Below are positions 1 to 64,000 of a stretch of 64,000 nt of DNA, piece by piece. The notes under the pieces are model-generated. The model did not search any database. It was not told where the DNA came from and saw only the letters and a program-made list of their open reading frames with translations. The stretch comes from Bacillota bacterium (GTDB lineage Bacteria > Bacillota > Clostridia > Peptostreptococcales > Anaerovoracaceae), in contig JAFYYP010000010.1 in NCBI GenBank assembly GCA_017557505.1, positions 2,148 through 66,147 on the forward strand, in the 5' to 3' direction. Every line of letters starts with the position of its first letter. Position 1 is the first letter of the stretch. The position numbers and the translations under genes are program-made.

Positions 1-59
1 TAAGCCTCCTGTCCCTGGCAGGTATCGTGGTAGTGGCTAGAAAGCGCAGAGAAGAATAG
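1..59 (+). CDS. 3' end (partial) of a third cell-wall-anchored surface-protein paralogue
   Basis: The frame reads ..SLLSLAGIVVVARKRREE-stop (stop at 57-59). It is near-identical in nt and aa to the C-terminal hydrophobic anchor plus KRREE(E) tail of the ORFs ending at 7178 and 13488. Confidence 0.6.
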   Translation, partial: SLLSLAGIVVVARKRREE

Positions 60-98
60 GGCCATTCCACTAATAACTTATAGCAATTCCTGAAAGAA

Positions 99-130
99 CA
101 GGGCTGAGGTTATCCTCAGCCCTGCTTTTT
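99..130 (+). terminator. Rho-independent terminator
   Basis: An 11-bp stem cagggctgagg/cctcagccctg with a ttat loop, followed by cttttt. Confidence 0.65.
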
Positions 131-341
131 ATGCACAAAATGCGCCATTCGTGCGTATTTGTTTGCAATCACAAAAAAATCCCTTTATACTTATTATTGG
201 GATATTATACCTATTTTGCGGTGCGTAAAAAATAACGTCTGCAAAATGATCGGACGAACGTGGAACCTTTTTTCAGGTACCCTCGTCTATATAGTGAATA
301 CGTTATAAACATCTTTGTGTCTATAAAGAGAGGAATGCTGT
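131..341 (+). promoter_or_regulatory. Conserved promoter/5' leader region, copy A (upstream of adhesin gene 1)
   Basis: About 210 nt can be aligned by eye with 7258-7476. Shared elements are ..tttata..gatattatacc (candidate -10 near 203-210), the box tcgtctatatagtgaata (283-300) and the identical start context ggaatgctgtATGagaaagttgtatgga. Confidence 0.45.
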
Positions 342-3300
342 ATGAGAAAGTTGTATGGACCCACGAGTTGGAGACGCGTACTTGCTCTCGTTCTGGTATT
401 CGCAATGATGTTCTCTGCAATGGGAACCAGCGGATATTCCGTCTTTGCAGATGAGAGTCTGCCCGAAACGGAAGAGGAAGTAGTCGCAGTCGAAGCCGAG
501 GCTGTAGATCCGGAGGTTACCGAAGACGTCCAGGGTCCGTCCCCCGGCGATGATGAGATCTCCATGCCCGCAGAAGACGCGGACGAGACTGAAGCATTAT
601 CTGAAGAAGATGCGGAAGAGGCCGCCGAACCGGCTGAAGAAGAGCCCGGAGAGATTGACGAGGAGGCTGCAGAAGAAGCCAACGAAGAGATCTCAGAAGA
701 GCCTTCGGAAGAAGACGTCGAGCCTGCCGAAGAGGCAGAGGAGGCGCAGGAACCGGAAGAGGCTGCTGAAGAAGCCGCCCAGACCGAAGAAGGCGAAGAA
801 GAGGCCGAGGAGGCTGCAGAAGAGCAGGCGGAAGAGCCTACCGGTTCCATTGTCGAGGAATTCGTAAAGGTTTCCGAGGCAGAACCCGTAGAGGAACCTG
901 TCGAAGAGCCTGCAGAAGAAGCCGAGATCGCGTATCCGAAGAAGACGTTCCGCGATTTCATTGGCGGCATGTCCGTTACCGTGGCGGCTCCCGAAGGTGC
1001 CTTCCCTGAAGGAACTGAAATGAAACTTGCCGAAGTCGAGATCGAATCGATCATCGACGCGGTTTCTGATGCCGTTGATGGCAACATCGCCAACATCAAG
1101 GCGGTGGACATCACGTTCTTCTATAACGGTAAAGAGATCCAGCCGCTGAAGCCGATCAACGTCAAGATGAACGCTTCCGGCATGGATGCCGACAGCGACC
1201 GTCAGGTGCTGCACATCGACGACGAAGGCGAAGCCACCGTTGTGGAAGACGCGGACACCAGCAAGAAGACCGTCGAGTTTGCGGCGGATAGCTTCTCGGT
1301 GTATGTTGTCGTAGAGACTGTGGTACCGAGACTGACGGTCACCTTTAAAGAAGGCGAGACTGTCCGGGCCACTATGATCGTCAAGAAGGACGATACTGAT
1401 GAGATCGCACAGATCATCTATGATCCTGGTGTTGCGTCGATTCCCACCGGCCAGGTCTTCAAAGGCTGGACCGCAGATGGTGATACTACAGTACTTACCA
1501 TTGACGCAGTTCGTACTGATGCTCTCGCAAGAGCTGCTAATTTAACAAATGCCGATGGTGCAGTCACTTATACCGCTGCATTTTATAAACAGTATAAAAT
1601 CACCTATCTGAACAGTGCCAGAATCACTGTTGGTTCCGATATCGCTGAGACTCCCGGCAATCTGTCAGAAGCAGAGTATACCGTTAATATGGGCTTCTCC
1701 ACGGATGACGAACATCTCTTTGAAGGATGGATGGTTGCAGAAGGAAGCTCGAATATTAAAGATTATCCGGAGGGTACTTTAACAGAAACCATCAATGGAG
1801 AAGAGGTCAAGTATTACCCGAACAATACGAAAATCACTGTCACAGGTGATGTTACGTTCTCGGTAACTGCTCCTGAAGGCCACTGGCTCGTATTCGATGC
1901 GAACGGGAAAGGCGCAACGTATAATGCCCCTCGCTTCATTAAGTCCGGAGAACGGACCAGCGCTGAAGGCCTTCTTGATATGCACAGGAAAGGCTATAGC
2001 TTTGACGGATGGTACACTGTAGCTCCGAGTGAAGTAGGCGGCATTCCGACAGGTGACGTCTATGAGTTTGGCGAAACCCTTACTAATGCGAAAACGATCT
2101 ATGCCAAATGGACCCCCAATGAATCCGCAGAGTATACGATCATTGTCTGGAAGCAGAATTATGACAGCATTGGACATGAGACCCTGAACAAGCAGACGGA
2201 TTATGACTTTGCTGCTTCTTATGTCGGTACCGGCGATGTAGGCGCAAGCATCAAGAATGAAGAGATCGTGATCGGAACGGAAGGCGAACTTCGCTATGTC
2301 ACGATCGATGAAGAACAGGTCTTTGGTGGTATTAAGTCTGTGGCTAATGGTGCGGTATCCGATCCTCTGACTGGTTTCACTTTGAGTCCTGGAGCGATCG
2401 ATGATGTTGCGATCAATGCAGAAGGCAATGCGGTGCTCAACCTCTACTTTGACCGCATGCAGTATACCCTGAAGCTTTATGTAACAAGAACGAATAACAC
2501 AGGAACCGGACAGTATCGCGGCTCCAATGTGGCTGGCGATGTCTTTGCCGGCGATTGGGCTACCACGCTTAACAGTATTACCACAATCTTTGGTTCAGCT
2601 CCCAGTACGTATGATTCTGAAGGAGGTTATAGATACTACTACTATCCCATCACAGCATATTACGGCCAGAAGATCGATTGGCCTACCTACGCAAACATCA
2701 ACAGCAGCACAGCGTTCGTCAGCTGGCTCGTCATGCATAGTGCAAAAGCATATCGCGGTCAGGGAAATGGCCGAGACACTCTCAAGGGTGTGATCAACGT
2801 CATGGACGAACAAATCCTCGGTGATCTGTCCCAGAGTGGTGGCAACTACGTAACTGCCCGCTATGGCGGTTCCAGCACCTGGCATTACTACATTTTCTTC
2901 GCGGATGCAAACGGCAATTATCCCGATGTGGACCATCCGAGCAAAGATATCGAGGTTCATTCCAACCAGACGGGTGACGGCAGCCAGACGGCTCCGACGT
3001 ATGATGGCTATGACTATGTTCCGTCATTAGACGTTTACAGCAGAACCCCGCTCTATATGCGTTATTACTACACGCCTTCGAAATACTCTATCCTCTACAT
3101 GGATGGCGCGTATTTTGACGGCAACGGCAATAAGGTGAAAGAAGAGAGCATCGGTGAAATTAGGCTGGCACAGGGAATTTCTTATGGCGCAGATATCAGT
3201 TCTTATAAGTCCTACAAGCCGGATGCGGATCATACGCCCGAGGGCTATGTCTTCGAAGGTTGGTATACAGACGAAGCATGCAACGACGAATATGCCTTTG

Positions 3301-6300
3301 AGACCATGCCTCAGGGAGGTATCACAGTCTATGCCAAGTGGCGTCAGATCGAATACCGTGTGTTCCTGCATCCCAAAGCAGGTCATGATACTACGCTGAG
3401 CTGGGGTGACGAATCGGCTACTACAAAGCAAGAAATGAGTTTCCGTATCCCCTATGGCGGTAAGGTCTCTCTGCCCGACGGTTACCGGAAGGGTTATGAA
3501 TTCTACGGTTGGTATACCGATGACGGCCTGGATCATGCATACGCACCGGAGACGGTCTTGAACGATCAGACCGTTACGACGGAGTATGATAAATCAAAAT
3601 CCACAGAACTCAACAAATGGGGCGAAGTGGAGTCGAATGAGAACAAAGACCTTGACCGTCCTTGGATCACCCGCGAGCTCGATCTCTATGCAAAATGGAG
3701 CGAAGTCACGGTCGGTGCGAAGGGAATCGGAGTTCTCTATGATGCCGGCGAGGGAACTGATGCTCCGTCTGATACCGCACTGTATAAAGACAATGCAAAG
3801 GTCGGTGCCGGCGCTGCTGCAACGGCACCTGCCAACAAGATGTTTGACCACTGGGTCCTGCAGACCTGGAACGGCACCAAATATGTGGATACTGAAACTG
3901 AAGTATATCCCGGTCAGTCCTTCACGATCTTAAAGAAAGACGCGAAGATCACGGACGCAGAAACTGGCGCTCTTGTGGCTCCCGGTGCTGTTCAGGATGA
4001 CGGAAAGTATAACTATACGGTACAGTTAAGGGCTGAATATGTACCTTTCGGCACGGAAGTGAAGACTCATATCTACTGGTACAGCAACTTCGGCACCGAC
4101 AATGACGGTAAGGGTATTCGTTACCGTGAAGATACGAATATCAAAATCAATGAAGGTGTAAGTATTCTTGCTGCTCAGACCCGTGCAGGTTATGACTTCA
4201 AGGGCTGGACCAAGACCAAGGGCGGCACGACTGCAGACTTCCTGATTTGGACCGGCAGCGGATATACTGACGCAAGTGGCAATACTGCCACGCAGGTTGC
4301 TGCAGATGAAAGACAGAATTCCGGTTCCTATGACGACCTGTATGCCGTCTGGGCAGAAGCCACCGTCAAAATCGAGTATAAGGTAGCTGAAGGCCAGACC
4401 GCTATGGGTTCTGTCTCTCCGGCTTCTGAAGAGATCAGCGCGATCAACGATACCGCTGAAGGCTCTACCGCAACGCCTGCAAGCGAAGCGTATGTGTTCG
4501 ATTACTGGTCTGTTGACGATAAGGCTGCATCGATCAGTACGAATGCGAAGTATGTTCCGCAGAAGGTGAATGGGGCATATGAAGCGCATACTTACTGTGC
4601 ACACTTCAAGGCAACGGTCGAGGTCACGGTCCACCATTACCTGAAGGGTACGGAGATCCAGGTCGCAACAGATGTGACCGAACGCGTACCGGAGGGTGCG
4701 AGCTATACGGCATCGCCTGTGACGACTTATCAGGAAAAGCCTCTGACGGTCGCCAGCTACGATCCCAGCCAGACGATCACGGTCAGTGCAAGCGCTCATG
4801 AGATAACTGTGTACTATACGCTGCCGCTGCTGATTGCTGCAAATACGGCAAGCAAGATCTACGATGGCGCTCCGCTTGATGGCGGATACACGATCACGGG
4901 TGCTCTGAGCAGCGATGAGGAAACTGCGATCCGTAATAAGCTTCCTGCTGCACCGTCTATCACGAATGTTGCCGAAAGCGAGAAGAAGTATTTGACTGAG
5001 ACCGAGCAGGCTGCCATTACCGGCATCCCGGAATACTATGCGGTCGAATTCGTATCCGGCACGCTGAGCATCGCGAAGAGACCGGTAACGTTCACCGGCG
5101 AGACTGCTTCCAAGACTTACACTGGAAAAGAAATCGAACTGACTGCGGTCACGCCGAGCTCTGGTGAAAACGAAGGTTTGGTTGACGGTCACACCTTCAC
5201 CGTTGCATACTCTGCAAAGGGTAAGGAGATGGGTAACTATCCCGGAACGATCGCGGAAGCAAAAGACGTGATCATCAAGGATGCAAGCGGAGAAGTTGTA
5301 ACCGGAAACTACAAAATTGAAACTGTTCCCGGTACCCTGAAGATCGTAGGCGAAGGATACGTATCCATCACCAAGGAGGTTACTTCCACGCCCAAGGAAG
5401 GCGATGCCTACGGACTTGGCGAAGTGATCGAGTATAAGATCACGGCCAAGAATGAAGGCGAGACGGTAACGCTCTACAATGTCGTCGTGGCGGATGAAAT
5501 GACCGATCAGACCTGGACGATTCCCGTTCTGGGGCCTGGTGAGGCAAAGGATTTTATTCCTAACTCTCATACCGTAACGGAAGATGATATTAAGGCTGGC
5601 AAGGTGATCAATAAAGCCGTGATAAAATCCGGCACTCCGGATAATCCCAACACTCCGGACACTCCGGAAAATCCGGACATTCCGTTCACTCCGGATCCGC
5701 CGATCATCATCGATGTCCCGACCGAGGATCCGAACCCGCACCTGACCATCACCAAGGTCGTTACTTCCACGCCTGCAAAGGACGGTAAGTATGCGCTTGG
5801 CGAAACGATCAATTATAAGATCACGGTCACGAATGACGGTAATCTGACGATCACTGACATCAATGTCATCGATAAACTGGAAGGCGTTGTTCTCGATGAG
5901 CCGGAAGATTGGACGATCGAAAGCCTGGCTCCCGACGCAAGCGTAGAACTCACTGCGAGCTACACCGTAACGGAAGCCGACATCCTTGCCGGCAAAGTGA
6001 AGAACGAGGCTGTCGGACAGTTCCTGGATCCCAGGGAGCCTGTCGATCCTCCGACGACTCCTGACGATCCCCCGACGACTCCGGAGGATCCTCCGGTCAT
6101 CAATGTGCCGACCGAAGAACCGCCTGAGGTCCTGACCGAAACTCCGAAGGCTTACCTGGTCATCACCAAGGTGACCACTTCTTCGCCGGAAGACGAAAAG
6201 TACAAGTTGGGCGAAGAGCTCACCTATACGATCACGGTCAAGAACGAGGGTAATGTTACGGTCACGAACATCACGGTGACGGATGCCAAGACCAAGGACA

Positions 6301-7178
6301 CTTGGGAAATCGGCGATCTCGCTCCCGGTGAAGAACTTGAGGCGCCTCTTTTCACCGGATATATGGTGGGTGAAGAGGATGTCATTCAGGGCAAAGTCAT
6401 CAACGAAGCTACCGCAACGGGTACTGTCCCTGAAGGCGTTGAACTGACAGTCAAGAAGGGCCATACGGAAGATGACGTAGCGACTCCGGTCGGCAAGACC
6501 ATCAAGGTTATCTTCTACACGAACTACCCGAGTGACGCAACCAGGTCGAACGATCGCGTCCCAATGGAAAATGCGTACAGTGACCTTAAGGCGGTTGAGA
6601 TTCCTTACAGGCTTCCTGGTTTCGTAGTGGCCTTTAACAACAATAACGATTTGCTACCCATCAACTACGACTTCACCGGTTGGGAACTGCATAGACCGAA
6701 CAAGACGCAGAACGTAGACGAAGGCGATACGATCTCTGATGCCGGAACCAGCAGCATCGCTTCTGCCTCCAGCAGCAGTGAAGCGACGGATCCGACGGAA
6801 GGTGCAGATTACATCTTCTACGCACAGTGGGAGGATAATGGTTACGTATTCCCGACCCACGGCGCCGTTATCATTGATAAGCCCGATCCCGACCCGGATG
6901 ATCCGGATCCGGATGACGAACCCGATCCTGATGATCAGATCGACGACGAACCGACTCCGCTGAGTCCCTTCGAGGAAATTCCGGACGAAGACATCGAAGA
7001 ACCCGACACCCCGTACGCCGGTTGGGAAGAAGAGCCTGACGAGGAGATCTCCGAAGAGCCGACCCCGCTCAGCCCGTACACCGGTGACGACCGTCACACG
7101 GCGGCATGGGGCTTCGTAAGCCTGATGTCCCTGGCCGGCATCGCGGTGCTTGGCAGAAAGCGCAGGGAAGAAGAGTAG
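342..7178 (+). CDS. Giant (2278 aa) cell-wall-anchored surface adhesin-like protein
   Basis: RBS agagga lies upstream. The signal peptide is MRKLYGPTSWRRVLALVLVFAMMFSAMGTSGYSVFA, followed by a long E/A/P acidic spacer. There are several G(Y/F)xFxGW...(I/L)YAxW modules (Listeria-Bacteroides/Flg_new-type repeats), a MucBP-like segment (VTVHHYLKGTEI..ITVYY) and MBG-like segments (KIYDG..., KTYTGKEI...GNYKIETVPGTLKI). Three DUF11/TIGR01451-like repeats follow. The C-terminus is SPYTGDD plus a hydrophobic helix plus RKRREEE, a (S/P)PxTG-type sorting signal. Confidence 0.9.
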   Translation: MRKLYGPTSWRRVLALVLVFAMMFSAMGTSGYSVFADESLPETEEEVVAVEAEAVDPEVTEDVQGPSPGDDEISMPAEDADETEALSEEDAEEAAEPAEEEPGEIDEEAAEEANEEISEEPSEEDVEPAEEAEEAQEPEEAAEEAAQTEEGEEEAEEAAEEQAEEPTGSIVEEFVKVSEAEPVEEPVEEPAEEAEIAYPKKTFRDFIGGMSVTVAAPEGAFPEGTEMKLAEVEIESIIDAVSDAVDGNIANIKAVDITFFYNGKEIQPLKPINVKMNASGMDADSDRQVLHIDDEGEATVVEDADTSKKTVEFAADSFSVYVVVETVVPRLTVTFKEGETVRATMIVKKDDTDEIAQIIYDPGVASIPTGQVFKGWTADGDTTVLTIDAVRTDALARAANLTNADGAVTYTAAFYKQYKITYLNSARITVGSDIAETPGNLSEAEYTVNMGFSTDDEHLFEGWMVAEGSSNIKDYPEGTLTETINGEEVKYYPNNTKITVTGDVTFSVTAPEGHWLVFDANGKGATYNAPRFIKSGERTSAEGLLDMHRKGYSFDGWYTVAPSEVGGIPTGDVYEFGETLTNAKTIYAKWTPNESAEYTIIVWKQNYDSIGHETLNKQTDYDFAASYVGTGDVGASIKNEEIVIGTEGELRYVTIDEEQVFGGIKSVANGAVSDPLTGFTLSPGAIDDVAINAEGNAVLNLYFDRMQYTLKLYVTRTNNTGTGQYRGSNVAGDVFAGDWATTLNSITTIFGSAPSTYDSEGGYRYYYYPITAYYGQKIDWPTYANINSSTAFVSWLVMHSAKAYRGQGNGRDTLKGVINVMDEQILGDLSQSGGNYVTARYGGSSTWHYYIFFADANGNYPDVDHPSKDIEVHSNQTGDGSQTAPTYDGYDYVPSLDVYSRTPLYMRYYYTPSKYSILYMDGAYFDGNGNKVKEESIGEIRLAQGISYGADISSYKSYKPDADHTPEGYVFEGWYTDEACNDEYAFETMPQGGITVYAKWRQIEYRVFLHPKAGHDTTLSWGDESATTKQEMSFRIPYGGKVSLPDGYRKGYEFYGWYTDDGLDHAYAPETVLNDQTVTTEYDKSKSTELNKWGEVESNENKDLDRPWITRELDLYAKWSEVTVGAKGIGVLYDAGEGTDAPSDTALYKDNAKVGAGAAATAPANKMFDHWVLQTWNGTKYVDTETEVYPGQSFTILKKDAKITDAETGALVAPGAVQDDGKYNYTVQLRAEYVPFGTEVKTHIYWYSNFGTDNDGKGIRYREDTNIKINEGVSILAAQTRAGYDFKGWTKTKGGTTADFLIWTGSGYTDASGNTATQVAADERQNSGSYDDLYAVWAEATVKIEYKVAEGQTAMGSVSPASEEISAINDTAEGSTATPASEAYVFDYWSVDDKAASISTNAKYVPQKVNGAYEAHTYCAHFKATVEVTVHHYLKGTEIQVATDVTERVPEGASYTASPVTTYQEKPLTVASYDPSQTITVSASAHEITVYYTLPLLIAANTASKIYDGAPLDGGYTITGALSSDEETAIRNKLPAAPSITNVAESEKKYLTETEQAAITGIPEYYAVEFVSGTLSIAKRPVTFTGETASKTYTGKEIELTAVTPSSGENEGLVDGHTFTVAYSAKGKEMGNYPGTIAEAKDVIIKDASGEVVTGNYKIETVPGTLKIVGEGYVSITKEVTSTPKEGDAYGLGEVIEYKITAKNEGETVTLYNVVVADEMTDQTWTIPVLGPGEAKDFIPNSHTVTEDDIKAGKVINKAVIKSGTPDNPNTPDTPENPDIPFTPDPPIIIDVPTEDPNPHLTITKVVTSTPAKDGKYALGETINYKITVTNDGNLTITDINVIDKLEGVVLDEPEDWTIESLAPDASVELTASYTVTEADILAGKVKNEAVGQFLDPREPVDPPTTPDDPPTTPEDPPVINVPTEEPPEVLTETPKAYLVITKVTTSSPEDEKYKLGEELTYTITVKNEGNVTVTNITVTDAKTKDTWEIGDLAPGEELEAPLFTGYMVGEEDVIQGKVINEATATGTVPEGVELTVKKGHTEDDVATPVGKTIKVIFYTNYPSDATRSNDRVPMENAYSDLKAVEIPYRLPGFVVAFNNNNDLLPINYDFTGWELHRPNKTQNVDEGDTISDAGTSSIASASSSSEATDPTEGADYIFYAQWEDNGYVFPTHGAVIIDKPDPDPDDPDPDDEPDPDDQIDDEPTPLSPFEEIPDEDIEEPDTPYAGWEEEPDEEISEEPTPLSPYTGDDRHTAAWGFVSLMSLAGIAVLGRKRREEE
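5356..6470 (+). repeat. Three tandem DUF11-like (LxITKxVTS..G..I.Y.I.V.N.GN..) domain repeats separated by Pro/Asp/Thr-rich linkers
   Basis: Protein-level repeats start near 5358 (YVSITKEVTSTP), 5739 (HLTITKVVTSTP) and 6153 (YLVITKVTTSSP). Each contains ..YKITxxNxGNxT.. and ..T(E/V)xDIxxGKVxN.. Boundaries are approximate. Confidence 0.55.
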
Positions 7179-7226
7179 ATCTTAACGATCCCAAAACACT
7201 AATAATTGAATAAAAAGACATACCGG

Positions 7227-7260
7227 AAGGGCGGCCCGCAAGGGTCGCCTTTCACCTTTC
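7227..7260 (+). terminator. Rho-independent terminator
   Basis: Stem ggcggccc/gggtcgcc (one G-U pair) with a gcaa tetraloop. The stem is extended by gaag/tttc and followed by a T-rich tail. Confidence 0.5.
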
Positions 7261-7476
7261 GTGCAAAAAAACGACCGTTTGTGCAGTTTCGCTTGAAAAT
7301 TCCACAAATTGTCTTTATAATTCAAGTTGGTATATAATACCCATTTTTGCGTACGCCTAAAACCTCGACATAGGCAAAAATGAACCGGACGAGCAGGGAA
7401 CAATTCCGCCCCGTCTTCGTCTATATAGTGAATAAGTTAATTATTTCTTTTGGATTTATTAAGAAAGGAATGCTGT
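7258..7476 (+). promoter_or_regulatory. Conserved promoter/5' leader region, copy B (upstream of adhesin gene 2)
   Basis: Candidate -35 ttgtct (7309-7314), an 18-nt spacer, and -10 tataat (7333-7338) preceded by tgg. The shared box tcgtctatatagtgaata is at 7417-7434. The RBS/start context matches copy A. Confidence 0.5.
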
Positions 7477-10400
7477 ATGAGAAAGTTGTATGGATCCACA
7501 AGCTGGAGACGCGTACTGGCTCTCGTCCTGGTATTCGTGATGATGTTCTCCGTCATGGGAACATCCGGCTATTCCGTCTTTGCGGAAAGCGAACCGACCG
7601 AAACCCAGGAAGAGGTCATCGCGGCCGAGCCTGAGGTCGTCGACCAGGAAGTCACAGAAGACATCCAGGGCCCGTCCCCCGGCGAGGAAGAAGCCGAAGC
7701 GATCGTCGAACCTGTCGAAGAGGCAGAGGAAGACGAAGCGGACGTCGAAGCTGTAGAAGAGGCAACCGAAGAAGCGGAAGAGCCCGCGGAAGAAGCTGTC
7801 GAAGAAGCAGTCGAAGACGAAGAGGCTGAAGAACCTGCTGCAGAGGTCGAAGAAGCGGAAGAACCCGCTGAAGAAGCCGAAGCGGTGGAAGAAGACGAAG
7901 CCGAGGCAGAAGAGCCTGCGGAAGAGTCTGAAGAAGAACCTGCTGAAGAAGTTGAAGCAGGCGAAGCCGAAGATACTCTGATCGCAGAAGCTGCACAGGC
8001 CATCATCGAAGATGACGGTTCTGAAGCGCCGGCTGAAGAGGCGGAAGAAGTTGCTGAAGAAGCAGTCAAAGAGGCTGAAGAAGAAGCAATCGAAGAACTT
8101 CCCGAGGAAGAAGTTATCCCCGAAGGGCCCACGTCCTTCGCGCCGAAGAAATTCGGTGACACGACGGTTACTGTAACCGCCGAGCCCTACACCTTCCCGG
8201 AAGGCACTACGGTAACGATCGAAGAGGTTTTCCTTGGCAGAACCCAGAAGGCTGCCATTGCTGACGCTGTCGAAGAAAAAGTTGAAATCGTTAAAGCATA
8301 CGATATCACTTTCTTTGATGCGGATGGAAGCGAAGTTCAGCCTGCTATTCCGGTAAAGGTAAGCATTGTTTCCGATGCTATTGCTGAATCTGATAACCTC
8401 CAGGTCGTCCATATGGAAAACGAGAAGAAGGCTGAGGTCGTCGATATTGACGTTACCGAAGAGGGCGTCGAGTTCGGTGCGAAGCACTTCTCGGTTTATG
8501 TTGTTGTCGAGACGGTGGTTCCCAGACTGACGGTCTACTTTGGTGATCAGGGTTCAATTGCTTCCATGATTATCAAAAAGGCAGATACCGCCGCTGAGGT
8601 TGACGATATCATCTATGATCCCGGTGTCGGCACGGTTCCTGCTGGCCAGACCTTCAAAGGTTGGACCACAGAAGGCGCAACCGAATTGATGACCATTGAA
8701 GGCGTTAGAACCGATGCGATGGCGAAGGTGGCTGAGTTAACTGCAAATGGTGAGGTTACGTATACTCCAGTATTCTATAAGCAGTATACCGTCACTTATG
8801 TCGATATTAACGGCATTGCTGTTGGAACTGAAGCTGTTGACCTCCCCAGCACTGAAACCAATGCTGAGTATACCGTTAATATGAATTATTCAACGGATGA
8901 TACTCACAATTTTGAGGGATGGCATATCGCTGACGCTGATAGCTTAGAGAGTATTGTCTCCCCGACGGGTTTAACAATCGAGTCGCTCATAGCAAATGAG
9001 ACGGATATAGTTATCAAAGGCGATCTTAAGCTTTCTGCTGTTGCCCCCGAGGGGTGTTGGCTTGTTTTTGATGAAAACGGCAAAGGTGCATCTTATGTAG
9101 CCCCGCAGTTCGTTAAGGCTGATACAGTCACCAAAGAACCTTTAATTGAAATGAGCCGTTTTGGCTATACCTTTGGTGGTTGGTATGATACCAAAGAACA
9201 TGCAGATGCACACGGAAATGCTGAGGATCCCTCGACGGTAACAACTGGTGAGTTTGCCTTTAACGAACTGCTTGACAAGGCAACTACAATTTATGCTAGC
9301 TGGATTCCCAATAAAAACGCTGCTTATGCCATTGTATTTTGGACACAGAGTTTGGACAAAGATGGTTACGAAGTGGCCGGTTCATATGTTGGCAAAAATG
9401 GTATAGTTGGACAGAATATCCCTTATACCGTTATTGAAAATGGAGATGAGGATTACGTCGCCAGAAAATCCGGAGATTCAGATTCGATTTCTTATGATTT
9501 CGGCACCTATGAGGACGAGCATGGAGAAACTAAGGATCAGGGTCACTTTACGGGTTTCTGCCTGACGGATGACAGCAAGAATCTGGAGGTTGCTATTACA
9601 CCAGAAGGTGATGCGGTTTTGAATCTTTATTATGACCGTATTACTTACAACTTCAAATTCTACCTATACAGAGACGGAGCACAGGGTGGTTATGACTATG
9701 CTAATAACTCGGGTAGTGGTTCTGATTTAGATGGACTTGTTACTTGGCATACGAATCAGACCCAGCACCCTTCTGTAAAAAATGTCGATGAGCTTGAATC
9801 TGAAGTCGTTGGAGGAAGAACCTATTACTATTATGTAATGGAGGCTTACTACGGCGAGGATATAAGCGAAAAGTGGTTGACTTATGACATGATTGAAGGG
9901 GCGAATAATCGTGAGCCTGTTAGTTATGTCATGATGATTCATACATATTTAAAGCCGAATCCTACAAACCAGGGCTCTGGTACTGTTAAGGGTGTTATTT
10001 CAGTTTTGAATGATAATATCCTTGGTGCAACGAATGATTCGAATGGAAACTATGTAGTTGTTCGTTTCCCGGCTAATTTCTTTAACTGGAGATATCATAT
10101 CTGGCTCGAGGCTGCTGAGGGGAATGATTATACTGATAAAGAAACTTACGAGTATAATGGAAAAACTTATTATGAAGAGACTGTTATGGAGGTTCGTTCC
10201 AGCAATATAACAGATAATAACCAGAATGAGCCTAAGTATACAGGATTCGACTATGTTACAAGGCTTGGACAAAATCAAGCCGGAGAATGGGGCGGCGGTC
10301 ACTGGGCATATAACGCAAATGGTGCCTGGGCAGGCCAGAATAATACAGAAAACCAGAATTGGGAGTATCATCTTAATTACGTTTACAATCGTCAGCAATA

Positions 10401-13400
10401 TAGAATCAGTTATTTTGATGGGGCTTATGTAAACGAAAAGAATGATTCACTTCAAAATCGTTCATCTCAGTTGTTACATGAAAGTGCTTTAATTGGCCAA
10501 GGTGTAACAATTGCAGATGAGTACCGTAATTATACGCCTGAGTTGCCTGAAGGCCAGGCCGGATATGTCTTTGAGGGCTGGTATTTAGATAAAGACTGCA
10601 AGGTGGCTTATACCTTCGATAAAATGCCCATTGGTGGTATTATGGTATACGCTAAGTGGCGTCAGGTTCAGTATCGTGTATTCCTCCATCCCAAAGCTGA
10701 TTTGGACGTTCCCCTTGATTGGGGTAAAAACGATGACGGATCTTCACCTTCAATGTGCTTCCGCGTCGACTACGGTGAACAGATTTCTGCGCCTACTGGC
10801 AGGCAGACTGGTTACGAGTTTTATGGATGGTATTGGGAAGACGGGTCTGTATTCAATGAATCAACCAAAATAAAGAGTGGGACTCCATACAACATGGATA
10901 CAGATTATACTGATCCTATGGATGAATATGGGGTCATTGGAAGCAATCCCACCAACTCTGATAAAACCGGATTTAATGGTGAAAAACGTTTCTGGGTCAT
11001 TGGAAGGGTCGACCTTTATGCTAAGTGGGGCGAGATCATTACCGGTGCCGATGGCATTACCGTAAAGTATGATGCCAATGGTGGTACCAATGCTCCGACA
11101 GACAGCGTGCTCCATAAGGACAATACTCCCGTTGGCGCAGGCGCTGCCGCAACTGCACCTGAAGGCAAGGTCTTTGATCGTTGGATGGTACAGACTTGGA
11201 ACCCCGATACTGAAGAATACGATGATACCAATAATACTTATTTACCTGGTGTAGAGTTTGATGTTCGCAAGAGTGATGCGAAGATCACAAAGGCAGGTAC
11301 TGAAACGGTTGTTGCGCCTACGGCTGTTGTCGAAGGCGAGAAGTACGATTATACCGTCATGCTGAAGGCTGTGTATAAAGATGTCGAAGAAAAGACTCCG
11401 ACTCATATCGGCTGGTACAGCAATTATGGTGAAGGTAAAGGCGAAGAATACCGTTACGATACGTTAGACGAGGCGGGTAATCCTTCTCTTGGCATCAACG
11501 TTGGCGTAGATATCTATGCTGCTCCGAGCCGTCCTGGTTATACGTTCAAGGGTTGGACAAAGACTCAGGGTGGTACGACTGCAGACTTCCTGATCTGGAC
11601 TGGCAGCGAGTATACAGATGTAAATGGTAATACTGCTACTCAGGTCGCAGCTGATGAAAAGCAGAATCAAGGCCAGTATGATGACCTCTTTGCTGTTTGG
11701 GAAGAGGCTGAAGTAACCATCAACTATGCAGTTGCGGAAGACAGTGCCAATATGGGCAGTGTGGCTCCGACATCTGAAACAGTGAAGGCTGAGACCGGAA
11801 CTGCTGCAGGCTCTACTGCAACTCCAAGCGGAGAATATCTCTTCGATTACTGGACTTGCGACACCGGTACCGATCATGTTGGTACTGCGGCGGCATTTGC
11901 ACCTTCCAAGAATGCGGATGGTGTATATGAAGCTCACACCTACTATGCACACTTTAAAGAAGTTGAGCCCGAAACCTACACCATCCTCTACAATTCCAAC
12001 TACTCGTCCTATGTGGAAGAGCTTACGGAAGATGATGATCTGAAGGTCCAGACGGAGCCGGCTACTTCTCTGAAGATTCTGAGCCCGGCTGATGAAGCAC
12101 TGAAATTTGCTGAAGAAGAAGGGTCAGATTGCATCTGGACTGCCGAAGATGGCACTAAGTTCAGATTCATTGGCTGGTTCACTGACCGGCAGAAGCAGGT
12201 AGGCAAGCACGAGATTGACTCCTCTTTCCCCGAAAATGGAACTTCTGGAGATGAGGACGATAATAACAACGGACAGATCGGCGATGACCAGATTAGCGAA
12301 CAGACCGATCCTACTCCCGCTACTGGAGAAGGTACTTCTTCCAGCGCAATCTCGACCAGCGCACAGAGACTCCGTGCAATGATCGCGACTACCAGTGAGG
12401 GTGATGATCCCGACCTCGTGCTCTACGCTCAGTGGGAAGAGGTTGTGGAACCGGTTGAACCGAATGCAGAATTAACTATCACTAAGGTAACTACTTCTAC
12501 TCCCGCAAGCGAAGATGGAAAGTATGCACTTGGTGAGGAAATCACCTATGAGATTACGGTTAAGAATACCGGTAACCAGACTATTACGAACGTCGTGGTC
12601 ACTGACGACCTGACCGGTGATGTATGGCCTGGCGAAGGTGAAGATCCGCTGACTCTGGAACCGGACGAAACTAAGGTATATACTACCAGCTATACTGTCC
12701 AGGAAAAGGATATCCTGGCTGGCGAAGTTGTGAACGTAGCAACTGCGACCGGTGACGATCCTAATGGTGATGATCCCACTATCGTTCCGGGTGAAGATCC
12801 CGAACCGACGGAAGATCCGAATCCGCACATCTTGGTTGAAAAGAAGACCACTTCTGCTCCGGCTAATGGCAAGTATTATGTCGAGGGCGAGACGATCACT
12901 TACGAGATCACTGTTACCAACGATGGTAACCTGACAGTTACCAACATTACGGTGATCGACGAGCTTACAGGATTGGAAGAAACGATTCAGAGTCTTGCAC
13001 CGCAGAGTGTTGATCCAGACGCAAAGGAAGTCTTTACCACAACTTATGTGGTTACTGCAGATGACGTGACAGCGGGCAGCGTAAAGAACGTTGCAACTGC
13101 TGAGGCAGAGAATCCCGCAGACGATCCTGAGAATCCGAACGTTCCGGTGAAGGACGGCGAGACTGAAGATCCGACAAAGGATCAGACTCCGGACAATCCG
13201 GGTCCGCGTCCAAGACCGACTCCGACCGAGGAAGAACCGGACGAAGTGATCCCTGAAGACGATACTCCGCTGGCTCCCTATGAGGAAGACCCCGAGGAAG
13301 TGATTCCCGAAGACGATACTCCGTTCGCACCTTACGAGGAAGAACCGGACGAAGAAGTCGCTGAAGAGCCGACTCCGTTCAGCCCGTACACCGGCGATGA

Positions 13401-13488
13401 TCGCCACACGGCAGCTTGGGGCTTCGTAAGCCTCCTGTCCCTGGCAGGCATCGCGGTCGTGGCCAGAAAGCGCAGAGAAGAGGAGTAA
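7477..13488 (+). CDS. Giant (2003 aa) cell-wall-anchored surface adhesin-like protein, paralogue of 342-7178
   Basis: The start was moved from the track's 7450 to the ATG at 7477, which matches the paralogue's start and RBS. The signal peptide is near-identical (MRKLYGSTSWRRVLALVLVFVMMFSVMGTSGYSVFA). It also has an acidic spacer, GYxFxGW..YAxW modules, two DUF11-like repeats, and a C-terminal SPYTGDDRHTAAWGFVSLLSLAGIAVVARKRREEE. Confidence 0.9.
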   Translation: MRKLYGSTSWRRVLALVLVFVMMFSVMGTSGYSVFAESEPTETQEEVIAAEPEVVDQEVTEDIQGPSPGEEEAEAIVEPVEEAEEDEADVEAVEEATEEAEEPAEEAVEEAVEDEEAEEPAAEVEEAEEPAEEAEAVEEDEAEAEEPAEESEEEPAEEVEAGEAEDTLIAEAAQAIIEDDGSEAPAEEAEEVAEEAVKEAEEEAIEELPEEEVIPEGPTSFAPKKFGDTTVTVTAEPYTFPEGTTVTIEEVFLGRTQKAAIADAVEEKVEIVKAYDITFFDADGSEVQPAIPVKVSIVSDAIAESDNLQVVHMENEKKAEVVDIDVTEEGVEFGAKHFSVYVVVETVVPRLTVYFGDQGSIASMIIKKADTAAEVDDIIYDPGVGTVPAGQTFKGWTTEGATELMTIEGVRTDAMAKVAELTANGEVTYTPVFYKQYTVTYVDINGIAVGTEAVDLPSTETNAEYTVNMNYSTDDTHNFEGWHIADADSLESIVSPTGLTIESLIANETDIVIKGDLKLSAVAPEGCWLVFDENGKGASYVAPQFVKADTVTKEPLIEMSRFGYTFGGWYDTKEHADAHGNAEDPSTVTTGEFAFNELLDKATTIYASWIPNKNAAYAIVFWTQSLDKDGYEVAGSYVGKNGIVGQNIPYTVIENGDEDYVARKSGDSDSISYDFGTYEDEHGETKDQGHFTGFCLTDDSKNLEVAITPEGDAVLNLYYDRITYNFKFYLYRDGAQGGYDYANNSGSGSDLDGLVTWHTNQTQHPSVKNVDELESEVVGGRTYYYYVMEAYYGEDISEKWLTYDMIEGANNREPVSYVMMIHTYLKPNPTNQGSGTVKGVISVLNDNILGATNDSNGNYVVVRFPANFFNWRYHIWLEAAEGNDYTDKETYEYNGKTYYEETVMEVRSSNITDNNQNEPKYTGFDYVTRLGQNQAGEWGGGHWAYNANGAWAGQNNTENQNWEYHLNYVYNRQQYRISYFDGAYVNEKNDSLQNRSSQLLHESALIGQGVTIADEYRNYTPELPEGQAGYVFEGWYLDKDCKVAYTFDKMPIGGIMVYAKWRQVQYRVFLHPKADLDVPLDWGKNDDGSSPSMCFRVDYGEQISAPTGRQTGYEFYGWYWEDGSVFNESTKIKSGTPYNMDTDYTDPMDEYGVIGSNPTNSDKTGFNGEKRFWVIGRVDLYAKWGEIITGADGITVKYDANGGTNAPTDSVLHKDNTPVGAGAAATAPEGKVFDRWMVQTWNPDTEEYDDTNNTYLPGVEFDVRKSDAKITKAGTETVVAPTAVVEGEKYDYTVMLKAVYKDVEEKTPTHIGWYSNYGEGKGEEYRYDTLDEAGNPSLGINVGVDIYAAPSRPGYTFKGWTKTQGGTTADFLIWTGSEYTDVNGNTATQVAADEKQNQGQYDDLFAVWEEAEVTINYAVAEDSANMGSVAPTSETVKAETGTAAGSTATPSGEYLFDYWTCDTGTDHVGTAAAFAPSKNADGVYEAHTYYAHFKEVEPETYTILYNSNYSSYVEELTEDDDLKVQTEPATSLKILSPADEALKFAEEEGSDCIWTAEDGTKFRFIGWFTDRQKQVGKHEIDSSFPENGTSGDEDDNNNGQIGDDQISEQTDPTPATGEGTSSSAISTSAQRLRAMIATTSEGDDPDLVLYAQWEEVVEPVEPNAELTITKVTTSTPASEDGKYALGEEITYEITVKNTGNQTITNVVVTDDLTGDVWPGEGEDPLTLEPDETKVYTTSYTVQEKDILAGEVVNVATATGDDPNGDDPTIVPGEDPEPTEDPNPHILVEKKTTSAPANGKYYVEGETITYEITVTNDGNLTVTNITVIDELTGLEETIQSLAPQSVDPDAKEVFTTTYVVTADDVTAGSVKNVATAEAENPADDPENPNVPVKDGETEDPTKDQTPDNPGPRPRPTPTEEEPDEVIPEDDTPLAPYEEDPEEVIPEDDTPFAPYEEEPDEEVAEEPTPFSPYTGDDRHTAAWGFVSLLSLAGIAVVARKRREEE
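12466..13110 (+). repeat. Two tandem DUF11-like domain repeats
   Basis: ELTITKVTTSTPASEDGKYALGEEITYEITVKNTGNQT.. and HILVEKKTTSAPANGKYYVEGETITYEITVTNDGNLT.. Boundaries are approximate. Confidence 0.55.
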
Positions 13489-13526
13489 TCCGAATCCGGC
13501 TGACTAGCCAAAACAACTGAAACACG

Positions 13527-13562
13527 CAGCCCCGCTGGTTTTCCGGCGGGGCTGTTTGTGTT
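13527..13562 (+). terminator. Rho-independent terminator
   Basis: Stem cagccccgc/gcggggctg, followed by tttgtgtt. Confidence 0.6.
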
Positions 13563-13601
13563 ATACTGTTAAGGCAGTCTATCAGAAAAGGAGATTTATC
13601 T

Positions 13602-15101
13602 ATGACAGTAAACGAAGCAAAACAGGCCCTGGCCGAGCTGCAGCGCAAGATGGCAGCATACGACCATGCCATGAGCCTGATCTATTACGACGGCACGACT
13701 TCTGCCCCGAAGGGAACCGCGGCCAACCGCGGGGTCGCGCTCTCCGTGCTCAGCGAAGAAGAGTATAAGTTGTGCACCGGCAAGGAGACCGTGGAACTGC
13801 TGGAGTTCCTCGATGCCAACAAGGAAGAACTGGACGACAAGGAAAAGCGCATCGTCTACCTGCTGCTGAAGGATATCCGCAACATGGCGAAGATCCCCAT
13901 GGACGAATACGTCGCCTACGAGGAGCTGCTCGTGGAAGCGGACGACGTCTGGCATACGGCGAAGGAAACGAGCGATTTCGCGCTGTTCGAGCCCATCCTG
14001 CAGAAGATCTTCGACACGAATCTGCGTTTTGCGGGATATATCGATCCGGAAAAGGATCCGTATGATCTCTGGCTCAACGAATACGAAGAAGGCCTGAACA
14101 AGGAGTTCTGCGACAAGTTCTTCAACACGCTTAAAGAGCGCCTCGTACCGCTGATCAAGAAGGTCGGCGAGATGCCGCAGGTCGACACGTCCTGCCTGAA
14201 GGGCTATTTCCTGGCGTCTGACCAGGAGAAGCTCGCTCACTGGCTCATGCGCACCATGGCCATGGATCTCGATCACATCGGTCTGGCCACGACGGAGCAC
14301 CCGTTCACGACGAGCTTCGGCAGCCACAACGACGTGCGCATCACAACGCACTATTACGAGGAGAACGTCAGCTTTTCCATGTATTCCGTCATCCATGAGG
14401 GCGGTCACGCGCTGTACGATTCCGGCTCCGCCGACGAATTCGCCTACACCGCGCTGGACGGCGGCATTTCCATGGGCATCCACGAGAGCCAGAGCCGTTT
14501 CTACGAGAACATCCTGGGACGCAGCAGAGCGTTCTGCAACTGCGTGCTGCCCGTGATGAAGGCGCTGTTCCCGCAGATGGGCGCGACGACGGAAGAGGAG
14601 TTCTTCAAAGCGATCAACGTCGTCGAACCCTCGCTGATCCGCACAGAAGCCGACGAGGTCACGTACTGCCTGCACGTCATGATCCGCTACGAGATCGAAA
14701 AGCGCGTCATGGCAGGCGAACTGGCCGTGCACGACATCCCCGCAGAGTGGAACCGCCTGTACAAGGAATACCTGGGCATTGACGTGCCCGACGACAAGCA
14801 CGGCTGCCTGCAGGATTCGCACTGGAGCGGTGGCAGCATCGGTTACTTCCCCAGCTATGCGCTCGGCAGTGCTTACGGCGCCCAGTTCCTGCGCAAGATG
14901 AAGGAAGACCTCGACGTGGACGCGCTGATGGCCAAGGGCGATTTCGCGCCCATCAACGCCTGGCTGAGAGAGAAGATCTGGCAGTACGGCTGCCTGTACA
15001 CGCCGGCAGAGATCCTGGATCGCGTGCTCGGCGAGCCGTTCGATCCGCAGGTTTACCTCGACTATCTCGAAGAAAAGTGCAAGGCCGTTTACGGGATCTA
15101 G
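13602..15101 (+). CDS. M32 family carboxypeptidase (thermostable carboxypeptidase Taq-like)
   Basis: RBS aaaggag. The motifs EHPFT, HEGGHALYD (HExxH) and GIHESQSRFYEN are typical of family M32. Confidence 0.85.
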   Translation: MTVNEAKQALAELQRKMAAYDHAMSLIYYDGTTSAPKGTAANRGVALSVLSEEEYKLCTGKETVELLEFLDANKEELDDKEKRIVYLLLKDIRNMAKIPMDEYVAYEELLVEADDVWHTAKETSDFALFEPILQKIFDTNLRFAGYIDPEKDPYDLWLNEYEEGLNKEFCDKFFNTLKERLVPLIKKVGEMPQVDTSCLKGYFLASDQEKLAHWLMRTMAMDLDHIGLATTEHPFTTSFGSHNDVRITTHYYEENVSFSMYSVIHEGGHALYDSGSADEFAYTALDGGISMGIHESQSRFYENILGRSRAFCNCVLPVMKALFPQMGATTEEEFFKAINVVEPSLIRTEADEVTYCLHVMIRYEIEKRVMAGELAVHDIPAEWNRLYKEYLGIDVPDDKHGCLQDSHWSGGSIGYFPSYALGSAYGAQFLRKMKEDLDVDALMAKGDFAPINAWLREKIWQYGCLYTPAEILDRVLGEPFDPQVYLDYLEEKCKAVYGI

Positions 15102-15145
15102 ACGACAGGACCCCGAGGCATTCAATAAAAGCAGAAAGGATAACC

Positions 15146-16849
15146 ATGAAATTTTCTGAAATGCCCTACAGCCGCCCCGACGTCGAGGCGCTGAAAACGC
15201 AGATGACAGCCATCACGGAGCGTCTGAAGGCTGCAAAGACTTACGAAGAGGCGAAGGCTGCTTTCCTCGAAAACGAGGAACTAGGCTGCCACGTCAACAC
15301 CTTGGCTCAGCTCGTCTCCATCCGCCATTCCATCGATACGCGCGACAAGTTCTACGACGAGGAGCAGACCTGGTGGAACAGCCAGGTCCCCATCCTGCAG
15401 GAATACGCACAGAACTGGATGGCTGCCATGCTGGCGAGCCCGTTCCGCCCGCAGTTCGCCGAAGAATACGGCGAGCTGATGTTCATCAACGGCGACATGG
15501 CCCTCAAGACCTTCAAGCCGGAGATCATCCCTCTGCTGCAGGCCGAGAATGACGAGGCTGACGCCTACGAAAAACTGCTGTCTTCCGCGCAGATCCCCTT
15601 CGAGGGAAGCGTGTATACGCTGTCCCAGCTGACCCCGTTCAAGACCGACGCGGACGACGCGCGCCGGCTGGCTGCGTGGAAAGCGGAAGGGCAGTGGTAC
15701 AAGGACAACCAGGAAGCTCTGGATGCCCACTACGACAAGCTCGTACACCTGCGCGACGAAATGGGCAAAAAGCTCGGCTACGAAGGCTACACGACGCTCG
15801 GCTACTACCGCATGAGCCGCAACTGCTACACCAAGGAAGACGTCGAAAAATTCCGCGCCATGGTGCGCAAGTACATCGTGCCCCTGGCCGATCTGACGTA
15901 CCGTCAGCAGGCGGAGCGCCTCGGCAAGGCCTATCCGATGGATTACGCGGACAACGCGCTGGCTTTCCGCAGCGGCAATCCCAAGCCGTTCGGCACGCCG
16001 GAACAGATCCTCGCGCACGGCCTGAAGTTCTACAGTGAACTGTCCCCGGAGACGAAGGAATTCTTCACGACCATGATGGACAACGAGCTGCTGGACGTGC
16101 TGTCCACAGAAGGCAAAATGGCCGGCGGTTACTGCACGGAGCTGCAGGATTACAAGTGCCCGTTCATCTTCGCGAACTTCAACGGCACGCAGGGCGACGT
16201 CGAGGTCGTGACCCACGAGGCGGGTCACGCGTTCGAAGTCTGGACGAACCGCAATCGCATCCCGAGCGAATACCACTGGCCGTCCATGGAAGCCTGTGAA
16301 GTGCATTCCATGTCCATGGAATTCTTCGCGTGGCCCTGGGAAGAGGGCTTCTTCGGCGAGGATACGCGCAAGTTCTACTACAGCCACCTCGCGAGCGCAC
16401 TGCAGTTCATCCCGTACGGCACGCTCGTGGACCACTTCCAGCACGAAGTCTACGCTCATCCGGACATGACCCCGGCCGAACGCCACGCCTGCTGGAAGGA
16501 GCTGCAGCAGATCTACATGCCCTGGGTAAAGCTGGACGGAGATATCCCGTTCTACGGAGAAGGCATGGCCTGGCAGCGCCAGCATCACATCTATTCCAGC
16601 CCGTTCTATTACATTGACTACTGCCTGGCGCAGACTGTCTCGTTGGAATTCTGGGCGCTGATACAGAAGGATTTCAAGTCCGCCTGGAAGACGTACATGG
16701 ACTACACCGTGCAGGGCGGCAGCGACACGTTCACGAACATGCTGAAGAAGGCCGGTCTCGATACGCCGTTCGACGAGAACTGCTTAAAGACCGCCTCCGA
16801 GGCCGCCAAGAAGTGGCTGGACGAATTTGACCTGACAGGGATCGAATAA
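15146..16849 (+). CDS. M3 family oligoendopeptidase (PepF-like)
   Basis: The start was reassigned to the ATG at 15146, after RBS aaaggataacc. It has the zinc motif THEAGHAFE and an overall PepF-like length of 567 aa. Confidence 0.85.
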   Translation: MKFSEMPYSRPDVEALKTQMTAITERLKAAKTYEEAKAAFLENEELGCHVNTLAQLVSIRHSIDTRDKFYDEEQTWWNSQVPILQEYAQNWMAAMLASPFRPQFAEEYGELMFINGDMALKTFKPEIIPLLQAENDEADAYEKLLSSAQIPFEGSVYTLSQLTPFKTDADDARRLAAWKAEGQWYKDNQEALDAHYDKLVHLRDEMGKKLGYEGYTTLGYYRMSRNCYTKEDVEKFRAMVRKYIVPLADLTYRQQAERLGKAYPMDYADNALAFRSGNPKPFGTPEQILAHGLKFYSELSPETKEFFTTMMDNELLDVLSTEGKMAGGYCTELQDYKCPFIFANFNGTQGDVEVVTHEAGHAFEVWTNRNRIPSEYHWPSMEACEVHSMSMEFFAWPWEEGFFGEDTRKFYYSHLASALQFIPYGTLVDHFQHEVYAHPDMTPAERHACWKELQQIYMPWVKLDGDIPFYGEGMAWQRQHHIYSSPFYYIDYCLAQTVSLEFWALIQKDFKSAWKTYMDYTVQGGSDTFTNMLKKAGLDTPFDENCLKTASEAAKKWLDEFDLTGIE

Positions 16850-17406
16850 TGGCTTTCGGTGACAGAAAGAAAAAGAAATACGCGGAATTCATCGAGACGG
16901 CTTCGGGCGAGGTCGTGTATATCGGCAAGTATCTTGTCTACGACGTGAACAACCCGCTGCCCTACAACCGTTACCGCACCGCGATCGCTCTGGCCTGCAC
17001 AGGCGCAGCGATCCTGGCTGCTGCGATGGGTCTTTACCGCGCGCCCGGCACGGACCGCACGCTTTACGTCGTGCTGCCGTACGTGCTGCTGCTCGGCTTT
17101 ACGCTGCTGCTGTGCTACCGCGGCGCGAAGGTCGTGAAGGCCGGCAATCCGATGAAGGCCTTCGATTACCGCAACGCGCTGCAGCCCATGCTGCACTGGT
17201 CGTACACGTCCATCGTGTTCGCGGTCATCCTGCTGGCGTGCTATTTCTTCCATCTCGTGCGCGCCGGAACGCAGGGGTGCGCGATGGCTGCTGTCGTGGC
17301 GTTCCCGCTCATGGCCGCGCTGATCGGTGCGCTCAACGTCTGGCTCGTGACAGTCATTAAGAAAAATGCATGGAACGAGGCGGAAGAAACGACGGAAGAA
17401 GAATAA
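16849..17406 (+). CDS. Hypothetical integral membrane protein (about 4 TM helices)
   Basis: Its start overlaps the upstream stop (ATAATG). It has four hydrophobic stretches and an acidic C-terminal tail EAEETTEEE. I recognise no family motif. Confidence 0.55.
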   Translation: MAFGDRKKKKYAEFIETASGEVVYIGKYLVYDVNNPLPYNRYRTAIALACTGAAILAAAMGLYRAPGTDRTLYVVLPYVLLLGFTLLLCYRGAKVVKAGNPMKAFDYRNALQPMLHWSYTSIVFAVILLACYFFHLVRAGTQGCAMAAVVAFPLMAALIGALNVWLVTVIKKNAWNEAEETTEEE

Positions 17407-17415
17407 TACGCATGC

Positions 17416-17450
17416 AAAAACTCCGGGCCGGACGGTCCGGAGTTTTGTGT
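17416..17450. terminator. Bidirectional hairpin between convergent genes
   Basis: aaaaactccgg...ccggagtttt inverted repeat, flanked by A and T tracts. Confidence 0.5.
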
Positions 17451-17463
17451 TGCATTGCAAATA

Positions 17464-18651
17464 TTACTCGATGGGGATCTTCACCTTGCAGTCCGAGAGC
17501 GGATAGGCCGCGCACGCGTGGATGTAGCCGAAATCCTTATCGGCTGCACGTCTGCCGTCGTTCTCCGGGCAGATGAACGTGTTGCCGGAGATCAGCTTGC
17601 TGCGGCAGAACCCGCACTCGCCGCTGCGGCAGCCCGTTTCGATGCGGATGCCGGCTCTTTCGAGCGCCACGACGATGCTTTCGGTAGCCTTTGCCGGGAT
17701 CACGTCTTCGTGGATGCCACGGACGACCGTCAGATTGAAGGTCTGGTCCGACAGTTCCTTCGGGAAGCCTTCGTAGACCGTGATGTCCTTCGCCTGGCCG
17801 AATACCTCGAAGCGGATGCGCCGCTTGGGCGTACCCATCTTCTTCAGTTCTTCGTGCAGGAAGCGGTACATGACCTGCGGTCCGCAGATAAAGTACGTCG
17901 TATCCGGCGCGGAGTACTTCTGGATCAGTTCAGCGGAGAGGAAGCCCCTTTCGCCTTGCCAGTCAGGTTCGTCTCCGGACAGCACGTGGACGATCTTCAG
18001 GCGGTCGCTCTTCAGCGCTTCCAGTTCTTCCTTCAGCGCGATGTCGTCAGAGCTTACCGAACCGAACAGGATCGTCAGATCCATGTCCAGCGTGCCGTGC
18101 GCGACTTCCTTCGCCATGGAAGCGAACGGAGTGATGCCAACGCCGCCGGCCAGCGCCACGACGTTTTTCGCGTCTCTCAGCGGTTCGTAATAGAACTGTC
18201 CGTGTCCCATGCTTCCCATAAAGGTGTCGCCCACCTTTACGTTGTCGTTGATGTGGTCACAGATAAAGCCGTCGCCCTTGGACCGCCGCACCGTGATCTC
18301 CACGAACGGCTTTTCTTCCAACCGCGCCTCGAACGGCGCGGAGGAGATGGAGTAGGGGCGGGAGATGAGGCTCTCGCCGATGGGGAAGTCCAGCACGATG
18401 TACTGACCCGCGTAGAACGGGGGCAGCTTCTTGCCGTCCGGGCGTTCGAATCTCAGCGTTTTCGAGGTCTTGCTCGCGGGACGGATGTCCGTCACGACCA
18501 GTTCGATCTTGCCGGGATGCCACTCTCTGGCGACGTCCCCGATCGGGTCGGTCTGCACGGGTACCGGAGAAGCGTTCGCGAACGCTTCGAGTCTTGCTTT
18601 CGTGATGCGGGAGGCGCCGCCGACGTCTTTCAGAAATCCTTTAACTTTCAT
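17464..18651 (-). CDS. FNR-type FAD/NAD(P)-binding reductase fused to a C-terminal plant-type 2Fe-2S ferredoxin domain
   Basis: RPYSISS (RxYS FAD motif), LAGGVGITPF (NAD-binding motif) and C-terminal CRSGECGFCRSKL...C. The start codon directly abuts the upstream stop. Confidence 0.85.
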   Translation of the reverse strand: MKVKGFLKDVGGASRITKARLEAFANASPVPVQTDPIGDVAREWHPGKIELVVTDIRPASKTSKTLRFERPDGKKLPPFYAGQYIVLDFPIGESLISRPYSISSAPFEARLEEKPFVEITVRRSKGDGFICDHINDNVKVGDTFMGSMGHGQFYYEPLRDAKNVVALAGGVGITPFASMAKEVAHGTLDMDLTILFGSVSSDDIALKEELEALKSDRLKIVHVLSGDEPDWQGERGFLSAELIQKYSAPDTTYFICGPQVMYRFLHEELKKMGTPKRRIRFEVFGQAKDITVYEGFPKELSDQTFNLTVVRGIHEDVIPAKATESIVVALERAGIRIETGCRSGECGFCRSKLISGNTFICPENDGRRAADKDFGYIHACAAYPLSDCKVKIPIE

Positions 18652-20178
18652 CTACTTCGCCTCCTCTGCCATGGAATCCAGCACGTATTTCGCGGCTTTT
18701 CTGCCGTTGGTCACCTGCGGGCCCATGCCGTTGCCAGTCAGCTGGTGCGCCGAGCCGAATTCCAGATGTTTGATGAAGTGCTCGGCGTCCGCGGTCTGCA
18801 GTCTCGCGACGACGTGGTCTTTCATGTCGTGCATATAGCCGTAGACGCAGCCGTTCCACATGCCGGTGTAGTGCGCGACCGTCATGGGAGTCTCGATGAT
18901 CACTTCCAGCGCGTGATCCAGCAGGTTTACGCCGTAGTACTTGCTCATCTCTTCGACCATGGAACGGGCGATGTCGTGCTTCACCTTGTCGACTTCATCC
19001 GCGCCGACCTTCAGCCAGCCGTCCACGCGCGGCAGCGCCGTGATGGACAGGATGCACGTACCTTCCGGCGTGCACGTCGGATTGGCCAGATTGAGGCAGA
19101 TCGTCGTGATGTAGTTGTACGGTCCCAGCGTCTTGTAGTTCTCGAAGATCGCGTCCGTGTCCATGGTATCGCCCTTGAACACGTTGTAATCCTTGATGCC
19201 CAGCTCTTCCGCCGTCTTATCGAGCAGCAGGAAGACCGTAAAGGCTGTGACCCCGATCTTACGGCCGTTCACGGCTTTGATGGCGCCTGCAGGCACTTCG
19301 CCCGCCGGTTCGATCATGGACGTGTAGACCTTATTGGGGTAGGCGGAGCAGATGACGTAATCGCCGTGGATCTCGTCGCCGCGCTTCGTGCGCACGCCGT
19401 AGGCTTTGCCGTCCTTGACGAGGATCTTTTCGACGGGCTGCTTCAGCTCGATCTGCACGCCCATTTCCTCTGCGCGCGCGAACATCTTCATGGACATCTC
19501 GTGCGAGAGCTTTTTAGGCACTTTCGAACCGCTGCCGATGTAGTCTGCCATCAGGAACGCGTAGATCGTGAAGGGCAGGGTGGACAGCGGCGCGCCGACG
19601 TAGATCCAGTAGGGGGACATCAGGTCGATGGCCTTCTGAGGCAGGTCGAACGTGTCGATGACTTCCTGCGCGGAATAGCCGGCTGTCTTGACGAAGTCCG
19701 TGTGCTTTAAGAGCATGGCGGGCTTGCTCATCGGGTGGATGCCGAGCTCGTTCATGCTGTTGCACACGCGGTCGCACAGCATCAGCAGATCGTAGACCTT
19801 CTGATAGCTGCCGGGGACTGCGGCGTCCACTTCCTTCGCAAAGCGCTCGTATCCGGGGTGCAGCGTCACTTCGAGGCCGGGCAGGGAAGCGTGATATGCC
19901 TCGGGCACTTCGAGCCAGTCGATGTTCACGCCCATGTCGTCGAAGAACTGACCGACCTTCAGGCGCTTGCCGGGGTCACCGATGGACATCATCTCGTGCA
20001 GCGTCGCTTCGATCTCCACGCCGCCCCGCACGAAGCTGGTGGCAAGGCCTCCGGGCAGATTGTGGCGCTCGAGCACCAGCACGTCCTTGCCTTTGTCCGC
20101 CAGCATCAGAGCGGAAGACAGACCGGAAAGACCGCCGCCGACGATGATGACGTCGTAATGGTCTTTGTAAAACTTCAT
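18652..20178 (-). CDS. Phytoene-desaturase (CrtI)/RetSat-like NAD(P)/FAD-dependent oxidoreductase
   Basis: N-terminal dinucleotide fold DVIIVGGGLSGLSSALMLADKGKDVLVLERHNLPGG. The length (508 aa) and overall pattern fit the CrtI family. Confidence 0.8.
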   Translation of the reverse strand: MKFYKDHYDVIIVGGGLSGLSSALMLADKGKDVLVLERHNLPGGLATSFVRGGVEIEATLHEMMSIGDPGKRLKVGQFFDDMGVNIDWLEVPEAYHASLPGLEVTLHPGYERFAKEVDAAVPGSYQKVYDLLMLCDRVCNSMNELGIHPMSKPAMLLKHTDFVKTAGYSAQEVIDTFDLPQKAIDLMSPYWIYVGAPLSTLPFTIYAFLMADYIGSGSKVPKKLSHEMSMKMFARAEEMGVQIELKQPVEKILVKDGKAYGVRTKRGDEIHGDYVICSAYPNKVYTSMIEPAGEVPAGAIKAVNGRKIGVTAFTVFLLLDKTAEELGIKDYNVFKGDTMDTDAIFENYKTLGPYNYITTICLNLANPTCTPEGTCILSITALPRVDGWLKVGADEVDKVKHDIARSMVEEMSKYYGVNLLDHALEVIIETPMTVAHYTGMWNGCVYGYMHDMKDHVVARLQTADAEHFIKHLEFGSAHQLTGNGMGPQVTNGRKAAKYVLDSMAEEAK

Positions 20179-20193
20179 GCGAAACCCTTTCGT

Positions 20194-21579
20194 TTAGAAG
20201 AATCTGTCGACGAGTTCGCGGGAGTATTCGGCCGTTTCGTCCATGTCGCCGTAGCTCATGACTTCGCCCGCGTAGAACGTGTCGTACTTGCCCTGCATGG
20301 CTTCGACCTTGTCGTACCAGCCCGCGGTGTAGTCTTCGGAGAAGACGTGGGGGAAGTAATACACGGACCACTCGTTGATAACGTTGCTCGCGGGGTTGCC
20401 CATGATCTTCAGATCGTCGAGCACCATCTGACGGCACTTCTCGTACGGGATCTCGGCCATGTTCTTATGCTTTCTGAGGGCGTAAGTCGTGATGACCTGG
20501 TCCTTAGTGTCTTTCCAGCGTCTGTAGTAGACCATGAGGTGACCCAGCTTGGAGGGGACCATGTTGTCGAACACGTAGTAGGAGATCTCGGGGTGGTCTT
20601 CGGGCTTGGTCTCGACTGCCAGCACGTCGTAGCGCTCGTAGTCGATCTTGGAGAACAGTTCCTTCTCGTCTTCGCGGACGTCGAAGTATTCGTCCATGCC
20701 TCTCTGGCCGTCGGCTCTGGTGCCGGGGATGTGCAGCGGCGCGGTGACGATGATCTTATCGTATTCTTCGACCTGGCCGTTCACGGTGACGTAAACCTTG
20801 CCGTCGCGTCTTTCGACCTTCTCGATGTTGCTGTTCAGGCGGGCGTGGTTCTTGAGCTTGGCGTCCAGCTGCTCCCAGATCCACTGCGTGCCTTCTTTCC
20901 AGGTCCACAGATTGATCTTGACGAAGTTCATGGTGGTCTGGAAGTCGAGGTACTTCAGGACGTAAGCTGCGGGGATCTCGTCGAAGTAGCCGTAGCCGAA
21001 GGACGTGAACGGTCCGATCCAGATATCCTGGATGAGCTCGACGCCGTTCATCTCGCAGAACTTGTTGAAGGGCATGCACAGATCCTTCAGGTTGGGGTTC
21101 TCGCCGGAAACGGGTTCTCTGCCCGGGGTCACGGCATAGCCTTCGTAACGGCCTTCCGCAACGCCTCTGTGGCCGTTCAGGTCGTAGCCTTTGTATTTGG
21201 TCTCCAGCAGTTCGCCGAACTTCTGGACCTGCTTCTTCATCTTGAGCAGGCGGGGGATCTTGAAGATGTTCTTCTTCGGCTCGAACGGTTCGATGACCTT
21301 GCCGGCGCCGTTCTTGTAGTTGCGGTTGAGCTTGGGGCCGTCGTGCGTGATGCCGCAGAACTCTTCGACGTCGTGGACCGCATAGTAGGAGGGTACGCCC
21401 ATGATGGCGCCCATCTCGTAGCGGCGTCCGTTGTAGGTCGGGGACCAGCACTTGCCGCCGACGCGGTTCTGGCGCTCGAGGATCGTGTAGTTCTCGTAGC
21501 CTTTCTGCTCGAGGTACATGCCTGCGGAGAGACCGGCGGGGCCGCCTCCGATGATGCAGATACGGGTATTCTTGTCCAT
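20194..21579 (-). CDS. FAD-dependent oxidoreductase/isomerase, amine-oxidase fold (polyenoic fatty-acid isomerase-like)
   Basis: RICIIGGGPAGLSAGMYLEQKGYENYTILERQNRVGGKC dinucleotide fold with RBS ggagaa. As I recall it, the layout resembles the Cutibacterium acnes polyunsaturated fatty acid isomerase family. This is unverified. Confidence 0.7.
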   Translation of the reverse strand: MDKNTRICIIGGGPAGLSAGMYLEQKGYENYTILERQNRVGGKCWSPTYNGRRYEMGAIMGVPSYYAVHDVEEFCGITHDGPKLNRNYKNGAGKVIEPFEPKKNIFKIPRLLKMKKQVQKFGELLETKYKGYDLNGHRGVAEGRYEGYAVTPGREPVSGENPNLKDLCMPFNKFCEMNGVELIQDIWIGPFTSFGYGYFDEIPAAYVLKYLDFQTTMNFVKINLWTWKEGTQWIWEQLDAKLKNHARLNSNIEKVERRDGKVYVTVNGQVEEYDKIIVTAPLHIPGTRADGQRGMDEYFDVREDEKELFSKIDYERYDVLAVETKPEDHPEISYYVFDNMVPSKLGHLMVYYRRWKDTKDQVITTYALRKHKNMAEIPYEKCRQMVLDDLKIMGNPASNVINEWSVYYFPHVFSEDYTAGWYDKVEAMQGKYDTFYAGEVMSYGDMDETAEYSRELVDRFF

Positions 21580-21687
21580 AGAAATTCTCCTTCTGAGTTA
21601 ATGATAGTTAACAAAATAATTATACTATAAAAGAGGCGCGCGTATGTTATACTATTAACGAAATTGTTCGAAATTTTGGAGAATACC

Positions 21688-23022
21688 ATGCGGTTTCAAA
21701 CTTTTTTTGGGATGCTGGGACATTGGGCAGCCATTGACTCCGATGCGCCGGCATTGATCTACGAAAAAGACGGAGAAAAAAGGACGGAAAGCTATGCGCA
21801 GTTGCTGGCTGCCGTGCGTGACCGCGCGGAAACGCTGAAGGTCTGTGCCGGACGCTGCGAAGCGATCCTCGCGGACGGTTCGAGAGACTGTATCGTGGAG
21901 GTGTTTGCGGCGCTGAAGGCGGGTCTTTCGGTCGCGTTGCTGGATGCAGCCGCGCCGGACGAAACGCTGCGCGAGCAGCTGAAGGCCTGCGATACGGGAC
22001 TGGTCTGGGGCGATGAAGATCTGTGCGAAGAACTCGGGTTTACCGCGCTAGCGCAGACGGATGCGAAGCCCGGCGACGTGCTGTTCTTCACATCCGGAAC
22101 GACGCACCGCGCGAAGGCCGTCGTCCTGACGGAGGAAAGCCTCTGCAGCAGCGCCTATAACGGCGGCGCCCTGCTGCCGCTGCAGCCTTCCGATCTGCTG
22201 ATGTGCATGCTGCCTCTGTCGCACGTGTTCGGTTTCGTGTGCGGCCTGCTGTGGGGACTGTCCTGCGGCGCTTGTGTCGCGCTCTGCCGCGGTGTGCGCC
22301 ATTATCTGGACGATCTGGCGACGTTCCGTCCCACGGCATTGTCGGCGGTGCCTCTGCTGCTTGGATTCCTCGTGCAGCACGAGCTTCTGAATCCTGAGTT
22401 GAAGCTGGTGCTGGTCGGGGCAGGCGATTGTCCGCGGCCGCTGCTGCAGCGGGTCAAGGACAGGAACATCCGCGTCTCGTTCGGCTACGGTCTGACCGAG
22501 ACCAGTTCCGGCCTCGCGTTGTCCCTGGGCACGGATCCCATGAGCATGACGGTCTGTCCGGACGACCGCATCCGCATCGCGGAAGATGGGGAGATCCTCG
22601 TCGACGCGCCGACCTGCGTCATGAAAGGGTATTATAAGGATCCGGAAGCCACAAAAGAGGCCTTTACGGAAGACGGCTGGCTGCGCACCGGAGACCTCGG
22701 CAGGCTGGACGAAGAAGGGAAGCTGACCATCACAGGCCGCAAGAAGGACATGCTCGTGTTCGAAGACGGCACGAAGCTGTTCCTGCCGGAAGCAGAGGCC
22801 GAACTGGCCGCGCTGCTGCCGGGACTGGAGCTGGCGCTGTATCAGAAAGACGGCAAAGTCTGGCTGGCTGTGGCCGGAGATGCCGACGAAAAAGACGTCA
22901 AACGCAAGATCGTTCCCTGGCAGGACAGACAGGACCGCAGCCATAAGATCGCAGGGATCACGCTGCGCGAAGACCCGCTGCCGCGCACAGCGACCGGCAA
23001 AGTCAGGCGCTGGGAATTATAA
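21688..23022 (+). CDS. AMP-dependent synthetase/ligase (fatty-acyl-AMP/ACP ligase-like)
   Basis: The start was reassigned to the ATG at 21688, after ttggagaatacc. Adenylation motifs are FFTSGTTHRAKAV, GYGLTETSS, GDLGRLDEEGKLTITGRKKDMLV and LPRTATGKVRR. Confidence 0.85.
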   Translation: MRFQTFFGMLGHWAAIDSDAPALIYEKDGEKRTESYAQLLAAVRDRAETLKVCAGRCEAILADGSRDCIVEVFAALKAGLSVALLDAAAPDETLREQLKACDTGLVWGDEDLCEELGFTALAQTDAKPGDVLFFTSGTTHRAKAVVLTEESLCSSAYNGGALLPLQPSDLLMCMLPLSHVFGFVCGLLWGLSCGACVALCRGVRHYLDDLATFRPTALSAVPLLLGFLVQHELLNPELKLVLVGAGDCPRPLLQRVKDRNIRVSFGYGLTETSSGLALSLGTDPMSMTVCPDDRIRIAEDGEILVDAPTCVMKGYYKDPEATKEAFTEDGWLRTGDLGRLDEEGKLTITGRKKDMLVFEDGTKLFLPEAEAELAALLPGLELALYQKDGKVWLAVAGDADEKDVKRKIVPWQDRQDRSHKIAGITLREDPLPRTATGKVRRWEL

Positions 23023-23031
23023 GGAGAACCA

Positions 23032-23277
23032 ATGAGCAGAGAAGAACTCAGAGAACGGACCATCAAGATCATCCGCGACTGCGTGCCCGAACTCGCGGAT
23101 ACGGAGATCACGGAGGCGTCCGTCGTCAATACGGACATGGGCATGGATTCCATGAACTTCATCCTCGTCATCTGCAAGCTCGAGGCGGAGTTCGGGGTCA
23201 AGATCCCCAATAAGCTGTGGAAGAAGCTCTCCAGCCTCGGCGACGTGCTGGACGCGCTGCAGAAATACGGGGCGTAG
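23032..23277 (+). CDS. Stand-alone acyl carrier protein
   Basis: An 81-aa protein with the phosphopantetheine attachment motif DMGMDSMNFILV. RBS aaggagaacc. Confidence 0.8.
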   Translation: MSREELRERTIKIIRDCVPELADTEITEASVVNTDMGMDSMNFILVICKLEAEFGVKIPNKLWKKLSSLGDVLDALQKYGA

Positions 23278-23280
23278 GCG

Positions 23281-23994
23281 ATGTACGAACAGAAGCTCCT
23301 GTTGGGATCCGAACACGTGGATCTGCACCGGCGCATGCGCACTTCGGTGCTGTTTTCGCTGCTGCAGACCGTTTCGATCCGCCATACGGAGCAGCTCGGC
23401 ATGGGCCGCGACAAGACGCTGGACAAAGGCTTGTTGTGGGTCGTGACCCGCATGCACGCCGAGATCACGCGTATGCCCGAATACGACGAGACCGTTGTTA
23501 TCCGCAGCTGGCCCGGCGAAACGATGCACCTGCTGTTTCCGCGGTATTACGAGATCGCGCTGGAAAGCGGGGAAGTGCTCGTGCGCGCGAGCGCGGTATG
23601 GTCGCTGATGGATGAGAAGGAGCGCACTGCTGTGTTTCCGGACGAGTACGGCATCGTGATCGAGGGTGAGGAGAACGGCCGCGAACTGCCGTGGCTGGTG
23701 CCCGTAAAACCCTTGGAAACGACGCAGAGCGACGTGTTCCGCGTGCCGTACAGCTACGTGGACATCAACGGGCATCTGAACAACACGCGGTATTTCGACC
23801 TGGCGGAGGACCGCATCCCGGCGGCTGCCGCAGGGTGCGCCCTGAAGGCCGTGACCGCCGAATACAACAGGGAAGTGCGCCTGGGCGAGGATCTAAACAT
23901 CTCGCTGGGTGTTAACGATAACGATTATTACGTTGCAGGGGAGACGGACCACCCGTGCTTCCGTCTGCAGCTGACATTTGCGGAAAAGGAGTAG
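23281..23994 (+). CDS. Acyl-ACP thioesterase (FatA/B-type hotdog)
   Basis: 237 aa. The pattern ..VDLHRRMRTSVLFSLLQ...GLLWVVTRMHAEI..WPGE.. and ..YVDINGHLNNTRYFD.. is typical of bacterial acyl-ACP thioesterases. Confidence 0.8.
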   Translation: MYEQKLLLGSEHVDLHRRMRTSVLFSLLQTVSIRHTEQLGMGRDKTLDKGLLWVVTRMHAEITRMPEYDETVVIRSWPGETMHLLFPRYYEIALESGEVLVRASAVWSLMDEKERTAVFPDEYGIVIEGEENGRELPWLVPVKPLETTQSDVFRVPYSYVDINGHLNNTRYFDLAEDRIPAAAAGCALKAVTAEYNREVRLGEDLNISLGVNDNDYYVAGETDHPCFRLQLTFAEKE

Positions 23995-23997
23995 ACC

Positions 23998-24666
23998 ATG
24001 GACCCGATCAAGATCATCGAAGTAAAAGAGAGCGTATTTGAAGACAACAACGCGGACGCGGCGAAGCTGCGCGCGGAACTGAAGGAGATGAAGACGTTCC
24101 TGCTCAACCTGATGTCCTCGCCCGGCAGCGGCAAGACGACGCTGCTGAAACAGGTGCTGGGCCGACTGAAGGACGAGATGCGCATCGGGGTCATGGAGGC
24201 CGATATCGACTCCGACGTCGACGCTAAGGCGATCTCGGAGACCGGCGTGCGCGCCATCCAGCTGCACACGGGCGGCATGTGCCACCTCGACGCGGACATG
24301 ACCCGCCAGGGCGTGCGCGAACTGGGCATCGACGACCTGGACCTCGCGATCCTGGAGAACGTCGGCAACCTGGTGTGCCCGGCGGAATTCGACACCGGCT
24401 CCGTAAAGAACGCGGTCATCGTGTCCGTTCCCGAGGGTCACGACAAGCCGCTGAAGTACCCGCTGATGTTCGAAGTCGCGAACGTGATGATCATCAACAA
24501 GATCGACGTGCTGCCGTATTTCGATTTCGACATGGACAGGGTCGTCGAATACGCGCACATGCGCCATCCGGGGCTGGAGATCTTCCCGGTCTGCGCGAAG
24601 ACTGGCGAGGGCGTCGATGCGCTCTGCGATTGGCTGCGCAGGGAAGTGAAGGCCTGGAACGAATAG
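23998..24666 (+). CDS. hypB: Hydrogenase/urease-type nickel-incorporation GTPase HypB
   Basis: P-loop SSPGSGKTTLL, metal site GGMCHLD, ENVGNLVCPAEFD and NKIDV. Confidence 0.9.
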   Translation: MDPIKIIEVKESVFEDNNADAAKLRAELKEMKTFLLNLMSSPGSGKTTLLKQVLGRLKDEMRIGVMEADIDSDVDAKAISETGVRAIQLHTGGMCHLDADMTRQGVRELGIDDLDLAILENVGNLVCPAEFDTGSVKNAVIVSVPEGHDKPLKYPLMFEVANVMIINKIDVLPYFDFDMDRVVEYAHMRHPGLEIFPVCAKTGEGVDALCDWLRREVKAWNE

Positions 24667-24673
24667 CAGAAGC

Positions 24674-24762
24674 AATAAAAAGCCGGATCTCGAACGGGAG
24701 GCAGTCGCTAACGCACGAGCGAAGCGAGGAGTGGTGCCGACCGACGAGATCCGGTTTTTATT
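24674..24762. terminator. Long-loop inverted repeat between convergent genes (probable bidirectional terminator)
   Basis: aataaaaagccggatctcg (24674-24692) pairs with cgagatccggtttttatt (24745-24762). The arms are separated by a 52-nt GC-rich loop. Confidence 0.45.
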
Positions 24763-24771
24763 GTGCCCCTA

Positions 24772-27591
24772 TTATTCCTGCCAGGTCGGGTAATCCGACT
24801 TGCCGGTGACCTTCTTCTTGACGATCTTGACCATGCGCTTGAGCGCGTACGGTCCGACGACCTTCATCATCTCCTCCGCTGTATGCATGTCGCTGGCAGC
24901 GGGCAGGTCTCTCTGCAGATGGATGGCGTCGAATTCGCAGCGCGTCGTGCACAGGCCGCAGCCTATGCACTGGTTCAGGTCGACGGTCGTGGCGCCGCAC
25001 TTCAGGCAGCGGTTGGCCTCGATGCGCACCTGCTCTTCGGTGAGCGGCAGGCGCAGGTCGTCGAACGTTGCGGCTGCTTCTCCGGGTTTGAGGCCTGGCA
25101 TCTGGCGCTGCGCGTTGTCGTAGCATTCGACCGAGATATCGTCGCGGTCCAGTTCGATGAACTCGCGCAGGTCGCGGCCGATCGTGAGCGACTGGCCCGG
25201 ATGCACGAAGCGGTTGATGGACACGGCGCCCTGGCGTCCGGCTGCGATGGCGTCGATCACGAACTTCTGACCCGTGTAAGCGTCGCCGCCGACGAAGATG
25301 TCGGGTTCGCCGGTCTGATAGGTGACCGGATCCGCAACGACCGTGCCGTTGCGGTTGAACTCGACCTTCGTGCCTTCGAGCAGCTTGCCCCAGTCAGGCT
25401 TCTGACCGATGCAGAACAGCACGTTCGCGCACTCTGCGGTCTCCATCTGCGCATCGTCGAACTTCGGGTCGAATCTGCCTTCCGCGTTCTTGACGGACAG
25501 GCACTTGCGGAACGCGATGCTGCTCGCTCTGCCTTCTGCGTCCTTGAAGATCTCTGTCTGGCCCCATCCCGCGTGGATGCGGATGCCTTCTTCTTCGCAT
25601 TCTCTGCGGTCGTCCGGCCCCATAGGCATCTCGTCGTAGCTTTCGAGGCAGTAGAGGTCGACGCTTTCCGCGCCGGCTCGCAAAGCCGTTCTGGCCACGT
25701 CCGCCGCGATGTTGCCGCCGCCGATGACGACAGTCTTTCCGCTCAGGCGAATGCTCTCATCCTGGTTGATCTCCCGGGCGAATTCGATGCCGGCGCGCAC
25801 GCCAATTGCGTCTTCTCCGGGAATGCCCATCTTGCCGCCGCTCTGCAGGCCCGTCGCGATGTAGAAGGCTTTGTAGCCCTGATTGCGCAGCTGCTGCAGG
25901 GTCACGTCCTTGCCGACGTCCACGCCGCAGCGGATCTCGACGCCCATCTTCCGGATGATGTCGATCTCGCCCTCGATGACCTTCTTTTCCAGGCGGAAGT
26001 TGGGGATGCCGTTCATCATCATGCCGCCGGGGCGCTGTTCGCGGTCGAAGACGGTAACGGGATAGCCGTTCATGCGCAGATAATACGCCGCGGTGAGCCC
26101 CGCAGGGCCCGCGCCGATGACGGCGATGGGGAACTCGTCCCACTGCTTGCCGTCCATGTTGTCGCAGATGGGCACGAAATCGCTCGGATTCATGAGTTCC
26201 CACTGCGCAAGGAATTTCTTGATCTCGTCGATGGCGACAGCCTTGTCGATCGTGCCGCGCGTGCAGCGGTCTTCGCATCTTCTGTTGCAGATCGCGCCGC
26301 AGACGGCAGGGAAGGGGTTATCCTGGCGGATGAGCTTCACGGCGTCCGCATAGCGGCCGTCCGCTGCCATCTTGATGTATCCCTGGACTGCCAGGTGAGC
26401 CGGGCAGGCCGTCTTGCACGGCGACGTGCCGGTGTCGTAACAGTTGATCTTGTTGTGGTCGCGGTAATCCCAGTCCCACTTGTCTTCGCCCCACACGTTG
26501 TCGTCGGGCAGGTCGTGCATGGGATAGCGCACCTTGCTGCCGTCAGCCCTACACAGCTTCTGACCGAGCTTGGCCGCGCCGGCCGGGCACACTTCGACGC
26601 ATTTGCCGCAGGCGACGCACTTTTCCTTGTCCACATGCGCGCGGTAGGCGCTGCGGGACATGTTCGGTGTATTGAACAGCTGGGAAGTCCTCAGGCCGTA
26701 GCAGCTGCCCGGAGAGCAGTTGCAGATGCCGACGATGCGGTTCGGGCCGTCCAGGTTCGTGATCTGGTGCACGTAGCCCTTGCGTTCGGCGCGCTTGATG
26801 ATCTCCATAGCTTCTTCGCGGGTGATGTAATGCGCGTCCTTGCCGGTCTCCACGAGGAACTCCGCGATGTCGCCGACGCCGATGCACATGTAGCCTTCGA
26901 TGTCGCCGACGCCTTCGCCGCGCACGCGCTGAGCCTTGCGGCACGCGCAGACCATGGTGCAGAACTTGTCATATTTCTGCAGCCAGTGAGACAGATGCTC
27001 GACGGAGACAGACTGCGATGCGCCATCGATGGCTTCCTCCACCGGGATGACGTGCATGCCGATGCCGGCGCCGCCGGGCGGGATGAGCTTTGCAGCGAGT
27101 TCGAGCGGTTCCTGCGGCGCGAGATTGAACATCGTCGCGACTTCCGGATTCGTGTCGGTCAGGGTGGGGTGCTCGACCATGTATTCGCCCGAGCCTACGA
27201 CCCATTTCGGGATCCAGTACTGGATATGCTCGTCGGCGTTGTCGCGGTTCTGCTCGATGATGCCGATCCACAGCAGATGGTCGATGACCTTCTGCGCTTC
27301 TTCTTCGGTCATTTGATTGCGCTTTGCGAGCTCGGGCGTCGTGAGTCCGACGCGGCGCTTTTCGAAGCTGAGCATGAACTTCACCTCATCCTTCGTCAGC
27401 AGCCGGTCGAGGATCCAGAAATCCATGTGGTTTTCCTTCATGCCGCCGGGCAGCTTGCGGGGGATGTTGTCCGTGATCATGCGCGCGAGCTTTAAGACGA
27501 GTTCCTTCTTCTCGGGGTCATCGCACTTGTGGTCCGTGACCGGATAATCGCGCTCGTTGACGTGGATCTTGGGGTTGACTTCTTTGACCAT
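24772..27591 (-). CDS. Multidomain Fe-S flavoprotein: Cys-rich N-terminal module, GltD/NfnB-like FAD/NAD(P) oxidoreductase core and C-terminal 2x[4Fe-4S] ferredoxin motif
   Basis: The start was reassigned to the ATG at 27591, with RBS ggagg 7 nt upstream. That ATG overlaps the hypA stop (TGATG). Motifs: CVACGKCVEVCP; CGAICNRRCEDRCTRG; VIGAGPAGLTAAYYL...GGMM..GIPNFRL; VVIGGGNIAADVA; CLKCG...CIGCGLCTTRCEFDAI. Confidence 0.85.
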   Translation of the reverse strand: MVKEVNPKIHVNERDYPVTDHKCDDPEKKELVLKLARMITDNIPRKLPGGMKENHMDFWILDRLLTKDEVKFMLSFEKRRVGLTTPELAKRNQMTEEEAQKVIDHLLWIGIIEQNRDNADEHIQYWIPKWVVGSGEYMVEHPTLTDTNPEVATMFNLAPQEPLELAAKLIPPGGAGIGMHVIPVEEAIDGASQSVSVEHLSHWLQKYDKFCTMVCACRKAQRVRGEGVGDIEGYMCIGVGDIAEFLVETGKDAHYITREEAMEIIKRAERKGYVHQITNLDGPNRIVGICNCSPGSCYGLRTSQLFNTPNMSRSAYRAHVDKEKCVACGKCVEVCPAGAAKLGQKLCRADGSKVRYPMHDLPDDNVWGEDKWDWDYRDHNKINCYDTGTSPCKTACPAHLAVQGYIKMAADGRYADAVKLIRQDNPFPAVCGAICNRRCEDRCTRGTIDKAVAIDEIKKFLAQWELMNPSDFVPICDNMDGKQWDEFPIAVIGAGPAGLTAAYYLRMNGYPVTVFDREQRPGGMMMNGIPNFRLEKKVIEGEIDIIRKMGVEIRCGVDVGKDVTLQQLRNQGYKAFYIATGLQSGGKMGIPGEDAIGVRAGIEFAREINQDESIRLSGKTVVIGGGNIAADVARTALRAGAESVDLYCLESYDEMPMGPDDRRECEEEGIRIHAGWGQTEIFKDAEGRASSIAFRKCLSVKNAEGRFDPKFDDAQMETAECANVLFCIGQKPDWGKLLEGTKVEFNRNGTVVADPVTYQTGEPDIFVGGDAYTGQKFVIDAIAAGRQGAVSINRFVHPGQSLTIGRDLREFIELDRDDISVECYDNAQRQMPGLKPGEAAATFDDLRLPLTEEQVRIEANRCLKCGATTVDLNQCIGCGLCTTRCEFDAIHLQRDLPAASDMHTAEEMMKVVGPYALKRMVKIVKKKVTGKSDYPTWQE

Positions 27592-27938
27592 CAGTAAGCC
27601 TCCAGTTCTTTGATATTGATCTCGTTGCCCCGCAGCAGCCACGTGTCCGGGCTCTGGCAATGGGGGCATATCTTACCGTACTGGACGGTGGGGTATGTTC
27701 TTTTGCAATTCTCGCAGTATGTGACCGCGGGGATCTCTTCGATCTTCAGTTCGGCTTCCTGCAGGACGGGCGGGCGTTTCTTGACGGCCCAGTTCCAGCA
27801 GCGCACCATCTCCGACGTGATGACGCCGGAAACCTCGCCGAATTCCATGGTAACGGAGGCGATTTTCGTCAGTTCGTTCTCTTCTGCCAGCCTTTCGACG
27901 CGGTCCAGCGCGTGGAAGACGATGCCGAGTTCGTGCAT
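27591..27938 (-). CDS. hypA: Hydrogenase nickel-insertion protein HypA
   Basis: N-terminal MHELGI plus the zinc site CENC...CPHC in a 115-aa protein. Confidence 0.9.
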   Translation of the reverse strand: MHELGIVFHALDRVERLAEENELTKIASVTMEFGEVSGVITSEMVRCWNWAVKKRPPVLQEAELKIEEIPAVTYCENCKRTYPTVQYGKICPHCQSPDTWLLRGNEINIKELEAY

Positions 27939-28102
27939 ACAGCCGTTCCTTTCTCAAAACACAAAAATCTTAAGATAATAATAGCGTATTTTATGGGTCG
28001 AGCACAACTATTTTAGACCGCTTTTTATTTACTATTTCGGGAAGTTGTGATATTATAACTTTAACTGTTTTTGTTATATCTTTGTTAGGAGGAAAACAAA
28101 CA

Positions 28103-30385
28103 ATGAGCAAAATGAAAAAGATGCTTGCCATCCTGCTGGCTCTTGCCATGATCTTCGGTCTGGCAGCCTGCACCAGCGGCGGCGGCAGCCAGGGCGGCGG
28201 TTCGGACGAGCCGGAAGAGAGCACGACTCCTCTCGTAGTCGGTTACTCTCCGTTCTCCAGCAAGTTCTCCCCGTTCTTCAGCGAAACCGCGTATGACCAG
28301 GACGTCTATGCCATGACCCAGGTAGGTCTGCTGACTTCCGACCGTACCGGCGCTATCATCTACAAGGGCATCGAAGGCGAGACCATTCCGTACAACGGAA
28401 CGGACTACACCTACTATGGCCCTGCAGATCTGGACGTAGTTGAAAATGCCGACGGCACCGTAGACTACAACTTCAAGCTGAGAGAAGACCTCGTGTTCTC
28501 CGATGGCACTCCGATGACCATCGACGACGTCATCTTCTCCATGTACGTTCTGTGCGACCCGACTTATGACGGTTCTTCCACGCTGTTCGCCCAGCCCATC
28601 ACCGGCATGGCCGAATACAGAAGCGGTATGGAAACCCTGCTGAACCTCATCTACAATGCGGGCAGAGAAAGCACGGACTACACCTACTTCACTGCTGAAC
28701 AGCAGGCTGATTTCTGGGGCAAGTATGATGCCGCTACGCAGGCTCTGGCCCAGGAGATCACCGATTACTGCATCGCGAACTACGGCGACTACGGCGCAGA
28801 AGACGTTCAGACTTCCGCAGCGCTCTGGGGCTTCGACGTTCCCGACAACACCATCGAGGGATTCGCGGCAGCTCTGGAAGATGCTTACGGCGCAGATATT
28901 CAGAACATGATCAACACTGAGAACGCTGGTTCTTCCGTCGACGATCTGTTCCCCAACCTGACGGATTACTCCGCAGCAGGCGTCACCACCGGCGCTTCCG
29001 CTCCGAATATCGCGGGCATCAAGAAGACCGGCGACTACTCCATGACCATCCACATGGACGAAGTCGACGCTACCGCCATCTATCAGCTGGGCGTTTCCAT
29101 CGCTCCGCTGCACTACTATGGCGACAAGGATGCGTATGACTACGACAACAACAACTTCGGTTTCCCCAAGGGCGACCTGTCCAGCGTAAGAGCCAAGACC
29201 ACGCAGCCCATGGGCGCAGGCCCCTACAAGTTCATCAAGTTCGAAAACGGCGTTGTGTACTTCGAGGCGAACGACTCTTACTTCAAGGGCGCTCCCAAGA
29301 CCAAGTACATCAACTTCCAGGAATGCCTGTCCGACGATGACAAGCTGAACGGCGTCATCACCGGCACCATCGATATCACCGATCCGTCCTTCTCCACCGA
29401 TACCATCAACGCGATCGAGAAGGCCAACGGCGGCGAGCTGACCGGCGCAAAGGTCGCGACCAACACGGTCGACAACCTCGGCTACGGCTACATCGGCCTC
29501 AACGCCAAGAACATGTCTGTCGGCGGCGTCAAGGATTCCTATGAATCCAAGTGCCTGAGAAAGGCCTTCGGCACCATCTACAGCGTTTACAGAGACGTAG
29601 CGATCGACTCCTACTATGGAGACAGAGCTTCCGTCATCAACTACCCGATCTCCAACACGTCCTGGGCTGCTCCGCAGTCTACCGACGCCGGCTACAAGCT
29701 TGCGTTCTCCACCGACGTGAACGGAAACGACATCTACACTTCCGACATGGATGCTGACGCCAAGTACGCAGCAGCCAGAGAGGCAGCACTGGGCTTCTTC
29801 GAAGCAGCAGGCTACACCGTCGAAGACGGCAAGTGCGTTGCGGCTCCCGAAGGCGCAGCACTCGAATACGAAGTATGGATCCCGGGCGACGGCTCCGGCG
29901 ACCACCCCTCCTTCATGATCCTGACCGAAGCGTCTGACTCCCTGAAGGAAATCGGCATCAACCTGGTCGTTAAGGACCTCTCCAACTCCTCCGATCTGTG
30001 GACCGGCCTCGAAGCTGAATCCGTACCCATGTGGTGCGCAGCATGGGGCGCCACGGTCGACCCCGACATGTATCAGATCTACTACTCTGACGTTGCCAAC
30101 GGCGGCGCTCAGGCTGGCGGCTCCAACTACATGTACGGCATCGCTGACCCGGATCTCGACCAGATGATCCTCGACGCAAGAAAGTCCACCGACCAGACCT
30201 ACCGTAAGGCGATGTACAAGGCTTGCCTCGACACCATCATCGACTGGGCAGTCGAAATTCCTGTCTATCAGAGACAGAACGCCATCATCTTCTCCGCTGA
30301 GAGAGTAAACCTCGACACCGTTACTCCGGACATCACCACGTTCTATGGCTGGATGAGCGAGATCGAGAACACCGAGCTGAAGTAA
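28103..30385 (+). CDS. ABC transporter substrate-binding lipoprotein, family 5 (Opp/Dpp/Nik type), unusually large (760 aa)
   Basis: The start was reassigned to the ATG at 28103, after aggagg. The lipoprotein signal is MSKMKKMLAILLALAMIFGLAAC. The fold call rests on operon context with Opp-type permeases/ATPases and on general sequence character. Confidence 0.85.
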   Translation: MSKMKKMLAILLALAMIFGLAACTSGGGSQGGGSDEPEESTTPLVVGYSPFSSKFSPFFSETAYDQDVYAMTQVGLLTSDRTGAIIYKGIEGETIPYNGTDYTYYGPADLDVVENADGTVDYNFKLREDLVFSDGTPMTIDDVIFSMYVLCDPTYDGSSTLFAQPITGMAEYRSGMETLLNLIYNAGRESTDYTYFTAEQQADFWGKYDAATQALAQEITDYCIANYGDYGAEDVQTSAALWGFDVPDNTIEGFAAALEDAYGADIQNMINTENAGSSVDDLFPNLTDYSAAGVTTGASAPNIAGIKKTGDYSMTIHMDEVDATAIYQLGVSIAPLHYYGDKDAYDYDNNNFGFPKGDLSSVRAKTTQPMGAGPYKFIKFENGVVYFEANDSYFKGAPKTKYINFQECLSDDDKLNGVITGTIDITDPSFSTDTINAIEKANGGELTGAKVATNTVDNLGYGYIGLNAKNMSVGGVKDSYESKCLRKAFGTIYSVYRDVAIDSYYGDRASVINYPISNTSWAAPQSTDAGYKLAFSTDVNGNDIYTSDMDADAKYAAAREAALGFFEAAGYTVEDGKCVAAPEGAALEYEVWIPGDGSGDHPSFMILTEASDSLKEIGINLVVKDLSNSSDLWTGLEAESVPMWCAAWGATVDPDMYQIYYSDVANGGAQAGGSNYMYGIADPDLDQMILDARKSTDQTYRKAMYKACLDTIIDWAVEIPVYQRQNAIIFSAERVNLDTVTPDITTFYGWMSEIENTELK

Positions 30386-30415
30386 TCGAGTCCATCGTCA
30401 ACAAAGCTTGAATTT

Positions 30416-30458
30416 GCGCCTGCAGCGCAGAGGCCGCGAGGCCTCTTGCGCTGCAGGC
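30416..30458 (+). promoter_or_regulatory. Intercistronic GC-rich stem-loop after the binding-protein gene
   Basis: gcgcctgcagcgcagaggcc / ggcctcttgcgctgcaggc, about 18 bp with one bulge. It is not followed by a clean T-tract. Such hairpins often act as a partial terminator or mRNA stabiliser in ABC operons. Confidence 0.55.
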
Positions 30459-30492
30459 ACAACTGTTTATTCTTACTGTACGGAGGAGACCC

Positions 30493-31479
30493 GTGAAAAA
30501 GTACATTCTGAAGAGATTATTGCTATCCATTGTGATACTCTTCTTCGTCACACTCATTATTTACACGCTGATCCGCTGTCTGCCGACGTCGTACATCGAG
30601 AACATCGCGCGGCAGAAGTCCATGCAGCCCGGCTCCAAGAGCTTCGAGGAATGGATGGAACAGCTGTCAGCCATGTACAATCTCGACACAGGCATCCTGA
30701 CCGGCTTCTTCCGCTGGTGGGGTCAGATGCTCCGCGGAAACTTCGGCGACAGCTGGGTCTACACGATCCCCGTCACCGAGGAGTTCAACAAGACCATCTG
30801 GCTGAGCTTCGTCATGGGCCTGATCACGATGTTCTTCGAGATCATCATCGCCGTTCCCCTCGGCATCATTTCCGCCACGAAACAGTACAGCAAAACGGAC
30901 TACACGATCAGCGTCATCGCCCTTGCGGGCATTTCGCTGCCGACGTTCTTCTTTGCGTCTTTGCTGAAACTGCTGTTCTCCGTCAAGCTGGGCTGGTTCG
31001 ACCTGTTCGGCCTTGTCGGCAGAAATTACGAGCAATTGGACAGCTTCGGCCAGTTCATGGACAAGGCGCACCATCTGGTGCTGCCGTGCGTCACGCTCAT
31101 CGTCATCAGCATCGGCGGTCTGATGCGTTATACGAGAACGAACATGCTGGAAGTGCTGAATTCGGACTACATCCGCACAGCCAGAGCCAAAGGGCTTTCC
31201 GAACGGAAAGTCGTGTTCCATCACGCTTTCCGCAACACGCTCATTCCTCTGGTCACCATCATCGGCGGATCGCTGCCCGGCCTGTTCTCCGGCGCGCTGA
31301 TCACCGAGACGCTGTACGCGATCCCGGGCATCGGCTACGCTTCGTATAAAGCCATGGTCGGCGGCGACATCCCGTTCTCGATGTTCTATTTAACGTTCCT
31401 CGCCATACTGACGCTCCTCGGCAACCTGATCGCGGATATCCTGTACGCGGTCGTCGACCCGAGAGTGCGCATCTCTTAG
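30493..31479 (+). CDS. ABC transporter permease (OppB/DppB/NikB type)
   Basis: GTG start after ggaggag. N-terminal MKKYILKRLLLSIVILFFVTLIIY and the EAA-like region YIRTARAKGLSERKVVFHHAFRN. Confidence 0.9.
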   Translation: MKKYILKRLLLSIVILFFVTLIIYTLIRCLPTSYIENIARQKSMQPGSKSFEEWMEQLSAMYNLDTGILTGFFRWWGQMLRGNFGDSWVYTIPVTEEFNKTIWLSFVMGLITMFFEIIIAVPLGIISATKQYSKTDYTISVIALAGISLPTFFFASLLKLLFSVKLGWFDLFGLVGRNYEQLDSFGQFMDKAHHLVLPCVTLIVISIGGLMRYTRTNMLEVLNSDYIRTARAKGLSERKVVFHHAFRNTLIPLVTIIGGSLPGLFSGALITETLYAIPGIGYASYKAMVGGDIPFSMFYLTFLAILTLLGNLIADILYAVVDPRVRIS

Positions 31480-31495
31480 GAAAGGAGGTTCTGAC

Positions 31496-33073
31496 ATGTC
31501 TGACGAAATCAGAAAAGACGTGCAGGAAGCAGCGGAAACTGCGGAACCTGCAGAAAACAAGGAACCTCAGTATTCCTTAAACGACGACAGACGCGTGAAG
31601 GTCCTTTCTCCGGGCGCCATGGTCGCGAAGCGTTTCTTCCGCAACCGCATCGCCATGGTCGGCCTCGTGATCCTGATCTTCATGTTCGCGTTCTCGTTCA
31701 TCGGAGGCATCATTTCCCCGTATAAGCAGGACCAGCGGTTCTACCGCACGGACTCCCTGAGCAAGGAGTACTGCTCCGCGATCGAGAACAAGGAATTCCG
31801 CTATGCGCAGGCGCCGGACCAGGACTTCTCTTCCATCATCCAGGCGCAGATGGTGCTCGCGACCCAGCAAGGGGTCACCGAGTTCTCCTTCAAGGGCGTC
31901 GATTACGTGATGGAACCGGTCGGTGACGATTTCTACATCGTCAAGCTGGCGAACGGCACCGAGATCGGTCTTGCGTTCAAGAACGTGTTCTCCGAGAGCG
32001 ATCCTTCGTTCAAGGCGGACTATGAATTCTTAAGAGAAGCGCTCACCGCAGACGCGACAGGGGAGAGCAGTTTCACTGCGAACGGAGAATCGTATTCGCT
32101 GGATGAAAACGGCATCGTCATGCAGGGAAGCCGCGAAGTCGGCTACATCAGCCGCTACGTCGTGCAGCCCCTGATGAGCGACGTTTTCCTGACGAGAGAC
32201 TTCAAGGAGCAGCTCCTCGAAGCCCTCGAGACCGGCGACAACGACTTCTTCTTCAAGGACCCCGACGGCGTCGAATCCGAGTATAAGATCGAATACAACG
32301 CCGCGTCCCAGAAGTACACCATCAAGCAGTCCAGAGAGAGCCAGGTATACGATACCTACGCCTCTCCCAGCAAGGAACACTGGCTGGGCACGGACCGCAA
32401 CGGCATGGACATGCTCACCCGTCTGATGTACGGCGGCAGAGTGTCGCTGATCATCGGCTTCATCGTCGAGTTCATCGCGAACTTCATCGGCGTCATCATG
32501 GGCGGCATCTCCGGCTACTTCGGCGGCTGGGTCGACATGCTGATCATGCGTATCGTCGATATCTTCTACTGCATTCCGTCGACGCCCATCCTCATCATTC
32601 TGGGTGCGGCAATGGACGCGCAGATGGTCGACCCGACGGTCCGTATGGTATACCTGATGCTCATCCTGGGCTTCCTGTCCTGGCCGGGCGTTGCCCGCAT
32701 GATCCGCGGACAGATCCTGTCCCTGCGTGAACAGGAATTCATGGTGGCCACGGAAGCGACGGGCATCAAGGTGTCCCGCAGGATCTTCCGCCACCTGGTT
32801 CCCAACGTCATTCCTCTGCTGATCGTTTCCGCCTCCATGGGAATCGGCGGCACCATCATCATGGAAGCGACGCTGTCGTTCCTGGGCCTGGGCGTCAAGT
32901 TCCCGTTCGCCTCCTGGGGCAACATCATCAACGACGTAAACAACACCTTTGTTCTCACGAACTACTGGTTCATCTGGATCCCCGCGGGCGTTCTGCTGCT
33001 GGGCACCGTCCTCGCCTTCAACCTGGTGGGCGACGGCCTGCGCGACGCGTTTGACCCGCGCATGAAGCGTTAG
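31496..33073 (+). CDS. ABC transporter permease (OppC/DppC/NikC type) with a large N-terminal extracytoplasmic insertion
   Basis: The C-terminal half has a typical OppC core (HWLGTDRNGMDMLTRLMYGGRVSL..., ..ATGIKVSRRIFRHLVPN..). About 230 residues lie between TM1 and this core. Confidence 0.85.
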   Translation: MSDEIRKDVQEAAETAEPAENKEPQYSLNDDRRVKVLSPGAMVAKRFFRNRIAMVGLVILIFMFAFSFIGGIISPYKQDQRFYRTDSLSKEYCSAIENKEFRYAQAPDQDFSSIIQAQMVLATQQGVTEFSFKGVDYVMEPVGDDFYIVKLANGTEIGLAFKNVFSESDPSFKADYEFLREALTADATGESSFTANGESYSLDENGIVMQGSREVGYISRYVVQPLMSDVFLTRDFKEQLLEALETGDNDFFFKDPDGVESEYKIEYNAASQKYTIKQSRESQVYDTYASPSKEHWLGTDRNGMDMLTRLMYGGRVSLIIGFIVEFIANFIGVIMGGISGYFGGWVDMLIMRIVDIFYCIPSTPILIILGAAMDAQMVDPTVRMVYLMLILGFLSWPGVARMIRGQILSLREQEFMVATEATGIKVSRRIFRHLVPNVIPLLIVSASMGIGGTIIMEATLSFLGLGVKFPFASWGNIINDVNNTFVLTNYWFIWIPAGVLLLGTVLAFNLVGDGLRDAFDPRMKR

Positions 33074-33087
33074 GAAAGGAGACTGCA

Positions 33088-34239
33088 ATGGCTAAGAAAC
33101 AAGACGGTTACCTTTCCGCGAAGGAGTCCAGACGGATCTCCAAAGAGAACAGAAGGATCACGAACGAATACGAAAAGAAGCGCAAGCGCAAGAACGTGCC
33201 GGAATCCGAATACGTCACGACGATGCGCGATCCGGACAACGCCGTGGAGTTCGACAATCTGCACACCTACTTCTTCACGGACGTGGGCGTGGTCAGATCC
33301 GTCGACGGCGTCACGTTCGACGTGCCCATCGGCAAGACGGTCGGCGTCGTCGGCGAATCCGGCTGCGGCAAGTCCGTTACGAGCCTCTCCCTGATGCAGC
33401 TGCTGCAGCGGCCGCAGGGTCAGACCGTCGAAGGTGAGATCCGTCTCAACCTGAAGGACGGCAAGGCGGTCGACGTGACGAAGGCGCCGGAAGAGTTCAT
33501 GCAGACGCTGCGCGGCAACTACATCTCGATGATCTTCCAGGAACCCATGACCGCGCTGAACCCGGTCTTCCGCATCGGCGACCAGGTGGACGAGGTCATC
33601 GCGCTGCACGACGGCGAAGGCAAGAGCGAAGCGGACATCAAAGCCCGTACGATCGAACTGCTGGAGATGGTCGGCATCGCGAACAGCGAGGGCGTGTACG
33701 CCATGTTCCCGCACGAGCTGTCCGGCGGTATGCGCCAGAGAGTCATGATCGCCATGGCCTTGGCCTGCAACCCGCGCATCATCATCGCGGATGAGCCCAC
33801 GACCGCGCTGGACGTTACGATCCAGGCGCAGATCCTGGACCTGCTGCGCAACCTGAAGGATAAGATCAATTCTTCGATCATGTTCATCACGCACGACCTG
33901 GGCGTCATCGCCGAGATGGCGGACTTCGTCGTCGTCATGTACTCGGGCCGCATCGTGGAAGCGGGTACGGCCGAAGAGGTGTTCCTGCACCCGTGCCACC
34001 CGTATACCATCGGCCTGATGGCCAGTAAGCCCGTGGTCGGCAAGAAAGTCGACAAGCTGTATTCCATCCCGGGCAAGGTGCCCAATCCCATCAACATGCC
34101 GGACTACTGCTACTTCAAGGACCGCTGCGAGATGCAGCTGCCGTGCTGCACCGGAGAATATCCGCACTACGTGTACGTCAGCCCGACCCACAGAGTAGCC
34201 TGCTACCGGTATTATGAAGACCAGAAGGGAGGGGAGTAA
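33088..34239 (+). CDS. ABC transporter ATP-binding protein (OppD/DppD type)
   Basis: Walker A GESGCGKS, signature LSGGMRQR, Walker B IIIADEPTTALD. A basic N-terminal extension of about 50 aa. Confidence 0.9.
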   Translation: MAKKQDGYLSAKESRRISKENRRITNEYEKKRKRKNVPESEYVTTMRDPDNAVEFDNLHTYFFTDVGVVRSVDGVTFDVPIGKTVGVVGESGCGKSVTSLSLMQLLQRPQGQTVEGEIRLNLKDGKAVDVTKAPEEFMQTLRGNYISMIFQEPMTALNPVFRIGDQVDEVIALHDGEGKSEADIKARTIELLEMVGIANSEGVYAMFPHELSGGMRQRVMIAMALACNPRIIIADEPTTALDVTIQAQILDLLRNLKDKINSSIMFITHDLGVIAEMADFVVVMYSGRIVEAGTAEEVFLHPCHPYTIGLMASKPVVGKKVDKLYSIPGKVPNPINMPDYCYFKDRCEMQLPCCTGEYPHYVYVSPTHRVACYRYYEDQKGGE

Positions 34240-34241
34240 GC

Positions 34242-35258
34242 ATGAGCGAAGAGATCAAGAGCACATACACTCCCGTGGAATATGACGATCAGTACATCCT
34301 GATGGTCAACGGCCTGAAGAAGCATTTCCCCATCAAGGGCGGTATGTTTTCGCAGACCGTCGGCTGGGTCAAGGCTGTGGACGGCGTCACGTTCAATCTG
34401 AAGCGCGGCACCACCATGGGCCTTGTCGGCGAATCCGGCTGCGGCAAGACCACGGTCGGAAGGACGATTTTAAGGCTTACAGACTCGAAAACGGACGGGC
34501 AGGTATTATTTAACGGCAAAGAGGTCTACGACCTTCCTAAGGACGAATTAAGGGCCTTACGGCCGAAGATGCAGATCATCTTCCAGGATCCGTTTTCCAG
34601 CCTGTCCCCGAGACTGCCGGTCGGCGAGATCATCGGCGAAGCCGTGCGCGAGCACAACCTCGTGCCCGAAGCGGAGTACGACGATTACATCGACCACGTC
34701 ATGGACCAGTGCGGCCTGCAGCCGTTCCACAAGGACCGCTATCCGCACGAGTTCTCCGGCGGTCAGCGCCAGAGGATCTGCATCGCCAGAGCTCTCGCGC
34801 TCAGCCCGGAATTCATCGTGTGCGACGAGCCGGTCTCCGCGCTGGACGTTTCGATCCAGGCGCAGATCATCAACCTGCTGGAAGAACTGCAGAACGAACA
34901 TAAGCTGAGCTACCTGTTCATCTCCCACGACCTGTCCGTCGTCGAGCACATCTCCGACGCGGTCGGCGTCATGTACCTGGGCAACCTGGTGGAATACGGC
35001 GACAAAGCGGATATCTTCCGCAACCCGCTGCACCCCTACACCGAGGCGCTGTTCTCGGCTATCCCGGTGCCCGATCCGACGGTGAAGATGAACCGCATCG
35101 TGCTGCAGGGCAGCATTCCTTCCCCGGCCAATCCGCCGGAAGGGTGCAAATTCCACACGCGCTGCGCGAAATGCATGGAGAAGTGCAAGCACGAGGCGCC
35201 TGTCCAGAAAGAGATGGAACCGGGCCACTTCGTAGCGTGCCACCTGTACGATGAATAG
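34242..35258 (+). CDS. ABC transporter ATP-binding protein (OppF/DppF type)
   Basis: Walker A GESGCGKT, signature FSGGQRQR, Walker B FIVCDEPVSALD. Confidence 0.9.
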   Translation: MSEEIKSTYTPVEYDDQYILMVNGLKKHFPIKGGMFSQTVGWVKAVDGVTFNLKRGTTMGLVGESGCGKTTVGRTILRLTDSKTDGQVLFNGKEVYDLPKDELRALRPKMQIIFQDPFSSLSPRLPVGEIIGEAVREHNLVPEAEYDDYIDHVMDQCGLQPFHKDRYPHEFSGGQRQRICIARALALSPEFIVCDEPVSALDVSIQAQIINLLEELQNEHKLSYLFISHDLSVVEHISDAVGVMYLGNLVEYGDKADIFRNPLHPYTEALFSAIPVPDPTVKMNRIVLQGSIPSPANPPEGCKFHTRCAKCMEKCKHEAPVQKEMEPGHFVACHLYDE

Positions 35259-35559
35259 CGAAGAAGAGCTGCGCAAAGACGCGGAAGAATTAGACGAAGA
35301 CATGGTCGTCGCGGACATGAGCGGTCTCGCTCCGAAGCGCCCCATCCTGTTCCCGGTGTTCGACGCCGGCAAGCAGATGGACGCGCAGAAGGAACAGGTT
35401 CGTGCCAAGTCCGAACAGCCCCCGGTCGACATCGACCGGGAGGGACGGCTGGCGGCCGTGAAAGGCGCTCTGGGCGCCACGCTGCTGATCTGGCTGGTGT
35501 ACGCCGTCGGATTCGGCATCTTCATCTTTGTGCTGACGAGATTGTTCAAATTGTTATAG
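35251..35559 (+). CDS. Hypothetical small protein with a C-terminal membrane anchor
   Basis: Its start overlaps the end of the upstream ATPase gene (ATGAATAG). It has an acidic N-terminus and a C-terminal hydrophobic helix LLIWLVYAVGFGIFIFVLT. I recognise no family. Confidence 0.45.
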   Translation: MNSEEELRKDAEELDEDMVVADMSGLAPKRPILFPVFDAGKQMDAQKEQVRAKSEQPPVDIDREGRLAAVKGALGATLLIWLVYAVGFGIFIFVLTRLFKLL

Positions 35560-35566
35560 GCAAACG

Positions 35567-35609
35567 AAAAGACCCGCCTGAAGTCCAGGCGGGTCTTGTT
35601 TCGCTTTTT
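35567..35609. terminator. Bidirectional Rho-independent terminator
   Basis: Stem aaaagacccgcctg/caggcgggtctt, flanked by an A-tract on one side and gtttcgcttttt on the other. It sits between convergent genes. Confidence 0.7.
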
Positions 35610-35618
35610 GGAAAGATT

Positions 35619-36665
35619 TTATCCTTCGCAGTTGTAATCCGCGCAATCTGCTGCTTCCTCGCATCCTTCGCAGACGCCGTCGCATTCCTCTTCGATGACG
35701 CCGTAGTCGTACTCGGCGAATTCGATCAGGTCTTCGAGCGGGTCATGCTCGGTAATGTGCAGCGAGAGCACGTCCGGTCTGGAGTAGTGGCCGGTCGCGT
35801 CGAATTCCATGCGGCTGGCGGGCACCTGCTGCATGTCGAGGTCGGCGTAGATGATCTTGTCCTTATCCCAGACGGGCTTTGTCAGGTAGTGGCCATACGG
35901 GTCGATGACCGCGGAGCCGCCGTTGCAGGGCCGCTCGGGCAGATTCTCGTATTCATGCGGGCAGTGGAAATCCTTCGGATAGTCGTCTCTGTGGAAGTTC
36001 TGGTTCGCGTGGATCACGTAGCAGTGGCCCTCGATGGCGATGTGCTTGATCGTATCGTGCCATTCGGGGTTGTTGTTCGTGTTGGGCGCCAGGTAGATCG
36101 TGACGCCTTTTTCGTACAGCGCGACGCGCGCCAGCGGCATGTAGTTCTCCCAGCAGATGAGGGCGCCGATGTTGCCCCAGGGCGTTTCGACGATGGGAAA
36201 TTCGCCCTTGTTGCCGTCGCCCCAGCACAGGCGTTCCGCGCCGGTCGGCTTGAGTTTTCTGTGGCGGGCCAGCAGAGCGCCGTCCGGTCCGAAGATCAGG
36301 TTCGTGCAGTACAGCGTGGCGTTCTCGACGGCTCTTTCGGTGATGCCGATAGAGACGTAGGCGCCGGCCTGGGCTGCGGCGTCCGCCAGACGGTCGGTAT
36401 CTTCGCTCGGTACGACGACGGAGTTATCGTAATAGACCTTCCAGTCCAGTCTGCCGTACTTGTCTCTGTTGCCTACGGTAAAGCCGAACGTGAGGCCGAA
36501 CGGATAGCAGGGGATGTAGCTCTCGGGGAAGACGATCAGTTCCGCGCCTTTGTTGCCGGCTTCGATGATCTCCTTGCAGGCCTTTTCGATGGTCGCAGCT
36601 TTGTCGAACATCACGGGGCCGGCCTGGACGATGGCGATCCGGCAGGTATCTTTCAGGTCTTTCAT
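35619..36665 (-). CDS. Nitrilase / carbon-nitrogen hydrolase family protein with a Cys/acid-rich C-terminal tail
   Basis: Catalytic Glu-Lys-Cys contexts LIVFPESYIP, HRKLKPT and LICWENYMPLAR. Confidence 0.85.
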   Translation of the reverse strand: MKDLKDTCRIAIVQAGPVMFDKAATIEKACKEIIEAGNKGAELIVFPESYIPCYPFGLTFGFTVGNRDKYGRLDWKVYYDNSVVVPSEDTDRLADAAAQAGAYVSIGITERAVENATLYCTNLIFGPDGALLARHRKLKPTGAERLCWGDGNKGEFPIVETPWGNIGALICWENYMPLARVALYEKGVTIYLAPNTNNNPEWHDTIKHIAIEGHCYVIHANQNFHRDDYPKDFHCPHEYENLPERPCNGGSAVIDPYGHYLTKPVWDKDKIIYADLDMQQVPASRMEFDATGHYSRPDVLSLHITEHDPLEDLIEFAEYDYGVIEEECDGVCEGCEEAADCADYNCEG

Positions 36666-36755
36666 ATGGTTCTCCTTATTGCGAAAATAGGGTATAATTG
36701 ATTACAGTATCATTATATCGGTTTTGCTTACAGGCGACAACACGAAAGGGACCCT

Positions 36756-37814
36756 ATGGAAAGCAAAAAATATAAGGTGGCCGTGATCGGCGGCGACGGC
36801 ATCGGGCCGGAGGTCTGCGACGCGGCGAAGCGGGTGATGCAGAGAGCTGCAGAACTCGACGGTCACATCGCCTTCGAATTCACGGACTTCCCCTGGGGCT
36901 GCACGTGGTACAAGGAAAACGGCCGCATGATGCCCGAAGACGGGCTGGAGATCCTGAAGGGCTTTGACGCGATCCTGCTGGGCGCCGTAGGGCGTCCCGA
37001 CGTGCCCGACCACGTCTCGCTGCACGGTCTGCTGATCGCGGTCCGGCAGGGCTTCGACCAGTACGTGAACCTGCGTCCGGTCAAGCTGCTGAAAGGCGCA
37101 CCGTGCCCGCTGAAGGACGTAAAGCGCGAAGACGTCGACATGATCTTCGTGCGCGAGAATTCCGAAGGCGAATACGCCGGCAAAGGCGTGCTGGAGGAGG
37201 ACAGGGCCGAGCAGGTCGGCGTGTTCACGCGCAAGGGCTGCGAACGCATCATCCGCTATGCGTTCGAGCTGGCCGTAAAAGAAGGCCGCCGCAAGGTGAC
37301 CAGCGTCAGCAAGGGCAACGCGCTCAACTATTCCATGGTGTTCTGGGACAGGATCTTCAAAGAGGTCGCCGCGGAATATCCGCAGATCGAGGCGGATGGC
37401 CTGCTCGTGGACGCGGCGTCCATGTTCATGGTGCGCGACCCCGGCAGGTTCGACGTCGTCGTGTGCTCCAATCTGTTCGGAGACATCCTGACAGACCTCG
37501 GCGCTGCCATCGCGGGCGGCATGGGCATGTCCGCAGGCGCGAACCTCAACCCGGAAGGCCATTTCCCGTCCATGTTCGAACCTGTGCATGGCTCCGCGCC
37601 TGACATCATGGGGCAGAAGAAGGCAAATCCGATGGCGACATGCTGGGCGGCATCCCAGATGATGGACCACTTCGGAAGGCCGGATCTGGGCAAGAAGATC
37701 CTGGACGCAATCGAGGCGGTGCTGGAAGAAGGCGTGTACCTCACGCCGGATCTGGGCGGGTCAGCGAAGACCTCTGACGTCACAAAGGCGATCATCGATC
37801 ATTTGGAATTATAA
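36756..37814 (+). CDS. Tartrate dehydrogenase / 3-isopropylmalate dehydrogenase family oxidative decarboxylase
   Basis: KVAVIGGDGIGPEV, NLRPVK, RENSEGEY and SNLFGDILTDLGA, all typical of the isocitrate/isopropylmalate dehydrogenase superfamily. Confidence 0.85.
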   Translation: MESKKYKVAVIGGDGIGPEVCDAAKRVMQRAAELDGHIAFEFTDFPWGCTWYKENGRMMPEDGLEILKGFDAILLGAVGRPDVPDHVSLHGLLIAVRQGFDQYVNLRPVKLLKGAPCPLKDVKREDVDMIFVRENSEGEYAGKGVLEEDRAEQVGVFTRKGCERIIRYAFELAVKEGRRKVTSVSKGNALNYSMVFWDRIFKEVAAEYPQIEADGLLVDAASMFMVRDPGRFDVVVCSNLFGDILTDLGAAIAGGMGMSAGANLNPEGHFPSMFEPVHGSAPDIMGQKKANPMATCWAASQMMDHFGRPDLGKKILDAIEAVLEEGVYLTPDLGGSAKTSDVTKAIIDHLEL

Positions 37815-37829
37815 GGAGAAACAGAACAA

Positions 37830-38651
37830 ATGGCTGAAAATTGCAATCATAACTGCAGCGGCTGCGACAAGGATTGCGGCGAAAGAAAAACAGGTTTTGA
37901 AGAGCATCTGAACGAATACTCTTCCGTGAAGAAGGTCATCGGCGTCGTGTCCGGCAAGGGCGGCGTCGGCAAGAGCCTCGTTACGTCCCTGCTGGCGGTT
38001 TCGGCTGCCAGAAAGGGCATGAAGACCGCGATCCTCGACGCGGACATCACCGGACCGTCCATCCCCAAGGCGTTCGGCCTTCATGACAAGGCCTACGCGG
38101 TCGACCAGGGTATTGTTCCCGTGCAGACTGCGACAGGCATTGACGTCATGTCTTTAAATCTGCTTATCGACAACGAGACGGATCCCGTCGTCTGGCGCGG
38201 ACCCATCATCGCGGGCACGGTCAAGCAGTTCTGGACGGACGTCATCTGGGAAGACGAGGACGTCATGTTCATCGATATGCCTCCCGGCACCGGCGACGTT
38301 ACGCTCACCGTGTTCCAGAGCCTGCCCATCGACGGACTGGTCATCGTCACGTCCCCGCAGGAGCTCGTCGGCATGATCGTCGAAAAGGCCGTCAAGATGG
38401 CGGGCCTCATGAACATCCCCGTGCTTGCCATCGTGGAGAACATGAGCTACGTCGAGTGCCCGAACTGCGGTGAAAAGATCTATCCGTTCGGCGCGAGCCG
38501 TCTCGTGGAACTGGCGGATAAATACAAGATCCGCCTGGCCGCGTCGCTGCCCATCGATCCGAAACTGGCGGAAGCCTGCGATGCGGGACGTATCGAGAAT
38601 TTCTCCGGCGAGTGGCTCGACGGCATCGTGGACGCGGTCGCAGAACTGTAG
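37830..38651 (+). CDS. Mrp/NBP35 (ApbC) family Fe-S cluster carrier ATPase
   Basis: N-terminal CNHNCSGCDKDCGE, deviant Walker A VVSGKGGVGKS, and the CPNCG motif. Confidence 0.9.
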   Translation: MAENCNHNCSGCDKDCGERKTGFEEHLNEYSSVKKVIGVVSGKGGVGKSLVTSLLAVSAARKGMKTAILDADITGPSIPKAFGLHDKAYAVDQGIVPVQTATGIDVMSLNLLIDNETDPVVWRGPIIAGTVKQFWTDVIWEDEDVMFIDMPPGTGDVTLTVFQSLPIDGLVIVTSPQELVGMIVEKAVKMAGLMNIPVLAIVENMSYVECPNCGEKIYPFGASRLVELADKYKIRLAASLPIDPKLAEACDAGRIENFSGEWLDGIVDAVAEL

Positions 38652-38659
38652 GAGGACCC

Positions 38660-38959
38660 ATGCTGACCGGAAAACAGAGAGCATATTTAAGAGGCCTCGC
38701 TGCGCAGCTGCAGCCGGCTGTCTACATCGGAAAAGAGAACCTGACCGCTGCGGTGGTCACGGAGATGCACGATTACCTGAACGCGCACGAACTGCTGAAG
38801 GTGAAGATCCAGGAAGGGTCGGACCTGCAGACGAAAGAGGCCGCGAACGAAGCGGCTCATCGTCTCGGCGCGGAATTCGTGCAGGCCATCGGCCGCCGTT
38901 TCGTGCTGTACCGCCGCGCGGACGACCCAGATAAGCGTACCATCGTATTACCGAAATAG
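38660..38959 (+). CDS. YhbY/CRS1-type RNA-binding protein
   Basis: The start was reassigned to the ATG at 38660, after ggagga. MLTGKQRAYLRGLAAQLQPAVYIGKENLT... and ..GRRFVLYR are typical of YhbY. Confidence 0.8.
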   Translation: MLTGKQRAYLRGLAAQLQPAVYIGKENLTAAVVTEMHDYLNAHELLKVKIQEGSDLQTKEAANEAAHRLGAEFVQAIGRRFVLYRRADDPDKRTIVLPK

Positions 38960-38969
38960 GAGGCGAACC

Positions 38970-39587
38970 ATGAAGATCACGTACTACGGACATTCCTGCT
39001 TTATCCTGGAATCTCAAGGTTTCCGGATCGCGCTCGATCCGTATGACGACCACGTCCCCGGCTACCGTCCTTTGCGGCTGGAAGCGGAGGCGGTCTATTG
39101 TTCGCACGGTCACAGCGACCACTGCTGGGTGCAGGCGGTCGACGTGCTGGAGAGCGGAGAACCGTCGCCCTTTACCGTGACGGAAGTCCCCGGTTTCCAC
39201 GACGACGTCCGCGGCGCAAAGAGAGGTCCGAACATGATGTGCGTCTTCGAGGCGGAAGGCCTGAAGGTTGCCCATCTGGGCGACATCGGCTGCATGCCGG
39301 ACGAAGAAAGCCTGGAGAAACTGAATGGCCTGGACGTCTGCCTGGTGCCCGTCGGCGGATTCTTTACGATCGACGCAAAGCAGGCGAAGGCGCTGATGGA
39401 CGTTCTGCAGCCCCGCGTCGTCATCCCCATGCATTACCGCCTGGGCGGCACCGGCTTCGACGTGATCGGCACGCTGGAGGAATTCACGAAGCTATACCCG
39501 GCGGATGCGGTCACGTTTGCCGGCGGCAACGCGCTGGAATTGAGCGAAGCGACGCCTGCGGGCGTCACTGTCCTGCAGTATCAGTAA
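38970..39587 (+). CDS. MBL-fold metal-dependent hydrolase (UPF0173-like)
   Basis: MKITYYGHSCFILE..., SHGHSDH motif, 205 aa. Confidence 0.75.
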   Translation: MKITYYGHSCFILESQGFRIALDPYDDHVPGYRPLRLEAEAVYCSHGHSDHCWVQAVDVLESGEPSPFTVTEVPGFHDDVRGAKRGPNMMCVFEAEGLKVAHLGDIGCMPDEESLEKLNGLDVCLVPVGGFFTIDAKQAKALMDVLQPRVVIPMHYRLGGTGFDVIGTLEEFTKLYPADAVTFAGGNALELSEATPAGVTVLQYQ

Positions 39588-39612
39588 GAGCGCTGACATA
39601 CGGAGGTGTTCC

Positions 39613-41847
39613 ATGTCCGAGAAATATCAAGACATCCCATGGAGAAGGCAAGAGGACCTGGACCGGTACGCGGTGCGGCGGAACGTTCCCGTCTGGATCG
39701 GCGGGAAAAAGGTGATCGCCGACCGCGTCGTCAAGACGTGCTGCCCGCATAACTGCTACGATACCTGCGGCGAGCTGGTCTACGTCAAAGACGAAAAGGT
39801 GATCAAGATCGAAGGCGATCCGGACCACCCGGTCACGAAGGGCCACCTCTGCCTGAAGGGTTTCGCGAACGTGCAGAAGATCAACAGTCCCGACCGGGTG
39901 AAATACCCGCTGCTTCGCGTGGGCGAACGGGGCGAGGGCAAGTTCCGGCGTATCAGCTGGGACGAAGCCATGGACTGGATGGTCGGAAAGATCCAAACCA
40001 TTCAGAAAACATACGGGCCGGAAGCGATCCTCGAGTATTGTTATTCCGGCAACAGAGAACATATGGCGAAAGCTGTCGCCGCAAGATTGTGGAACCTGAT
40101 GGGGGCCACGAAACTTGTGGGCAGCTTTTGTTTGTTATCGGGGGTCGCCGGTTCTGTCGGCACGGTCGGCAGCCAGTACACCATGGACCCGCAGATCTGG
40201 TCCGAACACGCGCAGACCGTGTTCCTCGTCGGGCGCAACTGCAGCGCTACAAATCCGCACATCTTCCCGTTCCTGTACCGTGCGAAAGAGCGCGGCGCGA
40301 AGCTCATCGTCGTCGATCCGTACGCGACAGGCGTCGCAGCAAAGGCGGACATCCATTTGAGACCCCGTCCGGGTACGGACGGCGCGCTGGCGCTTGGACT
40401 CATCCACTGGATCCTCGCGAACGGCTGGGAAGATAAAGAGTTTATCGCGGAAAAGACCGTTGGTTTCGAGGAACTGGCGGAATACGTGAAGGAATGGACG
40501 CCGGAAAAGACCGAGCAGGTGACGACGGTGCCGCGGGCGCAGATCAAGGAGGTCGCGGAGCTTCTGGCGAAAACGGAGACCCTGTTCGAGACAGGTTACG
40601 GCCAGCAGCGATACAGCAACGGCCACCAGGTTCAGCAGGCGCTGGCTTGCCTTGCTGCGGTCTGCGGCAGTTTCGGCAAGCCTTCTGCGAACTACGACTG
40701 CATCTCCGGCATGGCGTTCCCGGGGGTCACGGGGTTTGCGGACAATGCCGCTGTGAGCGCACCGGAAGGCGCGGACATTCCCAAGACCCGCCTCGTGAAC
40801 ATCGCAGCCATCGCGAAAGCCATGCACGAAGCGAAGGAACCGCCCATCAAAGGCATCATCTCGTACCGCGGCGGCCTGATCTCGCAGCAGCCCAACGTCG
40901 ATTATACGATCGAAGCCGTAAAGTCGCTCGACATGTTCGTGACCATCGAACAGTTCATGACGGACGACACGGATTACGCGGACCTCGTGCTGCCCGCCTG
41001 CCACTATCTGGAGCAGTACGGCGTGCATCCGTCTTACTGGCACAACTGGAATCAGGTGCTCGTGCCCGTGTGTCAGCCGCCGTACGAGTGCGTGCCCGAC
41101 ATCGAGATCTTCGCGGAGCTGGGCAGAAGACTCGGCTACGAAGAATACTTCCCGCGCGAAATGTCCGGCCTCGACTGGTGCCGGCTGCTGATCGGCAAGG
41201 AGATCGATTTCGACGCGTGCGTCTCCCCGAACGGTCCCGTGCGTGACCCGGAGAAATGGTGTCCGCAGGTGCCGTATCAGGAGTTCGACACGCCGTCCGG
41301 CAAATTCGAGTTCCATGCCTCGAAACTCGAGGAGAGGGGAAAGCGCTTCCCGGGTCACTACGACCCGCTGCCGGTGTATTACGAACCGGACGAGAGCGTC
41401 GCGGCGACGCCGCAGCTGGCGGAGAAGTATCCGCTGAACATCATCTCGCAGCACCCGTCGTTCCGCACGCATTCACAGTACTACAACCTGCCCTGGATCA
41501 AGGAAATCGAGGGTCCTGCGCGCGTGTTCCTGAGCAAAAAAGACGCAGCAGACCGCGGCATCGCGGACGGCGATAAGGTGCGCATTTTCAACGACCGCGG
41601 GTGTCTTGAAAATATAGTCGCGCGCGTCGGCATCCGCTTAAAGCCCGGCGTTGCGGAGATGTCGAGCGGCATGTGGGTCAAGCTCGGCGGCAGTGTGAAC
41701 AAGCTGACGAAACTGGTGCCGGCGGGGCCGAGAGATATCCTGGCCGAGGACGGCATCCTGAGCGAATACGATCCGCTGCTGGACGGCAACACGGGGTCGT
41801 ATTTCAACACGCTCGTGCAGATCGAGAAGATGGAACAGGAGGGCTAG
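39613..41847 (+). CDS. Molybdopterin (bis-PGD) oxidoreductase catalytic subunit, cytoplasmic (no Tat signal)
   Basis: N-terminal Fe-S motif CCPHNCYDTCG...C. The 744-aa DMSO-reductase-family layout ends with a ..GDKVRIFNDRG.. beta-barrel. There is no twin-arginine leader. Confidence 0.85.
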   Translation: MSEKYQDIPWRRQEDLDRYAVRRNVPVWIGGKKVIADRVVKTCCPHNCYDTCGELVYVKDEKVIKIEGDPDHPVTKGHLCLKGFANVQKINSPDRVKYPLLRVGERGEGKFRRISWDEAMDWMVGKIQTIQKTYGPEAILEYCYSGNREHMAKAVAARLWNLMGATKLVGSFCLLSGVAGSVGTVGSQYTMDPQIWSEHAQTVFLVGRNCSATNPHIFPFLYRAKERGAKLIVVDPYATGVAAKADIHLRPRPGTDGALALGLIHWILANGWEDKEFIAEKTVGFEELAEYVKEWTPEKTEQVTTVPRAQIKEVAELLAKTETLFETGYGQQRYSNGHQVQQALACLAAVCGSFGKPSANYDCISGMAFPGVTGFADNAAVSAPEGADIPKTRLVNIAAIAKAMHEAKEPPIKGIISYRGGLISQQPNVDYTIEAVKSLDMFVTIEQFMTDDTDYADLVLPACHYLEQYGVHPSYWHNWNQVLVPVCQPPYECVPDIEIFAELGRRLGYEEYFPREMSGLDWCRLLIGKEIDFDACVSPNGPVRDPEKWCPQVPYQEFDTPSGKFEFHASKLEERGKRFPGHYDPLPVYYEPDESVAATPQLAEKYPLNIISQHPSFRTHSQYYNLPWIKEIEGPARVFLSKKDAADRGIADGDKVRIFNDRGCLENIVARVGIRLKPGVAEMSSGMWVKLGGSVNKLTKLVPAGPRDILAEDGILSEYDPLLDGNTGSYFNTLVQIEKMEQEG

Positions 41848-42387
41848 ATGATGGATACGAGAACACAGAGGATCCTGTACATCGATACGCAGCGCTGCAT
41901 GGGCTGCCGCGCCTGCGAGACTGTCTGCAAGCTTGAGAACGACCTGCCGGCGGGTCCGCGCTACACCATGGTGACGGAAGTCGAGACCGGCACAGGTCTT
42001 ACGGAAAAACTGAATTTCCTGCCCGTTCCGTGCCAGCACTGCGGGGACGCTCCCTGCGTGCGGGCCTGCCCGACGGGCGCCTTATACAAGCGTGCGGACG
42101 GCATCGTGCTCGTGGAGCAGAGCCGCTGCATCGGTTGTCACGAATGCCTGATGGCCTGCCCGTTCGGGGTGCCGCAGTTCGGTAAGAACGGCCGCATGAC
42201 GAAATGCACGATGTGCGTGCACCGCATCGACGAAGGCTCTCTGCCCGCCTGCGCGGCGAACTGTCCGGCGGAAGCAATCCTGTGCGATACGCCGGAGAAC
42301 ATCTCGCGCATCCTGCGCCAGCGCTACAGCGGCAGCGCTTCGCTGTACGGACCCTTTTCAGCCCTGCTGCAGGAGGTGGCGGAATGA
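41848..42387 (+). CDS. 4Fe-4S dicluster electron-transfer subunit (DmsB/PsrB-like)
   Basis: CMGCRACETVC, CQHCGDAPCVRACP, CIGCHECLMACP and CTMC...C. The start abuts the upstream stop. Confidence 0.85.
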   Translation: MMDTRTQRILYIDTQRCMGCRACETVCKLENDLPAGPRYTMVTEVETGTGLTEKLNFLPVPCQHCGDAPCVRACPTGALYKRADGIVLVEQSRCIGCHECLMACPFGVPQFGKNGRMTKCTMCVHRIDEGSLPACAANCPAEAILCDTPENISRILRQRYSGSASLYGPFSALLQEVAE

Positions 42388-42956
42388 AGCGCGTCACGTT
42401 CGACCCCTATCGCTGCGATCTCTGCGGCGTCTGCAGCGCCGCTTGTTCGCTTGTCAAGACAGGCAAGTTTGACGCTTCGCAGTCGCGCATCCGCATCGAG
42501 ACCGCGGGCAGCCGCGTGCCTTTAAGGGCCGCCGTCTGCCGTCACTGCGAAGAACCCGCCTGCGTCACGGCCTGCATGCGCGGCATCATCGATCAGGATC
42601 CGCAGACCGGCCTCGTGACCCGCCGCCACGACGGATGCTTCCGCTGCGCGGCCTGCGCGGTCAGCTGTCCGGCAGGCGCCTGCGTGCTGGACGAGGCTCT
42701 GAACGCCTTCACTGCCTGCGACCTGTGCGGCGGCGATCCCCTGTGCGTCAAGGTGTGTCTGACCGGCGCGCTGCGCTTCGAGGACGACGCGGAGAACAGC
42801 GCGCATCTGAGGGCCCTGTACGCGGAAAAGATGTTCGAGGAAAGGGAAGAACTGCCCGGTGAACTGACGGACGCGCAGTGGGAAGAGATCTGCAGCATTC
42901 TCAATGCGGAAGGTCTCTCCGTTGCGCCTGATGAACTGAGGAGGGGATGCAGATGA
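42384..42956 (+). CDS. Second 4Fe-4S ferredoxin-domain protein
   Basis: The start was reassigned to the ATG at 42384, which overlaps the upstream stop (ATGA). CDLCGVCSAAC, CRHCEEPACVTAC, CFRCAACAVSCP and CDLCGGDPLCVKVC. Confidence 0.75.
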   Translation: MKRVTFDPYRCDLCGVCSAACSLVKTGKFDASQSRIRIETAGSRVPLRAAVCRHCEEPACVTACMRGIIDQDPQTGLVTRRHDGCFRCAACAVSCPAGACVLDEALNAFTACDLCGGDPLCVKVCLTGALRFEDDAENSAHLRALYAEKMFEEREELPGELTDAQWEEICSILNAEGLSVAPDELRRGCR

Positions 42957-44266
42957 GAAAAACAGACATCCTGATCCTCGGCAACGGCGCGGCGGGCAGC
43001 AGCGCGGCTTTTGCGGCAAAGCAGACCGCGCCGGAGCTCAACGTTTTGGTTTTAAGCAAAGAGGATGAACCGGTCTATTCCGCTCCCGCTCTGCCGGACC
43101 TGCTGTCCGGCGAACTGACGCGCGCTCAGGTGACCGTCAGCCCGTGGGACGATTACCGTAATGCCGGGATCGAAGCGCTTTGCGCTTCCGCCGTGCGCAT
43201 CGACGCGGGCACCCGCACTGTAATATTGGAAAACGGCGGAGAGGTCTCCTACGGCGAACTCATCCTCGCGACGGGCAGCCAGCCCATCCGGCTGCGGAAG
43301 ATGCAGGGGACAGGTCTCCCCGGCAATTTCGTCATGAAAACGATCGCAGACGTCGAAGACATGGCTGCTTACGGCGGTTCACGGGCTGTCGTCGTCGGTT
43401 CCGGCGCCATAGGCATCGAGGGCAGCATGGCGCTCAAAGCGCGCGGCTTCGAACAGGTGGTCATGGTGGAAGCCCTGGAATGGCTGAGTCCGAAGTCGCT
43501 GGACCGCGCAACGTCTGACGAACTGAAAGCGAAACTGGAATCGTTCGGCGTCAAAGTCCTGACTGGGGAAGCCGTACAGGGCGTGCTGGGAGAGACAAAA
43601 GTCGAAGGCGTCCGCACGGAGAAGCGCGACATTCCCTGCGACCTCATCCTCTGGGGCATCGGTATGCGTCCGGATACGGAGCTTGCGAAAGCCGCCGGCA
43701 TCGAATGCGGTGCTTCCGGCGCGATCCTCACGGACGATCATATGCGCACGAACCTGCCGCACGTTTATGCCTGCGGCGACTGTACGGAATCCGTGGACGT
43801 GTTCAGCGGGCAGCGGGGCGCCTATCTGTTCTGGGAGCCTGCCCGCAGGGGCGGGGCGGCTGCCGGGGTCAACGCGGCGGAGGAAGGACAGGACGTAAGA
43901 CAGGAGAACCGTCCCCGTGTCTTCCTTGGCACAACGCCGTTCTTCCTGACGAACAAGGGCGGCCTTTCCATCCTGGCAATGGGCAGGACGGAGGCGCAGC
44001 TCGCGGAAGGGCGGGGCACCGTTCTGGAAGAAAAAAAAGACGGCGTCTACAGGCGTCTGCTGTTCGAGGACGGAAAACTCGCCGGCGCGCAGATGCTCGG
44101 CACGTTGGAAGATGCTGACCTGTTTGCCGCGCAGATCCGTAAGAACGCAATGCAGCGCGAGGATACCTGGGACCTGACGGAACCGGTTCCGAACCTCGAG
44201 CAACTCAGCCTGCAGGAAGCCGTTTTCTTTCTGCGGAAGCAGAGACGGAACGCGTTCAGTAAATAA
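42947..44266 (+). CDS. FAD-dependent pyridine-nucleotide oxidoreductase (NAD(P)H:ferredoxin/rubredoxin-reductase-like)
   Basis: ILILGNGAAGSSAAF and VVVGSGAIGIEGSMAL dinucleotide folds, plus YACGDC. It overlaps the preceding gene by 10 nt. Confidence 0.85.
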   Translation: MQMRKTDILILGNGAAGSSAAFAAKQTAPELNVLVLSKEDEPVYSAPALPDLLSGELTRAQVTVSPWDDYRNAGIEALCASAVRIDAGTRTVILENGGEVSYGELILATGSQPIRLRKMQGTGLPGNFVMKTIADVEDMAAYGGSRAVVVGSGAIGIEGSMALKARGFEQVVMVEALEWLSPKSLDRATSDELKAKLESFGVKVLTGEAVQGVLGETKVEGVRTEKRDIPCDLILWGIGMRPDTELAKAAGIECGASGAILTDDHMRTNLPHVYACGDCTESVDVFSGQRGAYLFWEPARRGGAAAGVNAAEEGQDVRQENRPRVFLGTTPFFLTNKGGLSILAMGRTEAQLAEGRGTVLEEKKDGVYRRLLFEDGKLAGAQMLGTLEDADLFAAQIRKNAMQREDTWDLTEPVPNLEQLSLQEAVFFLRKQRRNAFSK

Positions 44267-44275
44267 AAAACACAC

Positions 44276-44304
44276 AAAAAGCCGCCCGGGCGGGCGGCTT
44301 TTTT
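44276..44304. terminator. Bidirectional Rho-independent terminator
   Basis: aaaaa-gccgccc-gggc-gggcggc-tttttt, between convergent genes. Confidence 0.75.
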
Positions 44305-44313
44305 CTTTTGACC

Positions 44314-44508
44314 TCAGTTTTCCATGGGTTCGACGATGATGTAATTGTCCATCAGGTCGATCTTCTGCACCTTGGCGTCGATCTTGCGCTGGATGCCCAT
44401 GATGTCCGTCATCACGAGGGTATCGCCTTCGAAGCGGACGTCCGCGATGTTGCGGAACAGCAGGCGGTCGTCGCTGCGGCTGCCGTCATAAACGTTGGAA
44501 AGACACAT
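44314..44508 (-). CDS. cooT: CooT-family small nickel-binding protein
   Basis: A 64-aa protein beginning MCLSNVY, with the invariant Cys2. The size and beta-rich pattern match CooT. Confidence 0.7.
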   Translation of the reverse strand: MCLSNVYDGSRSDDRLLFRNIADVRFEGDTLVMTDIMGIQRKIDAKVQKIDLMDNYIIVEPMEN

Positions 44509-44509
44509 G

Positions 44510-44737
44510 TTACGCCTCCAGAAGCTTTAAGGCTTCTTCGATCTTTTTATTACTATCCTCGATCTCGTGCACCGCTTCGTGCAGCAGCGCGGCCGCTTCT
44601 CCTTCGCAGCCGTGGGCCAGATCGTGCAGCTCTTCCGCATGATGCGCGTTGTGCTGGATCATGTATTTCAGCAGGGCCAGACGCTCTTCGGGAGAGACTG
44701 CCTGGGCATGGTCGTGGTCATGATGATGTTCGTGCAT
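44510..44737 (-). CDS. His-rich helical putative metal-binding protein
   Basis: The start was reassigned to MHEHHHDHDHAQ.., with RBS ggagg 6 nt upstream. The 75-aa protein has further His pairs (HNAHHAEELHDLAH) and one Cys. Its stop lies 1 nt before the cooT start. Confidence 0.55.
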   Translation of the reverse strand: MHEHHHDHDHAQAVSPEERLALLKYMIQHNAHHAEELHDLAHGCEGEAAALLHEAVHEIEDSNKKIEEALKLLEA

Positions 44738-44766
44738 AAATAACCTCCGGAAAGGCAACGTTTAAA

Positions 44767-44795
44767 TTGATTTAGTAGACAGTTTCCTATAAAAT
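44767..44795 (+). promoter_or_regulatory. Candidate sigma-A promoter of the dehydratase-family operon
   Basis: ttgatt (44767-44772), 17-nt spacer, taaaat (44790-44795), in the only AT-rich gap upstream of 44866. Confidence 0.35.
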
Positions 44796-44865
44796 TATAA
44801 CATAGCGTATTGTGTCCAAAACACACTTTTTCAAATATTTTTCACCTCGTAAAGGAGATGAGTGG

Positions 44866-46059
44866 ATGCGAGACTTAAAACACCTGATCTATTTTGAAGA
44901 TCTTCTGCAGGAGGCTCACAACGAACTGGTCCGCAAGGGCAAGGAAGACGGCAATCTCGCCCTCGGCTACACCTGCTACTTCATGCCGGAAGTGCTGCTG
45001 GACCTTCCCGGCTGCTTCTCTGTCAGACTGCGCGCTCCGCGCTGCGTTTCGCCCGACATGGCGACGTATTACATGTCCGGGCGCACCTGTCACTATGGCC
45101 GCTCCCTGTTCGAGCGTGCCCTCGAAGGCGGCTTCAACTTCCTCGACGCGCAGCTGGCTACCGAGACCTGCACGGTCACGTGCCGCTTCCAGGAACACCT
45201 GAAGGCGATGCCGGATGTCATCAACAACGTGAAGTTCAAGGTTTCGTTCTCCGACGTGCCGTTCAAGAAGAACGAGAACAGCATTGAACACTACGAAAAG
45301 CAGCTGCAGGCGCACGTGCTGGATTTCCTGAAGAGCGAATACGGCGTCGATACGTCCGACGAAGCGATCATGCGCGCGATCATCGCACATAACGAAGTGT
45401 GCCGCATCATCCGCGAGATCGGTGATTTCCGCAAACTGGACGAGCCGACCATCACCGGTTACGAATTCGCGGTCATCAATCTCGTATCCATGTGCTGCCC
45501 GAAGTATCTCATCATCGACAAGCTCAGAGAGACGCTCGAAGAGCTGAAGACGCGCGAACCGGACCAGCGCAAGACCTATCGCTGCAAAGTGCTGCTCGCG
45601 GGTTCCGAGAACGACGACCCCGAGTTCACGAAGCTCATCGAGAGCTGCGGCGCCCTCGTCGTCTGCGACCGCTACTGCTACGGCGCGGTCGAAGCGAGAG
45701 AACCGATCGAGATCCGCGAAGGCGAGACCCCGCTGCGCGCCGTCGCCCGCCACTATCTTCTGACGAGCCAGTGCACGCGCTTCATGGAGCAGGACGAGAT
45801 GCGCTACCGCAAGAAGAGGATCGCCGAACTGGCCAAGGAATACAAGGCGGACGGCGTCATCATCCTGTCCAATAAGTTCTGCGAATACTGGAGCTACGAG
45901 CGCATGATCGATACGATCGTCATTCCCAGGGACTACGGGTTCCCGGTCTGCTCCATCGAGAAAGAATACATCAACTCCGCGTCCGGCCAGCTGCGTACGC
46001 GCTTCCAGGCCTTCGTGGAGAGCATCGAGATCAAGAAACTCCAGGAGGGTGCAAAATGA
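44866..46059 (+). CDS. 2-hydroxyacyl-CoA dehydratase / benzoyl-CoA reductase family subunit (beta-like, set 1)
   Basis: The start was reassigned to the ATG at 44866, after aaaggag. LGYTCYFMPEVLL, ..VCDRYCYG.. and C-terminal SGQLRTRFQAFVESIEIKK. It is a clear paralogue of 50568-51773. Confidence 0.8.
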   Translation: MRDLKHLIYFEDLLQEAHNELVRKGKEDGNLALGYTCYFMPEVLLDLPGCFSVRLRAPRCVSPDMATYYMSGRTCHYGRSLFERALEGGFNFLDAQLATETCTVTCRFQEHLKAMPDVINNVKFKVSFSDVPFKKNENSIEHYEKQLQAHVLDFLKSEYGVDTSDEAIMRAIIAHNEVCRIIREIGDFRKLDEPTITGYEFAVINLVSMCCPKYLIIDKLRETLEELKTREPDQRKTYRCKVLLAGSENDDPEFTKLIESCGALVVCDRYCYGAVEAREPIEIREGETPLRAVARHYLLTSQCTRFMEQDEMRYRKKRIAELAKEYKADGVIILSNKFCEYWSYERMIDTIVIPRDYGFPVCSIEKEYINSASGQLRTRFQAFVESIEIKKLQEGAK

Positions 46060-47663
46060 AGAAGCCCGATTTAAACAAGATCAAGAAACTCGCGAAGGAC
46101 TTCCTCTACGGCAAGCCTCACGGAGAAAGACGCCTCGGCGATCTGTACGAGCCGAAGACCGGTCTCTACAAGCACAGAGAGTGGAGAGGCGTAAAAGATA
46201 CGTTCTATTACTTCAACAACATCTGGCTGTACAACTACGGCATGATGGTCGCCGACATCATGAAGTACGGCGGCCTCATCACGTTCGCGAAGGGCGTGTG
46301 GCGCTACCGCTGGGTAGGCCAATCCTATCTGCCGGTCATGCACTGGTTCGACAGAGGCCTCGAAGGCGTGCGGGGCGAAGCGCTGAGAGCTTCCGCCTGG
46401 CATTACCGCGCCATGGTCAATCAGACGATCGACCAGTTCATGCGCATGTTCAAGGCAGACCAGAACATCGGCGGCAGCAAGGATCTGTACGACCGCACCA
46501 TCGCCCATGACGAAACGGTCTGGGGCGGCGTCTTCTATCCGTACAGAGACCAGCTCGACGATATCCCTCTGCAGATGATCCCGTATTTCGTCACCTGCCA
46601 CGTCAACAACCATACCGTGCTCAACTACATCGACGCGACCCAGGCCCTGGGCCTGCCGGGCGACCCGTGCCCGATGTGCCAGGCGGAATGCGGCCTGATG
46701 ATCCTCGACGACGAGCCGGATTATTATCCCGCCTTCATCACGACGAACGAAGCCTGCGACGCATCCGTTGCGACGTCCGTCATCCAGGACTGGATGATCA
46801 ACAAGCCGCTGTACGCGATGCCGCAGCCGATGCAGTTCGACGACCCGCTCGTGCAGGAGCACTGCGCCAAGGAGATCGAAGGCGCGTTCCGCTTTATCGA
46901 AGAGCAGATGGGCGTCGAATTCCACTGGTCCGAATTGGTCAAGCACCTCGAAGAGCAGAACGAACTGCAGCGCTTCGAGTGGGAGAAGTGGGACGTCGCG
47001 GCCAACACGCCGTACTATCCCATCACCGGCACGGCGCAGGCGCTGTACCGCATCTACCAGAGCCAGCGCGGCAACCGCAAGATCTGGCACGACACCGACA
47101 AGCGGGTCCGCAAGATCCTCGAGAAGTGCGTCGAGCAGAAGATCGAGACGTTCCCGATGACCCGCCACAGAGTCATCGCCTGGTCCTGCGCGCCTCTGTA
47201 TTATTCGCACTGGTGCACCTGGGCCTATAACTGCTGGGGCCTGAACTGCGTCATCAACATGGACTCCCTGATGTTCGACATGACCATCCGCACCGACAAC
47301 TACGACGACATGCTGCTGGATATGGCGCGCTACCACGAATGGGCGCCCATGCGCAGAATGGCCGTCGGCGGCATGCAGCACATCTTCGAGCTGTGGGAGA
47401 ACATGGAGAAGTTCCACTGCGACATGGTCATGATGTACGACCAGCTGCAGTGCAAGGGCATGCAGGGCGTCCACGGCCTGTTCGAGGACGAGTTCCGCGC
47501 CCGCGACATCCACGCGATCTGGATGCCGCACTCGCTGCCCGACAAGCGCACGGTCTCCAGAGCGGAGATCCGCCAGATCATCAACGATTACATGTTCACC
47601 GTCATGCAGGAGGAACCTCTGGATCCCTCCCTGCTGGAATTCGACGACGGCGAAGGCTGGTAA
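46056..47663 (+). CDS. Enlarged 2-hydroxyacyl-CoA dehydratase family subunit (alpha-like, set 1)
   Basis: ATGA overlap with the upstream gene. 535 aa. Conserved Cys contexts GDPCPMCQAECG and NEACDASV. Paralogue of 51774-53771, sharing REWRGxKDTxY and DPSL(L/V)EFDD. Confidence 0.75.
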   Translation: MKKPDLNKIKKLAKDFLYGKPHGERRLGDLYEPKTGLYKHREWRGVKDTFYYFNNIWLYNYGMMVADIMKYGGLITFAKGVWRYRWVGQSYLPVMHWFDRGLEGVRGEALRASAWHYRAMVNQTIDQFMRMFKADQNIGGSKDLYDRTIAHDETVWGGVFYPYRDQLDDIPLQMIPYFVTCHVNNHTVLNYIDATQALGLPGDPCPMCQAECGLMILDDEPDYYPAFITTNEACDASVATSVIQDWMINKPLYAMPQPMQFDDPLVQEHCAKEIEGAFRFIEEQMGVEFHWSELVKHLEEQNELQRFEWEKWDVAANTPYYPITGTAQALYRIYQSQRGNRKIWHDTDKRVRKILEKCVEQKIETFPMTRHRVIAWSCAPLYYSHWCTWAYNCWGLNCVINMDSLMFDMTIRTDNYDDMLLDMARYHEWAPMRRMAVGGMQHIFELWENMEKFHCDMVMMYDQLQCKGMQGVHGLFEDEFRARDIHAIWMPHSLPDKRTVSRAEIRQIINDYMFTVMQEEPLDPSLLEFDDGEGW

Positions 47664-47678
47664 AGGAAGGAACGCGAT

Positions 47679-47882
47679 ATGAAAAAAGCACTGAAAGTTT
47701 TAGGCAAGATCGCCGCAATCGGCGCTGCCGTTTACGCCGCGCTGTTCGCTGTCTTCTATTTCGACCTGGACGGCAAAGCGCTGTTCAAATTCGTGGAGCC
47801 TACGCTGGTCAAGCACTATGACAACATGCCGCGCCGCGACCCGATGAGCCGTCCGTACGGCGACAAGCCCACGAACGAATAA
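47679..47882 (+). CDS. Small single-pass membrane protein (paralogue of 54630-54866)
   Basis: 67 aa with one TM helix IAAIGAAVYAALFAVFYF. It shares LKVLG...YF.(x)LD.K.L with the 78-aa ORF at 54630. Its stop overlaps the htpG start. Confidence 0.55.
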   Translation: MKKALKVLGKIAAIGAAVYAALFAVFYFDLDGKALFKFVEPTLVKHYDNMPRRDPMSRPYGDKPTNE

Positions 47883-49771
47883 TGGAGAAAAGAGAGTTCA
47901 AAGCCGAATCGAGAAGACTGCTCGACCTGATGGTCAACTCGATCTATACGAATAAGGAGATCTTCCTGCGCGAGATCATCTCGAACGCGTCTGACGCCAT
48001 CGACAAACTGTGCCTGATGGCGCTCACGGACCCGTCCATCGGCCTGCGCCGCAGCGACTTCGAGATCACGATCGCGATCGACAAAGAGAATAGGACGCTT
48101 ACCGTTTCCGACAACGGTATCGGCATGAGCGCCGAAGAACTTGAGCAGAATCTCGGCACCATCGCGTTCTCCGGCAGTTCGGAATTCCGTGAACAGCTGC
48201 AGAAAGAACCTTCTGAAAACGCTTCGCAGACCGACATCATCGGCCAGTTCGGCGTGGGATTTTACTCTGCGTTCATGGTGTCCGACCATATCGACGTCGT
48301 CAGCCGCAGGTTCGGAGAAGAGCAGGCGTACCGCTGGAGTTCCGGCGGCGCTGACGGGTTCACGATCGAGCCCGCGGAGCGCGGCACCTGGGGCACGGAC
48401 GTCATCATGCACATCCGCCCGGACGGCGAAGAAAAAGACGAATACAGCCGCTATATGCGCGAATATCCGGTGTACAAACTGGTGAAGAAGTATTCGGATT
48501 ACGTGCGCTTTCCGATCAAGATGCTGCTGCCGAGACCCAAAGAGATGGAAGGCAGCACGCCGGAAGACCCGAAATTCGAAGAGGAGTGGGTGTACGAGAC
48601 GCTCAACTCCATGGTACCGATCTGGAAGCGCCGCAAGACGGAAGTCGAGCCTGAGGAATACGACCGTTTCTATACGGAGACCTACGGCGACCAGAACGTG
48701 CCTCAGACCGTCCTGCCCATATCGGTGGACGGACGCGTCAGCTACGACGCGCTGCTGTACATCCCGTCGAAAGCTCCCGCGGATTACTATTCCGACGAAT
48801 TCCGTCCCGGGCTTTCGCTGTACAGCTCGGGCATTCTGATCATGGAGCGCTGTGAAGAGTTGTTGCCGGAGTATTTCAATTTCGTTCGCGGCGTCGTCGA
48901 TTCGCCCGACCTGTCGCTGAACATCTCCCGCGAGATGCTGCAGCACGACAGGCAGCTGAAACTGATCGGCGAGCACCTCGAAAAGAAGGTGAGGGGCGAG
49001 CTCGAGCGTATGCTGAAGGACGACCGCAAGGCGTACGAACGCTTCTACGGCAACTTCGGCCGCCAGCTGAAGCTGTGCGCGCTCGAGGACTACGGCGCCA
49101 AGCAGGACCTGCTGCAGGATCTGCTGCTGTTCTGGTCCAACACGCAGAACGGCCTGAGCCTGCTGAGCGAATACGTTTCGCGCATGAAGCCCGATCAGAA
49201 ATATATCTACTACGCCTCCGGCGATACTGTTGAGTCTATCGACCGCCTGCCGCAGACGGAAGTCTTAAAGGACGGCGGCTACGAGATCCTGTACTTCAGC
49301 GAAAAGATGGATGAGTTCGTGGCCGACATGTTCCGCAAGTACGCGGACAAGCCGTTCCGCTCCGTGCTGGACGGCGACCTGGGTCTGCCGCCCGCCGAAA
49401 AGAAGGACGAGGCGCTGTACAAGGACGGTCTGGACTTCATCAAGAAGTCGCTGGGAGATAAGGTGGACGAAGTCGTTTCTTCCGCGCGCCTGAAGTCCCA
49501 TCCCGTGTGCCTGTCCAGCGGGGACGGCATCACGTTCGAGATGGAGCGCTATTTCAAGGCGATCGGACAGGAGATGCCCGTCAAGGCGAAACGCATTCTG
49601 GAGGTCAACACGGAACACCCGGCGTTCGCGGCCATCGACCGCACGATGACGGCGAATCCCGAAAAAGCAGCCAAGTACTGCGAAGTGCTGTACAACCAGG
49701 CGCTGCTGATCGCAGGGCTTCCCATCGAGGACCCTAGCGCCTACACGGACCTGCTGTGCAGTCTGTGGTAG
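47882..49771 (+). CDS. htpG: Molecular chaperone HtpG (Hsp90)
   Basis: N-terminal FKAESRRLLDLMVNSIYTNKEIFLREIISNASDAIDKL and GQFGVGFYSAFMV. 629 aa. Confidence 0.95.
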   Translation: MEKREFKAESRRLLDLMVNSIYTNKEIFLREIISNASDAIDKLCLMALTDPSIGLRRSDFEITIAIDKENRTLTVSDNGIGMSAEELEQNLGTIAFSGSSEFREQLQKEPSENASQTDIIGQFGVGFYSAFMVSDHIDVVSRRFGEEQAYRWSSGGADGFTIEPAERGTWGTDVIMHIRPDGEEKDEYSRYMREYPVYKLVKKYSDYVRFPIKMLLPRPKEMEGSTPEDPKFEEEWVYETLNSMVPIWKRRKTEVEPEEYDRFYTETYGDQNVPQTVLPISVDGRVSYDALLYIPSKAPADYYSDEFRPGLSLYSSGILIMERCEELLPEYFNFVRGVVDSPDLSLNISREMLQHDRQLKLIGEHLEKKVRGELERMLKDDRKAYERFYGNFGRQLKLCALEDYGAKQDLLQDLLLFWSNTQNGLSLLSEYVSRMKPDQKYIYYASGDTVESIDRLPQTEVLKDGGYEILYFSEKMDEFVADMFRKYADKPFRSVLDGDLGLPPAEKKDEALYKDGLDFIKKSLGDKVDEVVSSARLKSHPVCLSSGDGITFEMERYFKAIGQEMPVKAKRILEVNTEHPAFAAIDRTMTANPEKAAKYCEVLYNQALLIAGLPIEDPSAYTDLLCSLW

Positions 49772-49787
49772 GCAGAAAGGACGCAAA

Positions 49788-50552
49788 GTGAACGATAAAA
49801 CGATCATCATAGCCGTCTCAGGCAAAGGAGGCGTGGGAAAGACTTCGCTTTCCGCCGCTTTCGTGCGCCTGCTGGCGGAACGCAAACCGGACGCGAAGAT
49901 CCTCGCGATCGACGCGGACCCGGCCATCGGTCTTTCCACGGCGCTCGGCGTCGACGTCAAGACGACGCTCGACGACATCCGCAAGGGCATCGTCACGAGC
50001 GTGGAGGACGGGCGGCCCAAAGAAGCCATCGAGATGCTGTCCGAAGCCCGGTACCGCATCATCGATTCGCTGATCGAGGAGCGGTCGTTTTCCTTCCTGG
50101 CCATCGGACGGCCGGAAGGGGCGGGCTGCTACTGCAAGGTGAATGCCTACCTCAAGGAGGTCATCAGCCTGCTGGCCGGAGACTTCGACTACGTCGTCAT
50201 CGACGGCGAGGCGGGGATCGAACAGATCAACCGCAGGGTCATGGAAAAGGTGACCCACCTGGTGCTCGTCACCGACCCCAGCCGCAAGGGGACCCAAGTC
50301 GTGCAGACCATCAAGAAAGTTGCGGACGAAATGGTGATGTACGAGCGCTGCGGCGCTGTCATCAACAGGGTGTCGGACCCGGACGCCCTGCCATATATCC
50401 ATATCGAGGGCGTGCCCATCCTTGCCGTCGTTCCGGACGACAAGGCGCACGCGACCAACGATATCAAGGGTCTGAGCGTATTCGACCTTCCGCAGGACGC
50501 GCCCGTCATGAAAGGTGCCGCGGAAGCGCTTACAAAACTGGATATTCTGTAA
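49788..50552 (+). CDS. CooC-type (MinD/ParA-fold) metallocentre-maturation ATPase
   Basis: GTG start. Deviant Walker A AVSGKGGVGKTS, DADP, the CooC-type metal motif GAGCYCKVN, and DGEAGIEQ. Confidence 0.8.
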   Translation: MNDKTIIIAVSGKGGVGKTSLSAAFVRLLAERKPDAKILAIDADPAIGLSTALGVDVKTTLDDIRKGIVTSVEDGRPKEAIEMLSEARYRIIDSLIEERSFSFLAIGRPEGAGCYCKVNAYLKEVISLLAGDFDYVVIDGEAGIEQINRRVMEKVTHLVLVTDPSRKGTQVVQTIKKVADEMVMYERCGAVINRVSDPDALPYIHIEGVPILAVVPDDKAHATNDIKGLSVFDLPQDAPVMKGAAEALTKLDIL

Positions 50553-50567
50553 ACCGGGAAGGAGGAT

Positions 50568-51773
50568 TTGCATTTGAAAGATCTGAAGCATCTGATCTAC
50601 TTTGAAGACCTTCTGGAGAATGCGGATAACGAACTCGTCGAGAAGGCGAAGGCCGAAGGGGGCCTTGCCATCGGCTACACCTGCTACCACATTCCCGAAG
50701 TCCTGCTCAACGTAGACAACTGCTTCTCCGTCCGTCTGCGCGCGCCGCGCACGGGATCCATCGACATCGCGACGTACTACATGTCCAACTACACCTGCGA
50801 ATTCGCAAGAGCGCTGGTGGAGAGAGGCATCGAGGGAGGATTCAATTTCCTCGACGGCCTGGCAGGGGTCGACGCGTGCTCGATGATGAACCGCTTTTAC
50901 GAGCACTTCGAGATCCTGAAGATGAACGGGAAGCCAAACTTTTTCGTGACCCACACGGATATGCCGTATAAGATCGAGGATTATACGGTCCGTTCCTACG
51001 TCAAGCAGATGCAGATACGCCTTCTGGACGTGATGCACGAAAGCTACGGCGTGGACGTCTCCGACGCCGCGATCCGCAAGGCGGTCGAAGAGCACAACGA
51101 AGTCTGCCGCATCATCTCCGAAATGAAGGAGATGAGAAAGGCCGACAATCCGGTCATCACAGGTTACGAGTTCCATATCATCAACCTCGTCAGCTACACC
51201 TGTCCGAAGCGGCTCATCCTGCCGTATCTGCGCGAGACGCTCGAAGAGCTGAAGACGCGCGAACCGGACGTCAAGCCGCCGTTCCGCGCCAGAGTAGCGG
51301 TCGTCGGTTCCGAGATCGACGATCCGGGCTTCACGAAGCTGCTGGAGGAATGCGGTGCGCTCGTCGTATCCGACCGGTACTGCTTCGGGTCCACGCCGGG
51401 CAGAGAAGTCATCGAACTGAAAGACGACGAACCGGCGCTCGACCAGATCTGCCGCCGCTACATGGAACTGTCCGAATGCGCGCGCTACATCTCCGACGAG
51501 AAGGTGGCCCAGCGCAGACAGACAGCGGACCGTCTCGCAAGGGAATACAAGGCGGACGGCATCGTGTACGAGCAGATGAAGTACTGCGACTTCTGGGGCT
51601 TCGAAAGAGCGCTCGTCAGCCACATCATGAGCGAAGAGATGGGCTGGCCCGTCCTCTCGATCGACAGAGTGTACAACGCCAAGGCCTCTGGCCAGCTGCG
51701 CACGCGCTTCCAGGCGTTCGTCGAATCTCTGGAGATCAAGAAGATCCATCAGCAGAAAGGAGGAAGGAGCTAA
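50568..51773 (+). CDS. 2-hydroxyacyl-CoA dehydratase / benzoyl-CoA reductase family subunit (beta-like, set 2)
   Basis: TTG start at 50568, or alternatively 50574, after ggaggat. IGYTCYHIPEVLL, VSDRYCFG and SGQLRTRFQAFVESLEIKK. Confidence 0.8.
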   Translation: MHLKDLKHLIYFEDLLENADNELVEKAKAEGGLAIGYTCYHIPEVLLNVDNCFSVRLRAPRTGSIDIATYYMSNYTCEFARALVERGIEGGFNFLDGLAGVDACSMMNRFYEHFEILKMNGKPNFFVTHTDMPYKIEDYTVRSYVKQMQIRLLDVMHESYGVDVSDAAIRKAVEEHNEVCRIISEMKEMRKADNPVITGYEFHIINLVSYTCPKRLILPYLRETLEELKTREPDVKPPFRARVAVVGSEIDDPGFTKLLEECGALVVSDRYCFGSTPGREVIELKDDEPALDQICRRYMELSECARYISDEKVAQRRQTADRLAREYKADGIVYEQMKYCDFWGFERALVSHIMSEEMGWPVLSIDRVYNAKASGQLRTRFQAFVESLEIKKIHQQKGGRS

Positions 51774-53771
51774 ATGGCAGACATCATGAATGCGATCGGC
51801 AAGACGCTGGACCTGGCGAATGACCTGCCCCCTATGCGCATGCCCGACGTGAAAATGCCCAATATCAAATTGCCGAACGTGAACCTTCCGAAAGTGGAAC
51901 TGCCGAAAGTCGACACTTCCAAGGCGAAGGCCGCGGCGGAAAAGCTCCCAAAGTTCTCCGTGCCGAAGTTCTCTCTGCCGAAGTTCGAGAAGAAGGCAAA
52001 GTATCCGAATCCTGCGTTCTTCAAGGCGAAGGACAACATGGACTGGAAGGCCCAGGGCGAAAACCTGAAGGAAGTCGGCGGCATCATCATGCAGCTGTTC
52101 AAGGAAGCGGACTGGAAGGACTTCCTGCTGCGCCAGAAGAATGGCTTTGCAGCTGATTTCGCCCGCGTGAAGAGCGAAGTCGAAGAGCTGTCCGCGATGA
52201 CCCCCGAAGAGCGCAAGGACATCTTCCTCCACGGCGAAAAGCATCTGGGCAAGCTGTACCGCTCCGGCTGCATGGCCACCGTCAGAAGAGAGTGGAGAGG
52301 CGCGAAAGACACCGCCTACGACTTCTACGAATGGCTGCACATGTGGGGCATGCTGCTGGGAACGTTCTCGCACGACCTCGTTCCCGCGCTGAACGCGACG
52401 TTCCACTACCGCTGGATGATCAGCTACATGTGCTGCGTGGGCTTCATGGATAAGAACACGCTCGGCCAGAAGGGCTCCGCCTTGAAGATGAGCCACCTGA
52501 TGATCTACGACATCTTCCGTTACGTAGCGGAGAACCTTGTGTTCCTGGCCAAGTGCGACGAAAAGAACGGCAACAGCAAGGAGCTGAACAAGAAGGTCGT
52601 CCTGTTCGACGAGATGACCATGGGTCAGATCATGGCGGGCTTCCCGGACCTGCTGGGCATTCCGTACCAGCTGATGCCGGTGTTCCTCGTCTCCGAGATC
52701 GACCAGCTCACCTGCGTTCCCTACATCGACGCCGTCGAATCGTTCGGCCTGCCGGCGGATACCTGCCCGGTTCCGTCCTCCGAATGCGGCGCGCTGGTGC
52801 TGGATGCGCTGCCCCACATGGGCGCGTGCTTCATTTCCAGCTCCATGCCGTGCGACGGCTCCGTCATGGCGTCCTCGTACATGTCCAGACGCTTCCCGGA
52901 CCTGCCGGTGTTCCACCTGACGTTCCCGGTGCGTTACGAGTACGAAGAGACCGTCGAAGACGCAGCCGAAGACATCAAGGCGTGCATTAAGTTCGTGGAA
53001 GAAAAGACCGGCGCCAAGTGGAATTGGGACGCTTACTTCACGAACATGAAGCGGTTCAACGAAGAGACGAAGTACGAGCTCGAGAAGTGGGAAGTCAACA
53101 AGACCCCGTATCCGCAGATCATAGGCCCGGCGTACGAACTGTTCCGCAAGTGGAACTACGAGATGGACGGCGGCTCCGATCCGCGCGTTCCCAAGACGTT
53201 CCGCAAGGTCGACAAGATCATGAAGCAGGCGTACGAGCGCAGGGAAGAGGCGTGGCGCGGCAAGATGAAGTACCGCGGCATCGTCTGGAGCTGCCCGGCT
53301 CACTACTACGCGAACTTCAGCAACTGGATCGCGAACTGCTGGGGCGTGGACATCCTCGTTGAGATGGAGAGCCTGAACTTCACCAAGCCTCTGGAGACCG
53401 AGGACAAGGAACTCGCGCTGCAGGATCTGGCAAGGCTGTACGAACGCATGGTCATGAGACGCCACACGAACGGCGGCTACCGCAACGTCGTGGACGAACT
53501 GTGGCGCCAGTGCGAAGCCTGGAACGTCGAGATCATCATCATGTACCAGAACGTGGCATGCAAGAATATGTCCACGCTGCAGGGCATCCTGGATGAACAG
53601 GCCAGAGACAAAGGCTATCACATGATCTGGCTCGAGCACGACCTGATGGATCCGCGTACGGTATCCCGCAAGTCGATGCGCGCGAAGGTCAACGAATATA
53701 TGAGGACCGTCATGAAGGCGGAACCTGTCGATCCGTCCCTTGTGGAATTCGACGACGAAAACGCTATGTAA
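51774..53771 (+). CDS. Enlarged 2-hydroxyacyl-CoA dehydratase family subunit (alpha-like, set 2) with a repeat-bearing N-terminal extension
   Basis: The start directly follows the upstream stop (TAAATG). 665 aa. Cys contexts ADTCPVPSSECG and SMPCDGSV. C-terminal DPSLVEFDDENAM. Confidence 0.75.
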   Translation: MADIMNAIGKTLDLANDLPPMRMPDVKMPNIKLPNVNLPKVELPKVDTSKAKAAAEKLPKFSVPKFSLPKFEKKAKYPNPAFFKAKDNMDWKAQGENLKEVGGIIMQLFKEADWKDFLLRQKNGFAADFARVKSEVEELSAMTPEERKDIFLHGEKHLGKLYRSGCMATVRREWRGAKDTAYDFYEWLHMWGMLLGTFSHDLVPALNATFHYRWMISYMCCVGFMDKNTLGQKGSALKMSHLMIYDIFRYVAENLVFLAKCDEKNGNSKELNKKVVLFDEMTMGQIMAGFPDLLGIPYQLMPVFLVSEIDQLTCVPYIDAVESFGLPADTCPVPSSECGALVLDALPHMGACFISSSMPCDGSVMASSYMSRRFPDLPVFHLTFPVRYEYEETVEDAAEDIKACIKFVEEKTGAKWNWDAYFTNMKRFNEETKYELEKWEVNKTPYPQIIGPAYELFRKWNYEMDGGSDPRVPKTFRKVDKIMKQAYERREEAWRGKMKYRGIVWSCPAHYYANFSNWIANCWGVDILVEMESLNFTKPLETEDKELALQDLARLYERMVMRRHTNGGYRNVVDELWRQCEAWNVEIIIMYQNVACKNMSTLQGILDEQARDKGYHMIWLEHDLMDPRTVSRKSMRAKVNEYMRTVMKAEPVDPSLVEFDDENAM

Positions 53772-53819
53772 GCAAGGGCGGAAAGCCCATATCAGAGAAT
53801 AGAAAAGGAGAAATAGAAA

Positions 53820-54617
53820 ATGAAATATTTTGGCGGATGCGACGTAGGTTCCACCTATACCAAGGCAGTCATCCTCGATGAAAACGGCAATATCTGCGCA
53901 GATACGACCATCAAGAGCAAGATCAACGCGGAGCAGTCCGCGAAGATCGCGATGGAAGAAGTCCTGAACAAGGTGGGTCTGAAGTCCTCCGAAGATCTGG
54001 AATACCTGATCGGTACCGGCTACGGCCGCAACAAGGTTCCCTTCGCTGACGAGAACATCTCCGAGATCTCCTGCCACGCGATGGGCGTGCACGTCACCGA
54101 TCCGACCGTCAAGGCGATCATCGACATCGGCGGCCAGGACGTCAAGGGTATCAGCGTCGACACCGACGGCACCGTGAAGAACTTCGCGATGAACGACAAG
54201 TGCGCCGCAGGCACGGGCCGCTTCTACGAAGCGATGGCCAGAGGTTTCGAGATGACCCTTCCCGAATTCTCCAACCTCAGCCTGAACGCGAAGAACGTCA
54301 TCCCCATCACCGCGCAGTGCACGGTATTTGCCGAATCTGAAGTCATCACCCTGGTAGGCGAAGGCAAGCCCATGGACGAGATCGCGGCCGGCATCCAGAT
54401 GGCTGTCGCCAAGAGATGTTTCGTCATGGCCAAGAAGGCCGGCGCCACCGACAGCATCACCCTGACCGGCGGCTGCGCGAAGAACGCAGGACTGAAGCAG
54501 GCCATCGAGCACGTTCTGAAGCTGAAGGTCATCGACCTGAAGACCGACCCGCAGCTGATGGGCGCTCTGGGCGCAGCGGAATATGCCCGCCAGAAGGGAC
54601 TCGCAAAACTGCAGTAA
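53820..54617 (+). CDS. Acyl-CoA dehydratase activase (HgdC/BcrAD_BadFG ATPase)
   Basis: GCDVGSTYTKAV, EISCHAMG, IDIGGQDVK, MNDKCAAGTGRF and QCTVFAESEVI. Both cluster-bridging Cys contexts are present. Confidence 0.9.
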   Translation: MKYFGGCDVGSTYTKAVILDENGNICADTTIKSKINAEQSAKIAMEEVLNKVGLKSSEDLEYLIGTGYGRNKVPFADENISEISCHAMGVHVTDPTVKAIIDIGGQDVKGISVDTDGTVKNFAMNDKCAAGTGRFYEAMARGFEMTLPEFSNLSLNAKNVIPITAQCTVFAESEVITLVGEGKPMDEIAAGIQMAVAKRCFVMAKKAGATDSITLTGGCAKNAGLKQAIEHVLKLKVIDLKTDPQLMGALGAAEYARQKGLAKLQ

Positions 54618-54629
54618 AGGAGACCTCCC

Positions 54630-54866
54630 ATGACATTTCTTGAGAGAAGAGCCTTGAAAAAGGCCAAGAAAAAGGAAAAGGCCAGGAAGAAGGCCCGCAG
54701 ACAGGCGATCCTGAAGGTATCCGGCACGCTGCTGAAGGTGCTGGGTGCCGTCACAGGCGTGCTGTTTATCGTGTACTTCTGGAACCTGGACCAGAAGCTT
54801 CTGGGCTGGTCCTACGTTCAGGTGAACAAGATCTTCGACCGCAAGGAAGCGGACATCAAGTTCTAA
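54630..54866 (+). CDS. Small single-pass membrane protein (paralogue of 47679-47882)
   Basis: 78 aa. Highly basic N-terminus KKAKKKEKARKKARR and TM helix LKVLGAVTGVLFIVYFW. Confidence 0.55.
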   Translation: MTFLERRALKKAKKKEKARKKARRQAILKVSGTLLKVLGAVTGVLFIVYFWNLDQKLLGWSYVQVNKIFDRKEADIKF

Positions 54867-54867
54867 G

Positions 54868-55605
54868 ATGCAGCTATACGATACCATCATCCGGGATACG
54901 CTGGCCGCGTTATTTTCCCGGCCTTCCAGAAGCTATGCGTACGCGCAGGGCAGGGCCTGGAAAGATACCGGTGCCAGCGAACTCGTGATGCAGCGCGACG
55001 CGGCGTACGAGCTGGGCGGAGACGACAAGCCCGCCGTCAATTTCTCGTGCGTCACGACGGACGCGTCCTTTGTGGACAAAGACGAGATCGTGGTCATCGG
55101 AAAAGACCTGGGCGAGATCGGCTCGTCCGTTCCGTTCGCCCGCCTGGCGTTCGTCCTCATCGACGACATCAAGGTGGAAGAAGGGGATACGGAGCCGCTG
55201 TTCCGGGCCATCCAGGACATCGATTTCGTGAAGTACCACGTCTTTCCGGAAGGCTATATGGTGCGCACGTCCTCGGAAAACAACCGCGAGCAGGTGCGCA
55301 TCAGCAAGAAGGCAAAGCAGGCCGGCATCAGCTTCGAACGCGTCGGCTGCGACTACATCGCGCAGTACAAGCGTGACCCGAACATCCGCGCGGTCAAACT
55401 GGTGTTCGTCACCGACCCGTCTGTGGATTACAAGAAGTTGGCGGCGGACGCAAAGACCGTACACGACATTACGCTCACGCTCTCGAAGATCCTCGAGGGC
55501 ATGCCCACAGACTGCAATTCCTGCAACCTCAAGCCGATCTGCGACGAGGTGGAGGGCATGAAAGAACTGCACTTCGGACAGAACAAAGCTGAATTCAGAA
55601 GTTAA
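54868..55605 (+). CDS. Hypothetical protein resembling the central domain of acetyl-CoA synthase (AcsB/CdhC), with a C-terminal CxxCx5C motif
   Basis: 245 aa. The stretch ..DEIVVIGKDLGEIGSSVPFARLAFVLID...FVKYHVFPEGYMVRT...QVRISKKAKQAGISFERVG..IRAVKLVFVTDP.. parallels, from memory, the AcsB middle domain. The protein ends DCNSCNLKPICDEVEG. Confidence 0.5.
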   Translation: MQLYDTIIRDTLAALFSRPSRSYAYAQGRAWKDTGASELVMQRDAAYELGGDDKPAVNFSCVTTDASFVDKDEIVVIGKDLGEIGSSVPFARLAFVLIDDIKVEEGDTEPLFRAIQDIDFVKYHVFPEGYMVRTSSENNREQVRISKKAKQAGISFERVGCDYIAQYKRDPNIRAVKLVFVTDPSVDYKKLAADAKTVHDITLTLSKILEGMPTDCNSCNLKPICDEVEGMKELHFGQNKAEFRS

Positions 55606-55614
55606 GGAGAAACT

Positions 55615-57675
55615 ATGGATAAGAAATTCGAACCCCTATTTACCCCGTGGAAGATCCGCAACGTCGAGATCCCGAACCGCATCGTCCAGCCTTCCATGGG
55701 CGGCACGTCGCTGTTCGGCTGGCTCGAACCCTGCCACTTCGACAAGGAGGCTGCTTACCACATCCTGAACCGCGCGCAGAACAACGTCGGCCTGGTGCTG
55801 CCGGGCATGCAGTGCGTGCGCGATACCATGGGCAAGCGCTGGCTGTATACGAACAAGCAGATGTTCAAGGATCTGTCCAAGTGGATGCCCGAATTCGACG
55901 CGACCGGCTCCAAGCTGTTCGTCCAGCTGGCCGGCGGTTTCGGCCGCTCCATGGCCATCAACCAAATGATGGTCGACATGCTGGAAAAGCCGGCGTTCGG
56001 CAAGGTCGCCAAACCCTTCCTGGACGTCGAATACTGCTGCGCTTCCGCTTCGGAGACGCCCAACCGCTGGTATCCGTCCCTGAAGTCCCGTCCGATGACC
56101 GTCGAAGAGATCCATGAGATGGTCGACGCGTTCGGCAAGACCGCGTATCTGCTGCAGCAGGCAGGCGTGCACGGCGTCGAGATCCACGCCGTACACGAAG
56201 GCTACCTGCTCGACCAGTTCACGATCGCGAACTGGAACTACCGTACCGACGAATACGGCGGATCCTTCGAGAACCGCTATCGCTTCCCGGTGGAGATCGT
56301 CCAGGCGATCAAGAAGCAGTGCGGAGACGACTTCCCCGTATCGCTGCGCTACTCCGTCGTTTCCAAGACGAAGGGCTTCGGCGAAGGTGCCGTTCCCGGC
56401 GAGGAATTCGAGGAATTCGGCCGCGACATGGAAGAATCCGAAAAAGCCATCAAGTACCTCGGCGACGCGGGCTACGACATGTTCAACTGCGACAACGGCA
56501 CGTACGACGCCTGGTACTGGGCACATCCGCCCGTATACATGCCGCATAACTGCAACCTGCCCGAAGTCGAGCACATCAAGAACTTCACGGACAAACCCGT
56601 CGTGTGCGCGGGTAAGATGACCATGGACGTCGCGGCGGAAGAGATCGCTGCTGGCAGACTGGATGCTGTCGGCGTTGCCCGTCAGAACCTCGTAGACCCC
56701 GAATGGGTCAACAAGATCCTCGAGGGCAGAGAAGACGAGATCAAGCCGTGCATCAACTGCCACAACGCCTGCTTCTCGTTCAGCAAGTCTAAGAGCACGC
56801 CGAACATGCAGAGCCTCGACGACTCGCTGCACCTCGCGCGCTGCGCGCTCACCCCGTCCACGATGCAGCACAACAAGTACAAGATCGTCCCGACGAAGCA
56901 CCCGAAGAAGGTCGCGATCATCGGCGGCGGCATCGGCGGCATGGAAGCTGCGCTCGTGCTGAAGAAGCGCGGCCACGAGCCCGTCATCTTCGAGAAGAGC
57001 GACAAGCTCGGCGGCATGTACATCTATGCGTCCGAGATGTCCTTCAAGGAAGCGGACAAGGCGTTGCTGAGATGGTACGACAGAGAGCTGAAGAAGTACG
57101 ATATCGAAGTGCGCTACAATATGGAGATCAACGCGCCGCAGACGCTGAGAAGAGAGTTCGACGAAGTGCTCGTCGCGACCGGCGCTGCACCCAAGACGCT
57201 TCCCGTCAAGGGCTTCCACAAGTGCCTCACCTTCAAGGAACTGCTCCTCAAGGAGAAGGATGCCGGCGACAAGATCGTGTTCTTCGGCGGCGGTCAGTCC
57301 TCATGCGAAGCGGCTTACGAGATGGTGCTGCAGGGCAAGCATCCGATGATCGTTGAATTCGCGGACGACCTGATCGTCACGCCGGGCACCTGCCTCGCGA
57401 ACTCCTCGTTCCTCAGAGACATGCTGAAGTTCAAGAACGTACCCGTTTATCTGGAGCACACCATCACCGAGATCGGCGACGGCTACGTCATGGTCAAGCC
57501 CAATAACGGCGAACCGTTCAAACTGGAGTGCGACAGCGTCGTATCCGGTATCGGCTTCGTTCCCGCTCCCGTTGCGGCGGACGACAGGAAGGTAAAGCGC
57601 ATCGGCACCTGCGAGAAGTGGGGCAACCTGCGCGACGTCATCTGGTCCGCCTGGGACGTGTGCATGAAGATCTGA
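55615..57675 (+). CDS. Old-yellow-enzyme-type FMN / 4Fe-4S / FAD-NAD(P) oxidoreductase (2-enoate reductase / 2,4-dienoyl-CoA reductase family)
   Basis: OYE core (VEIHAVHEGYLLDQF, RTDEYGGSFENRYRF), Cys motif CINCHNAC, and a second dinucleotide fold VAIIGGGIGGMEAA. 686 aa. Confidence 0.9.
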   Translation: MDKKFEPLFTPWKIRNVEIPNRIVQPSMGGTSLFGWLEPCHFDKEAAYHILNRAQNNVGLVLPGMQCVRDTMGKRWLYTNKQMFKDLSKWMPEFDATGSKLFVQLAGGFGRSMAINQMMVDMLEKPAFGKVAKPFLDVEYCCASASETPNRWYPSLKSRPMTVEEIHEMVDAFGKTAYLLQQAGVHGVEIHAVHEGYLLDQFTIANWNYRTDEYGGSFENRYRFPVEIVQAIKKQCGDDFPVSLRYSVVSKTKGFGEGAVPGEEFEEFGRDMEESEKAIKYLGDAGYDMFNCDNGTYDAWYWAHPPVYMPHNCNLPEVEHIKNFTDKPVVCAGKMTMDVAAEEIAAGRLDAVGVARQNLVDPEWVNKILEGREDEIKPCINCHNACFSFSKSKSTPNMQSLDDSLHLARCALTPSTMQHNKYKIVPTKHPKKVAIIGGGIGGMEAALVLKKRGHEPVIFEKSDKLGGMYIYASEMSFKEADKALLRWYDRELKKYDIEVRYNMEINAPQTLRREFDEVLVATGAAPKTLPVKGFHKCLTFKELLLKEKDAGDKIVFFGGGQSSCEAAYEMVLQGKHPMIVEFADDLIVTPGTCLANSSFLRDMLKFKNVPVYLEHTITEIGDGYVMVKPNNGEPFKLECDSVVSGIGFVPAPVAADDRKVKRIGTCEKWGNLRDVIWSAWDVCMKI

Positions 57676-57704
57676 TCTTCGAACATATTACGGAAATAAA
57701 AAAG

Positions 57705-57735
57705 GGCCTCTGCAGTTCTGCAGAGGCCTTTTCAT
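57705..57735. terminator. Bidirectional Rho-independent terminator
   Basis: An 11-bp perfect stem ggcctctgcag/ctgcagaggcc with a tt loop, an A-tract upstream and a T-tract downstream. It sits between convergent genes. Confidence 0.8.
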
Positions 57736-57740
57736 ATGTT

Positions 57741-58742
57741 CTATTCTTCTAACCCGTCCCATTCCACGATCTTGACGATATGGACGGCCAGGGCGTCGCC
57801 CCGGAGAACACGGAAGTCTTCGGGAGGAAGGATCTTTGCCATGCCCCTCCGCACGACGAGGATCGAAACGCCGAATTCTTCTTCGATCTCCTTGACGGTC
57901 ATGCCGATCCATTTGCTGTCGAAATCGACGTAGACGGTCTGGATGTTCAGGTCTCTGGGATCGGAACTGGCCTGCATCTCCGTATAGCGCTCCACGAAAC
58001 CGGCGGAGATGATGCCGGTGGGGATCGCCACGACGCCGACGCCCAGGAACGCGATGATGATGCCCATGAACTGCCCGACCGGCGTGATGGGGCTGATGTC
58101 ACCGTAGCCGACCGTGAGGATCGTCGACATGCTCCACCAGATGCCGGAGAAGGCATTTTTGAACGCTTCGGGCTGCGCTTCGTGCTCGGCGCTGTACATG
58201 CAAAGCGAAGATGCCAGCATCAGGACAAAGATGATGAAGCAGGACGAAAAGATCTGGTTCCTCTTATCGTACAGGACGGACGTGATGACGTTGAATGAGT
58301 CGGACGTCTGGTTGACCTTGAACAGGCGCAGGATGCGCACGACCCGCAGCATACGGAACACCACGAAGCCGGACAGCGGCAGGAAGGGCAGAATCGTCAG
58401 CAGCAGGATGATGCCGTCGAACGACTTGACAAAACGCCAGGCTGCCTTTGCATGGCTCTGTTCTTCCGGGTACAGCTGATCTGCGGTCCAAAGGCGCAGG
58501 ATGTATTCCACGACGAAGAACAGGCCCGTGATGCCTTCCAGAACGCGGATAACGCCCATATATGGTTCAAAGCGCTCGAACGTCTGCACGAACATCAGGA
58601 CGATGTTCAGCAGCACCATGACGATCAGGATATCGTCGAACAGGCGGCTTGGTGTATCGGACGTATTGCCGATCTGGATGACCTCGAACACACGCTTTTT
58701 CCGGGCGCCTTTTTCTTTTTTTGCTGTGTTTTTCTCTGTCAT
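57741..58742 (-). CDS. Voltage-gated-type K+ channel with a C-terminal RCK/TrkA-C-like domain
   Basis: Selectivity filter TVGYGD, an S4-like segment RMLRVVRILRLFK, and a six-TM layout. Confidence 0.85.
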   Translation of the reverse strand: MTEKNTAKKEKGARKKRVFEVIQIGNTSDTPSRLFDDILIVMVLLNIVLMFVQTFERFEPYMGVIRVLEGITGLFFVVEYILRLWTADQLYPEEQSHAKAAWRFVKSFDGIILLLTILPFLPLSGFVVFRMLRVVRILRLFKVNQTSDSFNVITSVLYDKRNQIFSSCFIIFVLMLASSLCMYSAEHEAQPEAFKNAFSGIWWSMSTILTVGYGDISPITPVGQFMGIIIAFLGVGVVAIPTGIISAGFVERYTEMQASSDPRDLNIQTVYVDFDSKWIGMTVKEIEEEFGVSILVVRRGMAKILPPEDFRVLRGDALAVHIVKIVEWDGLEE

Positions 58743-58773
58743 TGCACTTTAAGAATACTACTGCGGGCAGGGG

Positions 58774-58803
58774 TTGGCAACCGTTATCGCGCAGGGGTAT
58801 AAT
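58774..58803 (+). promoter_or_regulatory. Candidate sigma-A promoter
   Basis: ttggca (58774-58779), 18-nt spacer, tataat (58798-58803), 27 nt upstream of the ATG at 58831. Confidence 0.5.
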
Positions 58804-58830
58804 AAGAGGAGTTTAAGGGGGAAAGAGATT

Positions 58831-59487
58831 ATGAGAAAACTGAACCGCAAATACGGAAAGGCCGCCATCAGCTTCGCGCTGTTCATCCTGACGATCGCGC
58901 TCGTGACGTGCGTCGACATCGGCTCTGTCGGTCCGGCCGGCACGACCGTCGGTCTGTCACACCTGAACAAGGGCGTGCACGATCTGGTCGGCGTGCACAT
59001 GATCTGGTATAAACTGACGAACTATCTTGGCTATCTGGCGCTCGCGGCGGGGGGCGTGTTCGCCGTAATCGGATTAAAACAGCTGATCGAGCGCAGGAGC
59101 CTGAAAGACGTGGATCATGAGATCCTGGCGCTCGGCGGTCTGTTCGTGCTGCTCGGGGTCATCTACGTGCTGTTCGAAAAAGTGGTCGTGAATTATCGGC
59201 CCGTGCTGATGGAAGGGGAGACTGTGCCGGAAGCGTCGTTCCCGTCGTCGCATACGGTGCTGGCCTTTGTGATTTTCGGCGCTGTGGCCATGATGCTGAA
59301 AGATTACGTGAAGGACAAGAAAACAGCAGCCCTGCTGCAGAACGTCTGCATGGTGCTGCTGATCGTTGCGGTCATCGGCCGCCTGATCTCCGGCGTGCAC
59401 TGGCTGACGGATATCATCGGCGGTATCTTCCTGAGCGCCGCGCTGCTGCAGGCGTTCTCAGGGATACTGGAAAAACTGAAAGAATAG
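58831..59487 (+). CDS. PAP2-family membrane phosphatase
   Basis: The start was reassigned to the ATG at 58831. PAP2 motifs NYRP, SFPSSHT and SGVHWLTDIIGG. Confidence 0.8.
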   Translation: MRKLNRKYGKAAISFALFILTIALVTCVDIGSVGPAGTTVGLSHLNKGVHDLVGVHMIWYKLTNYLGYLALAAGGVFAVIGLKQLIERRSLKDVDHEILALGGLFVLLGVIYVLFEKVVVNYRPVLMEGETVPEASFPSSHTVLAFVIFGAVAMMLKDYVKDKKTAALLQNVCMVLLIVAVIGRLISGVHWLTDIIGGIFLSAALLQAFSGILEKLKE

Positions 59488-59495
59488 GGCAGCCG

Positions 59496-60818
59496 CTACA
59501 GGTCGAACCAGCCGCTGAAACGATCCAGCGGCTTTTTTAATTGTTCGTTCATGCTCCGGCGCATTTCTTCGATCTGCGCGAAGACGTCCATCAGCGCGCC
59601 GTTGGCGGCCAGGATGCCATCCTGTATGCGCATATGTTTCGGGTATCGCCCGCTGCGGTAGTTGTCGATCACCGTTTCGTAGCGCTCGTAAGCGTTGCTC
59701 ACGGCGTCCGCCCAGGAAAGATACAGATCTTCTGCGGCCTGTTCGCCCGCACGGCGTATCGCGTCCCTGTCCTGCGACAGTTCCGTGAGTTTGGCAAATA
59801 ACGCGTCCGCGTTGTCTTCGATCAGCCAGCCGTCTTTTCCGTCTGTGACCCCTTCGGCAGCGCAGCTTCTGCGGATCAGCACGGAAGGCAGGCTGCAGGC
59901 AGCAGCTTCGCGGACGACGAGTCCGTTCGTATCGAAGGTGGATGGGAAGAGGAACAGATCCGCCCGGCAGTACCAGGCCCGGATCTCGCTGCGGTCATGG
60001 ATCGCGCCGGTAAAGAGTACTTTTCCGCTCAACCCGAGTTTTTCTGTCAGCGCTCGAATCTCCGTTTCATCCCCGCCGGAGCCGACGAAGACCATGCGGA
60101 AATCCGCTCCGGTCGCCTGCAGTTTCGCCAGCGCTTCCAGGATGATGCGGATGCCTTTATACCACATGAGTCTTCCGACGAAGAGATAGACGGGCAGATC
60201 TTCCGGCAGGTCATACTCGCCGGTGACCCGTTCGATCTCTTCCGCACCGACCCGTCCGCGCGGCACGTCCACGCCGTTGGGCATGAGGGTCAGCTCGCCT
60301 TCATAGCCGAGGCTGCGCAGGTTTTCGCCTGCGCCGCGGCTGACGATCCAGACTTCGTCGCAGGCGGAAATGTTGCGCACGAGGATGCGGACGGCTTCTT
60401 CCTGCAGCAGCCGTCCCCGTATCGCGTTTTCGATATCGATGTCGAATTTCGTGTGGTAGGTAAGGACGAGAGGGATATCCAAAGTTTCTCTCAGTTCGCG
60501 GGCCAGGATCGTAGAGGAGACGGGGCAGTGGCTGTGCAGCAGTGTTGCGTTCTCCTTATACAGGCGGGCGGAAAGCTCCGCGGAAAAGGGGATGCCGGCA
60601 ACGTAACCGACGAGTGGTCTCGTATCGATGCTGGGATAGCGGACGACGGGGAAATCATAGCCGCTGTCGTCCGCCCCGGGTACGTCCGGGGTCGCGACGA
60701 TCGCGTGTCCATGTTTTTCTTCGATCTCCCGGGCGTAATTCTCCACGGCGTTTGCCACGCCGTCGATGACGGGCGGGAAGGAATCATTTAAAAGACAGAT
60801 AGTGTTTTTGCGGTCCAT
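59496..60818 (-). CDS. Glycosyltransferase family 4
   Basis: The start was reassigned to MDRKNTICLLNDSFPPVIDGVANAV. C-terminal GT-B region with ..LFPSTFDTNGLVVREAAA.. (E-x7-E-like). Confidence 0.8.
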   Translation of the reverse strand: MDRKNTICLLNDSFPPVIDGVANAVENYAREIEEKHGHAIVATPDVPGADDSGYDFPVVRYPSIDTRPLVGYVAGIPFSAELSARLYKENATLLHSHCPVSSTILARELRETLDIPLVLTYHTKFDIDIENAIRGRLLQEEAVRILVRNISACDEVWIVSRGAGENLRSLGYEGELTLMPNGVDVPRGRVGAEEIERVTGEYDLPEDLPVYLFVGRLMWYKGIRIILEALAKLQATGADFRMVFVGSGGDETEIRALTEKLGLSGKVLFTGAIHDRSEIRAWYCRADLFLFPSTFDTNGLVVREAAACSLPSVLIRRSCAAEGVTDGKDGWLIEDNADALFAKLTELSQDRDAIRRAGEQAAEDLYLSWADAVSNAYERYETVIDNYRSGRYPKHMRIQDGILAANGALMDVFAQIEEMRRSMNEQLKKPLDRFSGWFDL

Positions 60819-60876
60819 GCATAGTATTGTATATGATATACTGACAAAAAGAAACGATAAGCTACAGGAAGCCTTT

Positions 60877-61389
60877 ATGAGACTGTTTATTGCCATACAA
60901 CTGAGTGAAAAGCTGAAAGGTTCCGCCCGGGATGTGCAGGAGACCTTCCGTTGGCAGCAGGTCAGGGGGAACTACACTCCTGCAGAGAATCTGCATCTGA
61001 CGCTTGCCTTTATCGGAGAATACGGAAACCCGGAAGAAGTCCTGGATGCGATGGAACGGATAAAATTCGCTCCGTTTACGATCCGGATGGATAAGATCGG
61101 TTGCTTCAATGATCTCTGGTGGACCGGATTTGCAGACAGCAGGGAATTGGCGGACCTAGTTCGGAACCTGCGTCATGCGTTGGCTGAGGCCGGGATCCTG
61201 TATGACAGAAAGAAATTCAAGGCGCATTGCACGGTATTGCGAAAGGCTCAATATGCAAAAGGGGGACAACCCGTCCACATGAGCATCGAGCCGGCAGATA
61301 TGCAGGTAGGCCGCATCTGTCTGATGCAGTCTACAAGAGGGAAGCACGGGATGATCTATACCGAGCTGGGATCGGTCGAAGCGCAGTAA
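60877..61389 (+). CDS. thpR: RNA 2',3'-cyclic phosphodiesterase (2H phosphoesterase, ThpR/LigT)
   Basis: The start was reassigned to MRLFIAIQL. There are two HxT motifs, HLTLAF and HCTVLR. 170 aa. Confidence 0.8.
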   Translation: MRLFIAIQLSEKLKGSARDVQETFRWQQVRGNYTPAENLHLTLAFIGEYGNPEEVLDAMERIKFAPFTIRMDKIGCFNDLWWTGFADSRELADLVRNLRHALAEAGILYDRKKFKAHCTVLRKAQYAKGGQPVHMSIEPADMQVGRICLMQSTRGKHGMIYTELGSVEAQ

Positions 61390-61399
61390 AAGCAGAAAA

Positions 61400-61434
61400 A
61401 AGGCGTTCCGCAGCATTGCGGAGCGCCTTTTCGC
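61400..61434 (+). terminator. Rho-independent terminator
   Basis: Stem aaggcgttccgca/tgcggagcgcctt (one G-U pair) with a gcat loop and a T-rich tail. Confidence 0.6.
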
Positions 61435-61454
61435 TTGGAGCGGATGAAGGGAAT
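61435..61454 (-). repeat. 20-nt exact direct copy of the 3' end of tRNA-Gly
   Basis: ttggagcggatgaagggaat is identical to 61610-61629 (discriminator/CCA, acceptor 3' strand and part of the T-arm). The two sequences diverge beyond that. Confidence 0.8.
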
Positions 61455-61580
61455 TACACAAATTTGCTGCGCAAATTTGCCGTCCTGCGCGCAGCACGGC
61501 TGTGCTCGGACCAGAACGGTCCACCGGACCGTTCTGCCCTTTCGGGTTCGATCCCCTCCATCCGCCGGTTTCCCAAAGCA

Positions 61581-61605
61581 AAAGACCCCCTGTTTGGGGG
61601 TCTTT
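61581..61605 (-). terminator. Hairpin immediately downstream of tRNA-Gly
   Basis: aaagaccccc-tgttt-gggggtcttt, a perfect 10-bp stem that starts 6 nt after the tRNA 3' end. Confidence 0.55.
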
Positions 61606-61610
61606 CACTT

Positions 61611-61684
61611 TGGAGCGGATGAAGGGAATCGAACCCTCGACTTAGCCTTGGGAAGGCCACGTTTTACCATTAAACTACATCCGC
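61611..61684 (-). tRNA. tRNA-Gly (anticodon CCC), CCA encoded
   Basis: The reverse complement is gcggatg ta gttt aatggta aaac g tggcc ttcccaa ggcta agtc gaggg ttcgatt ccctt catccgc t cca. It folds as a full cloverleaf with all four stems paired. Confidence 0.9.
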
Positions 61685-61693
61685 ACAAGAAGA

Positions 61694-61720
61694 AGTATAG
61701 TGTTACATAAAGTGTTACAA
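61694..61720 (-). promoter_or_regulatory. Candidate promoter of tRNA-Gly
   Basis: On the minus strand, ttgtaa (61720-61715) and tatact (61699-61694). The spacer is only 15 nt. The -10 ends 9 nt before the tRNA 5' end. Confidence 0.35.
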
Positions 61721-61793
61721 TTACGACTTATTCAAAATAGTGATGCCGAAACATGTTGAAAAATCAATATTTTTAAATTGCGATGTAATCGGT

Positions 61794-61830
61794 TTGGGAA
61801 GCTGCTGTTTTACCATTAAACTACATCCGC
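61794..61830 (-). pseudogene. Truncated tRNA-Gly 5' half (acceptor 5' strand through the anticodon loop)
   Basis: The reverse complement gcggatgtagtttaatggtaaaac agcag cttcccaa matches the intact tRNA except for 5 clustered changes in the anticodon stem. No 3' half follows. Confidence 0.7.
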
Positions 61831-61946
61831 ATATCCAGATTTCGGCCTCATCATTATAAGACGGAAAAGGGCCCTTGCGCAAGTGTTATTCGTCCTGCTT
61901 TTGTGATATACTATAATTACCTATGAGAAGGTAAAGGAGATCGAGC

Positions 61947-63716
61947 ATGAAGATTACCTTTTGCGGCGCGGCATCCGGGGTCACCGGCAGCTGCCATATG
62001 ATCACGACGGACCAGCATAAGATCCTGTTCGACTGCGGACAGTTCCAGGGCGGCGCGGCCGAAGAGGCCAGGAACCGGGAACCGTTCCCGTTCAACCCGG
62101 CAGAGATCGAGTGCGTGGTCCTTTCACATGCCCACATCGACCACTGCGGCAGGCTGCCTCTGCTGGTCAAGCAGGGCTTTAAGGGCGAGATCTACTGCAC
62201 GGACGCCACGGCGGAACTGCTGGACGTCATGCTGAAAGACTCGGCCCACATCCACGAGCAGGAAGCGGAGTGGAAGAACCGCAAGGCCGAACGGGCAGGG
62301 CACGCGCTCGTCGAACCGCTGTACACGGCTGACGATGCGCTGGATACGCTCAAATTCGTGCGTCCGGTGCTGTACGACACGCTGTTCTCGCTGAACGACC
62401 AGATGAAGATCGTGTTCAACGACGCGGGGCATATCCTCGGTTCGGCTATCATCGAGCTGTGGGTCGAAGAGAACGGCAAGAGCAAGAAGCTCGTGTTCTC
62501 CGGCGACCTCGGCATGACGAACCGTCCCATCCTGAAGGATCCCGTGACCATCCACAAGGCGGACTACGTCATCATGGAGACGACGTACGGCAACCGCCTG
62601 CACGAAGCGAACGCAACGAGCATCAAGAAGCTGCTGGACATCGTCGTCGAGACGACGAAGCGCGGCGGCAACGTCGTCATCCCGAGCTTCGCGGTCGGCA
62701 GAACGCAGGAGCTTATCTTCGAACTCAACCGCATCTACGACGGCGACAGCGAATACAAGAGCCAGCTGAAGGACGTGCACGTCTACGTCGACAGCCCGAT
62801 GGCCATGCAGGCGACCGAGATCTTCAAGAACAACGCCCAGACATACGACGACGAGATGCGCGAATTCATCATGCGGGGTGATCATCCGCTGGACTTCCCG
62901 AACCTGCACTTCACCAGGACGAGCGAAGAGAGCCGCATGATCAACGTCGACACCAAGCCGAAGATCATCATCTCCGCGAGCGGCATGTGCGACGCGGGCC
63001 GCATCCGCCACCACCTGAAGCACAACCTGTACAATCCGCTGAACAGCATCGTGTTCGTCGGCTACCAGGCGGAAGGCACGCTGGGCCGCAGCCTGATCGA
63101 AGGCGCCCAGGAAGTGACCCTGTTCGGCGAAGAGATCGCTGTGAAGGCGCAGATCCACAACCTCGAGGGTTTCTCGGGTCACGCGGACAGAGACGCGCTG
63201 TACAACTGGATCACCGGCTTTACGCAGCAGCCGCACGACATCTTCCTCGTACACGGCGAAATGGACGCCAAGAGGGATTTCGCGGCGTACGTCAAAGAGC
63301 ATAAGGGCTGGGACTGCGTCGTCGTAGACGGCATCAGCGAATACGAACTGACCGAAGAGACGAAACTGACCGGAAAACGGCAGAAGCAGGAGCCCGAGGA
63401 AAAGCCCGCCGAGACCGCTGTGGAAGAGTTCACCTCGCCGACCAAGATTGACGACCTGAAGCTCCGCCTGATGGAGATGCACGAGACGCTGGACAAGGTG
63501 CTGTCCAATACGGGCGACGCCGTGGGCAGCGACGCCAGCCCCGAGAAGCTGGCGGAGATCAAGAACCTCGTCGCATCGCTGGAAAAGGACGTGCTGAACC
63601 TCGGATCCACCATCACGAAGGAGGACCGCCCGGCGGACGAAGAGCTGCCGCTCGAGGGCGAACTGCCTCCGAAGGAGATCCCCGATAAGGAAGAGAAGAA
63701 GAGCAAGAAAAAGTAG
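61947..63716 (+). CDS. MBL-fold beta-CASP ribonuclease (CPSF73/TTHA0252-like) with a charged C-terminal extension
   Basis: MKITFCGAASGVTGSCHMI, LSHAHIDHCGRLP, ..GHILGSA.., ETTYG.., SGMCDAGRIRHHLK and GFSGHAD. Confidence 0.85.
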   Translation: MKITFCGAASGVTGSCHMITTDQHKILFDCGQFQGGAAEEARNREPFPFNPAEIECVVLSHAHIDHCGRLPLLVKQGFKGEIYCTDATAELLDVMLKDSAHIHEQEAEWKNRKAERAGHALVEPLYTADDALDTLKFVRPVLYDTLFSLNDQMKIVFNDAGHILGSAIIELWVEENGKSKKLVFSGDLGMTNRPILKDPVTIHKADYVIMETTYGNRLHEANATSIKKLLDIVVETTKRGGNVVIPSFAVGRTQELIFELNRIYDGDSEYKSQLKDVHVYVDSPMAMQATEIFKNNAQTYDDEMREFIMRGDHPLDFPNLHFTRTSEESRMINVDTKPKIIISASGMCDAGRIRHHLKHNLYNPLNSIVFVGYQAEGTLGRSLIEGAQEVTLFGEEIAVKAQIHNLEGFSGHADRDALYNWITGFTQQPHDIFLVHGEMDAKRDFAAYVKEHKGWDCVVVDGISEYELTEETKLTGKRQKQEPEEKPAETAVEEFTSPTKIDDLKLRLMEMHETLDKVLSNTGDAVGSDASPEKLAEIKNLVASLEKDVLNLGSTITKEDRPADEELPLEGELPPKEIPDKEEKKSKKK

Positions 63717-63725
63717 GTGGGACAC

Positions 63726-64000
63726 ATGAAAGATCCTATCATCATCGGGATCGCCGGAGGCACCGGTTCCGGAAAATCCACGCTCGTGCAGGAGATTGCT
63801 GCGGAATTCAAGGACGATTCCGTATGCCTGCTCAGCCACGACTATTACTATAAAGCGCACGACGACATGCCGTTCGAACAGCGCTGCAAGCTGAACTACG
63901 ACCATCCGAACGCCTACGATACGGACATGCTCATCGAGCATCTGCAGCTTTTAAAGCAGGGGCTTCCCGTACACCGCCCCGTGTACGATTTCGCGGATCA
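63726..64000 (+). CDS. udk: Uridine kinase (5' part; runs off the window)
   Basis: MKDPIIIGIAGGTGSGKSTLVQEI...SHDYYYK...NYDHPNAYD. This open frame is not in the ORF track because no stop is reached. Confidence 0.85.
   Translation, partial: MKDPIIIGIAGGTGSGKSTLVQEIAAEFKDDSVCLLSHDYYYKAHDDMPFEQRCKLNYDHPNAYDTDMLIEHLQLLKQGLPVHRPVYDFAD

What the first reader, a model, noticed from the sequence alone, without database searches (positions are those of the whole stretch)
54868..55605. Stand-alone acetyl-CoA-synthase-central-domain-like protein without an A-cluster domain
By eye, the 245-aa ORF parallels the middle domain of bacterial AcsB / N-terminal part of archaeal CdhC. The shared pattern is (D/G)xI(E/V)VIGxD(L/I)..., a hydrophobic beta stretch, an acidic loop, F(V/I)xY..EG(Y/L)..., (W/Q)(L/V)R(V/I)SK.A...G(F/I).F...G and a V.(V/I)F(T/V)(T/D)(D/P) strand. 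It ends with CNSCNLKPIC, reminiscent of the start of the A-cluster [4Fe-4S] Cys motif. It then stops before the Cys-Gly-Cys Ni site. A CooC-type ATPase lies in the same operon and CooT is encoded divergently. Together these suggest re-use of CODH/ACS parts in a non-Wood-Ljungdahl context.
Basis: inference. Interest (0 to 1): 0.65.

Follow-up and report, generated by a model that had tools for sequence, protein, structure and literature searches.

The report
Stand-alone acetyl-CoA-synthase middle-domain accessory protein
This 245-residue gene really is a free-standing copy of the middle domain of acetyl-CoA synthase, and it belongs to a large, unstudied family in gut and rumen anaerobes that always travels with a nickel-chaperone-type ATPase next to ATP-activated iron-sulfur radical enzymes.

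Summary
ORF 54868-55605 (+) is a real gene under purifying selection (dN/dS 0.06-0.12). It is homologous to the middle (A2) domain of acetyl-CoA synthase by four methods: Pfam PF03598 above its cut-off, a profile search of PDB that hits only ACS, hhalign at 94.5%, and an AlphaFold model whose top 22 Foldseek hits are all ACS. It lacks the A1 and A3 domains and the Cys-Gly-Cys nickel site, so it is not an ACS.

It represents a large family: 2680 hits and at least 585 species genomes, including Eubacterium limosum. The family-wide invariant feature is a C-terminal D-C-x2-C-x5-C motif, usually followed by a His.

The gene is almost always the last gene of a module:
- CooC-type ATPase with an invariant CxC motif
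- BzdN-like subunit with all six double-cubane Cys ligands
- divergent BzdO/HadB-like subunit
- activase
- small membrane protein
- this protein

CooT is often adjacent. Some genomes keep only CooC plus this gene. Loci with two or three enzyme pairs hold one copy of each. It co-evolves most tightly with CooC.

Best reading (inferred, confidence 0.45): a shared maturation or activation factor working with CooC. I found no paper describing the module.

The parts
54868..55605 (+). CdhC-like (ACS A2-like) stand-alone protein, 245 aa: the finding
   Evidence: Pfam PF03598 above its cut-off. PDB profile hits are ACS only. Foldseek top 22 hits are all ACS. dN/dS 0.06-0.12. 2680 homologues of about 245 aa.
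54979..55419 (+). A2-homologous core (residues 38-184). It holds the family-wide invariants E48-L49-G50, G78, G129, M131, R133, E141, R144 and G160.
   Evidence: Moorella Trp418 aligns to invariant R133 and Moorella Arg429 to invariant R144 (positions counted by hand from the alignment).
55510..55572 (+). C-terminal metal or cluster-binding candidate motif: D215-C216-x2-C219-x5-C225-DEVEG-x4-H235
   Evidence: C216, C219 and C225 are conserved at 98-99%, D215 at 89% and H235 at 83% in 106 representatives of 24-53% identity. C61 is not conserved. The AlphaFold model has low confidence here.
54630..54866 (+). Small single-helix membrane protein (78 aa). Its stop codon is 1 nt before the CdhC-like start. 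It is a paralogue of the 67-aa protein at 47679-47882.
   Evidence: Detected directly upstream of the CdhC-like gene in 60 of 77 loci.
53820..54617 (+). HgdC/BcrAD-type ATP-dependent activase
   Evidence: PF01869 E 8e-57 and TIGR00241 at 217 bits against a cut-off of 125. 88-98% identical across loci.
51774..53771 (+). Divergent HGD-D active-site-type subunit (BzdO/MbdO/HadB-like), 665 aa, with an N-terminal repeat extension
   Evidence: PF06050 E 3e-36. Core profile against PDB: DCCP 6e-12, MbdO 2e-9, HadB 1e-8, BzdO 2e-7. Invariant C331, C360, C522 and C596.
50568..51773 (+). BzdN-like HGD-D subunit with all six [8Fe-9S] double-cubane Cys ligands
   Evidence: Best PDB hit is BzdN 8s02, E 1.5e-25. 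C39/77/104/272/304/340 align to BzdN Cys36/73/100/263/293/327 (ligands listed in PMC11971306) and are invariant in 54 of 54 sequences. NF040772 double_cubane E 2e-40, below its cut-off.
49788..50552 (+). CooC/AcsF-type P-loop ATPase with a Cys-x-Cys metal motif (GAGCYC)
   Evidence: Best PDB hit is CooC1 3kje, E 2.7e-16, with CxC aligned. AGCYC is invariant in 50 of 50 orthologues.
47882..49771 (+). HtpG (Hsp90) embedded in the operon
   Evidence: Present in 31 of 86 related loci.
44812..47882 (+). Second HGD-D pair (415 aa double-cubane type and 535 aa) plus a 67-aa membrane protein
44314..44508 (-). CooT (nickel-binding CODH accessory protein family), divergent from the operon promoter region
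   Evidence: PF10133 E 3.5e-16, N-terminal Met-Cys. A CooT gene lies directly downstream of the CdhC-like gene in 8 other loci.
55615..57675 (+). FadH/OYE-type Fe-S flavoenzyme, last gene of the unit. It is not a conserved part of the module.
57701..57732 (.). Strong bidirectional terminator that closes the unit. Its counterpart at 44276-44303 closes the upstream side.

Best explanation
The protein is a free-standing descendant of the acetyl-CoA-synthase middle (A2) domain. It keeps the following linker helix and a three-cysteine (plus His) loop where ACS begins its A-cluster.

I propose that it is not a catalytic ACS. Instead it is a shared accessory factor that works as a pair with the CooC-type ATPase, and often with CooT. 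Together they would mature or (re)activate the metal centres of BzdNO-like double-cubane/[4Fe-4S] radical enzymes encoded beside it. This is analogous to the way the CooC paralogue AcsF services ACS.

In this model the A2-like body is the docking platform. The Cys3(His) tail holds the metal or Fe-S unit that the ATPase loads or hands over.

Shown:
- the homology
- the domain content
- the invariant motif
- the conserved gene module
- the gene copy numbers
- the co-evolution with CooC

Inferred:
- metal binding
- the identity of the metal (Ni, Fe-S or Zn)
- the direction of transfer
- the target
For: 1. CooC is the most faithful neighbour. It is present in 47 of 49 loci. It persists where HGD-D genes are missing within +/-10 kb: the CooC-CdhC-like bicistron in L062, L066, L067, L077, L079 and L083. 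It also persists in CooC-activase-(small)-CdhC-like accessory clusters (L020, L064, L068, L074).

2. Copy number. Twenty loci have 2-3 HGD-D pairs but always exactly one CdhC-like gene and one CooC, like the activase. Each pair, in contrast, has its own small membrane protein.

3. Mirror-tree analysis on 37 loci. The partial correlation of evolutionary distances between CdhC-like and CooC is 0.70-0.76. That is the highest of all 10 protein pairs, above the known heterodimer HGD2a-HGD2b (0.53-0.61). None of 2000 permutations reached it; the maximum was 0.28.

4. Nickel-chaperone-type genes cluster with it. CooT is divergent here and lies directly downstream of the gene in 8 loci. The CooC CxC metal motif is invariant.

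5. The only family-wide invariant Cys residues form D-C-x2-C-x5-C, with His at 83%, in a tail that the model leaves disordered. This is typical of a ligand- or partner-dependent site.

6. The module is kept down to 31-34% identity, in E. limosum, Enterocloster lavalensis and others, next to quite different metabolic genes such as ETF, AFOR/WOR2, PduP/PduL/Fe-ADH-like genes and a sulfatase. That fits a generic service function rather than a role in substrate specificity.

7. It evolves faster than the catalytic genes. Mean pairwise distance is 0.37, against 0.21 for the two HGD-D subunits and 0.08 for the activase.
Against: - No biochemical datum exists for any member.
- BzdNO was produced in E. 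coli with its clusters in place, from a plasmid that encodes only bzdNO (PMC11971306). A dedicated maturase is therefore not generally required for this enzyme family.
- No nickel site is evident in the target enzymes, and no NiCo riboswitch was found.
- The translational coupling to the small membrane protein would also fit a structural subunit.
- The strongest motif shared with ACS (R-(V/I)-S-K and the loop before it) lies, by my own recollection of the ACS structure, in the CoA-binding region of A2. That region is supported only indirectly here (10.1101/2024.08.05.606187), but it favours a ligand-binding role.
- The co-evolution signal could partly reflect replacement of the inner genes of the module by recombination.
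Confidence: 0.45

Rival explanations
1. It is a stoichiometric subunit of the HGD-D enzyme complex that keeps the ACS A2 job. It would bind the nucleotide/CoA part of a thioester substrate or cofactor, or dock a redox partner, and so position it for the BzdO-like active-site subunit. It may be tethered to the membrane through the co-translated small protein.
For: - In ACS the A2 domain carries most of the acetyl-CoA contacts: adenine stacks on Trp405 (C. autoethanogenum numbering) and the diphosphate faces a Lys/Arg patch. A2 also docks the CoFeSP Fe-S domain.
- The motifs best conserved between ACS and this family (GxG-loop...R-x-S-K) lie in what I take, from my own knowledge of the ACS structure, to be that region.
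- Characterised relatives of the neighbouring enzymes (BCR, HAD) act on CoA thioesters.
- The stop-start spacing with the small membrane protein is 1 nt.
Against: - There is one copy per locus even where 2-3 enzyme pairs are present.
- It stays paired with CooC where no HGD-D gene is nearby.
- It co-evolves with CooC, not with HGD2b, where the partial correlation is -0.17.
- The adenine-stacking Trp is replaced by an invariant Arg.
- This model does not explain the invariant Cys3 tail.
Confidence: 0.25
2. It is a dedicated low-potential Fe-S electron carrier. A [4Fe-4S] cluster on the Cys3 motif would feed the activase or the double-cubane subunit, and CooC would serve only to assemble that cluster.
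For: C-x2-C-x5-C with one remote or non-Cys ligand is a known [4Fe-4S] pattern. There is a weak look-alike with the Cas4 C-terminal motif, E 0.64. In ACS the equivalent position starts the [4Fe-4S] part of the A-cluster. An [FeFe]-hydrogenase-like gene sits next to the CooC-CdhC-like pair in six loci.
Against: Only three conserved Cys residues are present, and some members have just three Cys in total. The fold is not ferredoxin-like. Known activases accept electrons from ordinary ferredoxin or flavodoxin (established knowledge, not tested here). CooC-type proteins are not known to build plain [4Fe-4S] clusters.
Confidence: 0.1
3. It is a miniature catalytic ACS-like enzyme that carries a Ni-Fe-S site and performs carbonyl, methyl or thioester chemistry itself.
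For: Its ancestry from ACS, the nickel-chaperone-type neighbours and a Cys motif at the A-cluster start position.
Against: The whole A3 domain is missing, including the fourth cluster Cys spacing and the Cys-Gly-Cys nickel ligands. There is no CODH, CoFeSP or methyltransferase in the module.
Confidence: 0.03
4. It is a chance resemblance or a decaying ACS fragment with no function.
For: The single-sequence PDB search finds nothing, and the Pfam E-value is modest.
Against: Four independent methods agree on ACS A2. dN/dS is 0.06-0.12. There are thousands of full-length homologues of constant length with invariant motifs and conserved synteny.
Confidence: 0.01

Closest known systems
Acetyl-CoA synthase AcsB / CdhC, middle domain A2 (e.g. 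Moorella 1oao/1mjg residues about 313-478; CATH 3.30.1650.10)
   Same: Same fold and detectable sequence homology over about 150-200 residues, including the (D/G)xIxVxGxD strand, the GxG loop, the R-(V/I)-S-K helix start and the final V-x-(V/I)-F-(T)-D strand. A helix follows, then a CxxC at the equivalent position of the first two A-cluster cysteines.
   Different: It has no A1 domain, no A3 domain and no Cys-Gly-Cys. It has three Cys with x5 spacing, whereas ACS has four with x2/x8/x9 spacing. The CoA-stacking Trp is replaced by an invariant Arg. It is never next to CODH or CoFeSP genes in the loci examined.
CooC / AcsF with their client metalloenzymes (CODH C-cluster, ACS A-cluster nickel insertion)
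   Same: A CooC-type ATPase with the CxC motif is encoded with, and co-evolves with, an ACS-derived protein. CooT is often present.
   Different: The client is not CODH or ACS. The ACS-derived partner lacks the nickel site that AcsF fills. The nearby enzymes belong to the BCR/HAD/double-cubane family, for which no nickel or CooC requirement is known.
Class I benzoyl-CoA reductase BzdNO/BzdPQ, 2-hydroxyacyl-CoA dehydratases (HadBC/HadI) and double-cubane cluster protein DCCP/DCCP-R
   Same: The module has a BzdN-like subunit with all six [8Fe-9S] ligands, an O/alpha-type subunit with the three canonical Cys, and an ASKHA activase.
   Different: The module has four extra conserved components: CooC, the CdhC-like protein, a small membrane protein, and often HtpG or CooT. 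The active-site-type subunit is very divergent and has a fourth invariant Cys (C522, motif N-C-W-G) that is absent from MbdO and DCCP in the alignment.
Stand-alone PF03598 'partial domain' proteins noted in Genome Biol 2015 (PMC4443539, UniProt B8FZT4)
   Same: That paper recorded that the CATH 3.30.1650.10 part of PF03598 occurs on its own. Pfam has since shortened the model to this domain.
   Different: It was a purely domain-bookkeeping note. It gives no family definition, motif, gene context or function. I did not check whether B8FZT4 carries the Cys motif.

Membership tests
Acetyl-CoA synthase (AcsB / CdhC) | Middle (A2) domain | tested here: met
   Pfam PF03598 31.2 bits against GA 24. 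PDB profile hits AcsB 337-483 only. hhalign 94.5%. Foldseek top 22 hits are all ACS.
Acetyl-CoA synthase (AcsB / CdhC) | C-terminal A3 domain carrying the A-cluster: four Cys for [4Fe-4S] (C-x2-C-x8-C-x9-C) plus Cys-Gly-Cys for Ni | tested here: not met
   The protein ends at residue 245. It has only C216-x2-C219-x5-C225, no CGC, and no PF19436 hit. Compare the ACS fragments.
Acetyl-CoA synthase (AcsB / CdhC) | Genomic and functional association with CODH and the corrinoid Fe-S protein | tested here: not met
   No CODH, CoFeSP or methyltransferase gene is in the 64-kb window or in the annotated related loci.
Acetyl-CoA synthase (AcsB / CdhC) | CoA adenine-stacking Trp of A2 (Moorella W418 / C. 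autoethanogenum W405) | tested here: not met
   It aligns to the family-invariant Arg133. The alignment is gapped in this loop, so this rests on moderate confidence.
CooC/AcsF maturation ATPases (neighbour gene 49788-50552) | Deviant Walker A (GKGGVGKT), Cys-x-Cys metal motif, closest solved relative CooC1 | tested here: met
   3kje E 2.7e-16 with CxC aligned. AGCYC in 50 of 50 orthologues.
CooC/AcsF maturation ATPases (neighbour gene 49788-50552) | ATP-dependent nickel insertion into a client cluster | not testable with these tools
   Needs biochemistry.
BCR/HAD/double-cubane (HGD-D) ATP-activated radical enzymes (the module, not the finding itself) | HGD-D subunits, six-Cys [8Fe-9S] ligand set, three-Cys active-site cluster, ASKHA activase | tested here: met
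CooT (gene 44314-44508) | PF10133 fold and N-terminal Cys2 nickel ligand | tested here: met
   E 3.5e-16 over the full profile; the sequence starts with MC.
Fe-S proteins with a C-x2-C-x5-C motif plus a remote ligand (Cas4/AddB 'iron staple', EndoIII loop) | Four ligands to one [4Fe-4S] | tested here: inconclusive
   Three invariant Cys only. Candidate fourth ligands are H235 (83%), H207 (54%) and D215 (89%). C61 is conserved in only 17%. The Cas4 resemblance is E 0.64, which is not homology.

The most novel reading that the evidence does not exclude
The CooC-type ATPase, CooT and this ACS-derived protein form a nickel (or other heterometal) insertion system. Its client would be either the divergent BzdO-like subunit, which has an extra invariant Cys and His next to its [4Fe-4S] site, or the Cys3-His tail of the ACS-like protein itself. 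The module would then be a previously unrecognised class of Ni-Fe-S enzyme. It would be built on the benzoyl-CoA-reductase/2-hydroxyacyl-CoA-dehydratase scaffold and be widespread in gut and rumen Bacillota.
Probability: 0.2. Interest if true: 0.9.

Novelty: new variant of a known kind. Interest (0 to 1): 0.7.

Why it matters
ATP-activated Fe-S radical enzymes (benzoyl-CoA reductases, 2-hydroxyacyl-CoA dehydratases, double-cubane proteins) carry out some of the hardest reductions and dehydrations in anaerobic metabolism. They are abundant in gut microbes, yet most have no known substrate. No dedicated maturation system for them turned up in my literature searches.

This analysis finds a conserved, very widespread subgroup that comes with parts otherwise typical of CODH/ACS nickel-cluster assembly: CooC, CooT and an ACS domain.

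- If these parts are maturases, that would reveal a new assembly pathway and possibly a new cofactor.
- If the ACS domain is a ligand-binding subunit, that would show how the CoA-binding module of one of the oldest enzymes was recycled.

The family is currently annotated as 'carbon monoxide dehydrogenase', 'CO-methylating acetyl-CoA synthase' or 'hypothetical protein'. Those names can inflate metagenomic counts of CO and acetogenesis genes.

The module occurs in Eubacterium limosum, which is genetically tractable, directly downstream of the tungsten enzyme WOR2, whose role is unknown. The question can therefore be tested directly.

Tried and rejected
1. A single-sequence PDB search found nothing relevant. 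Only the family profile reaches ACS.

2. The C-terminal tail alone, searched as a profile against PDB, gave no ACS hit. It returned only designed coiled coils and a weak Cas4 look-alike. Homology of the Cys motif to the A-cluster motif therefore remains positional only. The forced hhalign extension has no confidence.

3. I tried a paired CooC+linker+CdhC-like alignment for AlphaFold to test for an interface.

4. The search for ACS sequences returned only fragments. They were enough for hhalign but not for a full-length comparison.

5. Literature searches found no description of the module. The queries combined CooC, CooT, CdhC, HGD-D, double-cubane, Pfam accessions and E. limosum locus tags. 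The E. limosum transcriptome supplements were not held. The AcsF paper (PMC5000062) was not held.

6. No NiCo or other metal riboswitch was found in the window or in four related loci.

7. The ABC transporter at 28-35 kb looks like an Opp4-type oligopeptide system rather than NikABCDE, so it gives no support for nickel.

8. Longer family members that might have been domain fusions turned out to be loop insertions or a probable assembly chimera, P0256.

9. I rejected the 1690-aa antisense ORF (49818-54890, -) and the 220-aa antisense ORF inside the gene as coding. The sense-strand genes have strong family matches, and dN/dS fits the + frame.
Full report
**The gene and the observation**

The ORF at 54868-55605 (+) encodes 245 residues. 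The start is supported by the conserved N-terminus M(Q/E)LY(D/N) in all homologues. Against orthologues of 93% and 84% identity, dN/dS is 0.057 and 0.123, so the + frame is translated and under purifying selection. The antisense ORFs across it are by-products.

**Homology to acetyl-CoA synthase**

- Pfam's current CdhC model (PF03598, 155 positions) matches residues 38-184 at 31.2 bits. The gathering score is 24 and the E-value is 2.3e-7.
- Three NCBIfam ACS models align the same stretch to positions about 308-458 of bifunctional ACS, or 17-166 of archaeal CdhC. Scores are far below the equivalog cut-offs.
- A single-sequence PDB search fails. A profile of 27 family members hits 13 distinct PDB sequences, all ACS, at Moorella AcsB residues 337-483 (E 1e-4 to 1e-2).
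- hhalign against an alignment of ACS fragments gives 94.5% probability, E 7.5e-8, over 163 columns.
- An AlphaFold2 model has mean pLDDT 80.4 and pTM 0.80, with low confidence only after residue about 210.
- Foldseek with that model finds 22 PDB chains at E 5e-11 to 4e-6. All are ACS/CdhC from Moorella, Carboxydothermus, C. autoethanogenum and Methanosarcina. The next hit is at E 0.46.

The resemblance is therefore real homology to the ACS middle (A2) domain.

**What is missing, and what is added**

There is no A1 domain and no A3 domain, no PF19436 match and no Cys-Gly-Cys. By the defining features of ACS, this protein is not a member. Names such as 'carbon monoxide dehydrogenase' (NCBI) or 'CO-methylating acetyl-CoA synthase' (UniRef) attached to members are over-annotations.

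After the last A2 strand (VFVTD) comes a long helix, then D215-C216-x2-C219-x5-C225-DEVEG-x4-H235.

- In ACS fragments the same strand is followed by a helix and then SC-x2-C-x8-C-x9-C.
- Counted from the conserved T-D, the first Cys lies 34 residues downstream here. In Moorella the figure is 37, using the numbering and the published ligands Cys506/509/518/528, which I take from my own knowledge of the ACS structures.
- When hhalign is forced to extend, C216/C219 fall on the ACS SCxxC and C225 on GLCG, but without confidence.
- The tail alone does not find ACS.

I therefore treat the motif as positionally equivalent to the start of the A-cluster loop, not as proven homology.

**Family-wide conservation**

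I compared 106 full-length representatives that are only 24-53% identical to the window protein. The near-invariant residues are:

- E48-L49-G50, G78, G129, M131, R133, E141, R144 and G160
- D215, C216, C219 and C225 (the three Cys at 98-99%)
- H235 at 83%

C61, which looked conserved among close relatives, is present in only 17%. Any Cys-ligated site thus has three Cys per chain.

Moorella Trp418 is the counterpart of the C. autoethanogenum Trp405 that stacks on the adenine of acetyl-CoA. It aligns to the invariant Arg133. Arg429 of the shared R-(V/I)-S-K motif aligns to the invariant Arg144.

**Size and spread of the family**

- 2680 proteins at E <= 1e-3 in the 5.8-billion-sequence collection. 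The best 120 listed are 201-331 aa, nearly all 240-247.
- 739 clusters at 50% identity.
- Hosts are mostly Oscillospiraceae, Anaerovoracaceae/Mogibacterium, Lachnospiraceae and Eubacteriaceae from rumen and gut.
- Cultured carriers include Eubacterium limosum (WP_133968790.1, 'hypothetical protein') and Enterocloster lavalensis.
- No NCBIfam model is specific for the family.
- The only literature trace I found is a 2015 note that the CATH 3.30.1650.10 part of PF03598 can occur alone.

**Local context in the window**

Strong bidirectional terminators at 44276-44303 and 57701-57732, and a promoter-like site at 44767-44803, delimit one 13-kb unit of eleven + strand genes:

1. HGD-D pair 1 (415 and 535 aa)
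2. a 67-aa membrane protein
3. HtpG
4. a CooC-type ATPase
5. HGD-D pair 2 (401 and 665 aa)
6. an activase
7. a 78-aa membrane protein
8. the CdhC-like gene
9. a FadH/OYE-type flavoenzyme

. CooT lies divergently across the promoter region.

- The ATPase's best solved relative is CooC1, with the Cys-x-Cys metal motif aligned.
- The 401-aa subunit is most like BzdN. It has all six cysteines that ligate the [8Fe-9S] double-cubane in BzdN, and these are invariant in 54 homologues.
- The core of the 665-aa subunit matches DCCP, MbdO, HadB and BzdO. It has the three canonical cluster cysteines plus a fourth invariant one (C522, N-C-W-G) that MbdO and DCCP lack.
- No CODH, ACS A3 domain or CoFeSP gene is in the window.

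**Conserved module**

I surveyed 92 fetched loci by tblastn with the window proteins. Counts below are for non-redundant loci with enough upstream flank.

| Feature | Loci |
|---|---|
| CooC within 5.6 kb upstream, same strand | 47 of 49 |
| BzdN-like subunit | 39 of 49 |
| BzdO-like subunit | 40 of 49 |
| Activase directly upstream | 61 of 68 |
| Small membrane protein (a short query, so undercounted) | 60 of 77 |

- Members at only 31-34% identity keep the whole order CooC, HGD-D, HGD-D, activase, (small), CdhC-like. Their metabolic neighbours differ. One has ETF. One has aldehyde dehydrogenase, PduL-type phosphotransacylase, Fe-ADH and an alkyl-sulfatase in E. lavalensis-type contigs. One has the tungsten enzyme WOR2 (wor2SLX) in E. 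limosum-type contigs.
- Reduced forms also occur: CooC-activase-(small)-CdhC-like, and a bare CooC-CdhC-like bicistron whose other neighbours are unrelated.
- In the clade with the bare bicistron, an [FeFe]-hydrogenase-like gene stays adjacent while other synteny decays.
- CooT occurs in 12 loci and lies directly downstream of the CdhC-like gene in 8.

**Evidence on the role**

Two further observations bear on the role.

First, 20 loci carry two or three HGD-D pairs but always one CdhC-like gene and one CooC, with one or two activases. Each pair, by contrast, has its own small membrane protein. That is the pattern of a shared service factor.

Second, I ran a mirror-tree analysis on the 37 loci that hold all five larger genes.
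- The CdhC-like distances correlate best with CooC (r 0.94).
- After regressing out the other three proteins, the partial correlation is 0.70-0.76 in four variants of the analysis. That is the highest of all ten pairs.
- It exceeds the HGD2a-HGD2b pair (0.53-0.61), which serves as a positive control because these subunits form a heterodimer in characterised relatives.
- None of 2000 label permutations exceeded 0.28.
- The two genes sit at opposite ends of the module, so simple adjacency does not explain the signal. Replacement of the inner genes by recombination could contribute.

**Interpretation**

The best-supported reading is that the protein works with the CooC-type ATPase as an accessory (maturation or activation) factor for these BzdNO-like enzymes. 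The A2-like body would act as docking platform and the Cys3(His) tail as a metal or cluster site. This would parallel AcsF acting on ACS (Gregg et al. 2016, as cited).

What is not shown: that it binds any metal, which metal, or what the client is.

Against the idea:
- BzdNO acquires its clusters in E. coli from a plasmid that encodes only bzdNO.
- There is no independent nickel signal, such as a riboswitch or a Nik transporter.

The main rival is a true subunit that retains the A2 function of binding a CoA/nucleotide moiety or docking a redox partner. The conserved R-x-S-K region and the translational coupling to the small membrane protein favour it. The copy-number and co-evolution data count against it.

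**Novelty and verdict**

The domain is known, and its stand-alone occurrence is recorded in databases. I found no report of the following in the searchable literature:
- the family definition
- its invariant Cys3 tail
- its obligate pairing with a CooC-type ATPase
- the six-gene module around double-cubane enzymes

I file it as a new variant of a known kind: an ACS-derived accessory protein in a BCR/HAD-type system. It is of above-average interest because it is very widespread, it links two metalloenzyme worlds, and it can be tested in E. limosum.

Noticed in passing
window 49818-54890 (-): A 1690-aa open reading frame runs antisense to five consecutive + strand genes (CooC to the 78-aa protein). 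All five start in the same reading frame (coordinate mod 3 = 0). The antisense frame therefore stays open, presumably because codons whose complements are stop codons are avoided. It has no family match and I treat it as an artefact.
   Followed up: partly
window 47679-47882 (+) and 54630-54866 (+): Two paralogous small single-helix membrane proteins share a Y-F-x-(L/N)-D-x-K motif after the helix (42% identity over 31 residues). One follows each HGD-D pair. They have no significant Pfam family match. They may be an unrecognised membrane-anchoring subunit of this enzyme subgroup.
   Followed up: partly
window 47882-49771 (+): HtpG (Hsp90) sits inside the operon between the two enzyme pairs and is found in 31 of 86 related loci. 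This is an unusual, conserved link between a chaperone and a metalloenzyme module.
   Followed up: partly
window 51774-53771 (+), residue C522 (about nt 53337-53339) and residues about 19-75 (about nt 51828-52000): The BzdO-like subunit has a fourth invariant Cys (motif N-C-W-G) that is absent from MbdO and DCCP in the alignment, and a mostly conserved His622. Its N-terminal extension contains short repeats of the type (K/N)(L/M/V)P(K/N/D)(V/F). The extension varies in length between orthologues (512-665 aa in total).
   Followed up: partly
L062 7382-9007 (-); also L066, L067, L079, L083; L010 1200-2717 (+): A 541-aa [FeFe]-hydrogenase-like protein (two Fer4 domains plus Fe_hyd_lg_C) stays adjacent to the bare CooC-CdhC-like gene pair across species in which the other flanking genes have changed.
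   Followed up: partly
L089 692-8717, L091 1-8717 (Eubacterium limosum-type contigs): In E. limosum-type contigs the module follows directly after the tungsten aldehyde oxidoreductase genes wor2S, wor2L and wor2X. The physiological role of WOR2 is reported as unknown (PMC11725836). The two may form one pathway.
   Followed up: partly
L086 3-10787 (Enterocloster lavalensis-type contig): Here the module is flanked upstream by aldehyde dehydrogenase, a PduL-type phosphotransacylase and Fe-ADH, and downstream by a 685-aa alkyl-sulfatase-type protein. This hints that the enzyme yields an aldehyde in that organism.
   Followed up: no
window 39613-44266 (+): Immediately upstream, ending at the shared terminator, lie a DMSO-reductase-family molybdopterin oxidoreductase, two 4Fe-4S dicluster proteins and a pyridine-nucleotide-disulfide oxidoreductase with a rubredoxin-reductase C-terminal domain.
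   Followed up: no
window 342-7178 (+) and 7450-13488 (+): Two giant proteins in tandem (2278 and 2012 aa) carry DUF7507 and Listeria-Bacteroides repeat domains. They are probably cell-surface proteins.
   Followed up: no
window 37830-38651 (+): An Mrp/NBP35/ApbC-type Fe-S cluster carrier ATPase (PF10609, E 2e-84) lies about 6 kb upstream of the operon.
   Followed up: no
protein P0022 (331 aa) and P0256 (277 aa): P0022 carries a partial internal tandem duplication of the first about 100 residues of the family. P0256 joins a thiamine-phosphate-synthase-like N-terminus to the C-terminal half of the family. That is probably an assembly or frameshift chimera rather than a real fusion.
   Followed up: no
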